From Felis catus (taxonomy: Eukaryota): a stretch of 63,792 nt of DNA. Shown piece after piece: positions 1 through 63,792 of this stretch (positions are counted from its first letter, which is position 1; every line of letters starts with the position of its first letter). Under the pieces are notes generated by a model. The model saw nothing but the letters and a program-made list of their open reading frames with translations. It was not told where the DNA came from and made no database searches. The translations under genes and the position numbers were made by a program. The stretch lies in the NCBI RefSeq assembly GCF_018350175.1, contig NC_058377.1, forward strand, positions 59,830,001 to 59,893,792. The letters run 5' to 3'.

Positions 1-73
1 CGATAACCTCTCCTCTCCCTCCCTTCAGGTTTAGGCTGAGCCTCTTCTCTCCTTGACTCTCAACATTTCTTAC

Positions 74-136
74 CTCATCTAGCTCCCGTTCCCCGGCAGC
101 ACCTCCTCCAACCTCCACCTCTACCACTGCCGCCAT
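74..136 (-). CDS. RNF121: RNF121 (RING finger protein 121) first coding exon; rest of gene lies left of the window
   Basis: Minus strand ATG at 136 (AAGATGG context) reads MAAVVEVEVGGGAAGERELDE, then GAG|GTAAGA donor; matches the recalled N-terminus of mammalian RNF121; CpG-rich promoter adjacent. Confidence 0.93.
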
Positions 137-900
137 CTTCACAGCTCTCCCCCTCCCTCCGGTCCCCGCGCGAGCCAGCTGCTTCCGCCGCTCAAGTGCT
201 CCTAGCCAATCAGCGGCGCAGGCTCCGGCAGGGGGCGGGGCAACAAGTCAGGCCGAGTCTTGAGCGGTACTAAGAGACTATCTACCTGCTGCTCACTTAA
301 AGGTCAAGGAGGGACGGTTTCCATGCGCTTCTAAGCTTCCCTGGGGGAAGATTCTTGGAAAATGAGAAATTTGGCTTGGATTTTTTTCAGTGCAAATATT
401 TCACCAATTCTCCCCTTGGGAGCGCCAAAAAGAAGGGTCTCTACATCGTCAACTTTTGCGACGCTCCCTCACTCTAAGCTCCAACGAGAGAAGCCTGGAG
501 GCTAAGGACTACATTTCCCAGAATACATTGACTCTGACCCGGAAGTTTAGGTTCCGCGCTGTGGACAGATTTATAGTGAGTGGAAATTTGCATAAAATAT
601 AACTAAAAATATACCTTTAAAATAGATATAAACATACATAGATGCACACGAATGCATTTTACTGGCTATATCACATGTCTTCTTGCCTCGGTGGGAATCA
701 TTTTTCAAAAACAGCGGCTTCTTGAAGCCCCAGGACAAATTCCCGGAATTCCGGAGGCGGAGAGTAGTGCTACGAATCAGAAGTCGGAGGTCAGAGGGCC
801 AAATTGGCGGGAGAAAGGATTTTGTGGTCCGCGATCTGAGGCTGCGATGGCTCTTCCAGGTCCGTTGTTCCGGGTGAGGGGCTTTGAGGGTTGTTGATGG
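137..900. promoter_or_regulatory. CpG-rich bidirectional promoter shared by RNF121 (-) and XNDC1 (+)
   Basis: CCAAT ~206-210, GC box GGGGGCGGGG 231-240, ZNF143-type ACTACATTTCCCAGAATACATTG 508-530, ETS CCGGAAGT 539-546, octamer ATTTGCAT 586-593; divergent genes on either side; putative XNDC1 non-coding exon 1 ends at CGG|GTGAGG (873). Confidence 0.75.
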
Positions 901-1648
901 GGGGGGGGGGGGGCAGTTGCAGAGAATGGGTAGCGGTCAAGGAATGTACAGAACAGCGCGTTCCAAGAGGGGGAAGTGCCTGCACGGTTTAGTCTCCCGA
1001 AGCTGAGAGCTGAAGAGTCTCGCACCTAGTAGGTGCTTTGAGGGGCCAAGCTGAATTAATATTTACTAAGTACCTACCATGTAAAAAGGGTTTTGCGTAC
1101 ATCAGGAAAACATTGATGATTCCTAATAGAGGAGTAACAACGAGAAACAAATTTAAGAAGATTGATTTGAGAGGGGAGAACAAATCAAGAGACTTGTATA
1201 TTTAGTTGAACATTTGTTGCGTCTTTACTACGTGGTGGGCTCTAGGGGTATAAAGGTGAATGATTTAAGGCACCACTCATGCCCTGGGGAGCATCCAACG
1301 TTCCCGTACTAACCTATTTTGTACTTGCTGCTCCGTTGCCCTGTGGTTGCATTCTAGTTGTTTCACGTGTTTGCTGGAATCTCACCACCTGGTCCAGATC
1401 CGTTCCCTGCCCACTGCCCCACAAGCCCATCAAGGGCATCAGAAACAGTCTGACTTCCTGCAAAGATTTCCAGAGAACCAGCCATGGCTAGTTTGTTTTT
1501 CTTTTGTTCTCTCCTTCAGGAGTAGCATGAGGATTCTTTCTCTTCTGGAAGCTGACAGGACCAAAAAAGGCAGTGCCAAAGTGGTGACAGAAGAGATCTT
1601 AGGAGAAAGTATTTTTGCCTTGTACTTGGGATAGCTGCTGGGCCCACA

Positions 1649-1693
1649 ATGGCTCCTGTAAAGATTAGCCACATCGTATCATTTTCCTCTCAG
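1649..1693 (+). CDS. XNDC1: XNDC1 coding exon 1 (MAPVKISHIVSFSSQ)
   Basis: ACAATGG start; CAG|GTATGT donor. Confidence 0.9.
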
Positions 1694-2711
1694 GTATGTT
1701 AATTAGCAGTTGTGATTTTTTTCTTGGCAACTGAAAGAAGTGACAAAAGTAGGAGACTTGGCTGCACTTTCAGGAAACTCCCAGTTTAATAGAAGAGACA
1801 TCGTCCCTTCTTTGGGAATCCAAAGTCAAAGGAGGACACACAGCTCTTGCCCTCAGGTTGTTCCCAGAGCAACGCAGGGTGCATAAAAGAAGTGTTCCTG
1901 GGAATTGAAGGTAGAGAGGAAACAACTTCAGGATTCCACCCTTAGTTTGAAGGGAACTGGCAAACCCATAGGCCCAAAGTCTGTACCAGGGTTCCTAGAA
2001 GGGCAGTTTAGTTACTCTGTCATTGAGAGCACACCGGGACATTCAAGGTCATTCCTGACCTGTGAGGACATCACCCCCACCATCAAAAGTGATCTCAACC
2101 TCCTCCCTAAAAATTCACTTTTGAGAAATTCCAATTATCCAGATTAGATCTAGATGCTGAGGCCTAAGCCCAGGATTTATACCATGTGGTGATTCTTAAG
2201 AACTTCCCACCCTTTCCTTTGCTGTCATTTCTATCCATACCTTTTCTCCCCACTCTTCTTCACCTTCTGTTGCCCTAGTCTTTCTCAAAGGATGCCATTG
2301 GCATTTTGGGTGGGATAAATCTGCATTTATAGCAGTATCATTTACCTGATGAGGTAATTATCATCCATGGCCTTCAGACCCTAATGACAGTAATGCTCCC
2401 TGGTTATGATGACAGTCAAAAACATCCCCACTCATTTCAGAAAGACTCTTAGAGAGCCTTTTGGAACTAATATATCAACTCCTAAGTGAAAGAAAATAAA
2501 AATTGCCCATATCCTTCTTACCTACATAGTCAGCCTAAATGGTTTTCTTCAAAGATTGAGCCTTATAAAATGCTAGAGAATGTTACTTATCCTCTAACAC
2601 TGAGGTTTTCAAACTGTTCTATGGGCACCCACTTCTAATTGAAGTGAGGTGGTGCATGTATGTCTCTAGACCCCCCAACCTGTGTTTTAACCAGAGCTCT
2701 GTTTTTTTTTG

Positions 2712-2767
<56 letters not shown>

Positions 2768-5700
2768 CTTAGTGTAAGATTTCAGCTAAAAGGAAGGATT
2801 TTATTGCTAAAACAAAAAACAAGATTGAAAACCATGAGTATAGACTCCCTCCCCTTTACTTATGGATGAAAGAATTTAGATCCAGAGAGAGAAAGTAGTT
2901 TGCTCAGGGCCTTGCCACCAAAAAATATCTAACTGTGGGTTAGAACCAAGAATTTCTCTCTCGGTGGGTGCCTGAGTGGCTTAGTCGGTTGTGCATCTGA
3001 CTCTGGCTCATGTCATGATCTCACAGTTGATGAGTTCGAGTCCTACACTGGGCTTGCTGCTGTCAACACAGAGCCCACTCCAGATCCTCTGTCTCCTCCT
3101 CTGCCCCTCCCCTGTTTGTGCTCTTTCTCTCTCTCTCTCTCTCAAAAATAGTTTTTAAAAATTTTTCTCTCTCGGTATTGCTATTGTTGCCTTGGAACAA
3201 ATCACTTTATTCCTACCCATTAGTTGTAAACTCAGAATAAAAAATCCTTGCCTTTCTTTTCTCATAGGGCTACTTTGAAGATAAAAAAATGTCTGTGAAA
3301 GTACCTTGTAAATGAAGTGAAATAGCATAGTGTGGCAGTTAAAAGCCTGGATTCAGAAAGCTAGATGTTCTGATTTTGGTTGGTTATTTGGCTTTGTGGC
3401 CTTGGGTAAGTTTCTGAACCTAAGCTTCAATGTATTGATCTGTTAAGTAAGAAGCAATAATAGCAACTAAACTAAATAGTAAAGTGTTAGGAGGATTAAA
3501 TGAGGTGGTTTGGTAAATGAAGGAGAGGTAAATGGTCTGTAAATCCCTGGCACATGATAGCTGTACTTTTATGGACTCCCATCTAGTGGTTCTTCTATCA
3601 TGGTAAAATGCCTGGAAAGGTTTGGGAATGTAGGAATCCCTCATTCATGGGCATCCTTTTTACCTTTCAGTTCAGTGAGGTTCCTGATTACTCCTTCTCT
3701 CTCTGACTTAGGATCCCAAGTATCCTGTGGAGAACTTGCTGAATCCAGACTGTCAGAAGGGACCTTGGCTCAGCTGCCCTCAGGACAAGAGTGGGCAGCT
3801 GAAAGTGGAACTCCAGCTGGAGAGGGCAGTGCCCATTGGCTACATTGATGTAGGTGAGTGAGTTCTCTGAGGTCTAGGAATCTGTGCGGGAGATGCAGGA
3901 GTCACATTCCCCTCCAAGTGCTCCATAATGTCTCAACTTGGTCTAGCTGAGCACTTTTCATGGAATAAGCCCTTCCTGGTCTGAAGGTGAGATGTGGCCC
4001 AGGTGCCCTTCTCAGGTGTATGGTGTTGGCAAACTCTGAGGTTTCTGTTCACATAGAATGCAATGGGAGGGGCACCTGGCTGGTTTTAGTGGGTAGAGCA
4101 TGTGACTCTTGATCTTCGGGTTGTAGGTTCGAGCCCCACATTGGGTGGAGAGATTACTTAAAAATAAAATTTGAAAAAAAAAAGTAGTGGGAATGGTATT
4201 CCCTGAATTATTTAACGTACGTGCCCTGGTTTGATCTGAATAGTCTGGGTGAAGCCTTAGGATGCTGACATAATTACAAATGCCAACAAATAGAACCTGT
4301 AAGCACCTATAAATATCATTGTCAAGAGGATGCTGGGGGATGGGCTCTGCAGACTAATCTGGGAAGTCTCCATAGGAATTTGCAGGTTGAGAAGGTTGGC
4401 CTTAGCATTCTCTGGAGTAGAGAACTAACAAAGACCATTGGCCTCAGCTCTGTAGGGCTCCCTAGCAGGGGTCTAATAGAGACAGAGATTAGCACTGCCT
4501 GCCAGAGCCAGAGGACAGGGAAGCAGCAAGTCTATTGAGTCAGGGAAGGTTTCTAGCTGGGAGGACCACTGTGAACCTTCATACTGTCATTTTGTGGACT
4601 GAGGTCTTATCCACTTCAGTTGCCAGTTCACTGTGTTCCTTGACCTTTCTGGGCTTCCAACCAGCTCTAGAATGGAAGAATGTCCTTTTCCCACCCGATA
4701 CCTTGTGTGCAATCAGGAGAGCATCTGTCTTCCCATCACCCTTAAATCCTTCTCTCAACCTTTTGTCCTCAGGTAACTGTGGCTGTGCTTTCCTGCAAAT
4801 TGATGTGGGCCGTTCTTCCTGGTCCCTGGACAGACCTTTTGTCACCTTGCTCCCTGCAACCATGCTTATGTCCCTGGCTGATTCAAAGCAGGGGAAAAAC
4901 CGCTCAGGGGTCCGCATGTTTAAAGATGGTAAGGAAGGCAAAAACAGAAATGGGAAATGGACAGCAAGAGAGACTATAAGAAAGAGATGCAGTCATGCTA
5001 AGCTAGACAACCCACTAGAGAGGGCCATGGAGCTGTTAGGTGGAATGGTGGGAGGGGCCTGTGAAGGGGCTTGGTCGTATCTGTGGGGGTATGGGGTAGG
5101 TGGTGAGTGAACAACTACTGGTATGTTTGTGTGAGTTCTCTGTGATGACAGTATATGGGAACCGAGAACATTTATGCACTATGATTTATATTTACACATG
5201 ATTCGGTGGAGCCTGATGTAGAGCCCGTATTTGTGAGTAGTGTTTTTATTTGTATAAATGTACATTGGTGTGAGTACGGTAGTCGCCCTTTATCCACAGT
5301 TTCACTTTCCATGGTTTCAGTTACCTACAGTCCACCACAGCCCAAAAGCAGATGATATTCCTTCTAACATATTATTAGAAGGTCAATAGTAGTAGCCTCC
5401 CTGTGTCACAATGCCTATGTCATTCACCTCACTTCATCTCATCATGTAGGCATTTTATCATCTCACGTCACCCCAAGAAGAAAGGTGAGCAGAGTACAGT
5501 AAGATATTTTGAGAGAGAGCGAGAGAGAGACCACATTCACGTAACTTTTATTATAGCCTGTTGTTATAATTGCTCTGTTTTATTATTGTTATTAATCTCT
5601 TCCTGTGCCTAACTCATAAATTAAGCTTTATCACAGGTGTGCACATATAGGAAAAAACATAGTATATACGAGGTTCGGTGCTATCTGTGGTTTCGGGCAT

Positions 5701-8700
5701 CCACTGGGGGCTTTGAACATATCCCCCACAGATGAGGAGGGACAACTGTATAAGTGTTAGTGTAGAATAAATGTTTATATAAGTGATGGAAGGCTACAGG
5801 ATGGATATGGTTAGATAGTATATAGTGCTTCCTGAGTTCCAATCCATGCAAATTTCTGTGTTCACTAGGCACTGCAGAACAGATATAAGATCTGATTCCT
5901 GGACTTTGGGGACTTACAGTCTAATAAGGATTTGTCTGTGTTGGAGCTGAGGTGTTTGTAATGTTGTGAAGGAACCATGATATGGGAGGGGCATACGAGG
6001 TACAGGGGATGAGGTGCTACCACAGAGTGCTGGGAAGTAAAGGTGAGAAGGGTTTGCAGTATTGCCATGTCACACAGTGACTATGGAGGCCATGGAGTGT
6101 TGTGAGGGAGGTGGAGGTCTCATGGTCCAGGAAGAGCAGATGTAGCTCATCTGATCCACTGGGCGAGTGGTCACCTCAGACCCCAACACTACAGGTACCT
6201 CCTGTTTAAAATGAGACATTGGGGGCACTTGGGTGGCTCAGTTATGTGTCTGACTCAATCTCAGCTCAGGTCATGATCTTACAGTTTGTGAGTTCAGGTT
6301 CTGCATTGGATTCTGCACTGACAGTGTGGAGCCTGCTTGGGATTCTGTCTCTGTCCCTCTCTCTCAGTCCCTCCCTCACTTGTGCGCTCTCTCTCTCTCT
6401 CTCTCTGTCTCTCTGTCAAAATAAATAAATAAACTGGGGCGCCTGGGTGGCTCAGTCAGTTAAGCGTCCAACTTTGACTCAGGTCATGATCTAATAGCTT
6501 GTGGGTTCGAGCCTCACATCAGGCTCTGTGCTGACAGCTCAGAGCCTAGAGCCTGCTTCAGATTCTGTGTCTTTCTCTCTGCCCCTCCCCGGGTCATGCT
6601 CTGTCTCTCTCTCTCCTTCAAAAATAAATAAACATTAAAAAATAAAATAAAGTTTAAAAAAAAAACTATCATAAGTAAATTGACACATTGGCAAGGTCCC
6701 TAGAGAGGTATAGAATGAGGATGTGCTGGGAACAGTGTGGAACCATGACAGAGGAGCGATGGTGGGAAGGCAAGGCACCAGGTCTGAGTGCACCTTAACT
6801 GGCCTGCTTAGCACTGCCAAACCCTGAGCACCAAAGCCTAAGGGGACAGTTACTGATGGCCTCCATTCCTTTTGTTGGACTTTAATCTGTATAGTCCCTG
6901 TCTTTCGTCTCCTCAGTATTGACCTTCTCTTTCTTTGTCCCTCCCATTCACACATTTCCTCTGCCTCTCATTTTCTTTCTTTTTGCCTTCAGAAGATTTC
7001 CTGGCTGCGGCCTCAGGTGAGCCCTGGGATCGACTTCGCCTGACCTGCTCCCAACCCTTCACACGTCAGCAGTCTTTTGGTCTGGCCTTCCTCCGGGTGT
7101 GTTCCTCCCTGGACTCCTCAGATGACCCTGTGGGGGATCTCTCTGCTCCCGGGAGCACTACGCTAAGCCAGGTATGTACAATGGTGGAACAAGGACTTCA
7201 TATTTTCCCACTTTTCTCAGTTTCAGGTTAGAAGACTGGGGCTTGATTGAGGGATAAACACAGAAACCCACCTTCCCCCCCACCACACACACACATTCAA
7301 GTAAAAACAGAAATGGGCTTGCTACCTTTCCTTACAGCTAAGAGTGAATGCCTCTCCATCCCTTTTGCCCTTGGGAGATTCAAGGCAGTGAACCTTCAGT
7401 GCAGTGTACACAAAGCTGTAGGGCCATTGGTTCTTTAGCAAGAATGAAATTTCTTTTTGGATTCAGACTTAATCCACTTTACGTTTAGGTTCCCGTGGGC
7501 TACAGCTTTCATCAGACTTTTCCTTCTAGCACCTGAAAGTCCCAGGGCTCACTTACTATCTCTCTGTCATTGTTGTTGCCTGACCCACCTGCCAGGAAAG
7601 CCAGTTATAATGTTAGATATGTGTTCTGCAATTTCATTTGTTTTCCTACTTTCTCTCCCTGTACAACACACACATGCTGCTAAGAGAAGATGGATAGGTA
7701 TCTGGTCAGTTTGCCTCCCCTCTTCTCAGCCAGTTTTCTAGTTATTTTTTATTCCTCAGCCTATTCTGAATCCTCCTGCTTTCCTGTCACTGTGTCTTCA
7801 TTTATCTTTCCAGTACCCTCTACCATAATTCACTCACAAATACAAAGATGGAATCACACAAAGCAAGAGTTGTACAATTCTAGAGGTCAAAAATACTTAG
7901 AGATTATCAAGCCCCAGCCACCTCATTTTATGTGTCAGCTAGGGACACTTGCATATTCAGATTCACATGGTGAACCAGAGCAGAAGACGGACTAGAAATC
8001 AGGTCATCTGTCATTATACCACAGTGCTTCCTATGCACGTAATACACCTCTAGAAGCTCCAAACATCCGGGGCACCTAGTGGCTCAGTCGTTTAGGTGTC
8101 TAACTCCTGGTTTCAGCTCAGGTCGTGATCTCATGGTTTGTGGGATTGAGCCCCACGTTGGGCTCTGTGCTGTTGGCTCAGAGCCTGCTTGGGATTCTCT
8201 GTCTCCCTCTCTCTCTCTCTCTCTTTCTCTCAAAATAAATAAATAACTGTAAAAAAAATGAAGTTCCAAACATCTGACATAACCAAAAGAAGTTCAGTTC
8301 CAGGAGTGAACATTACAAGTGTCGCTCTTGTTGAGGTTACTGAGAAAAACAGACCGAGCATCAGAAGACAAAATGGAGGAGGAAGAGGAGATGCTTCTGT
8401 AGTACAGCCTCGGGAGAGACCCAGAGAACGGAGACCAAGTAAAGCCTGGTCTGAGATTTACTCCTCCTTCATGGGAAGGGCTAAAAAATGCAGCAGGACC
8501 AGTGGAAGCCGCTCCATGTGCTCTGCCAGGTTCCAGTATTGTGGTGCCAGGGGGCTGACACGAATGGAGCTACAGCCCTGTGGGCCTGGCCTCAATAAAA
8601 TGGAAGCTTTGTGAGATTAGGGACCTGTTTGTCTTGTTCCATACTGAGTCCTGGCAGCTGGAACAGTGCCTAGAACAAAGTAGGCTTTTAGAATAACTTA

Positions 8701-11700
8701 CCTTTCAGGGGCAAGTTGTAGATAGGATCACCACCATAAAGTTTACCATCCAAACTGAGACATTTGGAGAGGAAAAAGAGTGCTATTAATTACATGGAGA
8801 CAACAGTATTGTCCCAGGCAAACCAGGACATACGGTCTCCCTAATTATAGGCTAAATAAGGGCTTCTTTTGGCCATCTAAATTACTCTGCACCTTTAAGA
8901 CCAAGGAGGGAGTCAGCAACTCCAGAACCATAATGTTAGAAGGACCTTGAACATCAACAGCAGAGTGAAACATACTGCACATACCTCAGTGAAACCACAG
9001 GGAAAGAAATTCTAAAATGTGTCTACAAGAGAGGGTTGATGCATGGAAACAGATTGATGGCACTCAATTTTATAATTTAAAATGTCTAAAATTTAAGGTG
9101 TATTGTTCTAATGGTATATTATAGTGAAAGCAAAACATACGGGCTTTTAACCCCGTGACATAGGGTCTTTTATGGCACTGGTTTTCCAGTTAGGAAACCG
9201 AAGCACAAAGAACTTTAGTGAGATGTTCCAGGTCACACTGCTAAATAAGTCTTAGAGTGGATTTGAATCCAGGCCACTGACTCCATGTAACCTGTGCTTG
9301 GAAGCTCAGTTCCTAATGATTAATCTCACTTAGAATTAAATAAACCATAAATTCTTCACACCCATCTAGTTACCCTTTCTAGTGGTATTTGCTCTAAAGT
9401 ATATGAGACAAGGTAAAGAAAAAATAGAAGCCCAGGAAAATTAAAATATTTCTAAATTAATGCTGCATCCAAGATGAGATTGTAATGGCAATTAAAAAAT
9501 ATTAAACGGTAGGGGCACCTGGGTGGCTCAGTCGGTTGAGCATCCGACTTCGGCTCAGGTCATAATCTTGCAGCTCTTGAGTCCAAGCCCCACATCGGGC
9601 TCTGTGCTGACAGCTCAGAACCTGCATTCTGCTTCAGATTCTGTCTTCCTCTCTCTTTTCCTCTCCCCTACTCATGCTCTGTCTCTGTCTCTGTCTCTGT
9701 CTCTCTCTCAAAATAAATAAACATTAAATAAAAAATTTTTTAAAAATATTAAACGGTAAATGTGATTACATACATACATACGTAAACAAGCTGTGAATGT
9801 GAGTAAAAATACTACTTCTCATGTTTGCAGAATGAGGCCAAAATCATGCTTTACAAGAAAGATGTTTACCTTTAAAAGAATCTCTCAGGGGCGCCTGGGT
9901 GGCTCAGTCGGTTGGGCGTCCGACTTCGGCTCAGGTCATGATCTCGTGGTCTGTGAGTTCGAGCCCTGCATCGGGCTCTGGGCTGACAGCTCAGAGCCTG
10001 GAGCCTGTTTCGGATTCTGTGTCTCCCTCTCTCTCTGACCCTCCCCTGCTCATGCTGTGTCTCTCTCTGTCTCAAAAATAAATAAATGTTAAAAAAAAAA
10101 TTTTTTTTTTTAAAATAAAAGAATCTCTGATAGGGGCGCCTGGGTTGCTCAGTTGGTTAAACGATTGACTTCTGCTCAGGTCATGATCTCATGGTTTGTG
10201 AGTTCAAGCCCCACGTCAGGCTCTGTGATGACAGCTCAGATCCTGGAGCGTGCTTCAGATTCTGTGTCTCCCCCTCTCTCTGCCCATCCCCTGTTCATGC
10301 TGTCTCTATCAAAAATAAATACATATTTTAAAAATAAAAGAATCTCCAATAGAAGAATCAACTGTAAATTAAAGACAAAGTTTTTTCATTTTTTTAAATT
10401 CAAGGGAAAAAGGAAATTTGGAAAAATAAAAAAGGAAATAGGTGCAGGTGAATTGACAGATAAATTGAATAGACAAAATAGAAACTGTAGCACATACCAC
10501 ATAAATAAAATCTAGGTAGAAATGATCTCTTGCATGATTATCGCACGTAGAAATTTTTGGAGTTAGAAGTAGAGAGGTTTATAAAATGCCTGTGATAGTT
10601 ACATGGAGAGGCTAATGGTAGAAAAGAGACTTGAGGTATCCATACATACATACACACATACACATCTCTTTCTATAAATGGCTAGAAATGGTGGCTTAAA
10701 TTGGTAGGTTTTTAGTTGTAGGTGAACAAAATTTTCACAAAATCATACTGGAAATTAAATAATATTATTAATATTTAGAAGATAAAAATGATAAAAATGT
10801 CCCCAAAGAGTTCAGAATAGAACTATTCTTAAGTACGGAGAAATATATGGGTATGCTTTGTTTCTTTCATGTAGGTGTATAAAGAGATAAGTGATTGGAG
10901 TTTTGTACCTACATGAGTGAATTTTATATATGTACAGATTTAAACTACAGCGTATATGCTTTCAAAAGTTCACACATGATTATTAGTCCCATGACCCCGT
11001 TTTTCCCAACAGCATATATTTGATTCTGGGGACTTTCAGGATCATAACAAAACCCTTAGCATTGAGGAACTAACTATACAACATTACTGAATCTCGTATC
11101 TTAGAGCTGGAAGAGAGTGTGCACACAAGCAAAGGTACTGTGTAAAGTTATAGAAAACATGCTTAGTCATTAAGCTGAAGTCCTCAGGTTTGGGAATAGC
11201 CCTGGTACAGGTGGCAGCGTCCCCTGGTGGTGAATGTCTGTAGTTCATATTGCTCCATTTTCTTCTCAGGGTTCTGATGCTCAGGAGTCTGGTCCAAGCC
11301 CCTGGCTGGCTAATCCTTCCATTCGGAGGACATTCTTCCCAGATCCCCAAACGTATGTAGCTACCAGAACGGAGGTCCTTGTCCACTTCTCAGTTCTTTC
11401 TCCCAAAAAGAGAAAGGCTACCAAGTCACTCACAGGCACACAAGCCCTGCCTGGTTTCCCCCCACTTAATCACAACCTCGGGACCTAACCCTATCTGTAT
11501 ATCAAACTGGCTTTCTTGGTTAGAGGTCACTGACTTAGGTAAGAGGAATGGAGTCTCTTTTCTGAGTGAAACCGAGTGCTCTCTGTTTCCCTGCAGGAGC
11601 ACCAAGGAAATTTCAGAGCTTAGGAATATCCTAAAGCAGCTGCAGCCAGGGGCTTTGGGACGTTCAGCCTGCATGGTACTTTCAGCTGCCCGCAGGGTGC

Positions 11701-14700
11701 CCCCCGTGAGTATGGCAAGCACAAAAAACATCCAGGCAGAACCAGGTCCCAGTCATCCAGCCGGCACAGGTGAGTCCCCATGACCTACCTTTGGCTCCTT
11801 GCTCTCCCTGGCACCATCCTTCCTCCCTGAATCCACTGCTGCTATAGAAGGGTGGCTTACAAATGGGACTTCCTGTGGGAGAAAAGACCATTGTCAGTGT
11901 CTTGTTACCAGAGGAGAAGTCAAATACTATATAGTAATTGAAATCAGGAATCCTTATTTCTTCGAGCCTCAATTCCCCCATATTCACAATGAAGGAATTA
12001 AACCAAATAGTATTTCGGCCTTTTGCAGTATTAATGTTTTGTGATCACTTCAGAAAGACAGTTAAGTCAGGGTGATGGTGTATGGAGCTTGTTGGGGAAA
12101 TAAAGTAGGGGAATAGCATGGTTTTATCACAGAGGAAGAAAAGATTCAGCATTTTGGAGCTCCTACTTAGCTCTAGACATTGCTAACACACTTCTACTAA
12201 CTTAACTATTTAATGTTCATAACAAATTGTGAAGTAAATACTGTTATACTCATTTTACAAAAGAATCTGAGGTATTTCTGAATCACACAGCTAATAAATG
12301 GCAAAACCAGGATTTGAACCCCAGAGTTCTTGTTCTTTTTACTGTTCTAGATAGCAAAAGAGAAAACAAGTAGAGTTCTCACTGAAAACCTTTGGTTTCA
12401 CTCATTGCTTCACTGGGAAAATTTTTAAAAAGGAAACAGGTGATTTGTCATTTCAAAGAACTGACCAAAATTACTGAAATAGTAAGGATATTATCTCATG
12501 GCAGAAATAGGGTACATTGTTTGTCTACTGTTGCACGATGAATTACCCCAAAACTTGGTAGCTTATGATAGTATTTATCATTTCAGTTACTCATGGTTAA
12601 GAATCTGGGCATGACTTAACAGCATCTTCCAGCTCCAGATCTGACACAAAGCTATAGTCCTTTCAAGGCTCCACTGGAAATGATCTGCTCCCAAACTCAG
12701 TCACATGGTTGTTAGTAGGATTTAGTTCCTCGTGGGTGGTGGTGGGACTAAGGCTTCCCTCAATTCCTTTGCCATGAGAGCCTCTCCCAGGAGCATCTCA
12801 CAATGTGGAAGCTTGCTTCATCAGAGTGAACAAGCTAGAGGGCAAGAGAGAGCATGCTAGTAAGAAAGAAGTCAGTCCGGGGCGCCTGGCTGGCTCAGAA
12901 GAGCATGTGACTCTTGATCTTGGGGTCGAGAGTTCAAGCCCTATGTTGGGTATAGAGATTACTAAAAATAAATAAACTAACTAAAAAAAGAAACAAGTCG
13001 GTCTTTTATAACCTGATCCCAGGAATGGCATCCCATCACTTTTGCCATATTTTATCCATTAGAAGCAAATTACTAGGTTCTGCCTAAATTCAAGGGGAGG
13101 CATGACTACCAGGAGGCAGGAATCAATAGGAGTCCTTTCAGAAGCTGTCTACCACATAAGGAAGGATGTAGTTTATTATTTTAAGAGACAGAAAATGGGA
13201 AGGAGCTAACCTTTTGGGGGCACCCAGTCAGCTGGACACTGGAGCTATGAAAGTACCTACAAACTTTCTATATAACTCCTATATATAACTCCTAACTCCT
13301 ATATAAAGTGTTTCATAAGTTCTGAATAGCTAGACAAATGGTTGTTGCTGGATTTTGTTGCCACTCATTTGACAGATATCTGAACATCTCTGTGTTCAAG
13401 GCTCCATGCTAGGTGTCAGGGATTCCACAGCACAGAAAATAGCAGTTCTCCTACCCTAATGGAGAGGCATCTCCATGTAATATAAGTAAGTCTACAACTG
13501 CAAACTGTGATGAGTACTTCAAAGGCAAAGCATAATAGGATGATCGGATTTAGATTAGAGAATTCAGGGAAAGTGCCTCAGGAATTAATATTTCATGTGA
13601 GACTTGAAGAGTGAGAAAGAATTAACCAGGAAAAATGGATAGAAAGACTATTCTTTTTTTTTTAATTTTTTTTTTTTCTTCAACGTTTTTTATTTATTTT
13701 TGGGACAGAGAGAGACAGAGCATGAACGGGGGAGGGGCAGAGAGAGAGGGAGACACAGAATCGGAAACAGGCTCCAGGCTCCGAGCCATCAGCCCAGAGC
13801 CTGATGCGGGGCTCGAACTCACGGACCACAAGATCGTGACCTGGCTGATCGTGACCTTCAGGAACCGTCCTGAAGTCGGACGCTTAACCGACTGCGCCAC
13901 CCAGGCGCCCCTAGAAAGACTATTCTTAAAAGAAAGAACATCATGAGGCGCCTGGGTGGCTCACTGCATTAAGCATCCAATTCTTGGTCAGCTCAGGTCA
14001 TGATCTCACGGTTCATGGGTTCCAGCCCTGAGTCTGACTTCTTGCTGACAGTGCGAGGCCTCCTTGGGATTCTCTCTCTCTCCCTCTCTCTCTATCCCTC
14101 CTGTATGCATGTGTGCTCTTTCTCAAAAATAAATAAACGTTAAAAAAGGAAAAAGGGGCACCTGGGTGGCTCATTCAGTTGAGCATCTGTGAGTTTGAGC
14201 CCCGTGTCTGGCTCTGTGCTGACAGCTCAGAGCCTGGAGCCTGCTTCAGATTCTGTATCTCCCTCTCTCTCTGCCCCTCCCCCTCTGTCTCTCTCTTTTT
14301 CTCTCTCTTTCTCTCTCTCTCTCAAAAATAAACATTTAAAAGCAACAAAAAAAGAAAAAAGAAGGAACATCATATGTGAAGGGCTTTTTGTTAATGAGCT
14401 AGATTTAATGAGTATTTCTAACACAGAGCTCAGACCAGAAGAGCAAAACTCAGAGAATAATGTGGGCAGGACGAAGAGACGGAAAGTGCAAGCTCACAGG
14501 TGAGTAGATCAACCTGAAAGAACCAAATCACCTCCCCAAACCTTATTGTCCACCTACACCTGTCCTTCCCCCACTTGTGTCTTAGTTAGATCACCGAGTA
14601 CCATTGTGTCTTGATCTCATGGTCTAGACCCAGAGGGTAGTAGAGAAAAGATGTCCTTGTCCACATGTTGTCAACTAAGCAAGGAGGTAGCTCTGTAGTA

Positions 14701-17102
14701 AATCAGAATCTGAAGATGGGTACTCTGTATCTCATGGACTTCATTAAAATTGAAATCTTTTTCTGCTTTAAAGAACACTACCAAGAAAATAAAAAGACAA
14801 GTGACAGAATATGTGAGAAGATATTTGCATATCATATATCCAATAACGGACTTGTTTCTAGAATAATAGAGAAAGCTTACAGCTCAACAATAAAAAATAA
14901 CCTAATTTTTTAATGGACAAAAGATCTGAATAAACTTTCCTCCAAAGAAGGTAAACAAATGGCCAATAAGCACATGAAAAAATGCTTAATATCTTTAGCC
15001 ATTAGAGAAGAGCAAATCAAAACCACAGTGATCACACCCACTAGGATAGCTGTAATCAAAACGACAATAGCAGGGGTGCCTGGCTGGCTCAGTCAGTGGA
15101 GCATGCAACTCTTGGTCTCAAGGCTTTGAGTTCAAGCCCTACACTGGGCGTAGAATTTNNNNNNNNNNNNNNNNNNNNNNNNNNNNNNNNNNNNNNNNNN
15201 NNNNNNNNNNNNNNNNNNNNNNNNNNNNNNNNNNNNNNNNNNNNNNNNNNNNNNNNNNNNNNNNNNNNNNNNNNNNNNNNNNNNNNNNNNNNNNNNNCTT
15301 CAAAAACCTGAATATAGAGTTACCATAGGACCCGACAATTCCGCTCCTAGGAATAGACCCCAAAGAACTGGTAGCAGGTGTCCACACAAAAACGTATAGT
15401 CAAATGTTCACAGCGGCATTATTCATAATAGCCAAAAAGTGGAAACAACCCAAATGTCCATCAACTGATGAATAGATAAGCCAAATGTGGTGTATTTATA
15501 CAATAGAATATTGTTCAACCATTAAAAAAGAATGAAGTACCAACACACAATATGGATAAACCTTAAAACATGCTAAGTGAAAGTAGTCAGAAAAGACCAC
15601 ACATTATATGATTGCATTTACGTGAAATGTCCAGAATAGACAAATCCATACAGATAGAAAGTAGATGAATGGTTGCCAGGGTCCTGGTGAGGGTGGGTGT
15701 GGGAGTGACTACTAATGGGTTTAGGGGTTCTTTTGGGGGTGATAAAAATGTTCTGGAATCCGATAGTCGTGGTGGTGACACAACCCTGTGAATATCCTAA
15801 AAATGTTGAATAGTATAATAGGAAGAATTTTATGGGCTGTGCATTATATCTGAATAAGAAAAAATAATTTTAAAAACCTGAGAGAAATAATAGAACTTCT
15901 GTTCTCAGATGGTCAAGGTTAAGTGACCTCCCTCAAGTTGGGTACATCAAGTGGGAAAACCAGGACTCCAACCAGGGCTTTTGGCTCCACATCAATGAAT
16001 CCACACTCTTCTGTCCTAACTGGAGGCTCCTTTAGCCTTTGTGGCCTATTATTAATAGCTGGTCTTTATTCTCTGTCACAGGCCTTTATCCAGCTCGAAC
16101 TCTCGGCCAAACCGGAGGGGGATAGCAAAGGCAGGGCAGAGAGAACACCAGCGACCCCAGGCCCAAAGCAGTGGGGTCCAGGATAGTGCTCTGTGCCCCA
16201 TCTGCTCAGGTGAGCTGCTGGGGCATAGGGGTTATTGTGGGACTGCTAGGTATCCCTTGAGGCAGGACTAGGAGACCTGGGAATGCTGCCAGGGAACATT
16301 CGAGCTGGGACTCCTGCTCTTCTCCACACACATACAAGTCTATATTGAGGACATGCTCACATTGTGTTGGCCCAGCTGAGGCAGGGACACAGGCCCTGTC
16401 CCCAGGAGAAACATGAAACAAAACAATATAAAATACTAGCAGAGAGGGCCTAGCATTTCCTTCACAGCTTTTTTTCTCCATGTCCCAGTTTTCTAAGTCC
16501 CTGTTCAAATGGTACTTATTTGCCAAGTCTTGTCTCATCTTAGATAATCTGTCCCAACCTGCAACCCTGCAGCATTCTCTGATTCCCCAGCGCTTAGCAC
16601 TTCTCCCTTCTGCTTTGTGTCACAGTTGCTTGTGGCCTTAGCTTATCTTTACCCTTGACCTCTACAGTCCAGAAGGACAGGCCTGGGTTTACACCCCTCA
16701 GCTCCTGGCACAGTGTAAGGCATACAGTAAACCCTTGATAAATGTTTGGTGGATTCATGAGCGGATAATGTCAGGAGTAGACTACCCAGCCAGAGTAAAC
16801 TTCCTGCAAAAACAGACCGCACTGGGAGCAGGCCCAGCTTTGCTAACCTCCTTCTCTCCCCCTTAGGCTCCTTCAGCATCAAGGTTCTTCCCTGGCATGC
16901 TGCGACTTGTGGAGAGACCTCCCCACCTCACCCAGCCTCTCCCTCCTCATCACCATCTTCATCGCAGTCTGTACTGTGGGTGTCCTCCCCGGACAGCTCA
17001 CCACCCACTTCCTGGGTCCAGTGCCCTTTATGCCAGTTGGACTTCTCAGCAGGAGAAGTAGAAGAACATGCCAGCATGTGTGGGGAGTTCCCTCAGGCAT
17101 GA
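1649..17102 (+). CDS. XNDC1: XRCC1 N-terminal domain-containing protein 1 (XNDC1/XNDR), 9 coding exons, 404 aa
   Basis: Exons 1649-1693, 3712-3853, 4773-4928, 6993-7171, 11270-11352, 11597-11769, 14427-14499, 16082-16209, 16867-17102; all GT-AG, phase-consistent, 1215 nt without internal stop. Begins MAPVKISHIVSFSSQDPKYPVENLLNPD (XRCC1-NTD-like), ends CPLCQLDFSAGEVEEHASMCGEFPQA*. Confidence 0.9.
2718..2766. repeat. (CA)n microsatellite
   Basis: ~24 uninterrupted AC units. Confidence 0.95.
2966..3162 (+). mobile_element. Can-SINE (SINEC)
   Basis: tRNA-derived head, (CT)n, A-tail; TSD TTTCTCTCTCGGT. Confidence 0.88.
3712..3853 (+). CDS. XNDC1: XNDC1 coding exon 2 (DPKYPVENLL...GYIDVG)
   Basis: TTAG| acceptor, TAG|GTGAGT donor; XRCC1-NTD-like sequence. 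Confidence 0.92.
4068..4182 (+). mobile_element. Short Can-SINE
   Basis: GGGGCACCTGGCTGG head, A-rich tail. Confidence 0.8.
4773..4928 (+). CDS. XNDC1: XNDC1 coding exon 3 (NCGCAFLQIDV...GVRMFKD)
   Basis: CTCAG| acceptor, ATG|GTAAGG donor; lies within ORF 4535..5110. Confidence 0.92.
5277..5748 (+). mobile_element. MER44/Tigger7-type non-autonomous TcMar DNA transposon
   Basis: Degenerate terminal inverted repeats (CGGTAGTCGCCCTTTATCCACAG ... CACAGATGAGGAGGGACAACTG) flanked by TA; internal sequence resembles recalled MER44 consensus. Confidence 0.8.
6221..6663 (+). mobile_element. Two tandem Can-SINEs
   Basis: Heads at ~6221 and ~6436, each with (CT)n and AATAAA-rich tail. Confidence 0.88.
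6993..7171 (+). CDS. XNDC1: XNDC1 coding exon 4 (DFLAAASGEPWDRLRLTCSQPF...LSQ)
   Basis: TTCAG| acceptor, CAG|GTATGT donor; WDRxRxxCSQP motif of the XRCC1-NTD. Confidence 0.92.
8068..8258 (+). mobile_element. Can-SINE
   Basis: Typical head and tail; TSD AAG(C/T)TCCAAACATC. Confidence 0.88.
9512..10335 (+). mobile_element. Cluster of three Can-SINEs (9512-9741, 9888-10115, 10133-10335)
   Basis: Three GGGGC(A/G)CCTGGGT heads; TSDs AAAAATATTAAACGGTA and TAAAAGAATCTC. Confidence 0.9.
11270..11352 (+). CDS. XNDC1: XNDC1 coding exon 5 (GSDAQESGPSPWLANPSIRRTFFPDPQ)
   Basis: CTCAG| acceptor, AAC|GTATGT donor. Confidence 0.88.
11597..11769 (+). CDS. XNDC1: XNDC1 coding exon 6 (STKEISELRNILKQLQPG...)
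   Basis: TGCAG| acceptor, CAG|GTGAGT donor. Confidence 0.88.
12515..13155. mobile_element. MaLR (MLT1-type) LTR interrupted by a short SINE at ~12878-12990
   Basis: AATTACCCCAAAACTTGGTAGCTTA ... AGAAGCTGTCTACCACA resemble MLT1 LTR ends. Confidence 0.6.
13653..13911 (-). mobile_element. Young felid-type SINE (SINEC_Fc)
   Basis: Perfect 16-bp TSD TAGAAAGACTATTCTT; CpG-intact body. Confidence 0.92.
13946..14345 (+). mobile_element. Two Can-SINEs
   Basis: Heads ~13946 and ~14155. Confidence 0.85.
14427..14499 (+). CDS. XNDC1: XNDC1 coding exon 7 (LRPEEQNSENNVGRTKRRKVQAH), basic NLS
   Basis: CACAG| acceptor, CAG|GTGAGT donor; phase 1/2 fits neighbours. Confidence 0.85.
14730..15880 (+). mobile_element. 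Old LINE-1 3' end (L1M-type) with inserted SINE and N-gap
   Basis: ORF2-end/3'UTR motifs (GCCAAAAAGTGGAAACAACCCAAATGTCCATCAACTGATGAAT). Confidence 0.8.
16082..16209 (+). CDS. XNDC1: XNDC1 coding exon 8 (PLSSSNSRPNRR...ALCPICS)
   Basis: CACAG| acceptor, CAG|GTGAGC donor; first half of zinc finger 1. Confidence 0.87.
16867..17102 (+). CDS. XNDC1: XNDC1 coding exon 9 (end of zinc finger 1, Ser/Pro linker, zinc finger 2, stop)
   Basis: CTTAG| acceptor; SFSIKVLPWHAATCGE...WVQCPLCQLDFSAGEVEEHASMCGEFPQA-TGA. Confidence 0.87.
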
Positions 17103-17836
17103 GCCATGAGGTCCTGTGGTTTTGGCCCCCCTTTCCTCAGTGACTAAAACTGGGGAGTGGATCTCTTGACCGAGGAGAAGAGCTAATAAGGCCAGGCTGC
17201 CCTCTCTCCTTCTCTCCACTCATTCCCCCAGGACTCTGCCTCAGGGTACCTCTGGGCCCAGCCTGCTCTCCACTCCCAGTTGTCAAGGCTTCTGTCACCA
17301 TGGCACCCTGTTCTCCCAAAGACAGTTCCATCCTTTTCCCCTTTGGAACTTCTGGGATAGAATTGATGATCTCTCTGGGGCTTTGGGGCATAATCCAGAA
17401 CATCTTCCTCTCAGTGAGTGATGAGCATCCTCATGCCCATTTTCCTGAAAGGAAAACTGGACCCAGTGAAAACAGATGGGACCCTGTGGTATACTGGGAA
17501 GTTGAGTGCTTTTTGAGCTTAACTCCCAGTATCCTTGGTGGGTTCCCTCCCTACATACAATCAAGTAACAGTGTTGCTGTATGACCTTAAGCAACTTGAG
17601 TTCTTCATCTTGGACTCAATTAAGCATCCTGCTTGCAGAGCAATTCCAGAGATCAGATGGGTTAATGACTAAGGAATAGTTCTAGGCTTGGCTTTGGAAC
17701 CCTGGACAAAACCCAGTCCCCACCTGTACAATGAGGCAGTTGGACCAGAGGGTCTCTAAGGTCCCCTCCACCTATAACATTCTAAATTCTATTCCCACAC
17801 CTTCCTTGAGCAACTGTGTCCTCTCCCCTTTCCCAG

Positions 17837-17880
17837 AAGTTTTCACTGTGTGGTATTCATCAGTTCCTCTGGTCTCCAGG
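17837..17880 (+). other. Relic of the XNDC1-TRPC2 read-through linker exon
   Basis: CCCCTTTCCCAG| acceptor and weak AGG|GTACAG donor; 3' part encodes VPLVSR, resembling the recalled mouse long-Trpc2 linker ...VPLVPK. Confidence 0.55.
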
Positions 17881-18035
17881 GTACAGGGCAAAGGGGGAGC
17901 AGCTGGTCCTGGCAAAGGGAGGGCCAAGGGCGGGGTTTTGAACTCAAGTGTAGGAAAGAGGAAGCTGGGCACAGTCAGGGGAGTAGCCAGAGCAGTTCAG
18001 TCCTTCGGTCCCTGCCAGCCTAGGTGGGTGCAGCC

Positions 18036-18050
18036 ATGGACCTCCTCACG
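18036..18050 (+). CDS. TRPC2: TRPC2 first coding exon (MDLLT)
   Basis: GCCATGG Kozak; ACG|GTAAGA donor; equivalent to recalled rodent MDPLS start. Confidence 0.8.
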
Positions 18051-21000
18051 GTAAGAGGCCTGTTCTCCTACCATCCCTCATCCTGGTCCCATTTCTGACC
18101 ATGATTAAAACAGTAGATTGAGCCACAGGGACAGTAAGGATATCCTAGTTGCCATGGAGGTGATGAACATTGCCATGTTGGTGGAGGAGAGCCCTTGGAG
18201 TCCCGAGCCTGGGCCCAGAGAGGAGCCCTGGGGGTGGGCTAGGCCTGGTACAAGAGAAGGACAAGACAGCACTGAGGGAGAAATGCTACCGAAAGCAGGA
18301 TTGGGCAACGCCAAGGTAGGTTGGTGGGGAAGGAGCATTGGGATGTTCTAGGAGGCCAGGACAGAGCTGAGGGGCTTGGAGAAAGCCCAGTTCAAAGACC
18401 CTCCTGTGTGGACATGTCTGGACCTGTCCTTCGGAGGCTCTGGGACTCTCAGAGGGATGAGCAGCTGGAAGATGAAGTCAACAAGATGGGAGCTGGGTCC
18501 TGGGCAGATCCTGTGGTAGATTCCGAGCATGGCCCTGTCCACCTGCTTTAACCTACCCTTTTTCAGGGTGCCCATGCTAGCCCAATGTGTGCAGGTTCCT
18601 GTGAGGGTAGAAGTTGTGCTGGGGAAGGGATCCCCAGCCAGACCCAGGCCTGGCACTGCCTTTAAGGATCTACACAATAAAGTGGTGACTAAGAAAATGT
18701 TGGTAGGGGCGCCTGGGTGGCGCAGTCGGTTAAGCGTCCGACTTCAGCCAGGTCACGATCTCACGGTCCGTGAGTTCGAGCCCCGCGTCAGGCTCTGGGC
18801 TGATGGCTCAGAGCCTGGAGCCTGTTTCCGATTCTGTGTCTCCCTCTTTCTCTGACCCTCCCCCGTTCATGCTCTGTCTCTCTCTGTCCCAAAAATAAAT
18901 AAACGTTGGAAAAAAAAAAAAAAAAGAAAATGTTGGTAATCTTCAGTGCTGCTGGCCTTTAAGATGGAGGCAGGTAGCCGTAAACTAAGGAATAAAGGGA
19001 ACATAGCTTTAGAAGCTGGAATGGGATTTTCCCTTAGAGCCACCCTCTCCTGCCAATACCTGGACTTTTTAGCCCAATGATACCAATTTCTGAATTCTGA
19101 CCTCTAGAACTGTAAGAATAAATTTGTATAGTTTTAAGCTAATGGTTTTTAAAAAGAGAAAGATGCTTTTGTCAAGCAAGACCAATTTTCTTAATATCAG
19201 TATTTCAGTAAATGAGATTATTTACTAAAAGCTTACAAAATCTATACAAGAAACTACTATGGTATGAAAAGGTATTTCCAAAATGATTGATTCCCAAAAA
19301 AAACATGGCAATGAAATTTATCCCCTACACAGACATAATTTTGGGGGGACATTCATGTCATTATATAAGATGATTACATTGGATAAAACATATATACAAA
19401 GTGTAGGATGTACATTTGACACAGAGTTTAATTTCAGATAAAGGTGGTAGCATTGTTAATTTCCTTCTTAAAAGAAGAAAGTGGAATCATTTATTTGTAT
19501 TATTACATCCCACATTTTTGATGTTTCAAATAAGTAAAGATTCCAGAAATCCAAAACTAGTAACAATAATTCCTATTTGAGTTGAGAAGTATCATAAAAG
19601 TAGTTAAGAACACTAACTCCTAAGCCAGACTACCTGGGTCCATATCTCATCAAAGTGGCTTAGCATGTCTGTATATCAGTTTCCTCTCCTGTTGAAGGGG
19701 GTGTGATCACTCCTACCTTACAGGGTTATTGTAAGGATAGTTACTGTACTTGTGAAGTGCTCAGATAATGAGCATATATAGGCACCACACTAAATGTCCT
19801 TTGAAAGCAACACTGTTAGTATGTGTTTGGGCTAAAGCAAAATAGAACAGTGGCTGGGTTGAGGGCTTAAAGATGGAAGGGTGAGGGAGGCCTCAGAGCA
19901 AAGGGGGTTGGAGACTGGGGATCCCACCCTCTCCATCCTTTATCCAGCCACAGCCCAACTGGACGGAGATTGTCAACAAAAAGCTAAAGTTCCCACCTCC
20001 GCTCCTGACTGCCATCCAGGAGGGCCGCCTGGGCCTAGTGCAGCACCTGCTGGAGTCCGGGGTGGAGGCTTCAGGCAGCGGGCCAGGCGGGCCCCTGAGG
20101 AACGTGGAGGAGGCCGAGGACCGCTCCTGGAGGGAAGCTCTCAATCTGGCCATCCGGCTGGGCCACGAGGCCATCACTGATGTGCTGTTGGCCAATGTCA
20201 AGTTTGACTTCCGGCAGATCCATGAGGCACTGCTAGTGGCAGTGGACACAAACCAGCCAGCAGCGGTGCGTCGCCTGCTGGCCCGGCTGGAACGGGAGAA
20301 GGGCCGCAAAGTGGACACTAGGTCTTTCTCACTGGCTTTCTTTGACTCCTCAATTGATGGCTCACGCTTTGCCCCTGGTGTCACTCCACTCACCCTGGCC
20401 TGCCAGAAGGATCTGTATGAGATCGCACAGTTGCTCATGGACCAGGGCCACACCATTGCCCGGCCCCACCCGGTCTCCTGTGCCTGCCTCGAGTGCAGCA
20501 ATGCCCGCCGCTACGACCTGCTGAAGTTCTCCCTGTCCCGCATCAACACCTACCGCGGCATTGCCAGCAGGGCCCACCTCTCGCTGGCCAGTGAGGATGC
20601 CATGCTGGCTGCCTTCCAGCTCAGCCGGGAGCTCAGGCGCCTTGCACGCAAGGAACCTGAGTTTAAGGTTGGTTTCTCATACTTTCTCCTGCCCTTGGCC
20701 CCCTGCATCTGTCCTTCCACATGGTCAGGGGTAGGCTCGTGGTGGGTGTTCCAGGAAGTGGAAAACAACAGAAAGATAATGAGACCTAGTTCTGTTCTCA
20801 GTAAATCTCCATTTATATGGGAAGAGAGCCATCACTCTAGGGCCACCTAGATTTATGGGGCAGCACAAACCCCACCCTAGGGATGCCCTGGGTCTGTCTG
20901 AGGAAGGAGGGAGAGCACAGATAGAAAAGCAGCTAAACAGACTTAGAGATGACATTCAGTGGGACCCGTCCCTTCTTTAAAAAAATTTCTTAATGTTTAT

Positions 21001-24000
21001 TTTTGAGACAGAGAGAGCATGAGTGGGGGAGGGGCAGAGAGAGAGAGAGAGAGAGAGAGACAGAATCTGAAGCAGGCTCCAGGCTCTGAGCTGTCAGCAC
21101 ACAGTGCAACGCTGGGCTCGAACTCATAAACTGAGAGATCATGACCTGAGCCAAAGTCAGATGCTTAACTGACTAAGTCACCCAGGTGCCCCTGGGACCC
21201 ATCCTTTCTGAAAACCTACTGTGCGGCCCCATATTGAGCATTGTGAGTTGGAGCCTCGAGCTTGTGATCGGCAAGAGTGAGGTGGACAAGCCACTCCTAG
21301 GATGCTCAGCTTCATTGGAGTGCCTCTGTGGAGGGTGCTCCATGGTTTCCAAAACCTAGAAAAGGGAGGTCAGGAAGCTACAGCTGTTGTGTTCCATGCA
21401 GACTCCTTCAAAGAAGCAAAATTAATCTTGGCTGCACAGCCAGGAGGTTTAATAACAAGTGAGGAGGAGGAGGAGTAGGGAGGATATTTGCAGTAGGGGG
21501 TGCAATCCAAGCAAGGCTGTTGGGTAGGAAAAGTACACATGGTGATGAGTACAAGGGGCTGCTCGGGACAGAGAAGGAGTGAAGGGGAGCGGGGGAGGCC
21601 TGGAAGCGGGGACTGGTCAGGAGCCTTAAATACCACCAGCCCAGTCCTGTCCCTCACTCATCCACCAGCACCCCCTCTGTGCCAGGCACACTTGGTCCCC
21701 AGGCTCGAGATTACCATTAAGTGGGGAAACAGAGTTCTGAGGCAGGATGTGGCCCATGCCAGGTGCACTGGGGAAACAGCATGCTGTTTCACCAGAGTTA
21801 TGGAGGGATCAGAGCCCCCACCTCACAGATAGCAGGAAAGAGCGGTTCCTCTGAAGGACTTTCCCTCCGTGCTCACAGTGGCCCACTGAAGGAGGCACCA
21901 CCGATTGTCATCCCCCCCCTCCAAGCCAGGGAGCTAAGGCCTGCATAGGGGAAGCACCTGGCCCAATGTAATACCACCTGAGGGACAGTGCTGGGTGCAG
22001 GTCTAGCCTCCCCAAATTCTTGCCTGCATTCTCTCTGGGATTGGGGCCCTGAGTAAAAGCGAGAATAGATTGGGTAAAGTGGAGCGAGAACTGCCTTACT
22101 CATGTCTGCTTCTAACATTGCTGGCACAGATTCTCATGTAAGGTAGGTGCTCAAAAAACTCAATGAAATGAACACAAGAAAGGCATAAAGAAGAGGATGA
22201 GAAGTGGAACAGGAAACAGGGACGAGGAAAGGAGGTACAAGGGACTGGCAAAGGTGGTAGAGGGGTTTGGGTTGCAGTGACTTAGTGATGAGGTCGATGG
22301 AGCACCAGAGAAGCAAAGTTGACACAAGAGGCCCCTAATTATAACAAGGAGGAGAGCTGAGGTGGCAGAGAAGGAACGGAGGACTCAGGGTGACATCATA
22401 TGTGGGGAGGTGATGGCCTGAGGCAGCACAGAGGTAGTCAGGCCCACTGTTGGGAGGGTGGAGCTGACTTACCAGAGCTGTGTCCGCAGGGCGGTGGGCA
22501 TACACAGATCTGCTTCCCTGCAGCCTGAGTACATTGCCCTGGAGTCGCTGAGCCAGGACTATGGCTTTGAATTGCTGGGCATGTGCCGGAACCAGAGTGA
22601 GGTCACCGCAGTACTCAATGACCTGGGCCAAGACAACGAGACTGAACCCGAGGCTGAGGGCCTGGGCCAGGCCTTTGAGGAAGGCATCCCCAACCTGGCG
22701 AGGCTGAGACTGGCCATCAACTACAACCAGAAGCGGGTCAGCTGGGCCCTACCTACCTCCCCCACCCCTGCCCTAATCCCTGCCTTGCCATGGCTAGGTA
22801 TTCCTTAGTCCAGCCTAAATAAGTCCTCCCCCTGCCCTCTGAGACCTGATCCTGAGCACCCTTCTAGCTAGGCCCTGGTCCTGTGGGCCTCCCCAACCCC
22901 CTTCTTACCTTCAGTCTAAGCCCCTAACCTCTCCCCAGGCCTTGGAAGTCCCATTACCCACCAGGATTCTACCTTCAGACCAGACATCTGGGTTTTATTC
23001 AGCTCTGCCTCTGGCCTATTGAGTTAGTTTGGTCCAGTCTTCTTCTGTTGTTAAACTTCAGTATCTCTCTGTATTCAACAAGAGTAGACTAGATCTCTCA
23101 GGGCTTACATACCAAGTGATTCCACTATTCCTTACCTTATTAGATGCCTGCCCCATAAGCTGAAGACATGCTCCCTTTCTAGCCTCTCCCACCCCTTACT
23201 CCATCTCACCCATCTTCAGATATCCTATCTCACCAGTAGCTTAACCAAAAACTTTCCTTCATAATGGCTCCCCTGGCCCTGCCTCCCAAAACATCAAATC
23301 CTACTCTCCCTGTTCCTCCCCTCCTCAAGACTGGTGCCCCACATCTCTAAGAAGGCAGAAAACCCTGTGGGTTCTGGGACTCTGGTACCTAGTTCCACCC
23401 ACCACTACCTGGCTTAGACTCAAGAAAGAAAGAGGAATCCAGAGAGTCCAGAAAAATCTTTTGAGTTAAGCTTCTCCCTCACAGACTAGGAAACCAAGGC
23501 CTAAGGGTGGGGTCTGCCCAAGGTCACATGGCAAATGAGTTGCCTCTCTTCTGAGCTGGCTGGCCTGAGAAGAAATATGGTTCATCTCTGGGGCAGGGAA
23601 GGCAGGACTGTGCACACAATTGGCTCCCCCTCCCTTCCCTGCCTGGTAACCACCCACGCTGCTCACGCGCCATCTCTGCTTAGTTTGTAGCACACCCCAT
23701 CTGCCAGCAAGTCCTGTCTTCCATCTGGTGTGGGAACCTGGCTGGCTGGCGTGGAAGCACCACCATCTGGAAGCTCTTTGTCGCCTTCCTCATCTTCCTC
23801 ACCATGCCCTTCCTCTGCCTCGGCTACTGGCTGGCACCCAAGTCCCGGGTACTAAGAAAAAAGTTAATGATAACTGTCACTTATTGCGCACTTTGCTAAT
23901 GTTCCCATGAAGTCACTTGAAGTGGCCCTGGAAAGTAGGTATTACACTTTCATTTTATAGAGGAGGCATGGGGAACAGAAGTGCTCTTTTTGTCCAGGGG

Positions 24001-27000
24001 ACGCAGTAAATAGCCCAGTCCTGATTTAAACCGAGGTCTCTCTGCCTCCAAAGCCTGAATCTTATGTACGACCCAAAATCTCCTAAAGAGACCCCCGCCC
24101 CAACCTACAAATTATTGAGAGCCTGTATGGACCTAGCTATCTTTATTCCTTCATTTCAACAAGCATTTCCTTGAAACCCTGCTGTGAGCTGGGTGTTATG
24201 CCTGATCCGGGGGATATAATGTTAACCGGGTGAGAAACAGGGAGAGTGGTGTCCCAGGGAGCAGAAGCAGCTTGTCTGCAGGCCCAGGGGAGGGAGAACA
24301 TAAAGTATCAGTGAGACGGAAAGAATTTCTGGTTGCTGAAGCATACGTACAAATAGTGAGTGATGGGGAGCAGGCAGGGGCCAGATCTAGCAGTGCTTTA
24401 TAAGCAGTGATAGAAGCCATTGTAGGATTTTAATGGAGTGAGTGATCCCTTTAGTTATGTGCTTTAGAAAGTTCTCTCTACTAGAGGCATGAGGATGGGT
24501 TGGGGAGAGGGTAGGAGTTAGGGAGATGGTCGTTGTCTGAGATGGGGACACAGGAGGAGGAAGAGAAGGAACCAGTTTAGGATGGAAGATGATGAATTTA
24601 TTTTTTAATTTGGTTGAGACTGAAGAGCCTGTGGGACCTCCAAGGATAAGTTGTTTTACTCTGTGATCCTCAATTCCTTAGCTGAAACACATGGGAATAG
24701 TACTACTCACCTCACACAGCTGTGAAGGAAATAGATGTGAAATAGAGCACATTCTCAATAAATGTCTGGATAAGTGTGCAAGTCAAAGGAGGGGTCTGGA
24801 AGCTCTCCAAGGAAGGGGTGGTGTGACAGGCCTCTGAGAGCCATGCTTTCCTCCCTCTCCCTGCAAGCTGGGCCATCTGCTGAAGATCCCAGTGCTGAAG
24901 TTCTTGCTGCACTCTGCCTCCTATCTGTGGTTCCTCATCTTCCTGCTGGGTGAGTCCCTGGCCATGGAGACACAGCTGAGCACCTTCCGCGGCCGCAGCC
25001 AGAGCGTCTGGGAGACTTCCCTACACATGGTTTGGGTCACAGGTACGTGTGTGGGGCCCTTTATTTGTAGTGGTCCCCCTTGTGGGCTCCCTCACTGTTC
25101 TTCAAAGTAAGTACTCCAGTAGAGGCGGGGGTGGGGGGGACCCTCTGCCTGTAGATGCCCGCAAACATAGAACCAAACCCCTCTAGGCTCCAGCACTCCA
25201 AGGGACCGTTTCTATTCACCCCTAGTTAGAGGATCTAGCCCTGTGATAAGACTCCCTGAGCAGGGGCCCCATTCTTACCCCACTCCAGAGGTCCCTATCC
25301 TTTCACAAATAAGACACTGGTCCATAGCTTCAGGTGGGAAATGACCCTGGCGTAATGGTAACCTGCCAGGACACCAGGCAGTCTATCCCAAAAGTCATGG
25401 AACAGAAAGGCTCACAGACCAAACTGAGATGCTTCAATCATACAGTTTACTAAATCCATAAATGGTGGTGCTGTTATGAGAACCAGAGTTGAAGTTTAAG
25501 CAGGGGCTGCGAGAGCCAGAAGTTGCCTCGCCCCAACACTTGGTCTGTAGAAGAGACATGGGGGCAAGTATGTCTGGCTACAGCTGAAGCTTGCTAATCA
25601 TCCTGATGAGCAGCTAGGAATTTCCTTCGCAATTCTTTTTTTTTTTTTTAATGTTTACTTATTTTATTATTTATTTTTTTAATGTTTATTTATTTTTGAG
25701 AGACAGAGAGGGAGAGAGCGCCAGTGGGGGAAGGGCAGAGAGGGAGAGGGAGACAGAGAATCGGAAGCAGACTCCAGGCTCTGAGCTGTCAGCACAGAGC
25801 CCGACGCAGGGCTCAAATTCACGAACCGTAAGATCATGACCTGATCCGAAGTCTAATGCTTAACTGACTGAGCCACCCAGGTGCCCCAATTTATTTATTT
25901 TTGAGAGAGAGCACTCAAGCAGCGAAGGGGCAGAGAGAGAGGGAGACACAGAATCTGAAGCAGGACCCAGGCTCTGAGCTGTCAGCACAGAACCCAACAT
26001 GGGGCTTGAACTCACAAGCCATGAGATCATGACCTGAACTGAAGTCTAACGCTTAACCAACTGAACCACCCAGGCACCCCAAGGAATTCTTGTGCAAAAG
26101 ACACATAGGGCCAGAAAGGGTATCAACAGTGGGTAGCTGACTTAAGAGCTGATGAATCCTGAGGGCTTCAGCTGCCTCATGTATATTCAGTATATTATGA
26201 ATACTTAATCCCTTTCTATGTATTCACACACAAATGCTCCACTCGTTTTATTTGTTCAACATGCCACCCAAATAACTAACTTATCTATGCTCAACCTGTA
26301 AGTTTCATGCATTCCATTGGTTTTCTTCTATAGCAGAAATCAAGTGTTCTTGAACAGTTCAGCAAAGGCAATTACAAGAACCCCCCCAGAACTCTATCTA
26401 GCCTCTGGCTGGGCAGCTCAGCGGGTTGGGCCATAGGCCCCCTTCCTCAGCTGCCCTCCCCTCAGCCCTAGCTTAGTCAGCAAACTCCTAATAAATGCTT
26501 GTTGTTCACTGTGAGTGAAGCCCTGATAATGCACGGATAAATTAAATATGGTTCCATCCATCCATCCATGCAACAACATATAGGACTGAACATCCATCCC
26601 AGGTTCACAAGATAGTCTGCTGCTGTCAGAATTGATTCAGTTCCTGACCACACCATGTTCCCACTTGTCCCAGGCCTATGCTCATTCTCTTTCTCCAGTC
26701 CTGTCCCCTTCCTACATGACCCCATCACCTGGCTGGCTCCCCTTCTTCCTTCAAATCTCAGCTTAAATGTCACTTTCTTTGAGAAGCTTTCCCTGGACCC
26801 CAAATCAGGGTGAGGGTCCCTTCCTAAATACTCCCAAAACAACCTGTTTCCCTGCTCCTCAATCTTTGCATTCACCATACTGAATTGTAACCACTTGGCT
26901 ACTTGCCCATCTCCCTCACTAGAATCCTGGAAGGCCGGGGACCATATTTGTGCCAGGGTCCCACTGGCATATGGTGGTAGCTTAATAAATGTTAGTTTAA

Positions 27001-30000
27001 TAGTGACTACTCAGCCTTGTTCTGGGCACTGGGGACAAGGAGATGAATCAGACATGGTCCCTGCCCTTAAGGAGTTCAGAGTTTAGGGGCGGTGAGGGGA
27101 GACAGACCCAGGAAGAGATACCCTATAGGGCCCCGTGGTTGATGGCATCACAGAGATCTGAATGGAGCTGTGAGAGCAGAGTTCAGGGAGCAACTCACTG
27201 CACCTGCTCAGGGAAGGTTTTGCAGACAAGGCAGTATTTGACCTGGGCCATATAGGCGAGCCTGGCTTCAAATGGGTGTGGAAGGGCATTCTAGGCAGAC
27301 AGAAAAAGCACACAACGTGTATCCAGGGAATGCAGAAGGGTACAATGCGGCAGGGTTACCTGGCTAATGGGGTCCAAGACCCAACGCCCCCATCCCTAGG
27401 TCTGGCACTTTTCCCCACTGAGACATGGGCACTCAGAGCAGGCAAATAGTTTGGAGCCCCTTCAAGTCAATATTCTAGAAATATTTGTCCAGCATTTAGG
27501 AGAAACAGATTTAAACCATTCCCTCCCAGTACCAACCTCTCCCAGGTGTTAGTTTATGCATATAAGCCAACTGGGATCATCGGTGCAGGCCCCACGGTAG
27601 AGGTGTCCACATCAGCTGGTAGTCTTTTTTATTTTCACAGATCACTTTGTAGTTACGTAGATTGCATGGTTATGTTTAATCACCTTCGTTCCTGTGATGT
27701 TTTAGCTCCCCCGCCCCACGGATAGGTGCCCCCACACAATAACCTAGCTCTGACCTGGAAGCAGGACAGTTCTGCCTCGTCCTGTCCCTGCCTCCTACCT
27801 TCAGGCTTTCTGTGGTTTGAGTGCAAGGAAGTGTGGATTGAGGGCCTGCGCAGTTACCTCCTGGACTGGTGGAACTTCTTGGATGTGGTCATCCTGTCCC
27901 TGTACCTGGCGGCCTTTGCGCTGCGCCTCCTTCTGGCCGGGCTTGCCCATGTGCACTGCCGGGATGCCCCCAACGGAGCTGCCTGCCACTATTTCACCAC
28001 AGCTGGTGAGTGCCCCCCAACTCAGTTGGGGTCCCCCAGGCCCTTCTCTCCTTTGGATGTCAGCCTCAGCCTCATTCCACCCTGCACAGAGCGAAGTGAG
28101 TGGCGCACTGAGGATCCCCAGTTCCTGGCGGAGGTGTTGTTTGCCGTCACCAGCATGCTCAGTTTCACCCGCCTGGCCTACATCCTGCCGGCCCATGAGT
28201 CCCTGGGCACTCTGCAGATTTCTATTGGCAGGATGATTGACGACATGATCCGGTGAGTACTGTACCTGCTCAGAGCATCCTCCACTGTGATAGACTCCAC
28301 TTGACCTCCTTGTAAAAGTCCTCACCTCTAGTTGGCACAGGGGTTCTTAACCTCGCTTCCTTGCAGAGGCTCCAGAGACCTCTGAGGTCCTGAAATTACA
28401 GACAAAACTAGGGATGTAGACGTAAATGCACATTTCTCTGCAGCAAGGGTCTATAACTTTCATCTAATTCTCAAAGAGGCCCATGACCCCTGAAAAGATT
28501 AGGAACCACTGACAGCAGGACTCGCCCTTGGATGGGAATTCCAGCCCCAGTTCTGTTGCTCCTCATGACCCGCTCAGGGCCTCAGTTTTCCCATCTTTGT
28601 GGTAAGGGCACTGAAGTCAGGGGTCCCTTTGGATCGTTCCCACTCTGCAACAGCTCTTTGAACTCGTGGCATTATCTAGTATTCTTGGTGCTTATCACCT
28701 AATAATTGGCAGCCAAACCTGGACTCTCCCGCTAAGCAGAGCCCATAGTTAGTGCCTGCTGCCCAGGGAATCCCCTGCCTGAAGCCCTGGTTACATCTAC
28801 GAACATCTTCAGCTCAGCTCAGCTTGAGGAGAATCTCCCACCCCACCCCTGAGACTCTTCTACCCGCATGCCCCCCACCCAGCCCCTGTTGCAGGCTGAC
28901 CCATTCTCACAGGTAGCTTTACCACTGCTGCTGATAAATCCTGTCCAGTAGGACTGTCTGACTCACTCTTCCTTGAACCACCTCTTAGCATTTCAGTCCC
29001 TCCCTGGGAGACTGGCCCATCCCCAGCTTGGATCACTTCAACTAAGTATCCTTTATTCTCAAGGAAGAGCTCCTGCTTTGGCACCATTTTAAATGACTTC
29101 TCCTTTCCCATCTTTACTTTCTCTGTTCTTAATAATCACCAAATTTGAATACTTGTCAAGAGATGCTGAGTCTGGGAGGCCATCACTTGATCCCTCTTCC
29201 CAGAACCTGACTTCTCCCAACATAGAAACCTTCTCTGACCTTTCCCCATCCCACCCCCTGCCAGGTTTATGTTCATCCTCATGATCATCCTGACTGCCTT
29301 CCTCTGTGGCCTCAACAACATCTACGTGCCCTACCAGGAGACAGAGCGTCTGGGCAAGTATGCTGGGGTGGAGGCAGGGTGGATAGGTGGGAGTCTGGGG
29401 CTGATCGGTCTGGAACTTAGTGATCACCACTGCCTTCCCTCTCCTTTCTCATCTCTTCATTCATAATTAATCTCTTGTTTGAGCAATAATTCACTCTCTC
29501 ATTGATTCCTACTCATTCATTTGTTCATTAACTCATTTACTCATTCACTTTTTCCCCAAACTTTTTATTTTGAAAAATGTCAATCCTATGAAAAAGTTAA
29601 AAGCACAGTGGTTGCCCATATACCCTTCACCTAGCTTCATCAGTTGTTAATGTTTTACCACACTTTGCTCTATCTATTGCTCTCCTTATTTTATTTTCCT
29701 TGAAACATTTAAAAGTACGTTGCGAACATCATGACACTTTATCCCTAAATATTTCAGGAGATTTCCTAAGAGCATAACCACAAAACGATTATCACACTAA
29801 AAAAAATTATTTCTGCTTCCTTTTCTTTTTTTTTAAATGTTTATTTAATTTTTGAGAGAGAGAGAGAGAGCATGCACAAGGGGCAGAGAGAGAGGGAGAC
29901 AGAGAATCCAAAGCAGGCTCTAACCCAAGAATCATGAGATCATGACCTGAGATGAAGTTGGATGCTTTTTCTTTTTTCTTTTCTAAAGTAAGCTCTATGC

Positions 30001-31079
30001 CCAATGTGGGGCTTGAACTCATGACTCCAAGACCAAGAGTCACATGCTCTACTGACTGAGCCAGCCAGGCACTCCCACCCTCAAAAAATTTAATATCCAG
30101 GGGCACCTGGCTAGGTCAGTCAGTAGAGCATGTGTCTCTTGATCCGGGGGTTGTGAGTTCAAGCCCCACATTGAATGTAGAGCTTACTTTAAAAATTGTT
30201 TAATTAATTAATTAATATTGAACCCAAATTATTATTTTCTGTATAGTTCTTATTCAAGTTTCTCCAGTTGACCCGCCCCCCCCAAAAGTCTTTCTACCCT
30301 TTTAAAACTCTGAGAACCTATCTGGGGTCATGTGTTTCATTTTGTTATCATATCTCTTTAGTCTCCTTTATTTAAAAAAAAATTTTTTTTAATGTTTATT
30401 TATTTTTGACAGAGAGAGAGAGAGAGAGAGACAGAGCATGAGCGGGGGAGGGGCAGAGAGAAGGAGGGGCAGAGAAGGAGACACAGAATCCGAAGCAGGC
30501 TCCAGGCTCTGAGCTGTCAGCACAGAGCCCAACGCGAGGCTCAAACTCAGACGGCAAGATCATGACATAAGCCGAAGTCGGACGCCAACTGACTGAGCCA
30601 CCCAGGGGCCCCTCTCTTTACTCTCCTTTAATCTGCAACATGCCCTCTACCTTTTCTTTGTCTTTCATAACAAATGAACTTTTTTGAAGAGTACAGATCA
30701 AAGTATACTGTAGAGTATTCTACAGTTGGGATTTATCTGAGTAGTTCCTCATGATAAGATTAAAGTTAAGCAGTTTTGTCAAGAACACAACGTAGCTGAT
30801 GATGTGTATTTTCCACTGCATCACATCAGGAGACAGAAGATGTCAGTGTAGCCCATTGGGAGGCCCAATGGTCTATCAAACCTCTTCACTGTAAAGGTAC
30901 TAAGGATGCCCTTTAGTAATATAAAGATATGCTGATACCGTGTGACTAACCTGTTCCCTTGCAACCTTTCACTCAGTGGCTTTAGCATCCATGAATCAGT
31001 TATTATAATAGTGGTTTCAAGATGGTGATCTTCTACTACTGCCATTCTTTCTATATATTTTTAAAAATTTTTTAACATT

Positions 31080-31118
<39 letters not shown>

Positions 31119-32743
31119 TTTTTGAGAGACAGAGAAAGAGACAGAACATGAGCAGGGGAGAGGCAGAGAGAGAGAGAGAGAGAGAGAGGAGCACAGAATC
31201 TAAAGCAGGCTCCAGACTCTGAGCTGTCAATACAGAGCCTGATGCAGGACTTGAACCCATGAATGTGAGATCATGACCTGAGCCGAAGTCAGACGCTCAA
31301 CTGAGTGAGCCACCAAAGCGCCTCTCTTTCTATATTTCTTTGCTGGCATTCTTCTCTAAAGACGTGCTGTCTTATTTTTTAAAAATCACTATGGGATTCA
31401 AAGATTTTTTAAAATATAAGAATCCATTATAGTCATTATTTCTTTTTGATGCTCAGTTCTTCCAAAACATAGCCAATAATTCTTGTGTCTGTTTATTCAC
31501 TCACTCATTCATTGTCCATTCATTCATTTGCCCACTTTTTAAGTTTATTCACTTCATCATTCAGTTGTGGTGGGCTTTTTATAATTGTTGTCGGGCCCAC
31601 ACCCATTTACTGACACCTTTGCAGTAAGTCCTATCCCTGGCACTGGAAGCACAGATAGAGGAAATGAACTGAACCAGGCTCAGTCTCATGAAGAAGATAT
31701 CCAGTGTGCACAAATAAGCTCAATTTGTGGTGATAAGTGCTGTGAGGAAGGAGGACTTCTGTTGAGGAGACCCACAGGGGAAAGCTCCTTCCGGGGGAAA
31801 CCCCTAGGGGTGGCAACCATTCATTCCAGCCAGCTTGGGTAATCAGGAAAGACTTCACCAGGAAGGAATTATCTGTACTCCACCTACAAGGATTATGGGC
31901 TTCAGAGAAGGTGCAGGGCATCCTGGTCAGAAAGGGAACATGTACCAAAGCAGGGAGGTATGGCTGTAGAATATAGCAAGATGTCTTCCATGGTTGGCAT
32001 GTAGAGGGAGTTGTGAAAGAAGAGCTGGAGAGGGTAGAGGAGCCAGGTCATGGAGCCCACGAATGTCCTCCTAAGAAGCTTGGGCTGTTTCCAGCATGCC
32101 AGGGAGCTCCGGGTGGCCTTTGAAGCAATGATTCTGTTATAAATTCTTCATGAGTGCAACTACATGGTTTTATCAATGATGCTGAAGGAGCTACACTTGG
32201 GCCTGTGGATATTGGTCAAGGCTTTGTCATTGGTTCCAGTATAAATGGAGGCTTTATTCCAGTATAAATGGAGACCAATCCTCTTACTAAGAATTTTTGT
32301 TCACATCCAACCTTCAGGATGTTAACTTAAAGGAACTGAGCTTAGACAGCTGAAACCGTGAACTGTAGCACCAGAGGCAGCAACCATTCATTCCAGCTTG
32401 CTTCATAGGTCCTGGTGGTGTCAGTCACTCCACAGTGGCACAGGCAGCCTGAGCCCTCCTGTGCTGTTCATTCACAGATGACACCTTATTAAGTAAAAAA
32501 AAATATTTCTGCTAACAATCTCAGGTAAGTTGCATGGTAGGCATATGAACTGAGAGTGATTAGGAGGAGCATTTAAGGTTTGACAAACCTCAAATCAGCA
32601 ATTAAAAAGAACACCTAGATGGGGCAGGGGAGGGGGGAGTGCCTGGGTGGCTCAGTTGGTTGAGCCAACTCAGGTAGTGATCCCAGGGTTGTGAGATTGA
32701 GCCCAGTATTGGGCTCCATGCTGAACGTGAAGCCTGCTTAAGA

Positions 32744-32775
<32 letters not shown>

Positions 32776-35700
32776 TTCTCTCTTTCTCTCTCCCTCCCCA
32801 GCCCATNNNNNNNNNNNNNNNNNNNNNNNNNNNNNNNNNNNNNNNNNNNNNNNNNNNNNNNNNNNNNNNNNNNNNNNNNNNNNNNNNNNNNNNNNNNNNN
32901 NNNNNNNNNNNNNNNNNNNNNNNNNNNNNNNNNNNNNNNNNNNNNNNNNNGTAGAGAAGAACAGAATAACAAGAGATTGAAGCCAGAGATCAGATGCAGG
33001 GGCTGTTGCAGTAATCTAGGCCTGAACTGGCACTGAGATGGAGGGAGTAAGATGAATTCACAAATAACATGATCAGGTCTGTGAGTGACTAACAGACAAG
33101 CACATTCTGCTGGGGGTCAAGAAGGGAGTTCAGGAAGGGCTTCCCGGAAGAGGTGGCATTGGCTTTGCTATCAGAGTGGTCCAAATCACCATCCTCTCTC
33201 ACCCAGACCATGACAAGTTTCTTAACTGGTCTTCATGCCCCTACTCTCTCATAACTGTATCCTTAGTACATTTGGCTCATAGTAACATACTCTATAAATA
33301 TTGGCTTACTGAAAGAATAAAAGTGAGAGCTCAGAAATGACAAGAGTAGGTATGGGTCAGTGTGGTCCAAAGGGCTTCATGGAAGCAGATCGCCCTTAGC
33401 TGGGTCCTGGAGGGTGAGGAGGAGTGTGTCTGGCTGGGTCCCGGAGGGTGAGGAGGAGTGTGTCCGGGTGGTGCTCAGGCTCTTCTCCCACCCCTCACAT
33501 CCTATTCTTTGCTTGGCCCGGCACACCAGTTTCAACGAGACATTCCAGTTTCTGTTCTGGACTATGTTTGGCATGGAGGAGCACAGCGTTGTAGACATGC
33601 CTCAGTTTCTGGTGCCTGAATTCGTGGGCCGGGCCCTCTACGGCATCTTTACCATCGTCATGGTCATTGTGCTGCTCAACATGCTCATTGCCATGATTAC
33701 CAACTCCTTCCAGAAGATTGAGGTGTGTGGACTGAGGCCACCTGTGGCCAGGGAAAAGAAGGGACACAGAGATGGAGAGGAAATGGATGCAAGGAGTCCA
33801 GACACTTGGGTTCCTCCTCTGGCTCCCCTCCTGTTTTGTTTTGTGGCTTGGGGCAAGTTTTCCTTACCAGGCCTCATTTTCTTCATCTCTAAAATGAGGC
33901 TCTTTAATAATACTATTCGTTTCTCCAGACACAAGACGCTTCATGGTGGGGAGGAAGGGTGTGTTGTGGAAATGTAGATGGGAACATGGGAAGGGAGAGG
34001 GAAGATGGATGGGGTCAGGTTTGTGGCTGGAGAACAGCCTGGGCAGGAATTGGATGTCAGAGGATGAAAGACAGTGGTGAGGAAGAAAGGAAGGGGGGAG
34101 CCAGGTGGGGGAAATGTGAGTGATAAATGGGAATGGGGAGAAGGCGGCGCTTGGCACACTGCAGGAGAGACATGGAGACCAGGGGGAGCATGAGGCAGAC
34201 TGCGCGGGCAGGAGGGCGAGGGGCCAAAGCAGTCCTTGCATAGCCTCTGCCTCCGGCCTCAGGACGACGCCGATGTGGAGTGGAAGTTTGCTCGCTCCAA
34301 GCTCTACCTGTCCTACTTCCGGGAAGGCCTGACGCTGCCTGTGCCCTTCAACATCCTGCCCTCCCCCAAGGCCCTCTTCTACCTTCTCAGGTAATGACCT
34401 GAGAGCTTTTGCTCCCAACCCCCCAAGCACCCAGCACCCCTAGCCCAGCTCCTGCCCAATTCCCTACACCCTGTCCCCTGATCAACCGCTGTGGGTCCTC
34501 TGAATCTCTCAGGAGAATATTCCGCTTCATCTGCTGTTGCTGTTCCTGCTGTAAAACCAAGAAGCCAGACTACCCGCCAATCCCCACTTTTGTGAGTACC
34601 TCATTTGCTTGTCCGTGGTCTTCGTCACAACAGGCCTTCAATGGTATTATCTATACCACCTGTTTGTCTGCACACCCTTGTCTGTCTTTCTGGACATGTT
34701 CTCCAGAAGGCCAGCTCCTAGGTCCTCCTCTAGCATATGACTGCCTTTCCTTCTTCCTGACTCTGGCCATTTTCTAGATTTCCAACCATGGGTCACCCAG
34801 CTTAAACAGAAATCCATGCCACCTTGCTCCCAAGCCACTGACACCCTGTTCAGCTCAGGCACATCCTATAGCCTTAAGTGGCCACCGGAGCCTCTGCTGA
34901 GCCACAGAAGGATCAAGAAACCCCTACTCCCCCAATAATCCTTTTCAGTATTGTATTTTTATTACTATTTTTACATAATCTTTTTGCCATCAGAAAGAAA
35001 AAAAAAAAAAAGCTCCCAGCCTTCAGACAAACCTCTTGGCCCTAAACTGAGCCAAGACACAGATGAACATTTAAAAAAAAAAAAAAAAAAAAGTTAAGAA
35101 ACCAAGGGACAAATGCCCCACAAACTAGGAAATTAAATGGCTGATAGAGGCCTGAGAGAGGAGGCTGAGCCTCCAAGGGGCTCCCTTATCTCTTGTTATC
35201 TGTTCCCTAACCCAGGCATGGGCGCCATATCCTAATTCAGACCAGCGTTACTGCCAGGTCTGTAGGGGGTTCTATCTGTTCCCTTTAAAACTTGTTACCT
35301 GAGGATCTCTCCAGGCCAGGGTCGCCAGGCCAGATCCCCAGGTGAAGAAGGCTCTTCCTGATTGGTCAATAGTTTGTTCAACAAGTACTTACCAAAGCAT
35401 ACCTATTCTGGAAATAAAGATATGCAGAATGGTGGTCCCTCAAGGTCTAGAGTAGGAAGGAGATGGACTGTAATTGCACAGCACAGCCAGCCTATGGTAG
35501 AAAGAAGCACAGAGGACAGGCCCCAGACCCAGGAATCCGGGAGTTTCCCGGAGTCTTGAGGGCAGAACAGTATCCTGAAGGGTAAACAGGAGGTTGATGG
35601 GCAGATACAGTGGAAATGGGAGCTCTAGGCACAGTAAACTGCATGTGTTCAGCATGGGGAAAACAGGATGCTTACAAGAAATTAAACACCCAGGGTTCCT

Positions 35701-37622
35701 TGTTCCCACCACTTCCTGGCTCCAGGAGTTCCTGTGTAGACACCTCCTTTACCTTAATGGACTTTTGACTCCAAATTCTGGAATTATCACCCTATTCCCC
35801 CTGCCACTTCCTGTTCCTGTCCAGGCTGCCTGATGCATATTTGCAGACCATGTGTCAAGACTCCTCCACCCTAGGATGAGACTCTGCCTCTTTGCCTGGG
35901 CTTGAACCCCATTCTCTGGGCATGTGCCAGTCCTGAATGGGCATAAGCAGTGTGTCCTGCTGGACCACCCCCCCACACTAGCCAGCTGGGATCACCCCAG
36001 TCCTCCAGTGCACCCCCATGGGAGTCCCACCCTTCTCCCAGCTGCCCCCACCTCACTTATTCTTTGATGATCCAATCAGATGTCCTTTTCCCACCTATCC
36101 CACATCCTTAGGAAATGGCCTCCCTAAGTCTTTACTGATTATTTAATAAGAAAAATGCTTTACATAACTCTGTAGCTGTAAAGGACCTATCATTCTCTCT
36201 CATGCTTCTGCCTGCCCATCTTGGTCAATCCTGTCTTTTCCCTGAAAATATTTAAAAAATGTTTTGCTTTTGTTATATTATAAAAGTACATGTGCTAACT
36301 CTAAAATATCTAGAGAGAAGATAAAACTAGATAAAAACAATTATTTCCTAAGCATGTAGAGAGCCCTTACTCTATGTCCCAGTGAAGTACTAACCTGGGA
36401 AGTAGACATCATTACCATTTCTGTCTTAAATTTGGAGACACTCAGGCCTGAAGAAATTGAGTAGCTTGCCTGAGGCACAAAGTTGCTAAATGACGGAGCT
36501 GGGATTTGAACCTAAGTCATCCCAGTCTAGCGCTTCGCCTACTACACCTCTGTTCTCTCTCCACTGTCTGCTCCATCCATATGCCCTGCTTGCCCTTCTG
36601 ATACCGTCCTGAGGCCTATAACTGGACCCCAAACCAATCATTCTAATTGGCATGATGATATCCATCTCATAAGCATGAGCAGGTACCTGTGGGTGCCTCC
36701 CCCCAGCCCCTAGTCTCCCCTTGTGCAGAATTTGAAGGGCAGAGTTAGCCTGGACTAACTCAAGAAAACCAAGATGGGGTTGGTGGCAGGGGAGAGAACT
36801 CAACTGTGCCCGGCTCAACATTTTTGTCTTTGCCCTGCCCCACCCACCCCCTGCACCCCTACCGACCCCTCGCCCCCCTACCCTGGTTCTCTTACCCTTG
36901 GCCATTCCTCAGCGTCTGCCTCCTGTCTTCCAGGACTGCATCAGGGTCTAACTATGTGGCCTTCAGGGGCAGCAAAGTCTGCACAGACTTGGCCTCCAAC
37001 GTTTATCATCTGGGGGAGGGCACAAGAATTAGAGAATGGCTTGGGGTGGGGGTCTCTCTCACCCTCTGGTGTTCCTATCGCAGGCCAATCCTGGGGCAGG
37101 GGCAGGGCCTGGGGAGGGAGAACGTGGATCCTACCGCCTCCGAGTTATCAAGGCCCTGGTACAGCGCTACATAGAGACAGCCCGGCGGGAGTTTGAGGAG
37201 ACCCGTCGGAAAGGTTAGTGGCTTGCCCCCAAACCTTCCCCATTGCCAGTCCTTGCTCATATAAATACCACACACCCAGACACACCCTGCAGTGTGGCCT
37301 TTCTACTCAATGACTCTCTGAGCCATTCAGACATTTATTCCATTCATTTCATTTAATCCTTCATGTGTTTGTTGATTCATTCACTCTCTTACCCATTCAC
37401 TCACTCACTTAACTCATTATTCACTCATTCACTTATTCACTCACTCAACCACCATTCCCCACTACATTCCGTTTGTTCCAGCCTCATCTTGGAGGGAGGG
37501 GGTACTATGTCAAGCAGAGACACAGGGGAAACTTTCAGTCTGGTGAGAAAGAGAAACCATCTTTGTAGGCAGATAGTGCTTAGCTAGGAGAGACCCAAAT
37601 TGCCATGGGAGCCCAAGGGAGA

Positions 37623-37671
<49 letters not shown>

Positions 37672-38720
37672 CACCTATTATTTTGACAGGCTATTGGGAA
37701 GGTAGAAGAATAGAGGACCAGAAATGGGAGAAAGCAGAGGTGTAATTGAAACTGGGCCCTGATGGGGCGCCTGGGTGGCGCAGTCGGTTAAGCGTCCGAC
37801 TTCAGCCAGGTCACGATCTCGCGGTCCGTGAGTTCGAGCCCTGCGTCAGGCTCTGGGCTGATGGCTCAGAGCCTGGAGCCTGTTTCCGATTCTGTGTCTC
37901 CCTCTCTCTCTCTCTGCCCGTCCCCCGTTCATGCTCTGTCTCTCTCTGTCCCAAAAATAAATAAACGTCGAAAAAAAAAAGAAACTGGGCCCTGAGGATG
38001 GTTAGATGGGAACAGGGCTGACAAGGGCAGAGGCACAAATCTCTACCCATTAAAACTTTCCCATTCCTGTGATTCCTGACCCCTTCTCTGGGGAGAGGAT
38101 CCCTTTCCTTCTTTGTATCTTCTAAACTCATGGCCACCTCAGCCCCACTCAGATTCATCTGCCCCAGACTCTGCCTGCTCCTGATCCCCAGCCCACGAGC
38201 CAGTCTCTCACTTTCTCCAGTTTTCCTCCCTCAGGACCCACAGGCATATGTCCCCTGAGATTCTGTTGAGGGTAGAAGTGGTTCAGGGCAGGCTCATCTT
38301 CTGAGATGATCCCCATCAATACCTTCCCCCACACCCCCAGACCTGGGCAACAGACTGACAGAGCTGACCAAGACTGTGTCTCGACTGCAAAGTGAGGTGG
38401 CTGGTGTGCGGCGGACTCTGGAAGAGGGAGGGACACCCCGACCACCCGGAGGTGCCAGCGTCCTCAGTCGCTACATCACCCGAGTGCGCAACAGCTTCCA
38501 GAATCTGGGCCCCCCCATCCCTGAAACCCCAGAGCTGACAGTGCCAGGGCTTGTGGGGACCCAGGTATCTTCGGAAACTGGGCTTCAGGATGCTGGAGGG
38601 GCTAGGACTCCAGCTTCTGGCGAGTCTGGCCCTTCCTCCCCAGCTCACGTGTTAGTGCACAGGGAGCAAGAATCAGAGGCGGCTGGGGACCTGCCCCAGG
38701 AGGAAGATTTGGGAATCTAA
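18036..38720 (+). CDS. TRPC2: Short transient receptor potential channel 2 (vomeronasal TRPC2), intact, ~884 aa, 13 coding exons
   Basis: Exons 18036-18050, 19948-20667, 22524-22736, 23684-23848, 24868-25042, 27805-28005, 28090-28252, 29265-29357, 33530-33722, 34263-34390, 34513-34591, 37084-37213, 38341-38720; 2655 nt, phase-consistent, no stops; ankyrin region, six TM segments, pore LFW motif, TRP box EWKFAR. Confidence 0.95.
18706..18925 (+). mobile_element. Young SINEC_Fc in TRPC2 intron 1, adjacent to an MLT1-type LTR (~18925-19140)
   Basis: Perfect TSD AAGAAAATGTTGGTA; CpG-rich; pure A-tail. Confidence 0.92.
19948..20667 (+). CDS. TRPC2: TRPC2 exon 2 (ankyrin repeats; PQPNWTEIV...KEPEFK)
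   Basis: CCAG| acceptor (alternative at 19954), AAG|GTTGGT donor; ORF 20038..20850. Confidence 0.95.
20975..21192 (-). mobile_element. Can-SINE
   Basis: Reverse head CACCCAGGTGCCCC, (GA)n. Confidence 0.88.
22524..22736 (+). CDS. TRPC2: TRPC2 exon 3 (PEYIALESL...NYNQKR)
   Basis: GCAG| ... CGG|GTCAGC. Confidence 0.93.
23684..23848 (+). CDS. TRPC2: TRPC2 exon 4 ([11 protein letters not shown]...APKSR)
   Basis: TTAG| ... CGG|GTACTA. Confidence 0.93.
24868..25042 (+). CDS. TRPC2: TRPC2 exon 5 ([12 protein letters not shown]...VWVT)
   Basis: GCAAG| acceptor, CAG|GTACGT donor. Confidence 0.92.
25634..26080 (-). mobile_element. Two tandem Can-SINEs
   Basis: Reverse heads ending ~25888 and ~26080. 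Confidence 0.88.
27805..28005 (+). CDS. TRPC2: TRPC2 exon 6 ([10 protein letters not shown]...YFTTA)
   Basis: TCAG| ... CTG|GTGAGT. Confidence 0.93.
28090..28252 (+). CDS. TRPC2: TRPC2 exon 7 ([11 protein letters not shown]...DDMIR)
   Basis: ACAG| ... CCG|GTGAGT. Confidence 0.93.
29265..29357 (+). CDS. TRPC2: TRPC2 exon 8 (FMFILMIIL...ERLG)
   Basis: CCAG| ... CAA|GTATGC. Confidence 0.93.
29555..31480. mobile_element. Old L1 fragment peppered with Can-SINEs (~29820-30075, 30100-30195, 30375-30612, 31060-31323)
   Basis: SINE heads and tails visible; intervening AT-rich L1-like sequence. Confidence 0.7.
33530..33722 (+). CDS. TRPC2: TRPC2 exon 9 (pore [15 protein letters not shown]6)
   Basis: CCAG| ... 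GAG|GTGTGT. Confidence 0.94.
34263..34390 (+). CDS. TRPC2: TRPC2 exon 10 (TRP box [11 protein letters not shown])
   Basis: TCAG| ... CAG|GTAATG. Confidence 0.94.
34513..34591 (+). CDS. TRPC2: TRPC2 exon 11 ([14 protein letters not shown]...PTF)
   Basis: TCAG| ... TTT|GTGAGT. Confidence 0.9.
37084..37213 (+). CDS. TRPC2: TRPC2 exon 12 (ANPGAG...[14 protein letters not shown]...TRRK)
   Basis: GCAG| ... AAG|GTTAGT. Confidence 0.92.
37628..37668. repeat. (GA)n microsatellite
   Basis: ~20 GA units. Confidence 0.9.
37764..37980 (+). mobile_element. Young SINEC_Fc
   Basis: TSD GAAACTGGGCCCTGA; near-identical to the copy at 18706. Confidence 0.92.
38341..38720 (+). CDS. TRPC2: TRPC2 last exon (LGNRLTEL...EEDLGI*)
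   Basis: CCAG| acceptor; TAA at 38718-38720; AATAAA downstream. Confidence 0.92.
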
Positions 38721-38831
38721 GGGGGGTCCTGATGCAGTGGGAGGGTCCCTTCTTCTGTTACTAGGTAGAGAAGCCTAGATAAGCGAGGGTAGGGGTCACT
38801 TAGTAGAAGCCTGTGCTGCTTTACTTGCCTC

Positions 38832-38837
38832 AATAAA
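38832..38837 (+). terminator. TRPC2 polyadenylation signal
   Basis: AATAAA ~110 nt after the stop, followed by T/GT-rich sequence. Confidence 0.75.
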
Positions 38838-39476
38838 GTTTCTGTTCTGGATGTCAGATGCCTCCAGAGAGTGTAAGGATCTCTGTCTCTTCACGTTTTG
38901 AGATCCCTTTCCCTTGTCCCTGAAATGGACTCTTGTGGGAGCAGGACAGACAGAAATGTCTTGCTATGGGGTCCCAGGTATCTTGGGTTTAGGCTCCTAC
39001 TTGAGTTCCTTCACATCATTAGTGGAAAGGATTCTGGACTGGGAGGCAGGGAGCCTGGTTTTAATACTAACTCTTTGATCTTGAGCAAGTTGCTTCTTTC
39101 CTTAGCTTTGCATTCCTCATCTGACAAATGGNNNNNNNNNNNNNNNNNNNNNNNNNNNNNNNNNNNNNNNNNNNNNNNNNNNNNNNNNNNNNNNNNNNNN
39201 NNNNNNNNNNNNNNNNNNNNNNNNNNNNNNNNNNNNNNNNNNNNNNNNNNNNNNNNNNNNNNNNNNNNNNNNNGAATCTCTGACTCTTAAAGTTTCTGGT
39301 TTGCAAGTTGTGGTATGTGACAGGGGTCTGCATAGGAGACCATGTCTAGGAGGGATCAAGAAGTCATCCTTTTAGTCCCTCAGTTTCTGAGTCTGGCAAG
39401 GCTAGAGCAGAGTAGATGGTCTGGTCTCATAGAATAAATCAATCATGAAATTTGATGTCACCACACTGCAATACTG

Positions 39477-39482
39477 TTTAAT
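39477..39482 (-). terminator. Probable ART5 polyadenylation signal (ATTAAA)
   Basis: TTTAAT on + strand ~280 nt downstream of the ART5 stop. Confidence 0.5.
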
Positions 39483-39761
39483 TGAGTGATCGTCATAGTA
39501 CTACCCGTGCTTGTCCCAGGGAGTCCCTACCACCACACAGCAGGGCTCCCTCCACCCTGCCGTGGCCTCAGATCCCCCCACATCCTGGTTGGGAGGGGAG
39601 ATGGCTGGATAGAGAGATGGCTGGGTGGGTCCCCATCCCTGGGGAAGTGGCTGCTAGGGCTGTGTCCGAAACCACTTTCTCCCTTCGAGGCTGTTCGAAG
39701 CTCCCTTCTTCATATGAAGGTCACCAGTTCCCAGAACTCCTAAGTGGCAGATATTGAACTT

Positions 39762-42320
39762 TCAGGGCCCAACTCCTGAGATCTGGAAGCCCCTAGGTGC
39801 CAAGAACAGGGTCTTCCAGGAGAGTAGAGAGAAGTCCCCCTGGGAGGTGGAGTCTGGCTGTCCTCCTGCTGAAGAGAGAAGAAAAGAAGGTGAAGGGTCA
39901 GTAGGGCCAGGGGGAGTTGAAGCAGCTGAGGGAGGGGGCAAAGAGTACTCACTTTGTACAGATACACAGCCCCGCCTCTTCTCCCCTGCAACAGATAGCA
40001 CCATGAGAGGCCTCCATGTAGATACAGACCCTCACACCTCAAGCTTCCCTTCCTACCAGGTCCTCGCGTGGGCCATTCCCCCTTCTCAATCCAGCTTTCC
40101 CTTCTCCAAAATGCTGACTTCTGACTTTCTTTCCTCTTTCTTCCCCTGGAAAATCTTTCCAGCTTGCTTATCCGTCCCTGCTCCCACCCTGGCCCCAGCC
40201 AGTCCTCCATGCTGTCCTTGCCTCAGTACTTAGGAACAGCATCATATATGTGTCCTGTCAAACCCATTAAGCCCAGGGCCTCTTGAGATCTGAAGAAGCA
40301 CCCGTCGCTTTCCTCTGCTTATCAATCTCCTTAACCAGATTCTATTGGTCAATCAGACTATACAGCAGATAGAACCTTTTGAGAATATTTACAGAATCAC
40401 CTGAGAATGTTCATAGATCCAGAAAACACTTATAAGACCTTTTAAGAGCTGGCAGAACCCAAGTCACAGAGAATAGTAATTACAGCTGACTTCTGGCCCT
40501 CAGCTTTCCCATTAACCAAGTGGGTCTCCTGAAAGGGCATCCTGGTTTGTTTCACCCATCCCACCAGTCCTGCTTCCCTCGTGCATGGCTTACCACCCAG
40601 ATAGGCACAGTTAAAGTGGCTGCAGGTCTGATTATAGCTCCAGAGAGTCACCAGGCTCTGGGCTCCTTCCTGGGAGAACCTGGTGACCAAGAAGACTTCA
40701 TGTGGGGGGATCAGCACCTCGCGCTCCTCAGGAAAGACAGATAAGGCCTGGATAGGGGCCCCAAAGCAAGTCCTTAGAGAGAAGAAGGTGGCATTACCAA
40801 ATCTGCGGGCCACTGCCTCATCCAGGGAGCTGGAAGCAAACTGGCCCAAGCGGACAGAGTCCCCCAGCCTCTTGGGTTCAAAGTGAAGGGTGCCCACGCC
40901 TCGGAACACCACCTTCCCAGGTCCCCTGCTGCAGCCCCCACTGCCCTGCAGCAGCTGCAGGGCCCGGGTCAAGTAGAAATGCAGGGCCTTGAAGGGGAAG
41001 TACTTCATGTAGAATTCCCGGGAGCCACCGCCTGTTCGCACAGCCTGGTTCAGCTCCCAGTATAAAGTGTTAGATGAGTTGGTATAGACCATGACGGCGA
41101 TTCCGTGCTGGGCTTTGAAGCCAGGGGGCAGGGTGAGCCCTCGACGCCTGTGCTCCCAGGCCTCCCGTGCTGCCTCCCAGGACTCCCGCAGCAGGGCGTG
41201 GCCAGCCATCTCCTCCTTCAGCAGAGGGGCTGCCTTTTCTTCCATCTCCTCTGCGCAGCCCACATAAGCATCATCAAAGGTGTCTGGAGCCAGGCCCAGG
41301 GGCAGGATGGGAACAGCCCGGGCCTATGGATGTAGGAAAGAGAGGAGCCACATAGGAAAGGATAGAAGTTCAGAGCACTGGACAGGGGCCCTGGTGGCAG
41401 ATCAATTCAGAAACACAGTATCTCATTTCTATGACCAGATATATAGTATATGCAATTTGGCAAGAGCTCAAGGGCTTAAATAGCACAGCCACTGCAGTCG
41501 ACAGACATGGGTTCAAATGCAGACTTCCCCATTTACTAGCTGTGGGATCTTGTGTATGTCTCTTTAACTTTTATGGGCTCTCCACGTATAAACTAAGGAT
41601 ACTTTCTACCTCACAGGGATATTGTGAGGACAGCATATAGATCTTCATTCTGTACAACATGATGGGGTCATTTTGTCATTAGAGAAGTTCTTGTACCTGG
41701 TAGGAAGTGGGGCTAGATGACTTCCAAGCACTGTTCTGGCTCTAAGATCAGTATTCAGGTGATATACAAATATACAGCCAATGTCCAGTGACCTGACCCT
41801 GCCTCCATCCTTAGATTCTCTTCCCCCCTCATGCCACAACACCAAGACACTGTCAGCTCTGAGACTCCTGAGTCTTCTCCTGCTTTAGAAGCCCATTTTT
41901 CCAAACATGGGGTGGGGTGTGTGGAGGAGGCCAAGCCCTGGTCTAGGAGGAGCTGCAGGAGGGCAGCGCACAGGTAGCCCAAGCCGCTTTGCCTGGGCTG
42001 TGCCTGTGGTGGCAGACAGGAAGTGGGGAGGAATGATATGAAGGAAGGAGGATCCTAGGAGGACCAGTGGGTGGAGGTGAGGATTCTGGGAGAGAGAATG
42101 GGAACTTGGGGCTGCCTGCAGGGATGGAGGTTCCTGAGAAGAAGATTAAGAGGACTGGGATCCTAGAGAAGAGTCCCTGCGAGAGATTTTTGAAGAGTCA
42201 GCCCCCCAGTCCACCTCTTTTTGGTCTGCCCCTGAACTGTTTGTTCCCCTTGTGGTGGGAGAAGCTTCCCCCAGTTACCTGCCAGAGGGCATGGAGAGCC
42301 ATCAGCAGAGCCACCAGCAT
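39762..42320 (-). CDS. ART5: Ecto-ADP-ribosyltransferase 5, 4 coding exons, 303 aa
   Basis: Exons 42320-42279 (MLVALLMALHALWQ), 41323-40594 (ARAVPILPLGLAPDTFDDAYVGC...NCAYLG), 39985-39953 (GEKRRGCVSVQ), 39868-39762 (...QISGVGP*); R-S-E motifs VFRG / ASSS / PEEREVLIP. Confidence 0.93.
40594..41323 (-). CDS. ART5: ART5 catalytic exon
   Basis: ORF 40442..41263; TAG| acceptor at 41324, GTG|GTAAGC donor. Confidence 0.95.
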
Positions 42321-42329
42321 CGTTTTGGG

Positions 42330-43170
42330 GGGAGACTCAGGAAAGCGAGGTCCAGATGTCGAGGGCACCATTGGCGATGGGCTGGGGGACAAAGACCTGG
42401 GTCCGTTCCTCGGGTGTGAAGTGCCCCCGTTCAGGATACAGTCCCGGAGGGCGTGGGCGGGGCTAAGGGCGGGCCTAAGGGAGTGAGCGGGGCTTTAGAT
42501 TTACTTGTCCTCCGCAAAACCCCAGGGCTCCGCTCCCCAAGTTCCCAGTCGCCCCCAAGCTCAGCGTCTTCTGCTCGGGGACCTTCTTGCGATGGTAAAG
42601 GTGGAGCCGTTATTTGGCTTCGCCCGGACAAGGCAGGGGGAGGGAGGCCGGGAAACCCACCTGGAAGTTGCAGGGGCGAGAGCGGGAAGGGGCGCTGATA
42701 GCTCGGGCAGGAGGCAGGGGGCTCAAGTCCGGGCGGGCGCTGCGCTGTCCCGGGAGTCCAGCAGATCAACAAAGTCCCGTGGCTAACTATAGCCCCCGCG
42801 GCGGTAACCTGACACCTCTCTTCTCCAACAACGGACACGGGGTGGGGGCAGCGGGTGTGGCGCAGGAAGGGGCCGAGGGGCGTACCTCCCTACCCCTAGG
42901 ACTGCGAGGTCTTTCTCCAGAATCCACTTTGGCTCCGAGCGAGGCCAGGGATGAGGGAGGGACTTGTGAGACTTGTGAGACTTGCCTCTTCCTCAGGTGG
43001 GCCCTGACCTGGCTGGGCCCCACCTCCCAGACCACTAAGCCGGGGAGGCCCACGAGGGTCCCGCCCACCAGAAAGTCTCCGCTGGTGCATTTGCTGATTT
43101 GCATGATATTTGCATATGGCCCAAACGTTGGAGCGTTTGTGGTCGGACCTCTGAGCGGCACTCATCGTTC
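42330..43170. promoter_or_regulatory. CpG island / ART5 promoter
   Basis: High CpG and GC content, GC boxes (GGGCGG) ~42455-42473, immediately upstream of ART5 exon 1. Confidence 0.7.
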
Positions 43171-43828
43171 CCCTTCCCTTTAGTGGGGTGGGACCAGATG
43201 CAGAGCTATCTCACAGCCTCAGGGGCCAGTACCACTTCTCCCCAGACCCTCCCTCTCTGGACCTCTTAGACTCAGGTGACCCCATGTTTATAAACACTAG
43301 CCTTTCCCCTCCCCTGCTGCGGGCCTGTCTATAAATAACCTGGCTCTGAGTTTTGGATGCCAAATCCTAGGTAATGGGAGAAGTGGCCAGCTGAGGAAAT
43401 CAGTAAGCAGCTCTGGGGACAGCTTTCTGGCAGCCTGAGCCGCTGGGGGTGGGAGGGTTACTCTCACAGTGGCCATGGGAATTGGTGGGGGGGGGGGGGT
43501 CTCAAATGTCAGGATTTAAAGAGATGTTTCCTGCTGCTTGCGGGGGCGAAAGTGGGCCTACAAGGTTAGACTTAACCACAGGGCCTCCATCCTGGTCTGG
43601 CTCACTCACTTAGCCCCATCCCTGCTGCCCCATCCCCTCAGGCTGCCTGCCAAATAAAGAATTTCCTTCATCAAGAATCCTGCTTTCTCCCAAATACCTT
43701 CCTATAGCCCCAAATAGACAAACTGTGTATACAGGCTTGGAGAGATGTGGGGAGGTAGATGGAAGGAGTGGCATCCCAAAAAACTAGAACACTTGTCAGG
43801 CAAACACAGCTGCCAGACAACTACTCTT

Positions 43829-44043
43829 GGGGCACCTGCGTGGCTCAGTCAGTTAAGCATCTGACTCTTTTTCAGCTCAGGTCATGATCTCACCATTCAC
43901 CAGTTCAAGCCCTGTGTTGGGCTCTGCGCTGACAGCATGGAGCCTGCTTGGGATTCTCTCTCTCCCTTTCTCTCTGCCCATCCCCCACCGCTGCTTGTGC
44001 ACATTGTCTCTCTCAAAATAAATAAACTTAAAAAAAAAAAAAA
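43829..44043 (+). mobile_element. Can-SINE
   Basis: TSD AGACAA(C/G)TACTCTTG. Confidence 0.88.
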
Positions 44044-44707
44044 AGACAAGTACTCTTGTCCCCTTCCAATGAGACTGACTATCCCAAAGGTCAACTAGAT
44101 TAGAAAATCAGGAGTTTCTCTATTGTCTACCATGACTATGAAAAACAGCATCTTGCCTGTGTATCCTGGCTGCCTCTGTCCCTGGAGGACCCTCAGCATT
44201 TGCTGTTGGAACAGAAGATACTGTCTGGGATGGGTAGGCTTGCTGAAACAAGTCCTTGGTATCAGATCTAGTGGATCAGAGTTTTGTCCTCTCTGATGCA
44301 AGTGCTTCCCCCATCCCCAAATATGGAAATCCAAGAAAGGCCCCAAGAGATGGAATCAAATCTAGTCACTAAGCAGAGGCCCTGAGGCAGAAGCAGAAAG
44401 TCCTTTAAGATCACCTAGCAAATCAGTGCTGGCCAGACCCAGCCACCTTAATCTGGGAATCTCTCCTGGCATGTTAGGTGAGTCTCCATGCTCACATAAA
44501 AGGAATAAAATGCAAATGTAAAAGATACCGAGGACAGGGGTGCTGTGCACAGGACCAAACCCAATGGGGAGACAGTCATTCCAGCCTGGATCCTCGATGC
44601 CTCAGCCCACCTTCTCTCTGGCTTCAGGGGTTCCCTTTCACATGGGAGGAGCACAGGCCCAGGGCAGACTGGGCAGAGGCCAGTGTTCCCAAGCCTTGAG
44701 GAGACAT

Positions 44708-44856
44708 CCAGAAATAGATGGGGGAGTGTCACATTTCTGAGCAGCTGTGTGGGGACAGGGGGTGAGGGACTGACAGTATAAAGGAGAAACCTGCCTTCCC
44801 TCTCCCCTGGTGGCCATCGCAGAAGACCAACACCAGCTTCCCTGGAGAAGGCCTAG
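44708..44856 (+). promoter_or_regulatory. ART1 muscle-type promoter and non-coding exon 1
   Basis: A/T-rich MEF2-like CCAGAAATAG 44708-44717, E-box CAGCTG 44742-44747, TATAAA 44777-44782, donor TAG|GTAAGG at 44856/44857. Confidence 0.65.
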
Positions 44857-44969
44857 GTAAGGGGCACACCGCCCTCCTCCTGGGCACAGGGCAGGGAAAG
44901 ACTCTTTTAAAGGGGAAATTTGGGGTATTGATGGTGGAGTTTCAGGAGTTAGGAACAGTTTCAGGGAAA

Positions 44970-45312
44970 CTTTTAGTCTGTTCAGGTTGCTATAAAATAT
45001 CCCAGACTGCATAACTTATAAACAAACATTTCTCATAGTTATGGAGGCTGAAAGTCTGAGGGCGCCAGCATGGTCAGGTGAAGACTCTCTTTCTGGCTCA
45101 TAACTGGCACCCTCTTAGTATGTCTTCATATGGTAAAAGGGGCTAGGGAGCTCTGTGGGGTCTCTTTGATAAAGAACATTAATCCCATTCATGAGGGCTC
45201 CGCCCTCATGAACTTATTACATCCTAAAAGATCCACCTTCTAAAGCCATCACAGCAGGTATTAGGATTTCAACATATGAATTTGGGGGTAACACAGATAT
45301 TCAGACCGTAGC
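44970..45312. mobile_element. MaLR LTR (MLT1A/MST-like) in ART1 intron 1
   Basis: TTAGTCTGTTCAGGTTGCTATAA ... ATGAATTTGGGGG...ATTCAGACCGTAGC. Confidence 0.75.
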
Positions 45313-46542
45313 CCCTTTTATGGAGAGGTTTAGGACACCTAGGGAGGCTTGGGGCATTGAGAAACTTAGGGGTTCCTGGGAAGGGACTTAAGAGTCACAT
45401 CCCCAAAAGGAAATGTTCAGTGAGGATCTGGATAAGGAGAAATGACAAGTACCCTGAACAGGATGAGAGGAAAAACAGAAGGGCAGGTGGGATATAAGGG
45501 GTTGCCCAGTGCCTCCACTTCCTTGTCTCCCATGACCTCCCCATCATTCTGGCCCCACCCCATTCCCCCAAACACTGCTCACCAAAGTCATCAAACTACC
45601 TGTTCTGCAGTGGTCTACACTGTTAGCTGCACCCAGAAAGCCTCTCAGACTCTCAGCAAACATTCCAGGTGGCCTCATCTGTGGCTGCCTTGGGCTAAGC
45701 TCTGGGGACACAGAACAGGTCATAGCTGGTCCCTGCCTTCAAGAAACTCACAGGCCAGGAGGGGAAACAGACACATAAGGGCAACACAGTACAATTAGGA
45801 CAGTGACAGAGGGAAGCACAGGGTGATTTAAGAGCACAGAGTCATCAGAAGACTCCCTGGTGAAGGGGACCCCTGAGTTAAGCCTTGAAAGGTGGGTAGC
45901 AGGAGAAGGGCATCCCCAGCAGATGGCAATGTGTGCAGAGCCACGGGGAGGGAAGAAGTGGAGCCTCACCTGGAACTTTGTTCTGTTGAACAAAGTGCTT
46001 GAAGCCAAGCACAAGACTGAAGAGGTCACGGAGGGCTAGGTCACAGAGCACCTCAAATGCCAGCATGAGGAGGATTCTGTCCTGAGGGTAAGGAAGGAAG
46101 TTGTGTTTTGTTGCTTTTTTTTCTTTCTAGATGTGTTCTCATGTATTCCCTCATAATTTTCATCTCTGCATTTTTACTCTGTATTTTGAAATATTTCTTC
46201 CAGTTAGGTTTGGCACACAAGGTTTTAAGCAGGTAAGCAACCTGACCAGCTGTGCTTTAGAAACATTGTTCTCCCTGCTCTGTGGAGGGTGGATTAGGAG
46301 GGGTGACAGCTGAGGCAGGGAGATCAGGGAGGAGGCAGGGGCAGACCTCAGCCATGGCAAGGGATGTGGGGTGGGAAAAGAAAAGGAGTTTCTAGGATGG
46401 ATCCATATGGTGATTAGATGGCAACTAATTTAGTGTTTGATGAATGACGTGACCATTTTGGGTGACTGGGTGAATAACAGATGGTATATTATGTGAGACT
46501 CTTTCAATGGCAAGCTAGATAAAACCTAAAGAGGAAATTATT

Positions 46543-46696
46543 GGGGTGCCTGGGTGGCTCAGTCAGTTGAGCGTCCGACTTTGGCTCAGGTTATGATTTC
46601 ATGGCTCATGAGTTCAAGCCCCGCATCCGTCTCTGTGCTGACGGCTCGAAACCTGGAGCCTGCTTCTGATTCTGTGTCTCCCTCTCTCTCTGCCTG

Positions 46697-46734
<38 letters not shown>

Positions 46735-46775
46735 AAAAATAAATAAACATTAATAAAAATTAAAAAAAATTTAAA
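46543..46775 (+). mobile_element. Can-SINE
   Basis: TSD AAAGAGGAAATTAT. Confidence 0.88.
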
Positions 46776-47807
46776 GAGGAAATTATCACAAGAATACCAA
46801 GGTACTTCATGAGACCTAAGTGAAGAGCCTCTAGAAACGCAAGATGTCTTGGTCTGCCTGTGCTTTGGCTTCAGGCAGCTTTTTCTTTGCTTCTCAGCCC
46901 TCTTTTCCCTTTCCCTGGGGATCTTATGTCTTCTCTGACTTCAATACACCCATGACTCTCAAATGTCTCATCTTATTGTCCATTCTTCTATCCCTTGGAC
47001 ATTTGAGAGTCCACACATGCCAAACTGAACTCACCGTTTTTCCTCTAAACCTGATTATTCATTCATTTTGTATTGAGCACCTATCATGTGCTGGGATGGG
47101 CAAAATGAGCTTTTAAAGTGTCTCTGCTCCTCCTCTGTTAGCAGACTGGAGTATGGAATCTGTATGTCATCCTTGATTTTTCCCTCTGTTGCACCCCCTA
47201 TATCCCATCAGACACCATGTCTAGTAAATTATACCTAATGACTCTGGGTCCATCCTCACTGCTAGTATCTTAGGCCACATGATTCAAGGTCCTCACTCTC
47301 ACTTCAGAACTCAGACTTCCCTATCCCAAGCCTATGAACTCTCTCTTTTCTTGCCTTGTCTCTGCAGGGTAGAGATGAGGATAGAAACAAGGGCAACAGA
47401 GAGATGGCAAGAGATAGAGTTGGCCTAGTGAGGTTTTGCTGCCTAACCATTTTGCTCTGTACCATAAAATCTCGTGGCACGCAAACGTTTATTCACATGT
47501 TCACAGGTTTTTGGGCTGACTATAGATTGTCTAATCTAAAGTGAGTTTGCTTAGGCTACTCTGCTTCAAGCTGCCAGTCTGCCTCAGCTTTTTGCTGGCT
47601 GGGCTCAGGTCTGCTGCTTATATGATCATTCTAGGGTCCAAGCTAATAGAACAGTTCTGGGCCACATTCTGATGATTTGTGACCCCAAAAGACCCCCTCT
47701 CTTGGTTTAGAGTCTCCCAAAAGCCAATCCAGAGACAAGGACTTGGGTGTAGTGAGCTTATTTGTAAGTTGATCCCAGAAAGTACAAGTTTAAAAGTGGC
47801 AAAGTGG

Positions 47808-48203
47808 ATGGGGCACATGTACCCCAATGTTTATAGCAGCGCTTTCAACAATAGCCAAATTATGGAAAGAGCCTAAATGTCCATCAACTGCTGAATGGAT
47901 AAAGTATTATGCTAAGTGAAATAAGTCAGTCAGAGAAAGACAGATATCATGTTTTCACTCATATGTGGATCTTGAGAAACTTAACAGAAGACCATGGGGG
48001 AAGGGAAGGGGGAAAAATAGTTACAAACAGAGAGGGAGGAAGGCAAACCATAAGAGACTCTTAAGTACAGAGAACAAACTAAGGGTTGATGGGGGGTGGG
48101 GAAGAGGGGAAAGTGGGTGATGGGCATTGAGGAGGGCACTTGTTGGGATGAGCACTGGGTGTTGTAAGCCAATTTGACAATAAATTACATTAAATAAAAT
48201 TTA
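47808..48203 (+). mobile_element. 5'-truncated carnivore LINE-1 3' end inside an ERVL-type LTR relic
   Basis: TSD AAAAGTGGCAAAGTGG on both sides; L1 3'UTR motifs. Confidence 0.85.
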
Positions 48204-48682
48204 AAAAGTGGCAAAGTGGGATGGAGAAGAGAAAAGCACCCCCTCCCCAAAAAAAGTGCGTTAATGAGCACACTGTGACCACTGTGGTCAACTGGGGCTT
48301 AATCCCACTGGGTACCCTCTGTGGGAAAGGGAATCTGACTACCATTCTTCCTTGGTTAAGGGTTGTCCCTGGGAACATTAAATCCCCTGCACTTTTGGGT
48401 TGCCCTGAGCAAGTTTACAGGGTGATGGAGAAAGTCTTGGGCACAAAAATAACATGGAAAACTAGAGGTGGGAAGCTCAGCATAAGCTGAGGTATCAGCA
48501 TGCACGAGAACTATCCACTGCCCCTGTGTGTGGACTTGTGGGTGGGCTGAACCATCAAAGTTTAGCCTCCTCCCACCCAGCAGATTATAGAACAGGGATG
48601 CTTAACCTGAATGAGACTGGGGGCAGAGACATAACCACCTGAAATTTATGTAACATTGGGTGAAGGTACATACATCCATTTG

Positions 48683-49326
48683 CTTTTTTAAAAGTTTAAT
48701 GTTTATTTTTGAGAGAGAGAGAGAGAGACAGAGCATGATTAGGGGAAGGGCAGAGAGAGGGGGAGACACAGAATATGAAGCAGGCTCCAGGCTCTGAGCT
48801 GTCAGTACAGAGCCTGGTGCAGGGCTTGAACCCATGAGCTGTGAGATCATGACCTGAGCAGAAGTTGGACACTTAACCGACTGAGCCACCCAGATGCCCC
48901 TCCATTTTCTGAGGAGACGTTTCACCTTTCATCAGATTCTCAAAGAACCACTGACTGTTTTACCATTTGTGTATAAGAAGGAAAATAGAAATATCTTTGA
49001 ATTTGCTTATATGTGCATAGAGTATCTTTAGAAGGATACACAGAAAATGGGAATGTTGGTTGCCTCTGGGGAGATGGAGTGAGGAATTAGCAAGAGAAAG
49101 ATATTTTATTGTGTGCCTTTTGGACTATTTAAATTCTGAACAATGAAAATGTATTACTTTAAAAAAAAATCAAACCTTTAGAGGCACCTGGGTGGCTCAG
49201 TCAGTTAAGCATCTGGCTCTTTATCTTGGCTCAGGTCATGATCTCACAGTTCGTAAGGTTGAGCCCCACATCAGGCTCCATGCTTGGGATTCTCTCTCTC
49301 CCTCTCTGCCCCTCCCCCGGCTTGCC

Positions 49327-49358
<32 letters not shown>

Positions 49359-49610
49359 TAAATATTTTTTAAAAAGATTTAAAAAACTTAAACCTTTAAA
49401 ACATTAAACATTAAAGTCAAGACTGATCCTGTTAGTAAGCAGAAATGTGAATTAGAAAATAGATATCCTCAGTCAGCTGAGAGGCTGACTCTTGATTTCG
49501 GCTCAGGTCATGAACCCAGGGTCGTGGGATCAAGACCCTGTTGGGCTCTGCACTGAGCATGGAGTGCTCTTGGGATTCTCGCTCTCAGAAAAAAAAAAAA
49601 AAAAAAAAAA
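48683..49610. mobile_element. Can-SINEs at ~48683-48900 (-), ~49181-49380 (+), ~49470-49610 (+)
   Basis: SINE heads and A/T tails. Confidence 0.8.
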
Positions 49611-50970
49611 GAGAGAGATCATAATAACTACAACTGGCAAAGACATAGAGAAAAGGCCACTCTCATTCACTGTTGCAGAAGGGCAAACTAGTACCTCTGG
49701 GTGGTAATTTAGCAGTGCCAAATAAACAATAATTCATATCCTTTCAACATTATATCACTTCTTGGTCTTTCCTATAAAAATATGCCCATAAGTAGATAAG
49801 GATTTACATGCATGGATGTTCATAAAGTATTATGTGTAATGTCAAAAATGTCAAAAAGTTACAAAAAAAATGTGTGCCCAGAAGAAAATAGTTGAACAAA
49901 CTATCGTTTAGCTATATTATGAAATCCCGTGCTGCCATTATAATGAATAAGGTAGATATGAATGTATGATGTGGAAGGAAGTCCTTGATACATTGTTTCC
50001 TGGAAAAAAGGTTACAGGAGATGTATGTGAAACATGAAAAGGCATGTTCCTTTTCCTTTTTGAAAAAAAGAAAATAAAAACCAAAAGCAGCCTGTGTACA
50101 GAAAACTAGGTGTGTATGCATATTTAAATATTAAATTACTTGCATGTGCACAGAAAAAGGTCCGAAAGGATACTACTGTCACAGTAACAGCAAGCACAGT
50201 TAAGAGTGAGAGAGGACACGGAGCGACTGTCTGCTCCAATCCTTACCCCAAGCTGGACTCTGCCTTCTTGGAGCCTCACTCCCCATCTCATCCTCTCCCC
50301 AACTGCCAGCCCCTCTCCTTTACCACCTGGGGGGTCTACATCTGTCCCTGCCCTGGAAGCAATCGAGGGCTTAGGGGAGGAGGGCTCAGTTGGCACCAGG
50401 ACTGCAGGAGGGGAGGATGGCTAGATCTTATACCTGGAGTACTGCCATGGTCCCACCAGGTGACCAGTCCTGGATCTGCCCTGTTCCAGCCTCACATCCC
50501 CCACTGGGTGAAGCCCAGACCTCTTACTGTGGTAGTCAGGACCTTTCACGAACGGCCCCAACATTCCCACACTGCAAGCTGTGCCGTGCTGGATAAAATG
50601 TCTTTCACTTTTTACATTCAACACCTTTGCTCTTCTCATTTCTGCTACCCACGACTCCTTTCCCACCCCAAATGCCAATCTTCCTATCCCAGTCTCCACT
50701 GATTGAAGCCTTATTCTCCTACTTATCTGAAAGACCTTGTTCAGGTAACACCTCCTCCAGGAAGTCTCCCATATTCCTATGTTCCAGCAAGAAGGGTCTA
50801 CTCTCTCTCGAGCCTTCATTTCTATGTTGTGACTCTGTGCCAAGCACTGGGAGTGGCACAGATTAGGTGTCAATTAATGTTTATGAAATTACATATTAAC
50901 ATTCTCATTTTCTAGATGAAGAAACTGAGACCCAAAGAGAGATAGTAACTTGTCTAGGGCTACCTCCAAC

Positions 50971-53900
50971 ATGCAGCCTCCTGCCATGGTGTCTCTGCTG
51001 CTTGTGTCCATGGGCCTCATGGAAGCACTTCAGGTATGGTTATCCTCCACTGTCCCCATGTCAGCAGGGAGTTGTCGGCTGAGTTGTCAGCTTCCTGTGA
51101 GGAGCCATGGGAGGAGAGAATGACTGATGCTTCCTCTGGGGCTTGCCCAGCCCGAGGGGACAGTCCCAGACCCTGGTCTCTGCAGCTAGTCGTTCCCCAT
51201 CCCCTTCCCCTCCAGGTGTGTTTGGGGCTCTCAGCGTCATCATCTAAGTGGAGAAATTTGGTGACAGGCTCCCATTCTCCTGAGGCTCATCCTCTCAGTC
51301 CTTACTGCTCCCTCTCCCTCAGGCCCAGAGCCACCCCATCACTCAACGAGACCTCTTCTCTCAAGAAATGCCCCTGGATATGGCCCCAGCCTCCTTTGAT
51401 GACCAGTATGCTGGCTGTGCAGCAGCCATGACAGCTGCCCTCCCGGATCTCAACCAAACAGAGTTCCAGGCCAACAAAGTGTATGCTGACGGCTGGGCAC
51501 TGGCAAGCAGCCAGTGGCAGGAGCGCCAGGCCTGGGGACCAGAGTGGGGCCCCAGCCCTACCCGGCTGCCCCTGCCACCCCCTGGCTTCCGCGATGAGCA
51601 TGGGGTGGCCCTCCTGGCCTACACAGCCAACAGCCCCTTGCACAAGCAGTTCAACGCAGCCGTGCGGGAGGCGGGCCGCTCCCGAGCCTCCTACCTCCAC
51701 CACTTCTCCTTTAAGACACTCCATTTCCTGCTGACCGAGGCCCTGCAGCTGCTGGGTAGGGGCCAGCGTTCACCCCAGTGCCGCCAGGTGTTCCGAGGGG
51801 TGCATGGCCTGCGCTTCCGGCCAGCAGCACCTGGAGCCACCGTAAGGCTGGGAGGATTTGCCTCCGCCTCCCTACAGAATGTTGCAGCCCAGCAGTTTGG
51901 GGAGGACACCTTCTTTGGCATCTGGACCTGCCTTGGGGCACCTATCAAGGGCTACTCCTTCTTCCCTGGGGAGGATGAGGTGCTGATCCCCCCCTTTGAG
52001 ACCTTCCAGGTAATCAATGCCAGCAGACCAGCCCAGGGCCCTGCCCGCATTTACCTCCGGGCCCTGGGCAAGCGCAGCACATACAACTGTGAGTACATTA
52101 AAGGTGAGCAGGGGATGCACTGATCAGCATCTATGCAGAAGATGGGGCTCCCCTTCTGTTTTCAGGGGATACATACACAAATATTACAAATAAATTAATA
52201 GTAAGGGAGACCCAGTCCTGTCCCTCTGCCCCTCCACCCCCTTGCCTCTAAGGGGAGACAAGCTTCTGAGGCAGTAGGACGCTTGTCCCTGGAGGTGCTT
52301 AAGCCAGAGCTGGCCACTTGCCTGCTGAGAGGTTGAAGAGGGTTTTCTGACCAAGACAGGTGTCTATGGACATTTGAGAGCCAAACAGAACTGGTCAGGC
52401 TTTTCTCCCAGCTGGAAGCTGGAAGGCAATTAATTTCTGGCCATAGCACTGACACCCAGACCATTGATGCCGGGTCTGATTAAGAGCCCCAACCTCAGCT
52501 TCCAAGAGGAGCACATGCATTCGGCTGAATGGAAATCCTGTGCTGTCGTGTGTGCTGGGTAGGGGTGCAGGTGGGTGGTGAGATAGCCGTTAGGGGCTGT
52601 GCCCCAAAGTTCCAGCTCAGGCTGTGGCAGGTCTCGGATACTCTTCCTGTCTATCCTCCAGGACTGGCCAGAGATGGAATCATGAGGCCAGCCTCAGGTT
52701 CTTAATATCTGAAGGGGTTGGGGGTTACTGGTCCTGGCCGAATGATGCCCAGGGGCTTGTGAGGCCTAATTTGCATAATTAGAAGCAGGTTGTTGCCTGG
52801 AACTGTGGACCACATCTAAGATAGGAGAAAGTCCAGTATGGCTACCATTCTCACCTTGGACAGCCCCATGAGCTTGCATGAGTTAATGGAAGATGAAAAA
52901 GACATGCAAAATACATAAACTAGTGCCTCCTTGGCTGGGACAAGGCATGGGAGAGGGAGAGGTGAGGCAAAGCTACAGGCCAAGGAAGCAGGAGGGTACC
53001 CAGAATAGACCCTGGCTTTGAGGGCTGGCTCCCTTCTGGCTCTGCTGCTCATGGGTCAAGTCAAATGTAGGCAAAGGAGGTCCCACCATAAGGAAGCAGA
53101 GTTAGAAGAAAATGTATCAGCTTCTCCTTGAATGAGTTGGGGATGGACCACAGGGTTTGGGGGTTCTTTCCTGACCTGAGAGCTATTGAGACTTTGATTA
53201 TTTACTGTTTCTTCCCTACAGATAAGCAGTGCAAGTCTGGGCCCTGCCGTCTGGATAACTCAGGTAAGAGCTGCAAGCCTATGTGGGCCTCAGCTCAAGG
53301 ATGAGCAGGGTGCCCTGGGGTTGGACTCCCCTCCTGAATGCATGTCACTCTTGAAAGGAAAACAACCCTCTTTTAATCAAAACAAGTAAACTCTCTTAAG
53401 CAGACACCTGTGGGGGTTGCTAACCTCTCTTAGAGGACATAGATGTGTGTATGGGGCAGTAGTCATGCAAGCTGATACACCTGCCCCCAAGTATGGGGCC
53501 CTCTCCTTCACAGAAGGTCAATGACCATACACCAGAGAGATCCAGGTTGCAGTGAGGGGATGAAGGGAAGGGACCACTCCCAAAGTCCTCTCTGGGCCTT
53601 CTCCTTCAGCTGCAGAACCCACTGTCTCTATTACTAACCTCAGGGCTCCTGCAGACCACCTTCCAAGGTTGAGGTCAAGTCTTGGGTGCTAGAGACCTGG
53701 GATCTCATCTGAGCTCTGCCCTTTCTCTGTGATCACTCGCTCTCTCTGGGCCTCAGTTTTCCTATCTGTATAATAAGCATATTAGACTAGATGATCCCCA
53801 GGTCCCTTTCAGTTGTGACTCTTCTTCCCTTGAATACCCACTATTCCAGGGCCTGCCTAAGCCACCACTTCTCTAGGTGGGAAGGGGCTTTTCCAGGGGA

Positions 53901-54908
53901 ACCAACTGGCATAGGCCCTTCCCAAGAAAGAAACTCTAGCCACTTATCCCCCTCAGGTCCCTCTTCCCTCCTCCAGGGCTCTGTGAACAGTGGGAAGGAG
54001 GGGGCCCTAGCATCTACTTTATTCCCACCATTCTCCACTACAAAGTCCCACACCATGCTCCAGGCACACCACACCATGAATCCTCACCATGACCCAGTGG
54101 GGTAGGTACTATCATCACCCTTGTTCTACAGATAAGGGAACTAAGTCCCAGAGAAGTGAAGCAACCAGTCCTACACACACAGCTAATAAGGGGTGGGGTC
54201 CAGAGAGCCCAGCTCTAGAGCCACACTCTGAACCACCACACTACCTGGCCCCATTTCTCTCCAGACACCATCTTATTTTATCCTTACTGTACAATAAACT
54301 ATTGGAAGGAGGAAGAACAGGGAGTATTACCTTCATTATATAGTAAAGGAGACCCAGAGACAGAAATGACTTGCCCAAGATGACAGAAGGAGTCAGTGGC
54401 AGAGCCAGGGTCAGAAGCCATATCTCCAGGCTCCAACCAACTTGAGTTCTGGTAATGTCATTTCAAGCACTGGACAAGTTAAGGATTCCCCCTGGTCCAT
54501 CAGTACTTCTATCAGGGGTTGGGCAGAGGGGCAAAGATGAGCATCACTAGAGCTCTCATCTTATCTCTTCCCCTTGTTCAACCCACTCTATGATGCCTCA
54601 TTTGTCTCAGTAGGGGGCAGGGGCATAGACCAACCTAGTGACCTCTGGAAGGGGAACTGGGGCTCTTTCATCTGCCTACCCTCCTCCCTGAATCCATGCT
54701 CTGCATCTCTGGCTCCCATCACACTTTGTGTGTCTGTGTTTCCAGCTCACTCTGCTCGCTCCTCTTCGTCTTATTTATGTACCTCATTTTACCCTGAAAA
54801 CTTCTCTCTGCCTCTGTTTTTCCCACAGCCATGAGTCAAGGCCCCATTTCTGCAGTCTGGTCCCTCCTACTGCCACTCTGGCTCCTTGTCAGAGGAACCC
54901 TTCCATAG
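50971..54908 (+). CDS. ART1: GPI-linked NAD(P)+-arginine ADP-ribosyltransferase 1, 4 coding exons, 321 aa
   Basis: Exons 50971-51033 (MQPPAMVSLLLVSMGLMEALQ), 51323-52103 (AQSHPITQRDLFSQ...CEYIK), 53222-53263 (DKQCKSGPCRLDNS), 54829-54908 (AMSQGPISAVWSLLLPLWLLVRGTLP*); motifs VFRG / ASAS / PGEDEVLIP. Confidence 0.94.
51323..52103 (+). CDS. ART1: ART1 catalytic exon
   Basis: ORF 51368..52123; CTCAG| acceptor, AAG|GTGAGC donor. Confidence 0.95.
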
Positions 54909-55809
54909 ACTCCAGGCCTCCCATCATCCTTCCAACACTGAACAGCCCTGCCTGCTGCCTCTACCCAACATGGGGATGTTGGCCACATGTGTGCTTTAAA
55001 GGCAGCCAGGATCCATGGTAACTCCATCTGCTGGGAACTCGGGGACGTTGGTAGCTGCCAGGCCTGCTGATGGAGAAATAAGGGAATCTGAGGACTGAGC
55101 CTTAGCCAAGGCTCTAAGAATGAGACACTGAATAGACACGGGGGTCTCTACAACAGGCAACAATTCACTTGGAGGTTAAACTAGTTTGGGGGGGGGGAAT
55201 GGGGAGGAAAGCACTTGGCCAGAGCATTTGCTGGTATTACTCAAATGCCTCACATGTGCACCTGGAAAGCTCCTATTCACTCTCCCAAGAAGCCTTCTCT
55301 GACTTCTCCCACCTGGCTGGGCTAGGGGTCCTGCCTCTCTGCTCCCACAGGTCCTTAGATGCTTCTCTACACCACGTGTTCATGTTTGCCTCCTGTATCA
55401 GATGGTGAGCTTCCTGACAGCAGGGACTGGGTCTAAAGCACAGAGGTAGTGCTAGAAAACGTGTAAATCAAAAAGGAACAAACATCTTGCGAATGGCTCA
55501 TCTCTGCAGTGCCCTGCTCTGGACATTTTCAAGCTCTCTGAATGTCAGTGTGTAGGAATGATGTGGACTGGCTCTAGCTCCAGACAGTAGAGAGCAGGAG
55601 AAATACCAGAGACAGCATTAGGTTCTCTGCCAGGGTCTCAACTGAATGCGCAATTGAATTCTTGTCAGCAAAGACATATAATTTCTGCTCTGATCTATGT
55701 GTCCTAAGGTTCCCGTCTCTAGAGAGACAATCCTGGATGCCCAACTTCCACTACCACGGGTCCCAAGGGTTAAGACAGGACACTGAAGAGGTGCTAGGCA
55801 CACACTTAC

Positions 55810-55815
55810 TTTATT
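55810..55815 (-). terminator. Probable CHRNA10 polyadenylation signal
   Basis: TTTATT (AATAAA on -) ~500 nt downstream of the CHRNA10 stop. Confidence 0.55.
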
Positions 55816-56318
55816 ATGAGTTGGGGCTTTGGGGCCAAAATTCTGGTGTGGCCTCCTGCTCTGGAAACTAGAATCCTGAATCCTTTACCCTGAGTCCTAG
55901 GCAGGGACTGGCAAGACCAAGTTCCTAAAATAATAGCCACCAAGGAAGTAAGAGAAGACAAAGAAACATGGTAGTTCTGTTTCTCATATAACCTGCACCC
56001 TTGCCACTCTAACATTTCTAACACTCAGCATCAAAGTTCAATTCTGTTCCTCCAGGACTGCATTTTGATTTTGACCCTTCTTAGAGTTTCTCTTCCATAG
56101 GGATTAAGGGAGTGGCAAACTCTGGATTTCCCTTAGTGGTTAAGGTATGTAGACAAGCGATCCCTGTGGTTTGTGAAATCGGCAGTGCTGATCCTGAAGA
56201 AAGGGTGTCCCAGGCTCTTAGGCACAGTGGGGAGAGACTGGGTGGCCTGAGAGCCAACAACCACCTGGCCTTTCCATCTCTGTCTGGGGGTGCTGTGGCT
56301 GCATCAGACCCCTGGGAC

Positions 56319-56776
56319 TCACAGGGCCTGCACCAGCACCAGGAGGCTCATGACCAGGGCCATGGAGAAGAAGATCCCTAGGAAGAAGCGATCCATCACA
56401 CGGGCCAGCCGCTTCCAGTCCTCATGGCGGCGCTGGGCAGCCCGGTGGCTGTGGAAGGTGTTAGCAATGGTAGCTACGTGATGCAGCAAGGCTTCTTGAT
56501 GGCACAGACACCGTGGCTCATGGCAAGGAACTGCTGGAGGGTGAACCCCTTCATCAGAAGGCTGGGGACTGGGGGGTGACTCAGGTGGTCTAGACTGCCC
56601 ACAGGGCTCCCCTCGTTCCCGCACGCACAAGCCCCGTGCCAGGCGTCCCAGGAGGAGGGCCCGAGCCCAGGCTGGCACTGGTCGGGCACTGGGACCACAG
56701 TAATGCAGGTTCATGATAAGGATGGTGAGCGCTGTGGAGAATGTGACCATGGTCATGGTGGCCATGTAGTACTTCC
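56319..56776 (-). CDS. CHRNA10: CHRNA10 exon 5 (M3, cytoplasmic loop, M4)
   Basis: ORF 56319..56867; TTCAG| acceptor. Confidence 0.95.
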
Positions 56777-59700
56777 CTGAAAGAGAGAGCGTGAGCTGGG
56801 GCCCAAAACAAGAACTCAGGGTGCCTGAGTCTGCCCACTGCCTCAACACAAATAGGCACCAGCTCATCCACCATGAGGCTCTCAGGACCCTCCAATCCCA
56901 ATGGATGGAGCCAGGAAGGACATAAGAGCCAAGGTCTCCTCATCCCCTATTCCTACGAGTGAGTTCTCACAAGCCACATGCTCTCTAGTTGTTCTCCTCA
57001 CTGCTGGACTCTGCACTTCCTCACAATCCATGAAAGCCACGCTCTCAAATGTAGAAGCACCATCTGGGGCAAGTTATTGATTCTTTTGGTACAACTGGGA
57101 TAACAACAGAACTTACCTCACAGGTCTGTGGTGAGGGCTCCCTGAGTTAATAAATGACAAGCGCTTAGGAGAGGACCTGGCACACAGCCAGCACTCAATG
57201 CAAACTGCCTGTTACGACGGGTGAGGGGGAGGATGTCTTCCTGGAAGGGGCCTACCCCTCTCCCCTCAATCTCAGAATGAGGCATGCTCCCGGAACACCC
57301 CCACCCTCACCCCCAACTCCCACACCGAATTGGGCCGGCACGGCTGGGCTGGGGATGGGCGGGGGCCGGTCTCACGGAGGAGATGGCTCACTCCCCGCCC
57401 CCTCACCACCCTCGACCCGCGCCCTCGTGGCTCACCGATGAGCGGCACGCTCTCGGCCGGTGGCATGCTCTCGGCCAGGAGCAGCTGGAAGACGGTGAGC
57501 GCCAGCAGCACGGTGACGCCGAGCGACACCTTCTCGCCCGAGTCGGCGGGCAGGTGGAAGGCGAGCGGCGCGAGCAGCGAGATGAGCACGCAGGGCAGCA
57601 GCAGGTTGCACACGTAGGCAGCGGCGCGGCGGCGCAGCAGCAGCGTGAAGGTCACGTCCGGGTAGGGCTCTGAGCAGCAGCCGTAGGTGAGCACGCGCCG
57701 CCGTGCCGGCATGCCCAGCACGTGCCACTCCACGTTCTCCACGAAGTCGGCCAGGCTGGCGGCGGTACCGCGTGGCCGCACGTCCAGCTGGTGCCCGCCG
57801 TGCGTCCACGAGCCGAACGTCAGGCCGCAGCGCTGCGCGTCGAACGGGAAGGCCGACACGTCCACGCGGCATGAGCTGCGCGTGATGGCCGGCGCGTCCC
57901 AGCGCACGGCGCCGTCGTGCCGCAGAACCACGTTGGTACTGGCCGAGGCCGGCGGCTGTGCGTCAGCCCTGTGGGCGGGCGGGGTTGGGCTACCTGAGGA
58001 GGCTGCTGGGAGGCAGACTCCTGCAGCAGCTCTGTGACCCCCGGGGCCCTGTGGTTACCAGGGACCGCCTGGAGGGTGGAGGGGGTGGCAGAGAGGGCCC
58101 TGCGTGCCTTTGGAGGCTCAGAAGGGGTGGCGCCTGCAGACTCTAGAGGAGACTGGGATCTAGGCCAGGGCAGGGTGAAAACACATCTGCAAAAGATGGC
58201 ACCTGGCTGCATTGTGTTATCTGCAAATCTCCTAGGGGGCCCCTGGGGGAAAATATGCAGAGCCATGTGTTGTCTGGGAAACACAACTGGTTTAGGTGGC
58301 ATAAAGGAATGCTCCAGAGGGTTAGGCCCTAGAGGAAGTCCCTAGGTAGGCCGTCGGGGAGTCCTGGGAGACTTGGAGCAGGCCTGGAAGGGTGGAGTAT
58401 GCCATCAGGAGGCACTTGTACCCCAGAACCCTCTCTGTGAGAGATACAGAAATGGCCCCTAGACCACACAGTGGGTTCCCGGGAGACATTCAGCCTGGGT
58501 TGGCTTGGGAGAGTCTAAAGTGGGGCATATCATGGAGGGGCTGGCAGCTTAGAAGGGTCCTGGGGGAAAAGCTTCCAGGAACCAAGTTAGGTTGTGGGGA
58601 TGGGGAATCAGTGCAAACCTAGAGCCAAGGGCAACAGATGGAAGGGGGAGGGGCCCAGGCAGGCAGTACTTGTTATAGAGTACGATGTCTGGACGCCACA
58701 CGAGACTGCTGGGGATGCGGATAGCATCCAGGCCACCATAGGCATCGGGGTCCCATCGTAGGTAGGCATCTGTCCACTCCTGTCGAATCCACAGGTACAG
58801 GGTCAGCACCTGGTTCCGCTCATCCTAGTGGGTGGCAGGGAGTAGGCACAGGTGTGGGCACACATATGCACACCCTCCCCTGTGTGTACACACTCACCTA
58901 CAGAGTTCTGGACGGCACCCACAAACGCAGCTGGCTCACAGTCCAGTTCCTACCCAGGCCTGACCTTGCTATGTGACCTTGACAGTTTTCCACTCTTCTT
59001 TAGGTCTCAGTTTCCTCAGTAGTTACATGGGTGATAATCCCTGCTGGGCAGGAATCCAAGTGTGCAAGTAGTGGACACACTGTGGGCACCCAGCAGTTAG
59101 TATCCAACAGTTAGTAGCTGTTATTATTGTTAATATTAATGTTTATAGATAAGAATTATTTGGAGAATAATCCCATTCTCTCACTCCCTCCCCCCCACCC
59201 CCCCTCCAATTCCTTGACACTGCCACAGGCATGCTCCAAGGTTGCACCACAACACACCATATCAATGATCTGGGACAATGTCACCTCCAGGGTCACGTTC
59301 AGAGCCTGGTCTGTGTCTGCCACAGGTCTCAGGGCACTTGTGTAGTTGGCGAAGAGGTCACGGAACAGCTTGTGAGCCAGTCTGCCCTCAGCTCCCAAGC
59401 ATTCTGGGGGACCAGGAAACAGGGTTGTGCATCTGAGACCCTTGTCCAGGGCCCTCTGCTCACACCCTCTATCCCCACAAGGCTGGCACCTGACACCTGC
59501 TGTGCTATCTCCTGGCCATCTGACTGGTCCTCCTGATGTCTTCTCTGTCCATCTAGCTGTGGTTCTAGTTCCTCCCTGGACTGCTTCCAGGGATGAGTGA
59601 GGTGAAGGCTGAGGACTAAATTGGTACTGTCTTCTGGAGCACGCTGACTGTTTTTTTCCCCCACCCTTTCCCTTCCTAAGGACCTGGATTCTGCTTGCCG

Positions 59701-60771
59701 TACTGCAAATGCAACAGGGGCCTAAACAGGCGATAGGAGTCTCATCTCTCACCCAGGTGTTGTTAATCCCATTGCCACCCCCCCCCCCCGCCCCGCTCCA
59801 GTCTCTCAAACCTGTCTCCACTTATCCAGCTGCACCTCTGTGGATTTCTTCGAAGTTTCTGATGCTGTGGGCTATCCCTCCTTCTGAAAATCCTCTCTTC
59901 TCTAGACTTCTGTGACATACCACATTGTCTTCAGCCTCTGACTCAAGTATTGTTCCCCAGAATCCTGTCCTTGGCCTTTTTTTTTTCAGCCCAGATTTTT
60001 CTCCTGAGCTCCAGACCCATAAATACAATTCATTCCCGAATGTCCTATTGGTACCTTTAAGGCTGTAGGTCCAAAATATGAACTCATTTCCTCCTCCCAT
60101 GCTCTGAAACCTATTCCTTATTCTGTGTTCCCCATCTCAGCAAACAGCACTGATCCCCCAGTGATTTCAGCCAGAAATCTGGGAATTATCCCTCCTTTCT
60201 GCCCCCTCCCCCTGCAATCCTACCAGTACCCGAGTCCTGCCAGCCATGCTACTGGGCATCTTTTGAATGTCTACTCACCTCTGAAGCTGAGAGGACTTCT
60301 CACTGACCCTGCTGCAAATTTAGTCTCTCTAACCAACCTTCACATTTCTGAGATCAGGTTTTTAAGCACTCAAGTTTGACCAGGCCAGTAGCTGCTTAAA
60401 AGTGTTCAATATCTCTCTCTGTTGCCTGCTAATAAAGTCTAAACTCAGCTTGGCATTCAAGGCCCTTCATGATCTGGCCCCCTCACCCTGGCTTTTCCAT
60501 CACTGCTCCCACCCCGGCCAGGCAGGTCTTCTCTTGTCCCCTTCAGCACCTTTGTCCTCCATGATACCCAGATAGAACACTTGTTCCCCACACAGTAGTG
60601 AAGAGAAATAGGGTGTGGAGAGAGATTTGGGGAGGAAGGCAACAGCAGCAGTGCCCAGAGAAGCAGGGCTGGTTTACTGAGCTTCACACCTGGAAGCAGC
60701 GAGAGCAGGAGCAGAAGGCCCAGGCCGGAGACAGAGAAGCTTAGGCTGAGATGGTGGCTCCGGGGCCCCAT
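56319..60771 (-). CDS. CHRNA10: Neuronal acetylcholine receptor subunit alpha-10, 5 exons, 457 aa
   Basis: Exons 60771-60690, 59403-59258, 58824-58670, 57968-57436, 56776-56319; Cys-loop [15 protein letters not shown], vicinal cysteines YGCCSEPY, M2 [17 protein letters not shown], ends LLVLVQAL*. Confidence 0.95.
57436..57968 (-). CDS. CHRNA10: CHRNA10 exon 4 (Cys-loop to M2)
   Basis: ORF 57272..57931; ACAG| acceptor, TCG|GTGAGC donor. Confidence 0.95.
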
Positions 60772-62084
60772 GGCCCTGCCACAGCAAGAGGTGGGGCAGG
60801 TCTCTGGGTGTGAGCCTCTTGGCCCCACTGAGGGCAGCATCAGGCTCTGCTGGCAGGGATGGTGTGGACGATACCTGCAAGTCAGAAGTAAGACTGAAAT
60901 CTCTGCTGGGTCCAGCTACCCTCTGGGGAGCCCTGCGACTCTTCCAGTTCTCTCACCCTCCTATTTGTACCTGCCCTTGGATTTAAGTACTTGGATCTTG
61001 GCATCTGCTCTTTCTCCTCTGTTAGTCCTTTCCTCTTCTGGCCTCTGCCCCTGCACTTGTCTCTGCCCCCCCCCACCCCCCTTTACCTCTCTCACTCAGC
61101 ATCTCCGTCTCCACTTCCTTTTGTCTTTTCTTCTGTAACTCTTTCTTGGCCTCTGCCTCTTTGACTTTGGTCTTCCTCCTTCCACTCATTCTTCCTGTCT
61201 CCTTCTATTTCAGCCCCCTAACTTCCTTTCTCTGTTCTCCATACCTGGACTCCGGATGAGCCTGGCACATTCTCAGCAGAACGGGGCAGGGACTCCATCA
61301 GCCCTGAGCCCTCTGAGGCATAGGGCTGCAGGCCCCTCCCCCTTTGCCGTTTTCATTAGCTTAATTATAGGGTTGGGACACCTGTGCCCATGGGAACAGA
61401 GTAATTGAAACTGACACCTCAGGTTACCGGGCCCTGAATTATTCAAATTCTGTAAGTCAGCACCCAGGCTCAGCTGAAGCCAGCCTGGGGTATTGGAGGG
61501 CACAGAGATCCTAGGGTCAGGGGTGTGAGGGAGCAGGACCCATGGATGATGCTGTCCTCCGAGTTCTACCACCATTACTGAATTCTTGAAGCCTCCTTTA
61601 AACTGTCAGCTCTGCCTCCAGTGAGAGATCGAACACATCTGTCCAGGCTAGGTAGGCACTTTGTGCCAATCAAGCTCTCCCCTCCTGGTGGGAATGGGAA
61701 CTGAGCCTCAGGCTCCTCCAGGTGGCCCCACAGAGCAGGGGATGCAGCTCACATCCTCACCTCCAGCTCCCTACAGCCATCCCAATCGGAGCCTCAGTGT
61801 TTTCCCCATGCCCAAACACCATAGGTGATATGGGGTAGCAGGGAAAACACAGGCTTTAGAGTCACTTTCAGCTCTGTCTTATGAGTTGTCTGACATGGGC
61901 AAGCTACTGAAACTCTCTGGGTTTCGGTTTTCTCATACAGGATAATGGGATTAACAGTCCTCACTTTGAAAGGATTAAATGAGACAAGCAATAATGCAAG
62001 GCAAGTGCCCAGCATATTGTCTGATGCACAGTAGTCAACCAACTATAATCTCAGTGATATCTTCAGGAACACACACTTAGATTC

Positions 62085-63792
62085 ACAAGTCTCCAGCCCC
62101 TGGCAACCACAGTTCTAAACTTTCTATCTCCATAATTTTGAGTTAAGTACCTCATGTAAGTGGAGTCACACAGTAGTTGTCTTTTTGAGATCAGTTGATT
62201 CACTCTGCATAATATCCTCAAGATTGATCCATTTTGTTACATATGTCAGAACTTTCTTATTTTAGAGCTATATATATTCTATTGTATGCATATGCTACAT
62301 TTTGCTTATCTATTCATTCCTTGAGGAATACTTGGCTTGCTTACACATTTTGGGTAGTATGAATAATCCTGCTGAATATGAAAATAGAAATATCTCTTCA
62401 AGACTTTGTTTTCAGTTCTTTTGGATATATACCCAGAAATGGAATTGCTAGGTCATATGGTAATTCAATTTTTTTTTTTTTTGAGAAATCGCCATACTAC
62501 TTTCTATAATAGCCATAACATTTTACATCCCCACCAAACAGGGTACAAGGGTTCCAATTTCTTCACATCCTCATCAACATTTATTATTTTTTCTTTTTTT
62601 TAAATAGTAGCCATCGTNNNNNNNNNNNNNNNNNNNNNNNNNNNNNNNNNNNNNNNNNNNNNNNNNNNNNNNNNNNNNNNNNNNNNNNNNNNNNNNNNNN
62701 NNNNNNNNNNNNNNNNNNNNNNNNNNNNNNNNNNNNNNNNNNNNNNNNNNNNNNNNNNNNNNNNNNNNNNNNNNNNNNNNNNNNNNNNNNNNNNNNNNNN
62801 NTATATTCTGGATATTAAGCCCTTATAGGGTATATAATTTGTAAATATTTTCTTCCATTCTATGGGCTGCTTTTTTAGTCAGTTGATATATTCTTTTGGT
62901 GAACAATATTTTAAATATTTTATGAAGTCCCATTTGACTGTATTATTTTTTTGCCTGCACTTTGAAGTCATATCCAATAAATCATTGGCAAATCCAATGT
63001 TGTGAAGCTTTTTGCCCTGTATTTTCTTCTAAGAGTTTTATAGTTTTAGTTCCTATATTTAAGTATTTGATCCGTTTTAAAATTTTAGGTATGGTGTTTA
63101 GATAAAGGTACAACTTTATCTCTTTGCATGTGGATATCCAGTTACCCCAGCACCATTTGTTGAAAAGACAAATTCTTCCATTGAATGGTCTTGGCTCCCT
63201 CACCAAAAATCATTTGACCCTCATGTGAGGGTTTATTCCTGGCTCTCTATTTTAACCCATTAGTCTAGATGTCTGTTTTTATGCCCATACCACACTGTTT
63301 TGATTACTGTACCTGTGTAATAAGTTTTGAAACCAGGAAGTGTGAGTCCCCCAGCTCTGTTCTTTTCCAAGATTGTGTTGGTTATTCAGAGTCCCTTGAG
63401 ATTCCATATGAATTTTAGGATGGATTTTCTTATTTCTGAAAAAAAAAATGCCACTGGGATTTTGGTAGGAATTGCACTAAATCTGTAGATTGCTTTGGTT
63501 AGTATGGATATTTTAAATCTTCCATTCCATGAATATGATGTCTTTCCATTTGTCTTTAGTTTCTTTAAGCAATATTTTAGTTTTCAGTGTACATGACTTT
63601 TGCCACCTTGACTATGNNNNNNNNNNNNNNNNNNNNNNNNNNNNNNNNNNNNNNNNNNNNNNNNNNNNNNNNNNNNNNNNNNNNNNNNNNNNNNNNNNNN
63701 NNNNNNNNNNNNNNNNNNNNNNNNNNNNNNNNNNNNNNNNNNNNNNNNNNNTATTCAGCTATTCTAACAGTGCTGCTGTTGAACCCTGTCAT
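62085..63792 (-). mobile_element. LINE-1 ORF2 3' region/3'UTR fragment
   Basis: Minus ORF 62982..63206 (LFNKWCWGNWISTCKEIKL) is typical of the L1 ORF2 C-terminal region. Confidence 0.88.

Follow-up and report, generated by a model that had tools for sequence, protein, structure and literature searches.

The analysed window, a 63,792-nucleotide stretch of the domestic cat (Felis catus) genome, contains on its forward strand the nine coding exons of XNDC1 (also XNDR or 'XNDC1N'; Table 1). The cat locus is the felid orthologue of this gene, a stand-alone protein-coding gene located just upstream of TRPC2. The exons, spanning 1649-17102, splice into a single open reading frame of 1215 nt, and the spliced-frame translation gives 404 codons and a TGA without internal stops. 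By splice-site inspection, all introns follow the GT-AG rule and each has a polypyrimidine tract. The start ATG lies in a good Kozak context (CACAATGG), and 5' of it an in-frame stop is found with no ATG in between. Intron 8 splits the first zinc finger, with CPICS encoded in exon 8 and a Gly codon across the junction, and because of this the finger 1 motif is unbroken only after splicing. Exons 7 and 8 align to adjoining stretches of the fishing-cat RefSeq protein (residues 261-283 and 285-326), and therefore no coding residue is lost at the run of N between them. Continuity of the intron 7 letters across this gap is irrelevant to the reading frame. Further downstream, TRPC2 exons (19960-38522) are followed by two ART genes and then a nicotinic receptor subunit.

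Table 1. Coding exons of cat XNDC1 and associated features (window coordinates).
Feature	Position	Strand	Evidence
Exon 1 coding, aa 1-15 (start ATG; opens XRCC1-like domain, MAPVKISHIVSFSSQ)	1649-1693	+	donor GT, Kozak, upstream in-frame stop; 15/15 identical to RefSeq felid proteins
Exon 2 coding, aa 16-63	3712-3853	+	AG/GT sites; Pfam XRCC1_N 31.8 bits, profile 16-60; 47/47 vs fishing-cat isoform X1
Exon 3 coding, aa 63-115 (GNCGCAF to VRMFKD)	4773-4928	+	Pfam XRCC1_N 50.4 bits, profile 62-111; PDB XRCC1 alignment
Exon 4 coding, aa 115-174 (WDRLRLTCSQPF, FGLAFLR; domain end)	6993-7171	+	Pfam XRCC1_N 35.3 bits, profile 117-148; PDB XRCC1 NTD E 8e-7
Exon 5 coding, aa 175-202	11270-11352	+	splice sites; conserved block PWLANPSIRRTFF 11300-11338, aa 185-197
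Exon 6 coding, aa 202-260	11597-11769	+	splice sites; ISELRNILKQL helix 11610-11642; conserved block LGRSACMVLSAA 11655-11690, aa 222-233
Exon 7 coding, aa 260-284	14427-14499	+	splice sites; RTKRRK 14468-14485, aa 274-279, candidate NLS
Assembly gap, 139 N, non-coding, within intron 7 (14500-16081)	15159-15297	.	N run
Exon 8 coding, aa 284-327	16082-16209	+	splice sites; finger 1 first half, CPICS 16194-16208; skipped in annotated 375-aa felid isoforms
Exon 9 coding, aa 327-404 + TGA	16867-17102	+	splice sites; 77/77 vs fishing-cat isoform X1
Within exon 9: finger 1 second half to Cys341, Ser/Pro linker, finger 2 Cys379-Cys398	Cys341 16908-16910; finger 2 17022-17081	+	sequence

The spliced product is identical at 394 of 398 positions to RefSeq 'protein XNDC1N isoform X1' of the fishing cat (Prionailurus viverrinus, 404 aa, XP_047735084). 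By exon from 1 to 9, the identities are 15/15, 47/47, 51/51, 58/59, 26/27, 56/57, 23/23, 41/42 and 77/77, an agreement that, judged on the protein alignments, is far above chance, and exons 1-7 are 100% identical to one domestic cat isoform. A preliminary description of this DNA had proposed a full nine-exon, 404-residue XNDC1; splice sites, reading frame and the RefSeq match all confirm it, and every motif named there was found in its place. We regard the identity and architecture of the product as practically certain. The gene was published as XNDR in 2011 by Frankenberg et al., who found it to have nine coding exons, to be broadly expressed and to have a promoter separate from that of TRPC2 (PMC3170594). 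It is the same gene as in the cat, sharing the nine coding exons, 404 residues, 99% identity, exon boundaries and position upstream of TRPC2, and the words 'zinc' and 'finger' do not occur in that paper. In the databases, hundreds of orthologues are named XNDC1N, 'XRCC1 N-terminal domain containing 1' or 'TRPC2-like', and the earlier remark that the gene is often mislabelled as TRPC2 is borne out by many of these names. From the near-identity to RefSeq, the 2011 description and the TRPC2 neighbour, it follows that the gene model was already known. XNDC1 is thus not new; it is named and in RefSeq but unstudied, and Xndc1 'retrieved zero results in PubMed' (PMC12876460).

The N-terminal 150 residues of XNDC1 are homologous to and collinear with those of XRCC1 (1xna, 3k75, 3k77, 3lqc), with about 36% identity and the same fold. 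Pfam, PDB sequence and fold searches agree on this XRCC1-type domain, as first proposed. Exons 2-4 each score above the Pfam XRCC1_N cut-off in collinear order, and whole orthologues reach 159-179 bits; exon 3 aligns to XRCC1 residues 62-111 in 3k77, 1xna and 3k75, the orthologue profile matches the PDB XRCC1 NTD with an E of 5e-49, and the best Foldseek matches are 3k75, 3k77, 3lqc and 1xna. The homology ends at residue 159. In agreement with the earlier reading, Pfam scans of the cat exons and of whole orthologues found no BRCT domain, so XNDC1 lacks all the domains by which XRCC1 binds PAR and ligase III, and in the tree the XNDC1 clade is separate from XRCC1 with support of 97/97. Residues R109 and F67 of XRCC1 correspond to R110 and F69 of XNDC1, which are kept in 40 and 36 of 41 orthologues, respectively, whereas Thr stands in place of V86 and Gln in place of E69, and the redox pair C12/C20 is absent, being replaced by Phe12/Pro20. 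R109A and V86R are known as Pol beta interaction mutants of XRCC1 (PMC8405949). With R109 kept and V86, E69 and C12/C20 changed, binding of Pol beta by XNDC1 can be predicted only in part from these residues, and we consider such binding rather unlikely.

As seen in the alignments, conservation of XNDC1 comes in islands. Across all orthologues, mean pairwise identity is 0.70 in the N-terminal domain, 0.61 and 0.56 in the fingers and 0.62 in the LxRxA.MVL block, and 0.20-0.25 in the linkers. The exon 5 block PWLANPSIRRTFF reaches a mean pairwise identity of 0.92 among placentals, and birds, reptiles, coelacanth and teleosts have it in recognisable form. In the block LGRSACMVLSAA, A232 is invariant and L222, R224, A226, M228, V229 and L230 are at least 90% conserved among 41 orthologues, and a similar 'SRAARLV' occurs in crustaceans. 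Helices are predicted at aa 204-216 and 224-234. The basic cluster RTKRRK, reported before, is present and may serve as a nuclear localisation signal; a basic cluster at most 110 aa upstream of finger 1 is found in 156 of 213 family members.

The spacing in the two C-terminal fingers is C-x2-C-x11-H-x3-C, and exactly two fingers with this spacing are present in 213 family proteins. In two orthologue sets, of 41 and of 47 sequences, none of the eight zinc ligands varies, and the Cys/His spacing is strictly conserved. Structure prediction gives each finger a beta-beta-alpha fold, with pLDDT of about 80-87. Among solved structures the tandem RAP80 fingers come closest, matched by the profile with both fingers in register (E 2.8e-7) and by a single shrimp sequence (E 8.4e-4), followed by the WRNIP1 and RAD18 UBZ (profile E 0.002-0.003); exon 9 by itself finds WRNIP1 UBZ as its best match in the PDB sequence search. 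Like XNDC1, RAP80 (UIMC1, aa 505-582, PDB chain 9sqy_I) carries two fingers of this spacing, about 35 residues apart and near the C-terminus, and its finger 1 has CP[LI]C..F....[IV]E.HA..C in common with XNDC1. In contrast, finger 2 of RAP80 has the canonical His-Val-Asp-Ser-Cys where XNDC1 has His-Ala-Ser-x-Cys, and RAP80 contains SIM, UIM and AIR regions but lacks an XRCC1-like domain. The RAD18/WRNIP1 UBZ4 (2mre, 5vf0, 3vhs, 3vht) resemble XNDC1 in how the ligands are spaced, in the beta-beta-alpha fold predicted for XNDC1 and in the Cys-Pro-[Val/Ile]-Cys beta-loop, but their Leu-Asp is an invariant Ala-[Ala/Ser] in the XNDC1 fingers, and the scores are marginal (E 0.002-0.02, under Pfam cut-offs). 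By these profile matches, we take the XNDC1 fingers to be homologous to the RAP80 tandem fingers and more distantly to the RAD18/WRNIP1 UBZ.

The earlier assignment of two UBZ4-like fingers therefore stands for the spacing and fails for canonical UBZ4. The ubiquitin-contacting helix Asp at His+2 (RAD18 D221, WRNIP1 D37) occurs in none of the 213 family proteins, which have Ala or Ser there in both fingers. No Pfam UBZ model reached its gathering score in cat exon 9 or the closest orthologues, exon 8, which encodes the first half of finger 1, had no Pfam hit of any kind, and just 5 of the 47 orthologues had a zf-WRNIP1_ubi match at E <= 0.01. In both fingers the first two Cys still enclose the Pro-hydrophobic pair that in WRNIP1 contacts ubiquitin Ile44 (PMC4370504), with the Pro invariant in 213/213. 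Since the helix Asp is missing throughout, ubiquitin reading is plausible but unproven, and we hold ubiquitin binding to be possible at somewhat less than an even chance.

Our overall reading is that felid XNDC1 is probably a nuclear scaffold with a client-holding N-terminal domain and a docking finger pair. The canonical nine-exon mRNA encodes a 404-aa non-enzymatic protein composed of the XRCC1-type N-terminal beta-sandwich (aa 1-152), the short linear blocks PWL..TFF and LxRxA.MVLxA, the NLS-like basic cluster and the finger pair. In this most likely mode, the N-terminal domain would hold a client, as XRCC1 does with DNA polymerase beta on gapped DNA, and the finger pair would dock XNDC1 on a chromatin-borne mark or partner, for which ubiquitin is the first candidate. 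Some scaffold role in genome maintenance is conceivable, just short of an even prospect. The nuclear localisation, damage recruitment and polymerase coupling put forward before are putative, and the earlier interpretation as a whole is partly supported.

Alternatively, the fingers may form a RAP80-type or 'third group' CCHC module that binds DNA, another modifier or a protein partner and not ubiquitin via the known surfaces, and the mark read by the scaffold would then not be ubiquitin; we give this a minor but real share of the probability. The family signature His-Ala-[Ala/Ser]-x-Cys is invariant from crustaceans to mammals, unlike His-Leu-Asp-x-Cys, and a third group of UBZ that binds in a different mode has been proposed (PMC4370504). 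The best match is RAP80 finger 1 (HAMYC), and the ubiquitin role of the RAP80 fingers is weak and 'secondary', their deletion lowering K63-chain processing only marginally; however, cross-links put ubiquitin near these fingers (bioRxiv 10.64898/2026.06.05.730395). The retained beta-loop Pro-Ile/Val also speaks for ubiquitin, as does a Glu at His-2 of finger 2 in 188 of 213 proteins, which would correspond to the ubiquitin-contacting Asp164 of FAAP20 in a register counted only from residue numbers (Asp164, Leu167, Ala168, Leu171) in PMC4370504. Improbable in our view is the stricter proposal that both fingers are true UBZ4 ubiquitin readers of the RAD18/WRNIP1 kind and that the N-terminal domain binds an X-family polymerase, which, if true, would mean a ubiquitin-dependent, PAR-independent route for recruitment of Pol beta or lambda. 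The UBZ4 spacing, predicted fold and beta-loop, the WRNIP1 and RAD18 UBZ among the best non-NTD PDB matches, the retained R110 and F69 and the lack of a BRCT domain are consistent with it. Against it, RAD18 D221 is needed for ubiquitin binding and D221A abolishes binding to ubiquitylated H2A (PMC3157352), and this Asp is the very residue absent from the family; moreover, His+1 is Ala in the alignments and Leu in WRNIP1 and RAD18, the UBZ Pfam models stay under their cut-offs, and V86 and E69 are replaced.

Still less probable is that the main felid product is a finger-less 375-aa form, with the 404-aa form minor or non-functional and only the N-terminal domain functional, as in human. Such an isoform is annotated in RefSeq for seven felid species; it skips exon 8 and loses both fingers, and its C-terminal 92 residues correspond to a shifted frame of 16865-17140 with 96-100% identity (100% for domestic cat and cheetah). 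In human and chimpanzee the gene is split, with exons 6-10 about 68 Mb from exons 1-5, and the finger half is lost (PMC3170594) and therefore dispensable there, which also counts against the scaffold reading. However, the exon 8 splice sites are good, and the 404-aa isoform X1 is annotated in one felid as well as in seal, otter, raccoon dog and many other mammals. The finger frame of exon 9 is 100% identical to fishing cat and 87% to seal, on par with the domain exons, and the shifted frame has no homologues outside the felid models. That the exons are merely the N-terminal part of a long TRPC2 channel (a mouse-type XNDC1-TRPC2 read-through) and no independent gene is hardly credible: many database names read 'short transient receptor potential channel 2(-like)', one 1215-aa protein among the collected homologues joins XRCC1_N to ankyrin, TRP_2 and Ion_trans, and 2.9 kb downstream TRPC2 exons begin in the same orientation, but the in-frame TGA at 17100-17102 closes the frame just past finger 2 as in 213 orthologues (most ending at most about 20 residues after the last Cys, with 6 and 2 the commonest distances), separate promoters and expression were seen by RT-PCR in wallaby and platypus, with fusion splice sites not conserved outside mouse (PMC3170594), and in crustaceans and chicken the gene shows this architecture with no fusion to TRPC2.

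The XNDC1 architecture is kept from crustaceans to mammals, and the family therefore predates vertebrates. The crustacean members are new here, whereas the 2011 paper put the origin of the gene in jawed vertebrates (PMC3170594). As a point against the scaffold reading, the IMPC homozygous knockout is viable, and its listed phenotype is fusion of vertebral processes (PMC12876460).

The XNDC1 gene (also named XNDR and XNDC1N) is laid out in the window as nine coding exons on the forward strand. All eight introns have GT...AG ends with a pyrimidine tract before the AG, the exon phases are compatible, and the joined exons give 1215 nt, consisting of 404 codons and TGA with no internal stop, as checked with a local script. 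The start ATG stands in the context CACAATGG, and an in-frame stop lies upstream of it with no ATG in between. The nine cat exons were joined in the local script solely for frame, length and stops; homology searches were performed with single cat exons or database orthologues, the fold model is that of the fishing-cat (Prionailurus viverrinus) protein, the joined cat protein was used in neither, and the later profile and family searches employed non-felid orthologues only (alignment A2). The nine-exon, 404-aa ORF of the preliminary description is borne out by the splice sites, phases, length and orthologue collinearity, all of its motifs were found on the forward strand at the places it gave, and its observation is correct in every detail. 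Intron 7 contains an assembly gap, and since exons 7 and 8 match adjoining residue ranges (261-283 and 285-326) in the fishing-cat protein, this gap hides no coding residue and the reading frame is independent of it.

Positions of XNDC1 exons, conserved blocks, neighbouring genes, repeats and assembly gaps in the window
Feature	Position	Strand	Remarks
XNDC1 coding exon 1	1649-1693	+	GT donor, start ATG
XNDC1 coding exon 2	3712-3853	+	AG/GT sites
XNDC1 coding exon 3	4773-4928	+	AG/GT sites
XNDC1 coding exon 4	6993-7171	+	AG/GT sites
XNDC1 coding exon 5	11270-11352	+	AG/GT sites
Exon-5 block PWLANPSIRRTFF	11300-11338	+	aa 185-197
XNDC1 coding exon 6	11597-11769	+	AG/GT sites
Exon-6 block LGRSACMVLSAA	11655-11690	+	aa 222-233
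XNDC1 coding exon 7	14427-14499	+	AG/GT sites
XNDC1 coding exon 8	16082-16209	+	AG/GT sites
XNDC1 coding exon 9	16867-17102	+	AG acceptor, ends in TGA
XNDC1 intron repeats	2690-2765; 6219-6640; 8079-8270; 9500-10330; 13635-14335
Assembly gap, 139 N	15159-15297		inside intron 7 (14500-16081); repeats (carnivore SINE copies etc.) on flanks
TRPC2 exons	19960-38522	+	about 10 matches of exon size to a protein containing TRPC2; domains: ankyrin, TRP_2, ion transport
Two NAD:arginine ADP-ribosyltransferase (ART family) genes and nicotinic acetylcholine receptor subunit exons	40442-41263; 51368-52123; 57272-59821	-; +; -
Four more assembly gaps, outside XNDC1	32807-32950; 39132-39273; 62618-62801; 63617-63751		first within TRPC2 span

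The gene itself is already known, as it was named and published in 2011 and is modelled correctly in RefSeq for felids. When exon 4 was used as a query against 1.84 billion representative proteins, 75 proteins were returned, many of them about 400 aa long and beginning MAP.K..H.VSFSSQD, and hundreds of vertebrate proteins were listed when two of these relatives were used as queries in turn. Cluster look-up gave the 404-aa 'protein XNDC1N isoform X1' of P. viverrinus (XP_047735084), to which the XNDC1 of the window is identical, exon by exon, at 394 of 398 compared residues, and exons 1-7 show 100% identity to a Felis catus RefSeq isoform. Exon 1, which supplies positions 1-15 of the Pfam XRCC1_N profile, is identical to the orthologues at 15/15 residues, and the boundaries of the cat exons correspond to residue ranges in the proteins of seal, fishing cat, murid, wallaby and platypus. 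The 2011 report described XNDR with nine coding exons (numbered 2-10), in all jawed vertebrates, with broad expression from a promoter distinct from that of the vomeronasal-specific TRPC2, and found it disrupted in human and chimpanzee by a separation of about 68 Mb between exons 1-5 and exons 6-10 (PMC3170594). As in that report, XNDC1 is followed directly by TRPC2 in the same orientation. The 'long TRPC2' annotations mentioned in the preliminary description are real, as one database protein joins XRCC1_N, ankyrin, TRP_2 and Ion_trans. Farther along, the window agrees with the usual mammalian surroundings of TRPC2, which include ART genes and a nicotinic receptor subunit; by position the former are probably ART5 and ART1, and the latter is probably CHRNA10. 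Transcript support is provided by the 2011 RT-PCR and cDNA data, the RefSeq models and orthologues from Logan read assemblies. Many orthologues are known from these assemblies alone, with the longest contigs at 1.5-3.2 kb, and because the cat coding sequence is spread over 15.4 kb, the contig size points to spliced RNA.

The N-terminal part of the protein belongs to the XRCC1 type, as the preliminary description had it. Pfam XRCC1_N matched exons 2, 3 and 4 at 31.8, 50.4 and 35.3 bits, respectively (gathering score 21), and the three exons cover profile positions 16-60, 62-111 and 117-148 in collinear order. Exons 3 and 4 also align with XRCC1 residues 62-111 and 118-156 in PDB entries 1xna, 3k75 and 3k77. 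Exon 2 alone returned nothing relevant from the PDB sequences although Pfam XRCC1_N recognises it, which is a limit of sensitivity and not a contradiction. Using a profile of 41 orthologues, the XRCC1 N-terminal domain entries were matched over residues 1-164 with an E-value of 5e-49, and four XRCC1 entries (3k75, 3k77, 3lqc and 1xna) were the top Foldseek matches of the AlphaFold2 model of the fishing-cat protein. Apart from the XRCC1 domain, the whole model matched nothing but generic jelly-roll folds, so that Foldseek is uninformative on the zinc fingers. Compared with XRCC1, in which two BRCT domains follow the N-terminal domain, XNDC1 is devoid of BRCT, for which no match was obtained in any cat exon or in ten whole orthologues, and homology between the two proteins stops at residue 159 in hhalign.

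Within the domain, several functional residues of XRCC1 can be compared with those of XNDC1. Cuneo and London reportedly described, in 2010, a Cys12/Cys20 redox pair in this domain, the oxidised form being PDB 3lqc; this pair is not kept in XNDC1, which has Phe12 (40/41 orthologues) and Pro20 (38/41) instead. Mutation of XRCC1 V86 or R109 disrupts binding to Pol beta (PMC8405949; PMC12190888). R109 corresponds to Arg110 in 40/41 orthologues and F67 to Phe69 in 36/41, whereas V86 is replaced by Thr87 in 38/41 and E69 by Gln71 in 39/41, and thus the Pol beta surface is partly kept. Binding of Pol beta by the XNDC1 domain is possible but not predictable from sequence, and the polymerase link drawn in the preliminary description was overstated.

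The C-terminal part carries two CCHC zinc fingers, of which finger 1 is split by intron 8 between exons 8 and 9 and finger 2 lies in exon 9. Both have the spacing C-x2-C-x11-H-x3-C of the UBZ4 class, and their eight zinc ligands are invariant in the alignments of 41 and of 47 orthologues, so the Cys/His spacing for which the preliminary description proposed a conservation check is indeed conserved (47/47). In 213 proteins that we collected, there are exactly two fingers of this kind, 12-45 residues apart (median 34), and the C-terminus usually lies 6 or 2 residues past the last Cys and in most cases within about 20. A beta-beta-alpha fold is predicted for each finger in the AlphaFold2 model of the fishing-cat protein (pLDDT about 80-87), with strands 319-321 and 328-330 and helix 334-340 in finger 1, and strands 376-378 and 385-387 and helix 388-397 in finger 2.

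Two relationships were considered for these fingers. First, they may belong next to WRNIP1 and RAD18. Cat exon 9 alone had the WRNIP1 UBZ as its top match among PDB sequences, with a non-significant E-value of 0.23, and the orthologue profile gave WRNIP1 at 0.0055 and RAD18 at 0.012. Second, they may be related to the finger pair of RAP80, whose motif was described in PMC1865050. RAP80 505-582 likewise holds two C-x2-C-x11-H-x3-C fingers in tandem at a C-terminal position, and its similarity to the XNDC1 pair is significant: a profile with crustacean rows added matched both RAP80 fingers in register at E 2.8e-7, compared with about 0.002-0.003 for WRNIP1 and RAD18, and a single shrimp XNDC1 protein matched RAP80 at 8.4e-4. 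The profile match to RAP80 depends on the crustacean rows and is absent with orthologue profile A1. The pair is therefore best described as RAP80-like, inside the wider class with UBZ4 spacing.

Whether such fingers would bind ubiquitin is a separate question. Fingers of the WRNIP1/RAD18 group contact ubiquitin at Ile44 through a Pro-Val pair (WRNIP1 Pro21-Val22) placed between the first and second Cys, and at Arg42 through an Asp in the helix (WRNIP1 D37; PMC4370504). RAD18 no longer binds ubiquitylated H2A when it carries D221A (PMC3157352). In alignment with the orthologue profile, D221 falls at His+2 relative to the zinc-binding His. In XNDC1, the Pro of Cys-Pro-[Ile/Leu/Val]-Cys is present in both fingers of all 213 proteins. 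At His+1, Ala is found in 213/213 for finger 1 and 209/213 for finger 2, and His+2 is Ala or Ser in every finger 1 and Ser in 197/213 for finger 2, but never Asp or Glu in either. Lacking the Asp at His+2, the fingers fail the canonical ubiquitin-binding UBZ4 group on one defining residue. Finger 2 has Glu at His-4 in 192/213 and at His-2 in 188/213, and, by a count from the residue numbers in PMC4370504, His-2 would be the position of the ubiquitin-contacting FAAP20 Asp164. None of the Pfam UBZ models reached its cut-off in exon 9, the sole finger-bearing cat exon with any Pfam match, the best being UBZ_FAAP20 at 13.9 bits (cut-off 25); the best orthologue scored 25.9 bits against zf-WRNIP1_ubi (cut-off 26.4), and 5 of 47 orthologues matched this model at E <= 0.01. 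The HMM scan suggested in the preliminary description therefore places XRCC1_N above gathering and the UBZ models below cut-off. In RAP80, finger deletion lowers K63-chain processing only marginally, and the region has been called a possible secondary surface (bioRxiv 10.64898/2026.06.05.730395). Altogether, assignment to the UBZ4 class is right by spacing and predicted fold, and the beta-loop Pro agrees with it, but with regard to the helix Asp and the Pfam cut-offs the term 'UBZ4-like' promised too much; ubiquitin binding by these fingers is conceivable, and we lean somewhat against it.

Conservation was measured as mean pairwise protein identity per segment over all orthologues, in place of dN/dS, and it falls in islands. 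The N-terminal domain has an identity of 0.70, the exon-6 block 0.62, finger 1 0.61, finger 2 0.56 and the exon-5 block 0.47 (0.92 in placentals), compared with 0.20-0.25 in the linkers. The exon-6 block, which has the pattern L-x-R-x-A-x-M-V-L-x-A and lies in a predicted helix, equals the zinc fingers in conservation; it is seen in crustaceans as 'SRAARLV' and matched no known motif. The exon-5 block is kept from teleosts to mammals and lost in several frogs. Its TFF lies at a distance from the domain similar to that of the Phe-Phe REV1-binding motif of XRCC1. The REV1-interacting region (RIR) occurs in XRCC1, Pol eta and Pol kappa and, as reportedly defined by Ohashi et al. in 2009, consists of Phe-Phe followed by four residues without proline. 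The cat block reads TFF-PDPQ, and FFP[D/E]P is the form in most amniote orthologues; we rejected TFF as a counterpart of the XRCC1 LFF, because the homology found by hhalign ends at 159 and the prolines break the RIR rule. Placentals conserve the basic cluster RTKRRK, a comparable cluster is located upstream of finger 1 in 156 of the 213 proteins, and it may reasonably be taken as a putative NLS.

Although XNDR was placed in jawed vertebrates alone (PMC3170594), the same predicted architecture is present in crustaceans, which is new in this analysis. Among the proteins returned by the exon 4 search was one of 665 aa from the mantis shrimp Oratosquilla, labelled 'uncharacterized protein', and with this protein as the query, matches were obtained in Penaeus, Panulirus, Macrobrachium, Petrolisthes, Cherax, Armadillidium and an ostracod, most of them 460-750 aa long. 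The hosts are thus mantis shrimp, penaeid shrimps, spiny lobster, prawn, porcelain crab, crayfish, isopod and ostracod. Of the full-length malacostracan proteins examined, most carry the N-terminal XRCC1-type domain and, at the extreme C-terminus, two fingers of the same spacing with the His-Ala signature; the exceptions are one prawn model without fingers and two partial crayfish models. The ostracod model ends inside finger 1. No XNDC1 from other groups than vertebrates and crustaceans was among the best-scoring matches listed. A maximum-likelihood tree of the domain, which is unrooted and includes only four XRCC1 rows (frog, butterfly and two others) and the 99%-identical fishing-cat protein as the felid row, places crustacean and vertebrate XNDC1 together and splits them from XRCC1 with support of 97/97. 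The architecture is therefore older than vertebrates.

As an item of genome annotation XNDC1 is ordinary; the finding is of value because it draws attention to a 'dark' gene. We found no functional paper on XNDC1 in the literature, and Xndc1 is reported to have 'retrieved zero results in PubMed' (PMC12876460). Its product unites a domain of the type with which XRCC1 binds polymerase beta and tandem fingers of the type found in RAP80, and XRCC1 and RAP80 are both central scaffolds in the DNA-damage response. Retention of the domain, the fingers and the exon-6 block from crustaceans to mammals, and of the exon-5 block from teleosts to mammals, speaks for a genuine function under selection. Judged by its domains and their conservation, XNDC1 is best read as a putative nuclear scaffold without enzymatic activity, whose XRCC1-type domain would bind a client, with the two fingers serving to attach it to a mark or partner. 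The candidate DNA-repair adaptor of the preliminary description therefore stands in its architecture, while 'UBZ4' and the polymerase went beyond the data. A fuller version would make XNDC1 an ancient XRCC1 paralogue predating the protostome-deuterostome split, with a domain holding a gap-filling polymerase or gapped DNA and RAP80-type fingers, marked by the invariant His-Ala-Ser signature, that read a ubiquitin-family or other chromatin mark by an undescribed mode; we regard this combination as improbable. If true, chromatin that is damaged or stalled would receive factors of base-excision or single-strand-break repair by a PAR-independent route, one lost piecemeal in human and chimpanzee. 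The chance that XNDC1 is a real repair scaffold, a second and BRCT-free XRCC1-like one, is modest. The homozygous Xndc1 knockout of the IMPC is viable, with fusion of vertebral processes as the listed phenotype (PMC12876460), and human XNDC1N, a 'missing protein' candidate with antibody staining in ovary, comprises the N-terminal half only (PMC10775140). Because the mouse knockout is viable and the gene is split in human and chimpanzee, the expected phenotype, and hence the interest, is limited.

Two minor observations concern the transcripts and introns of the cat gene. Intron 1 contains a (CA)n microsatellite, and the XNDC1 introns hold many carnivore SINE copies in both orientations, which show as recurring translations such as 'PGWLSQ'. 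Exon 8 (128 nt) is skipped in an annotated isoform, in which 14427-14499 is joined to 16867-17143 (+), the frame shifts and exon 9 stops at 17141-17143. The product has 375 aa, loses both fingers, and is annotated in seven felid records or species (Felis, Panthera, Acinonyx, Neofelis, Leopardus and Herpailurus/Puma); over the final 92 residues of this isoform, identity to the window is 100% in domestic cat and cheetah and 96-99% in the other felids.
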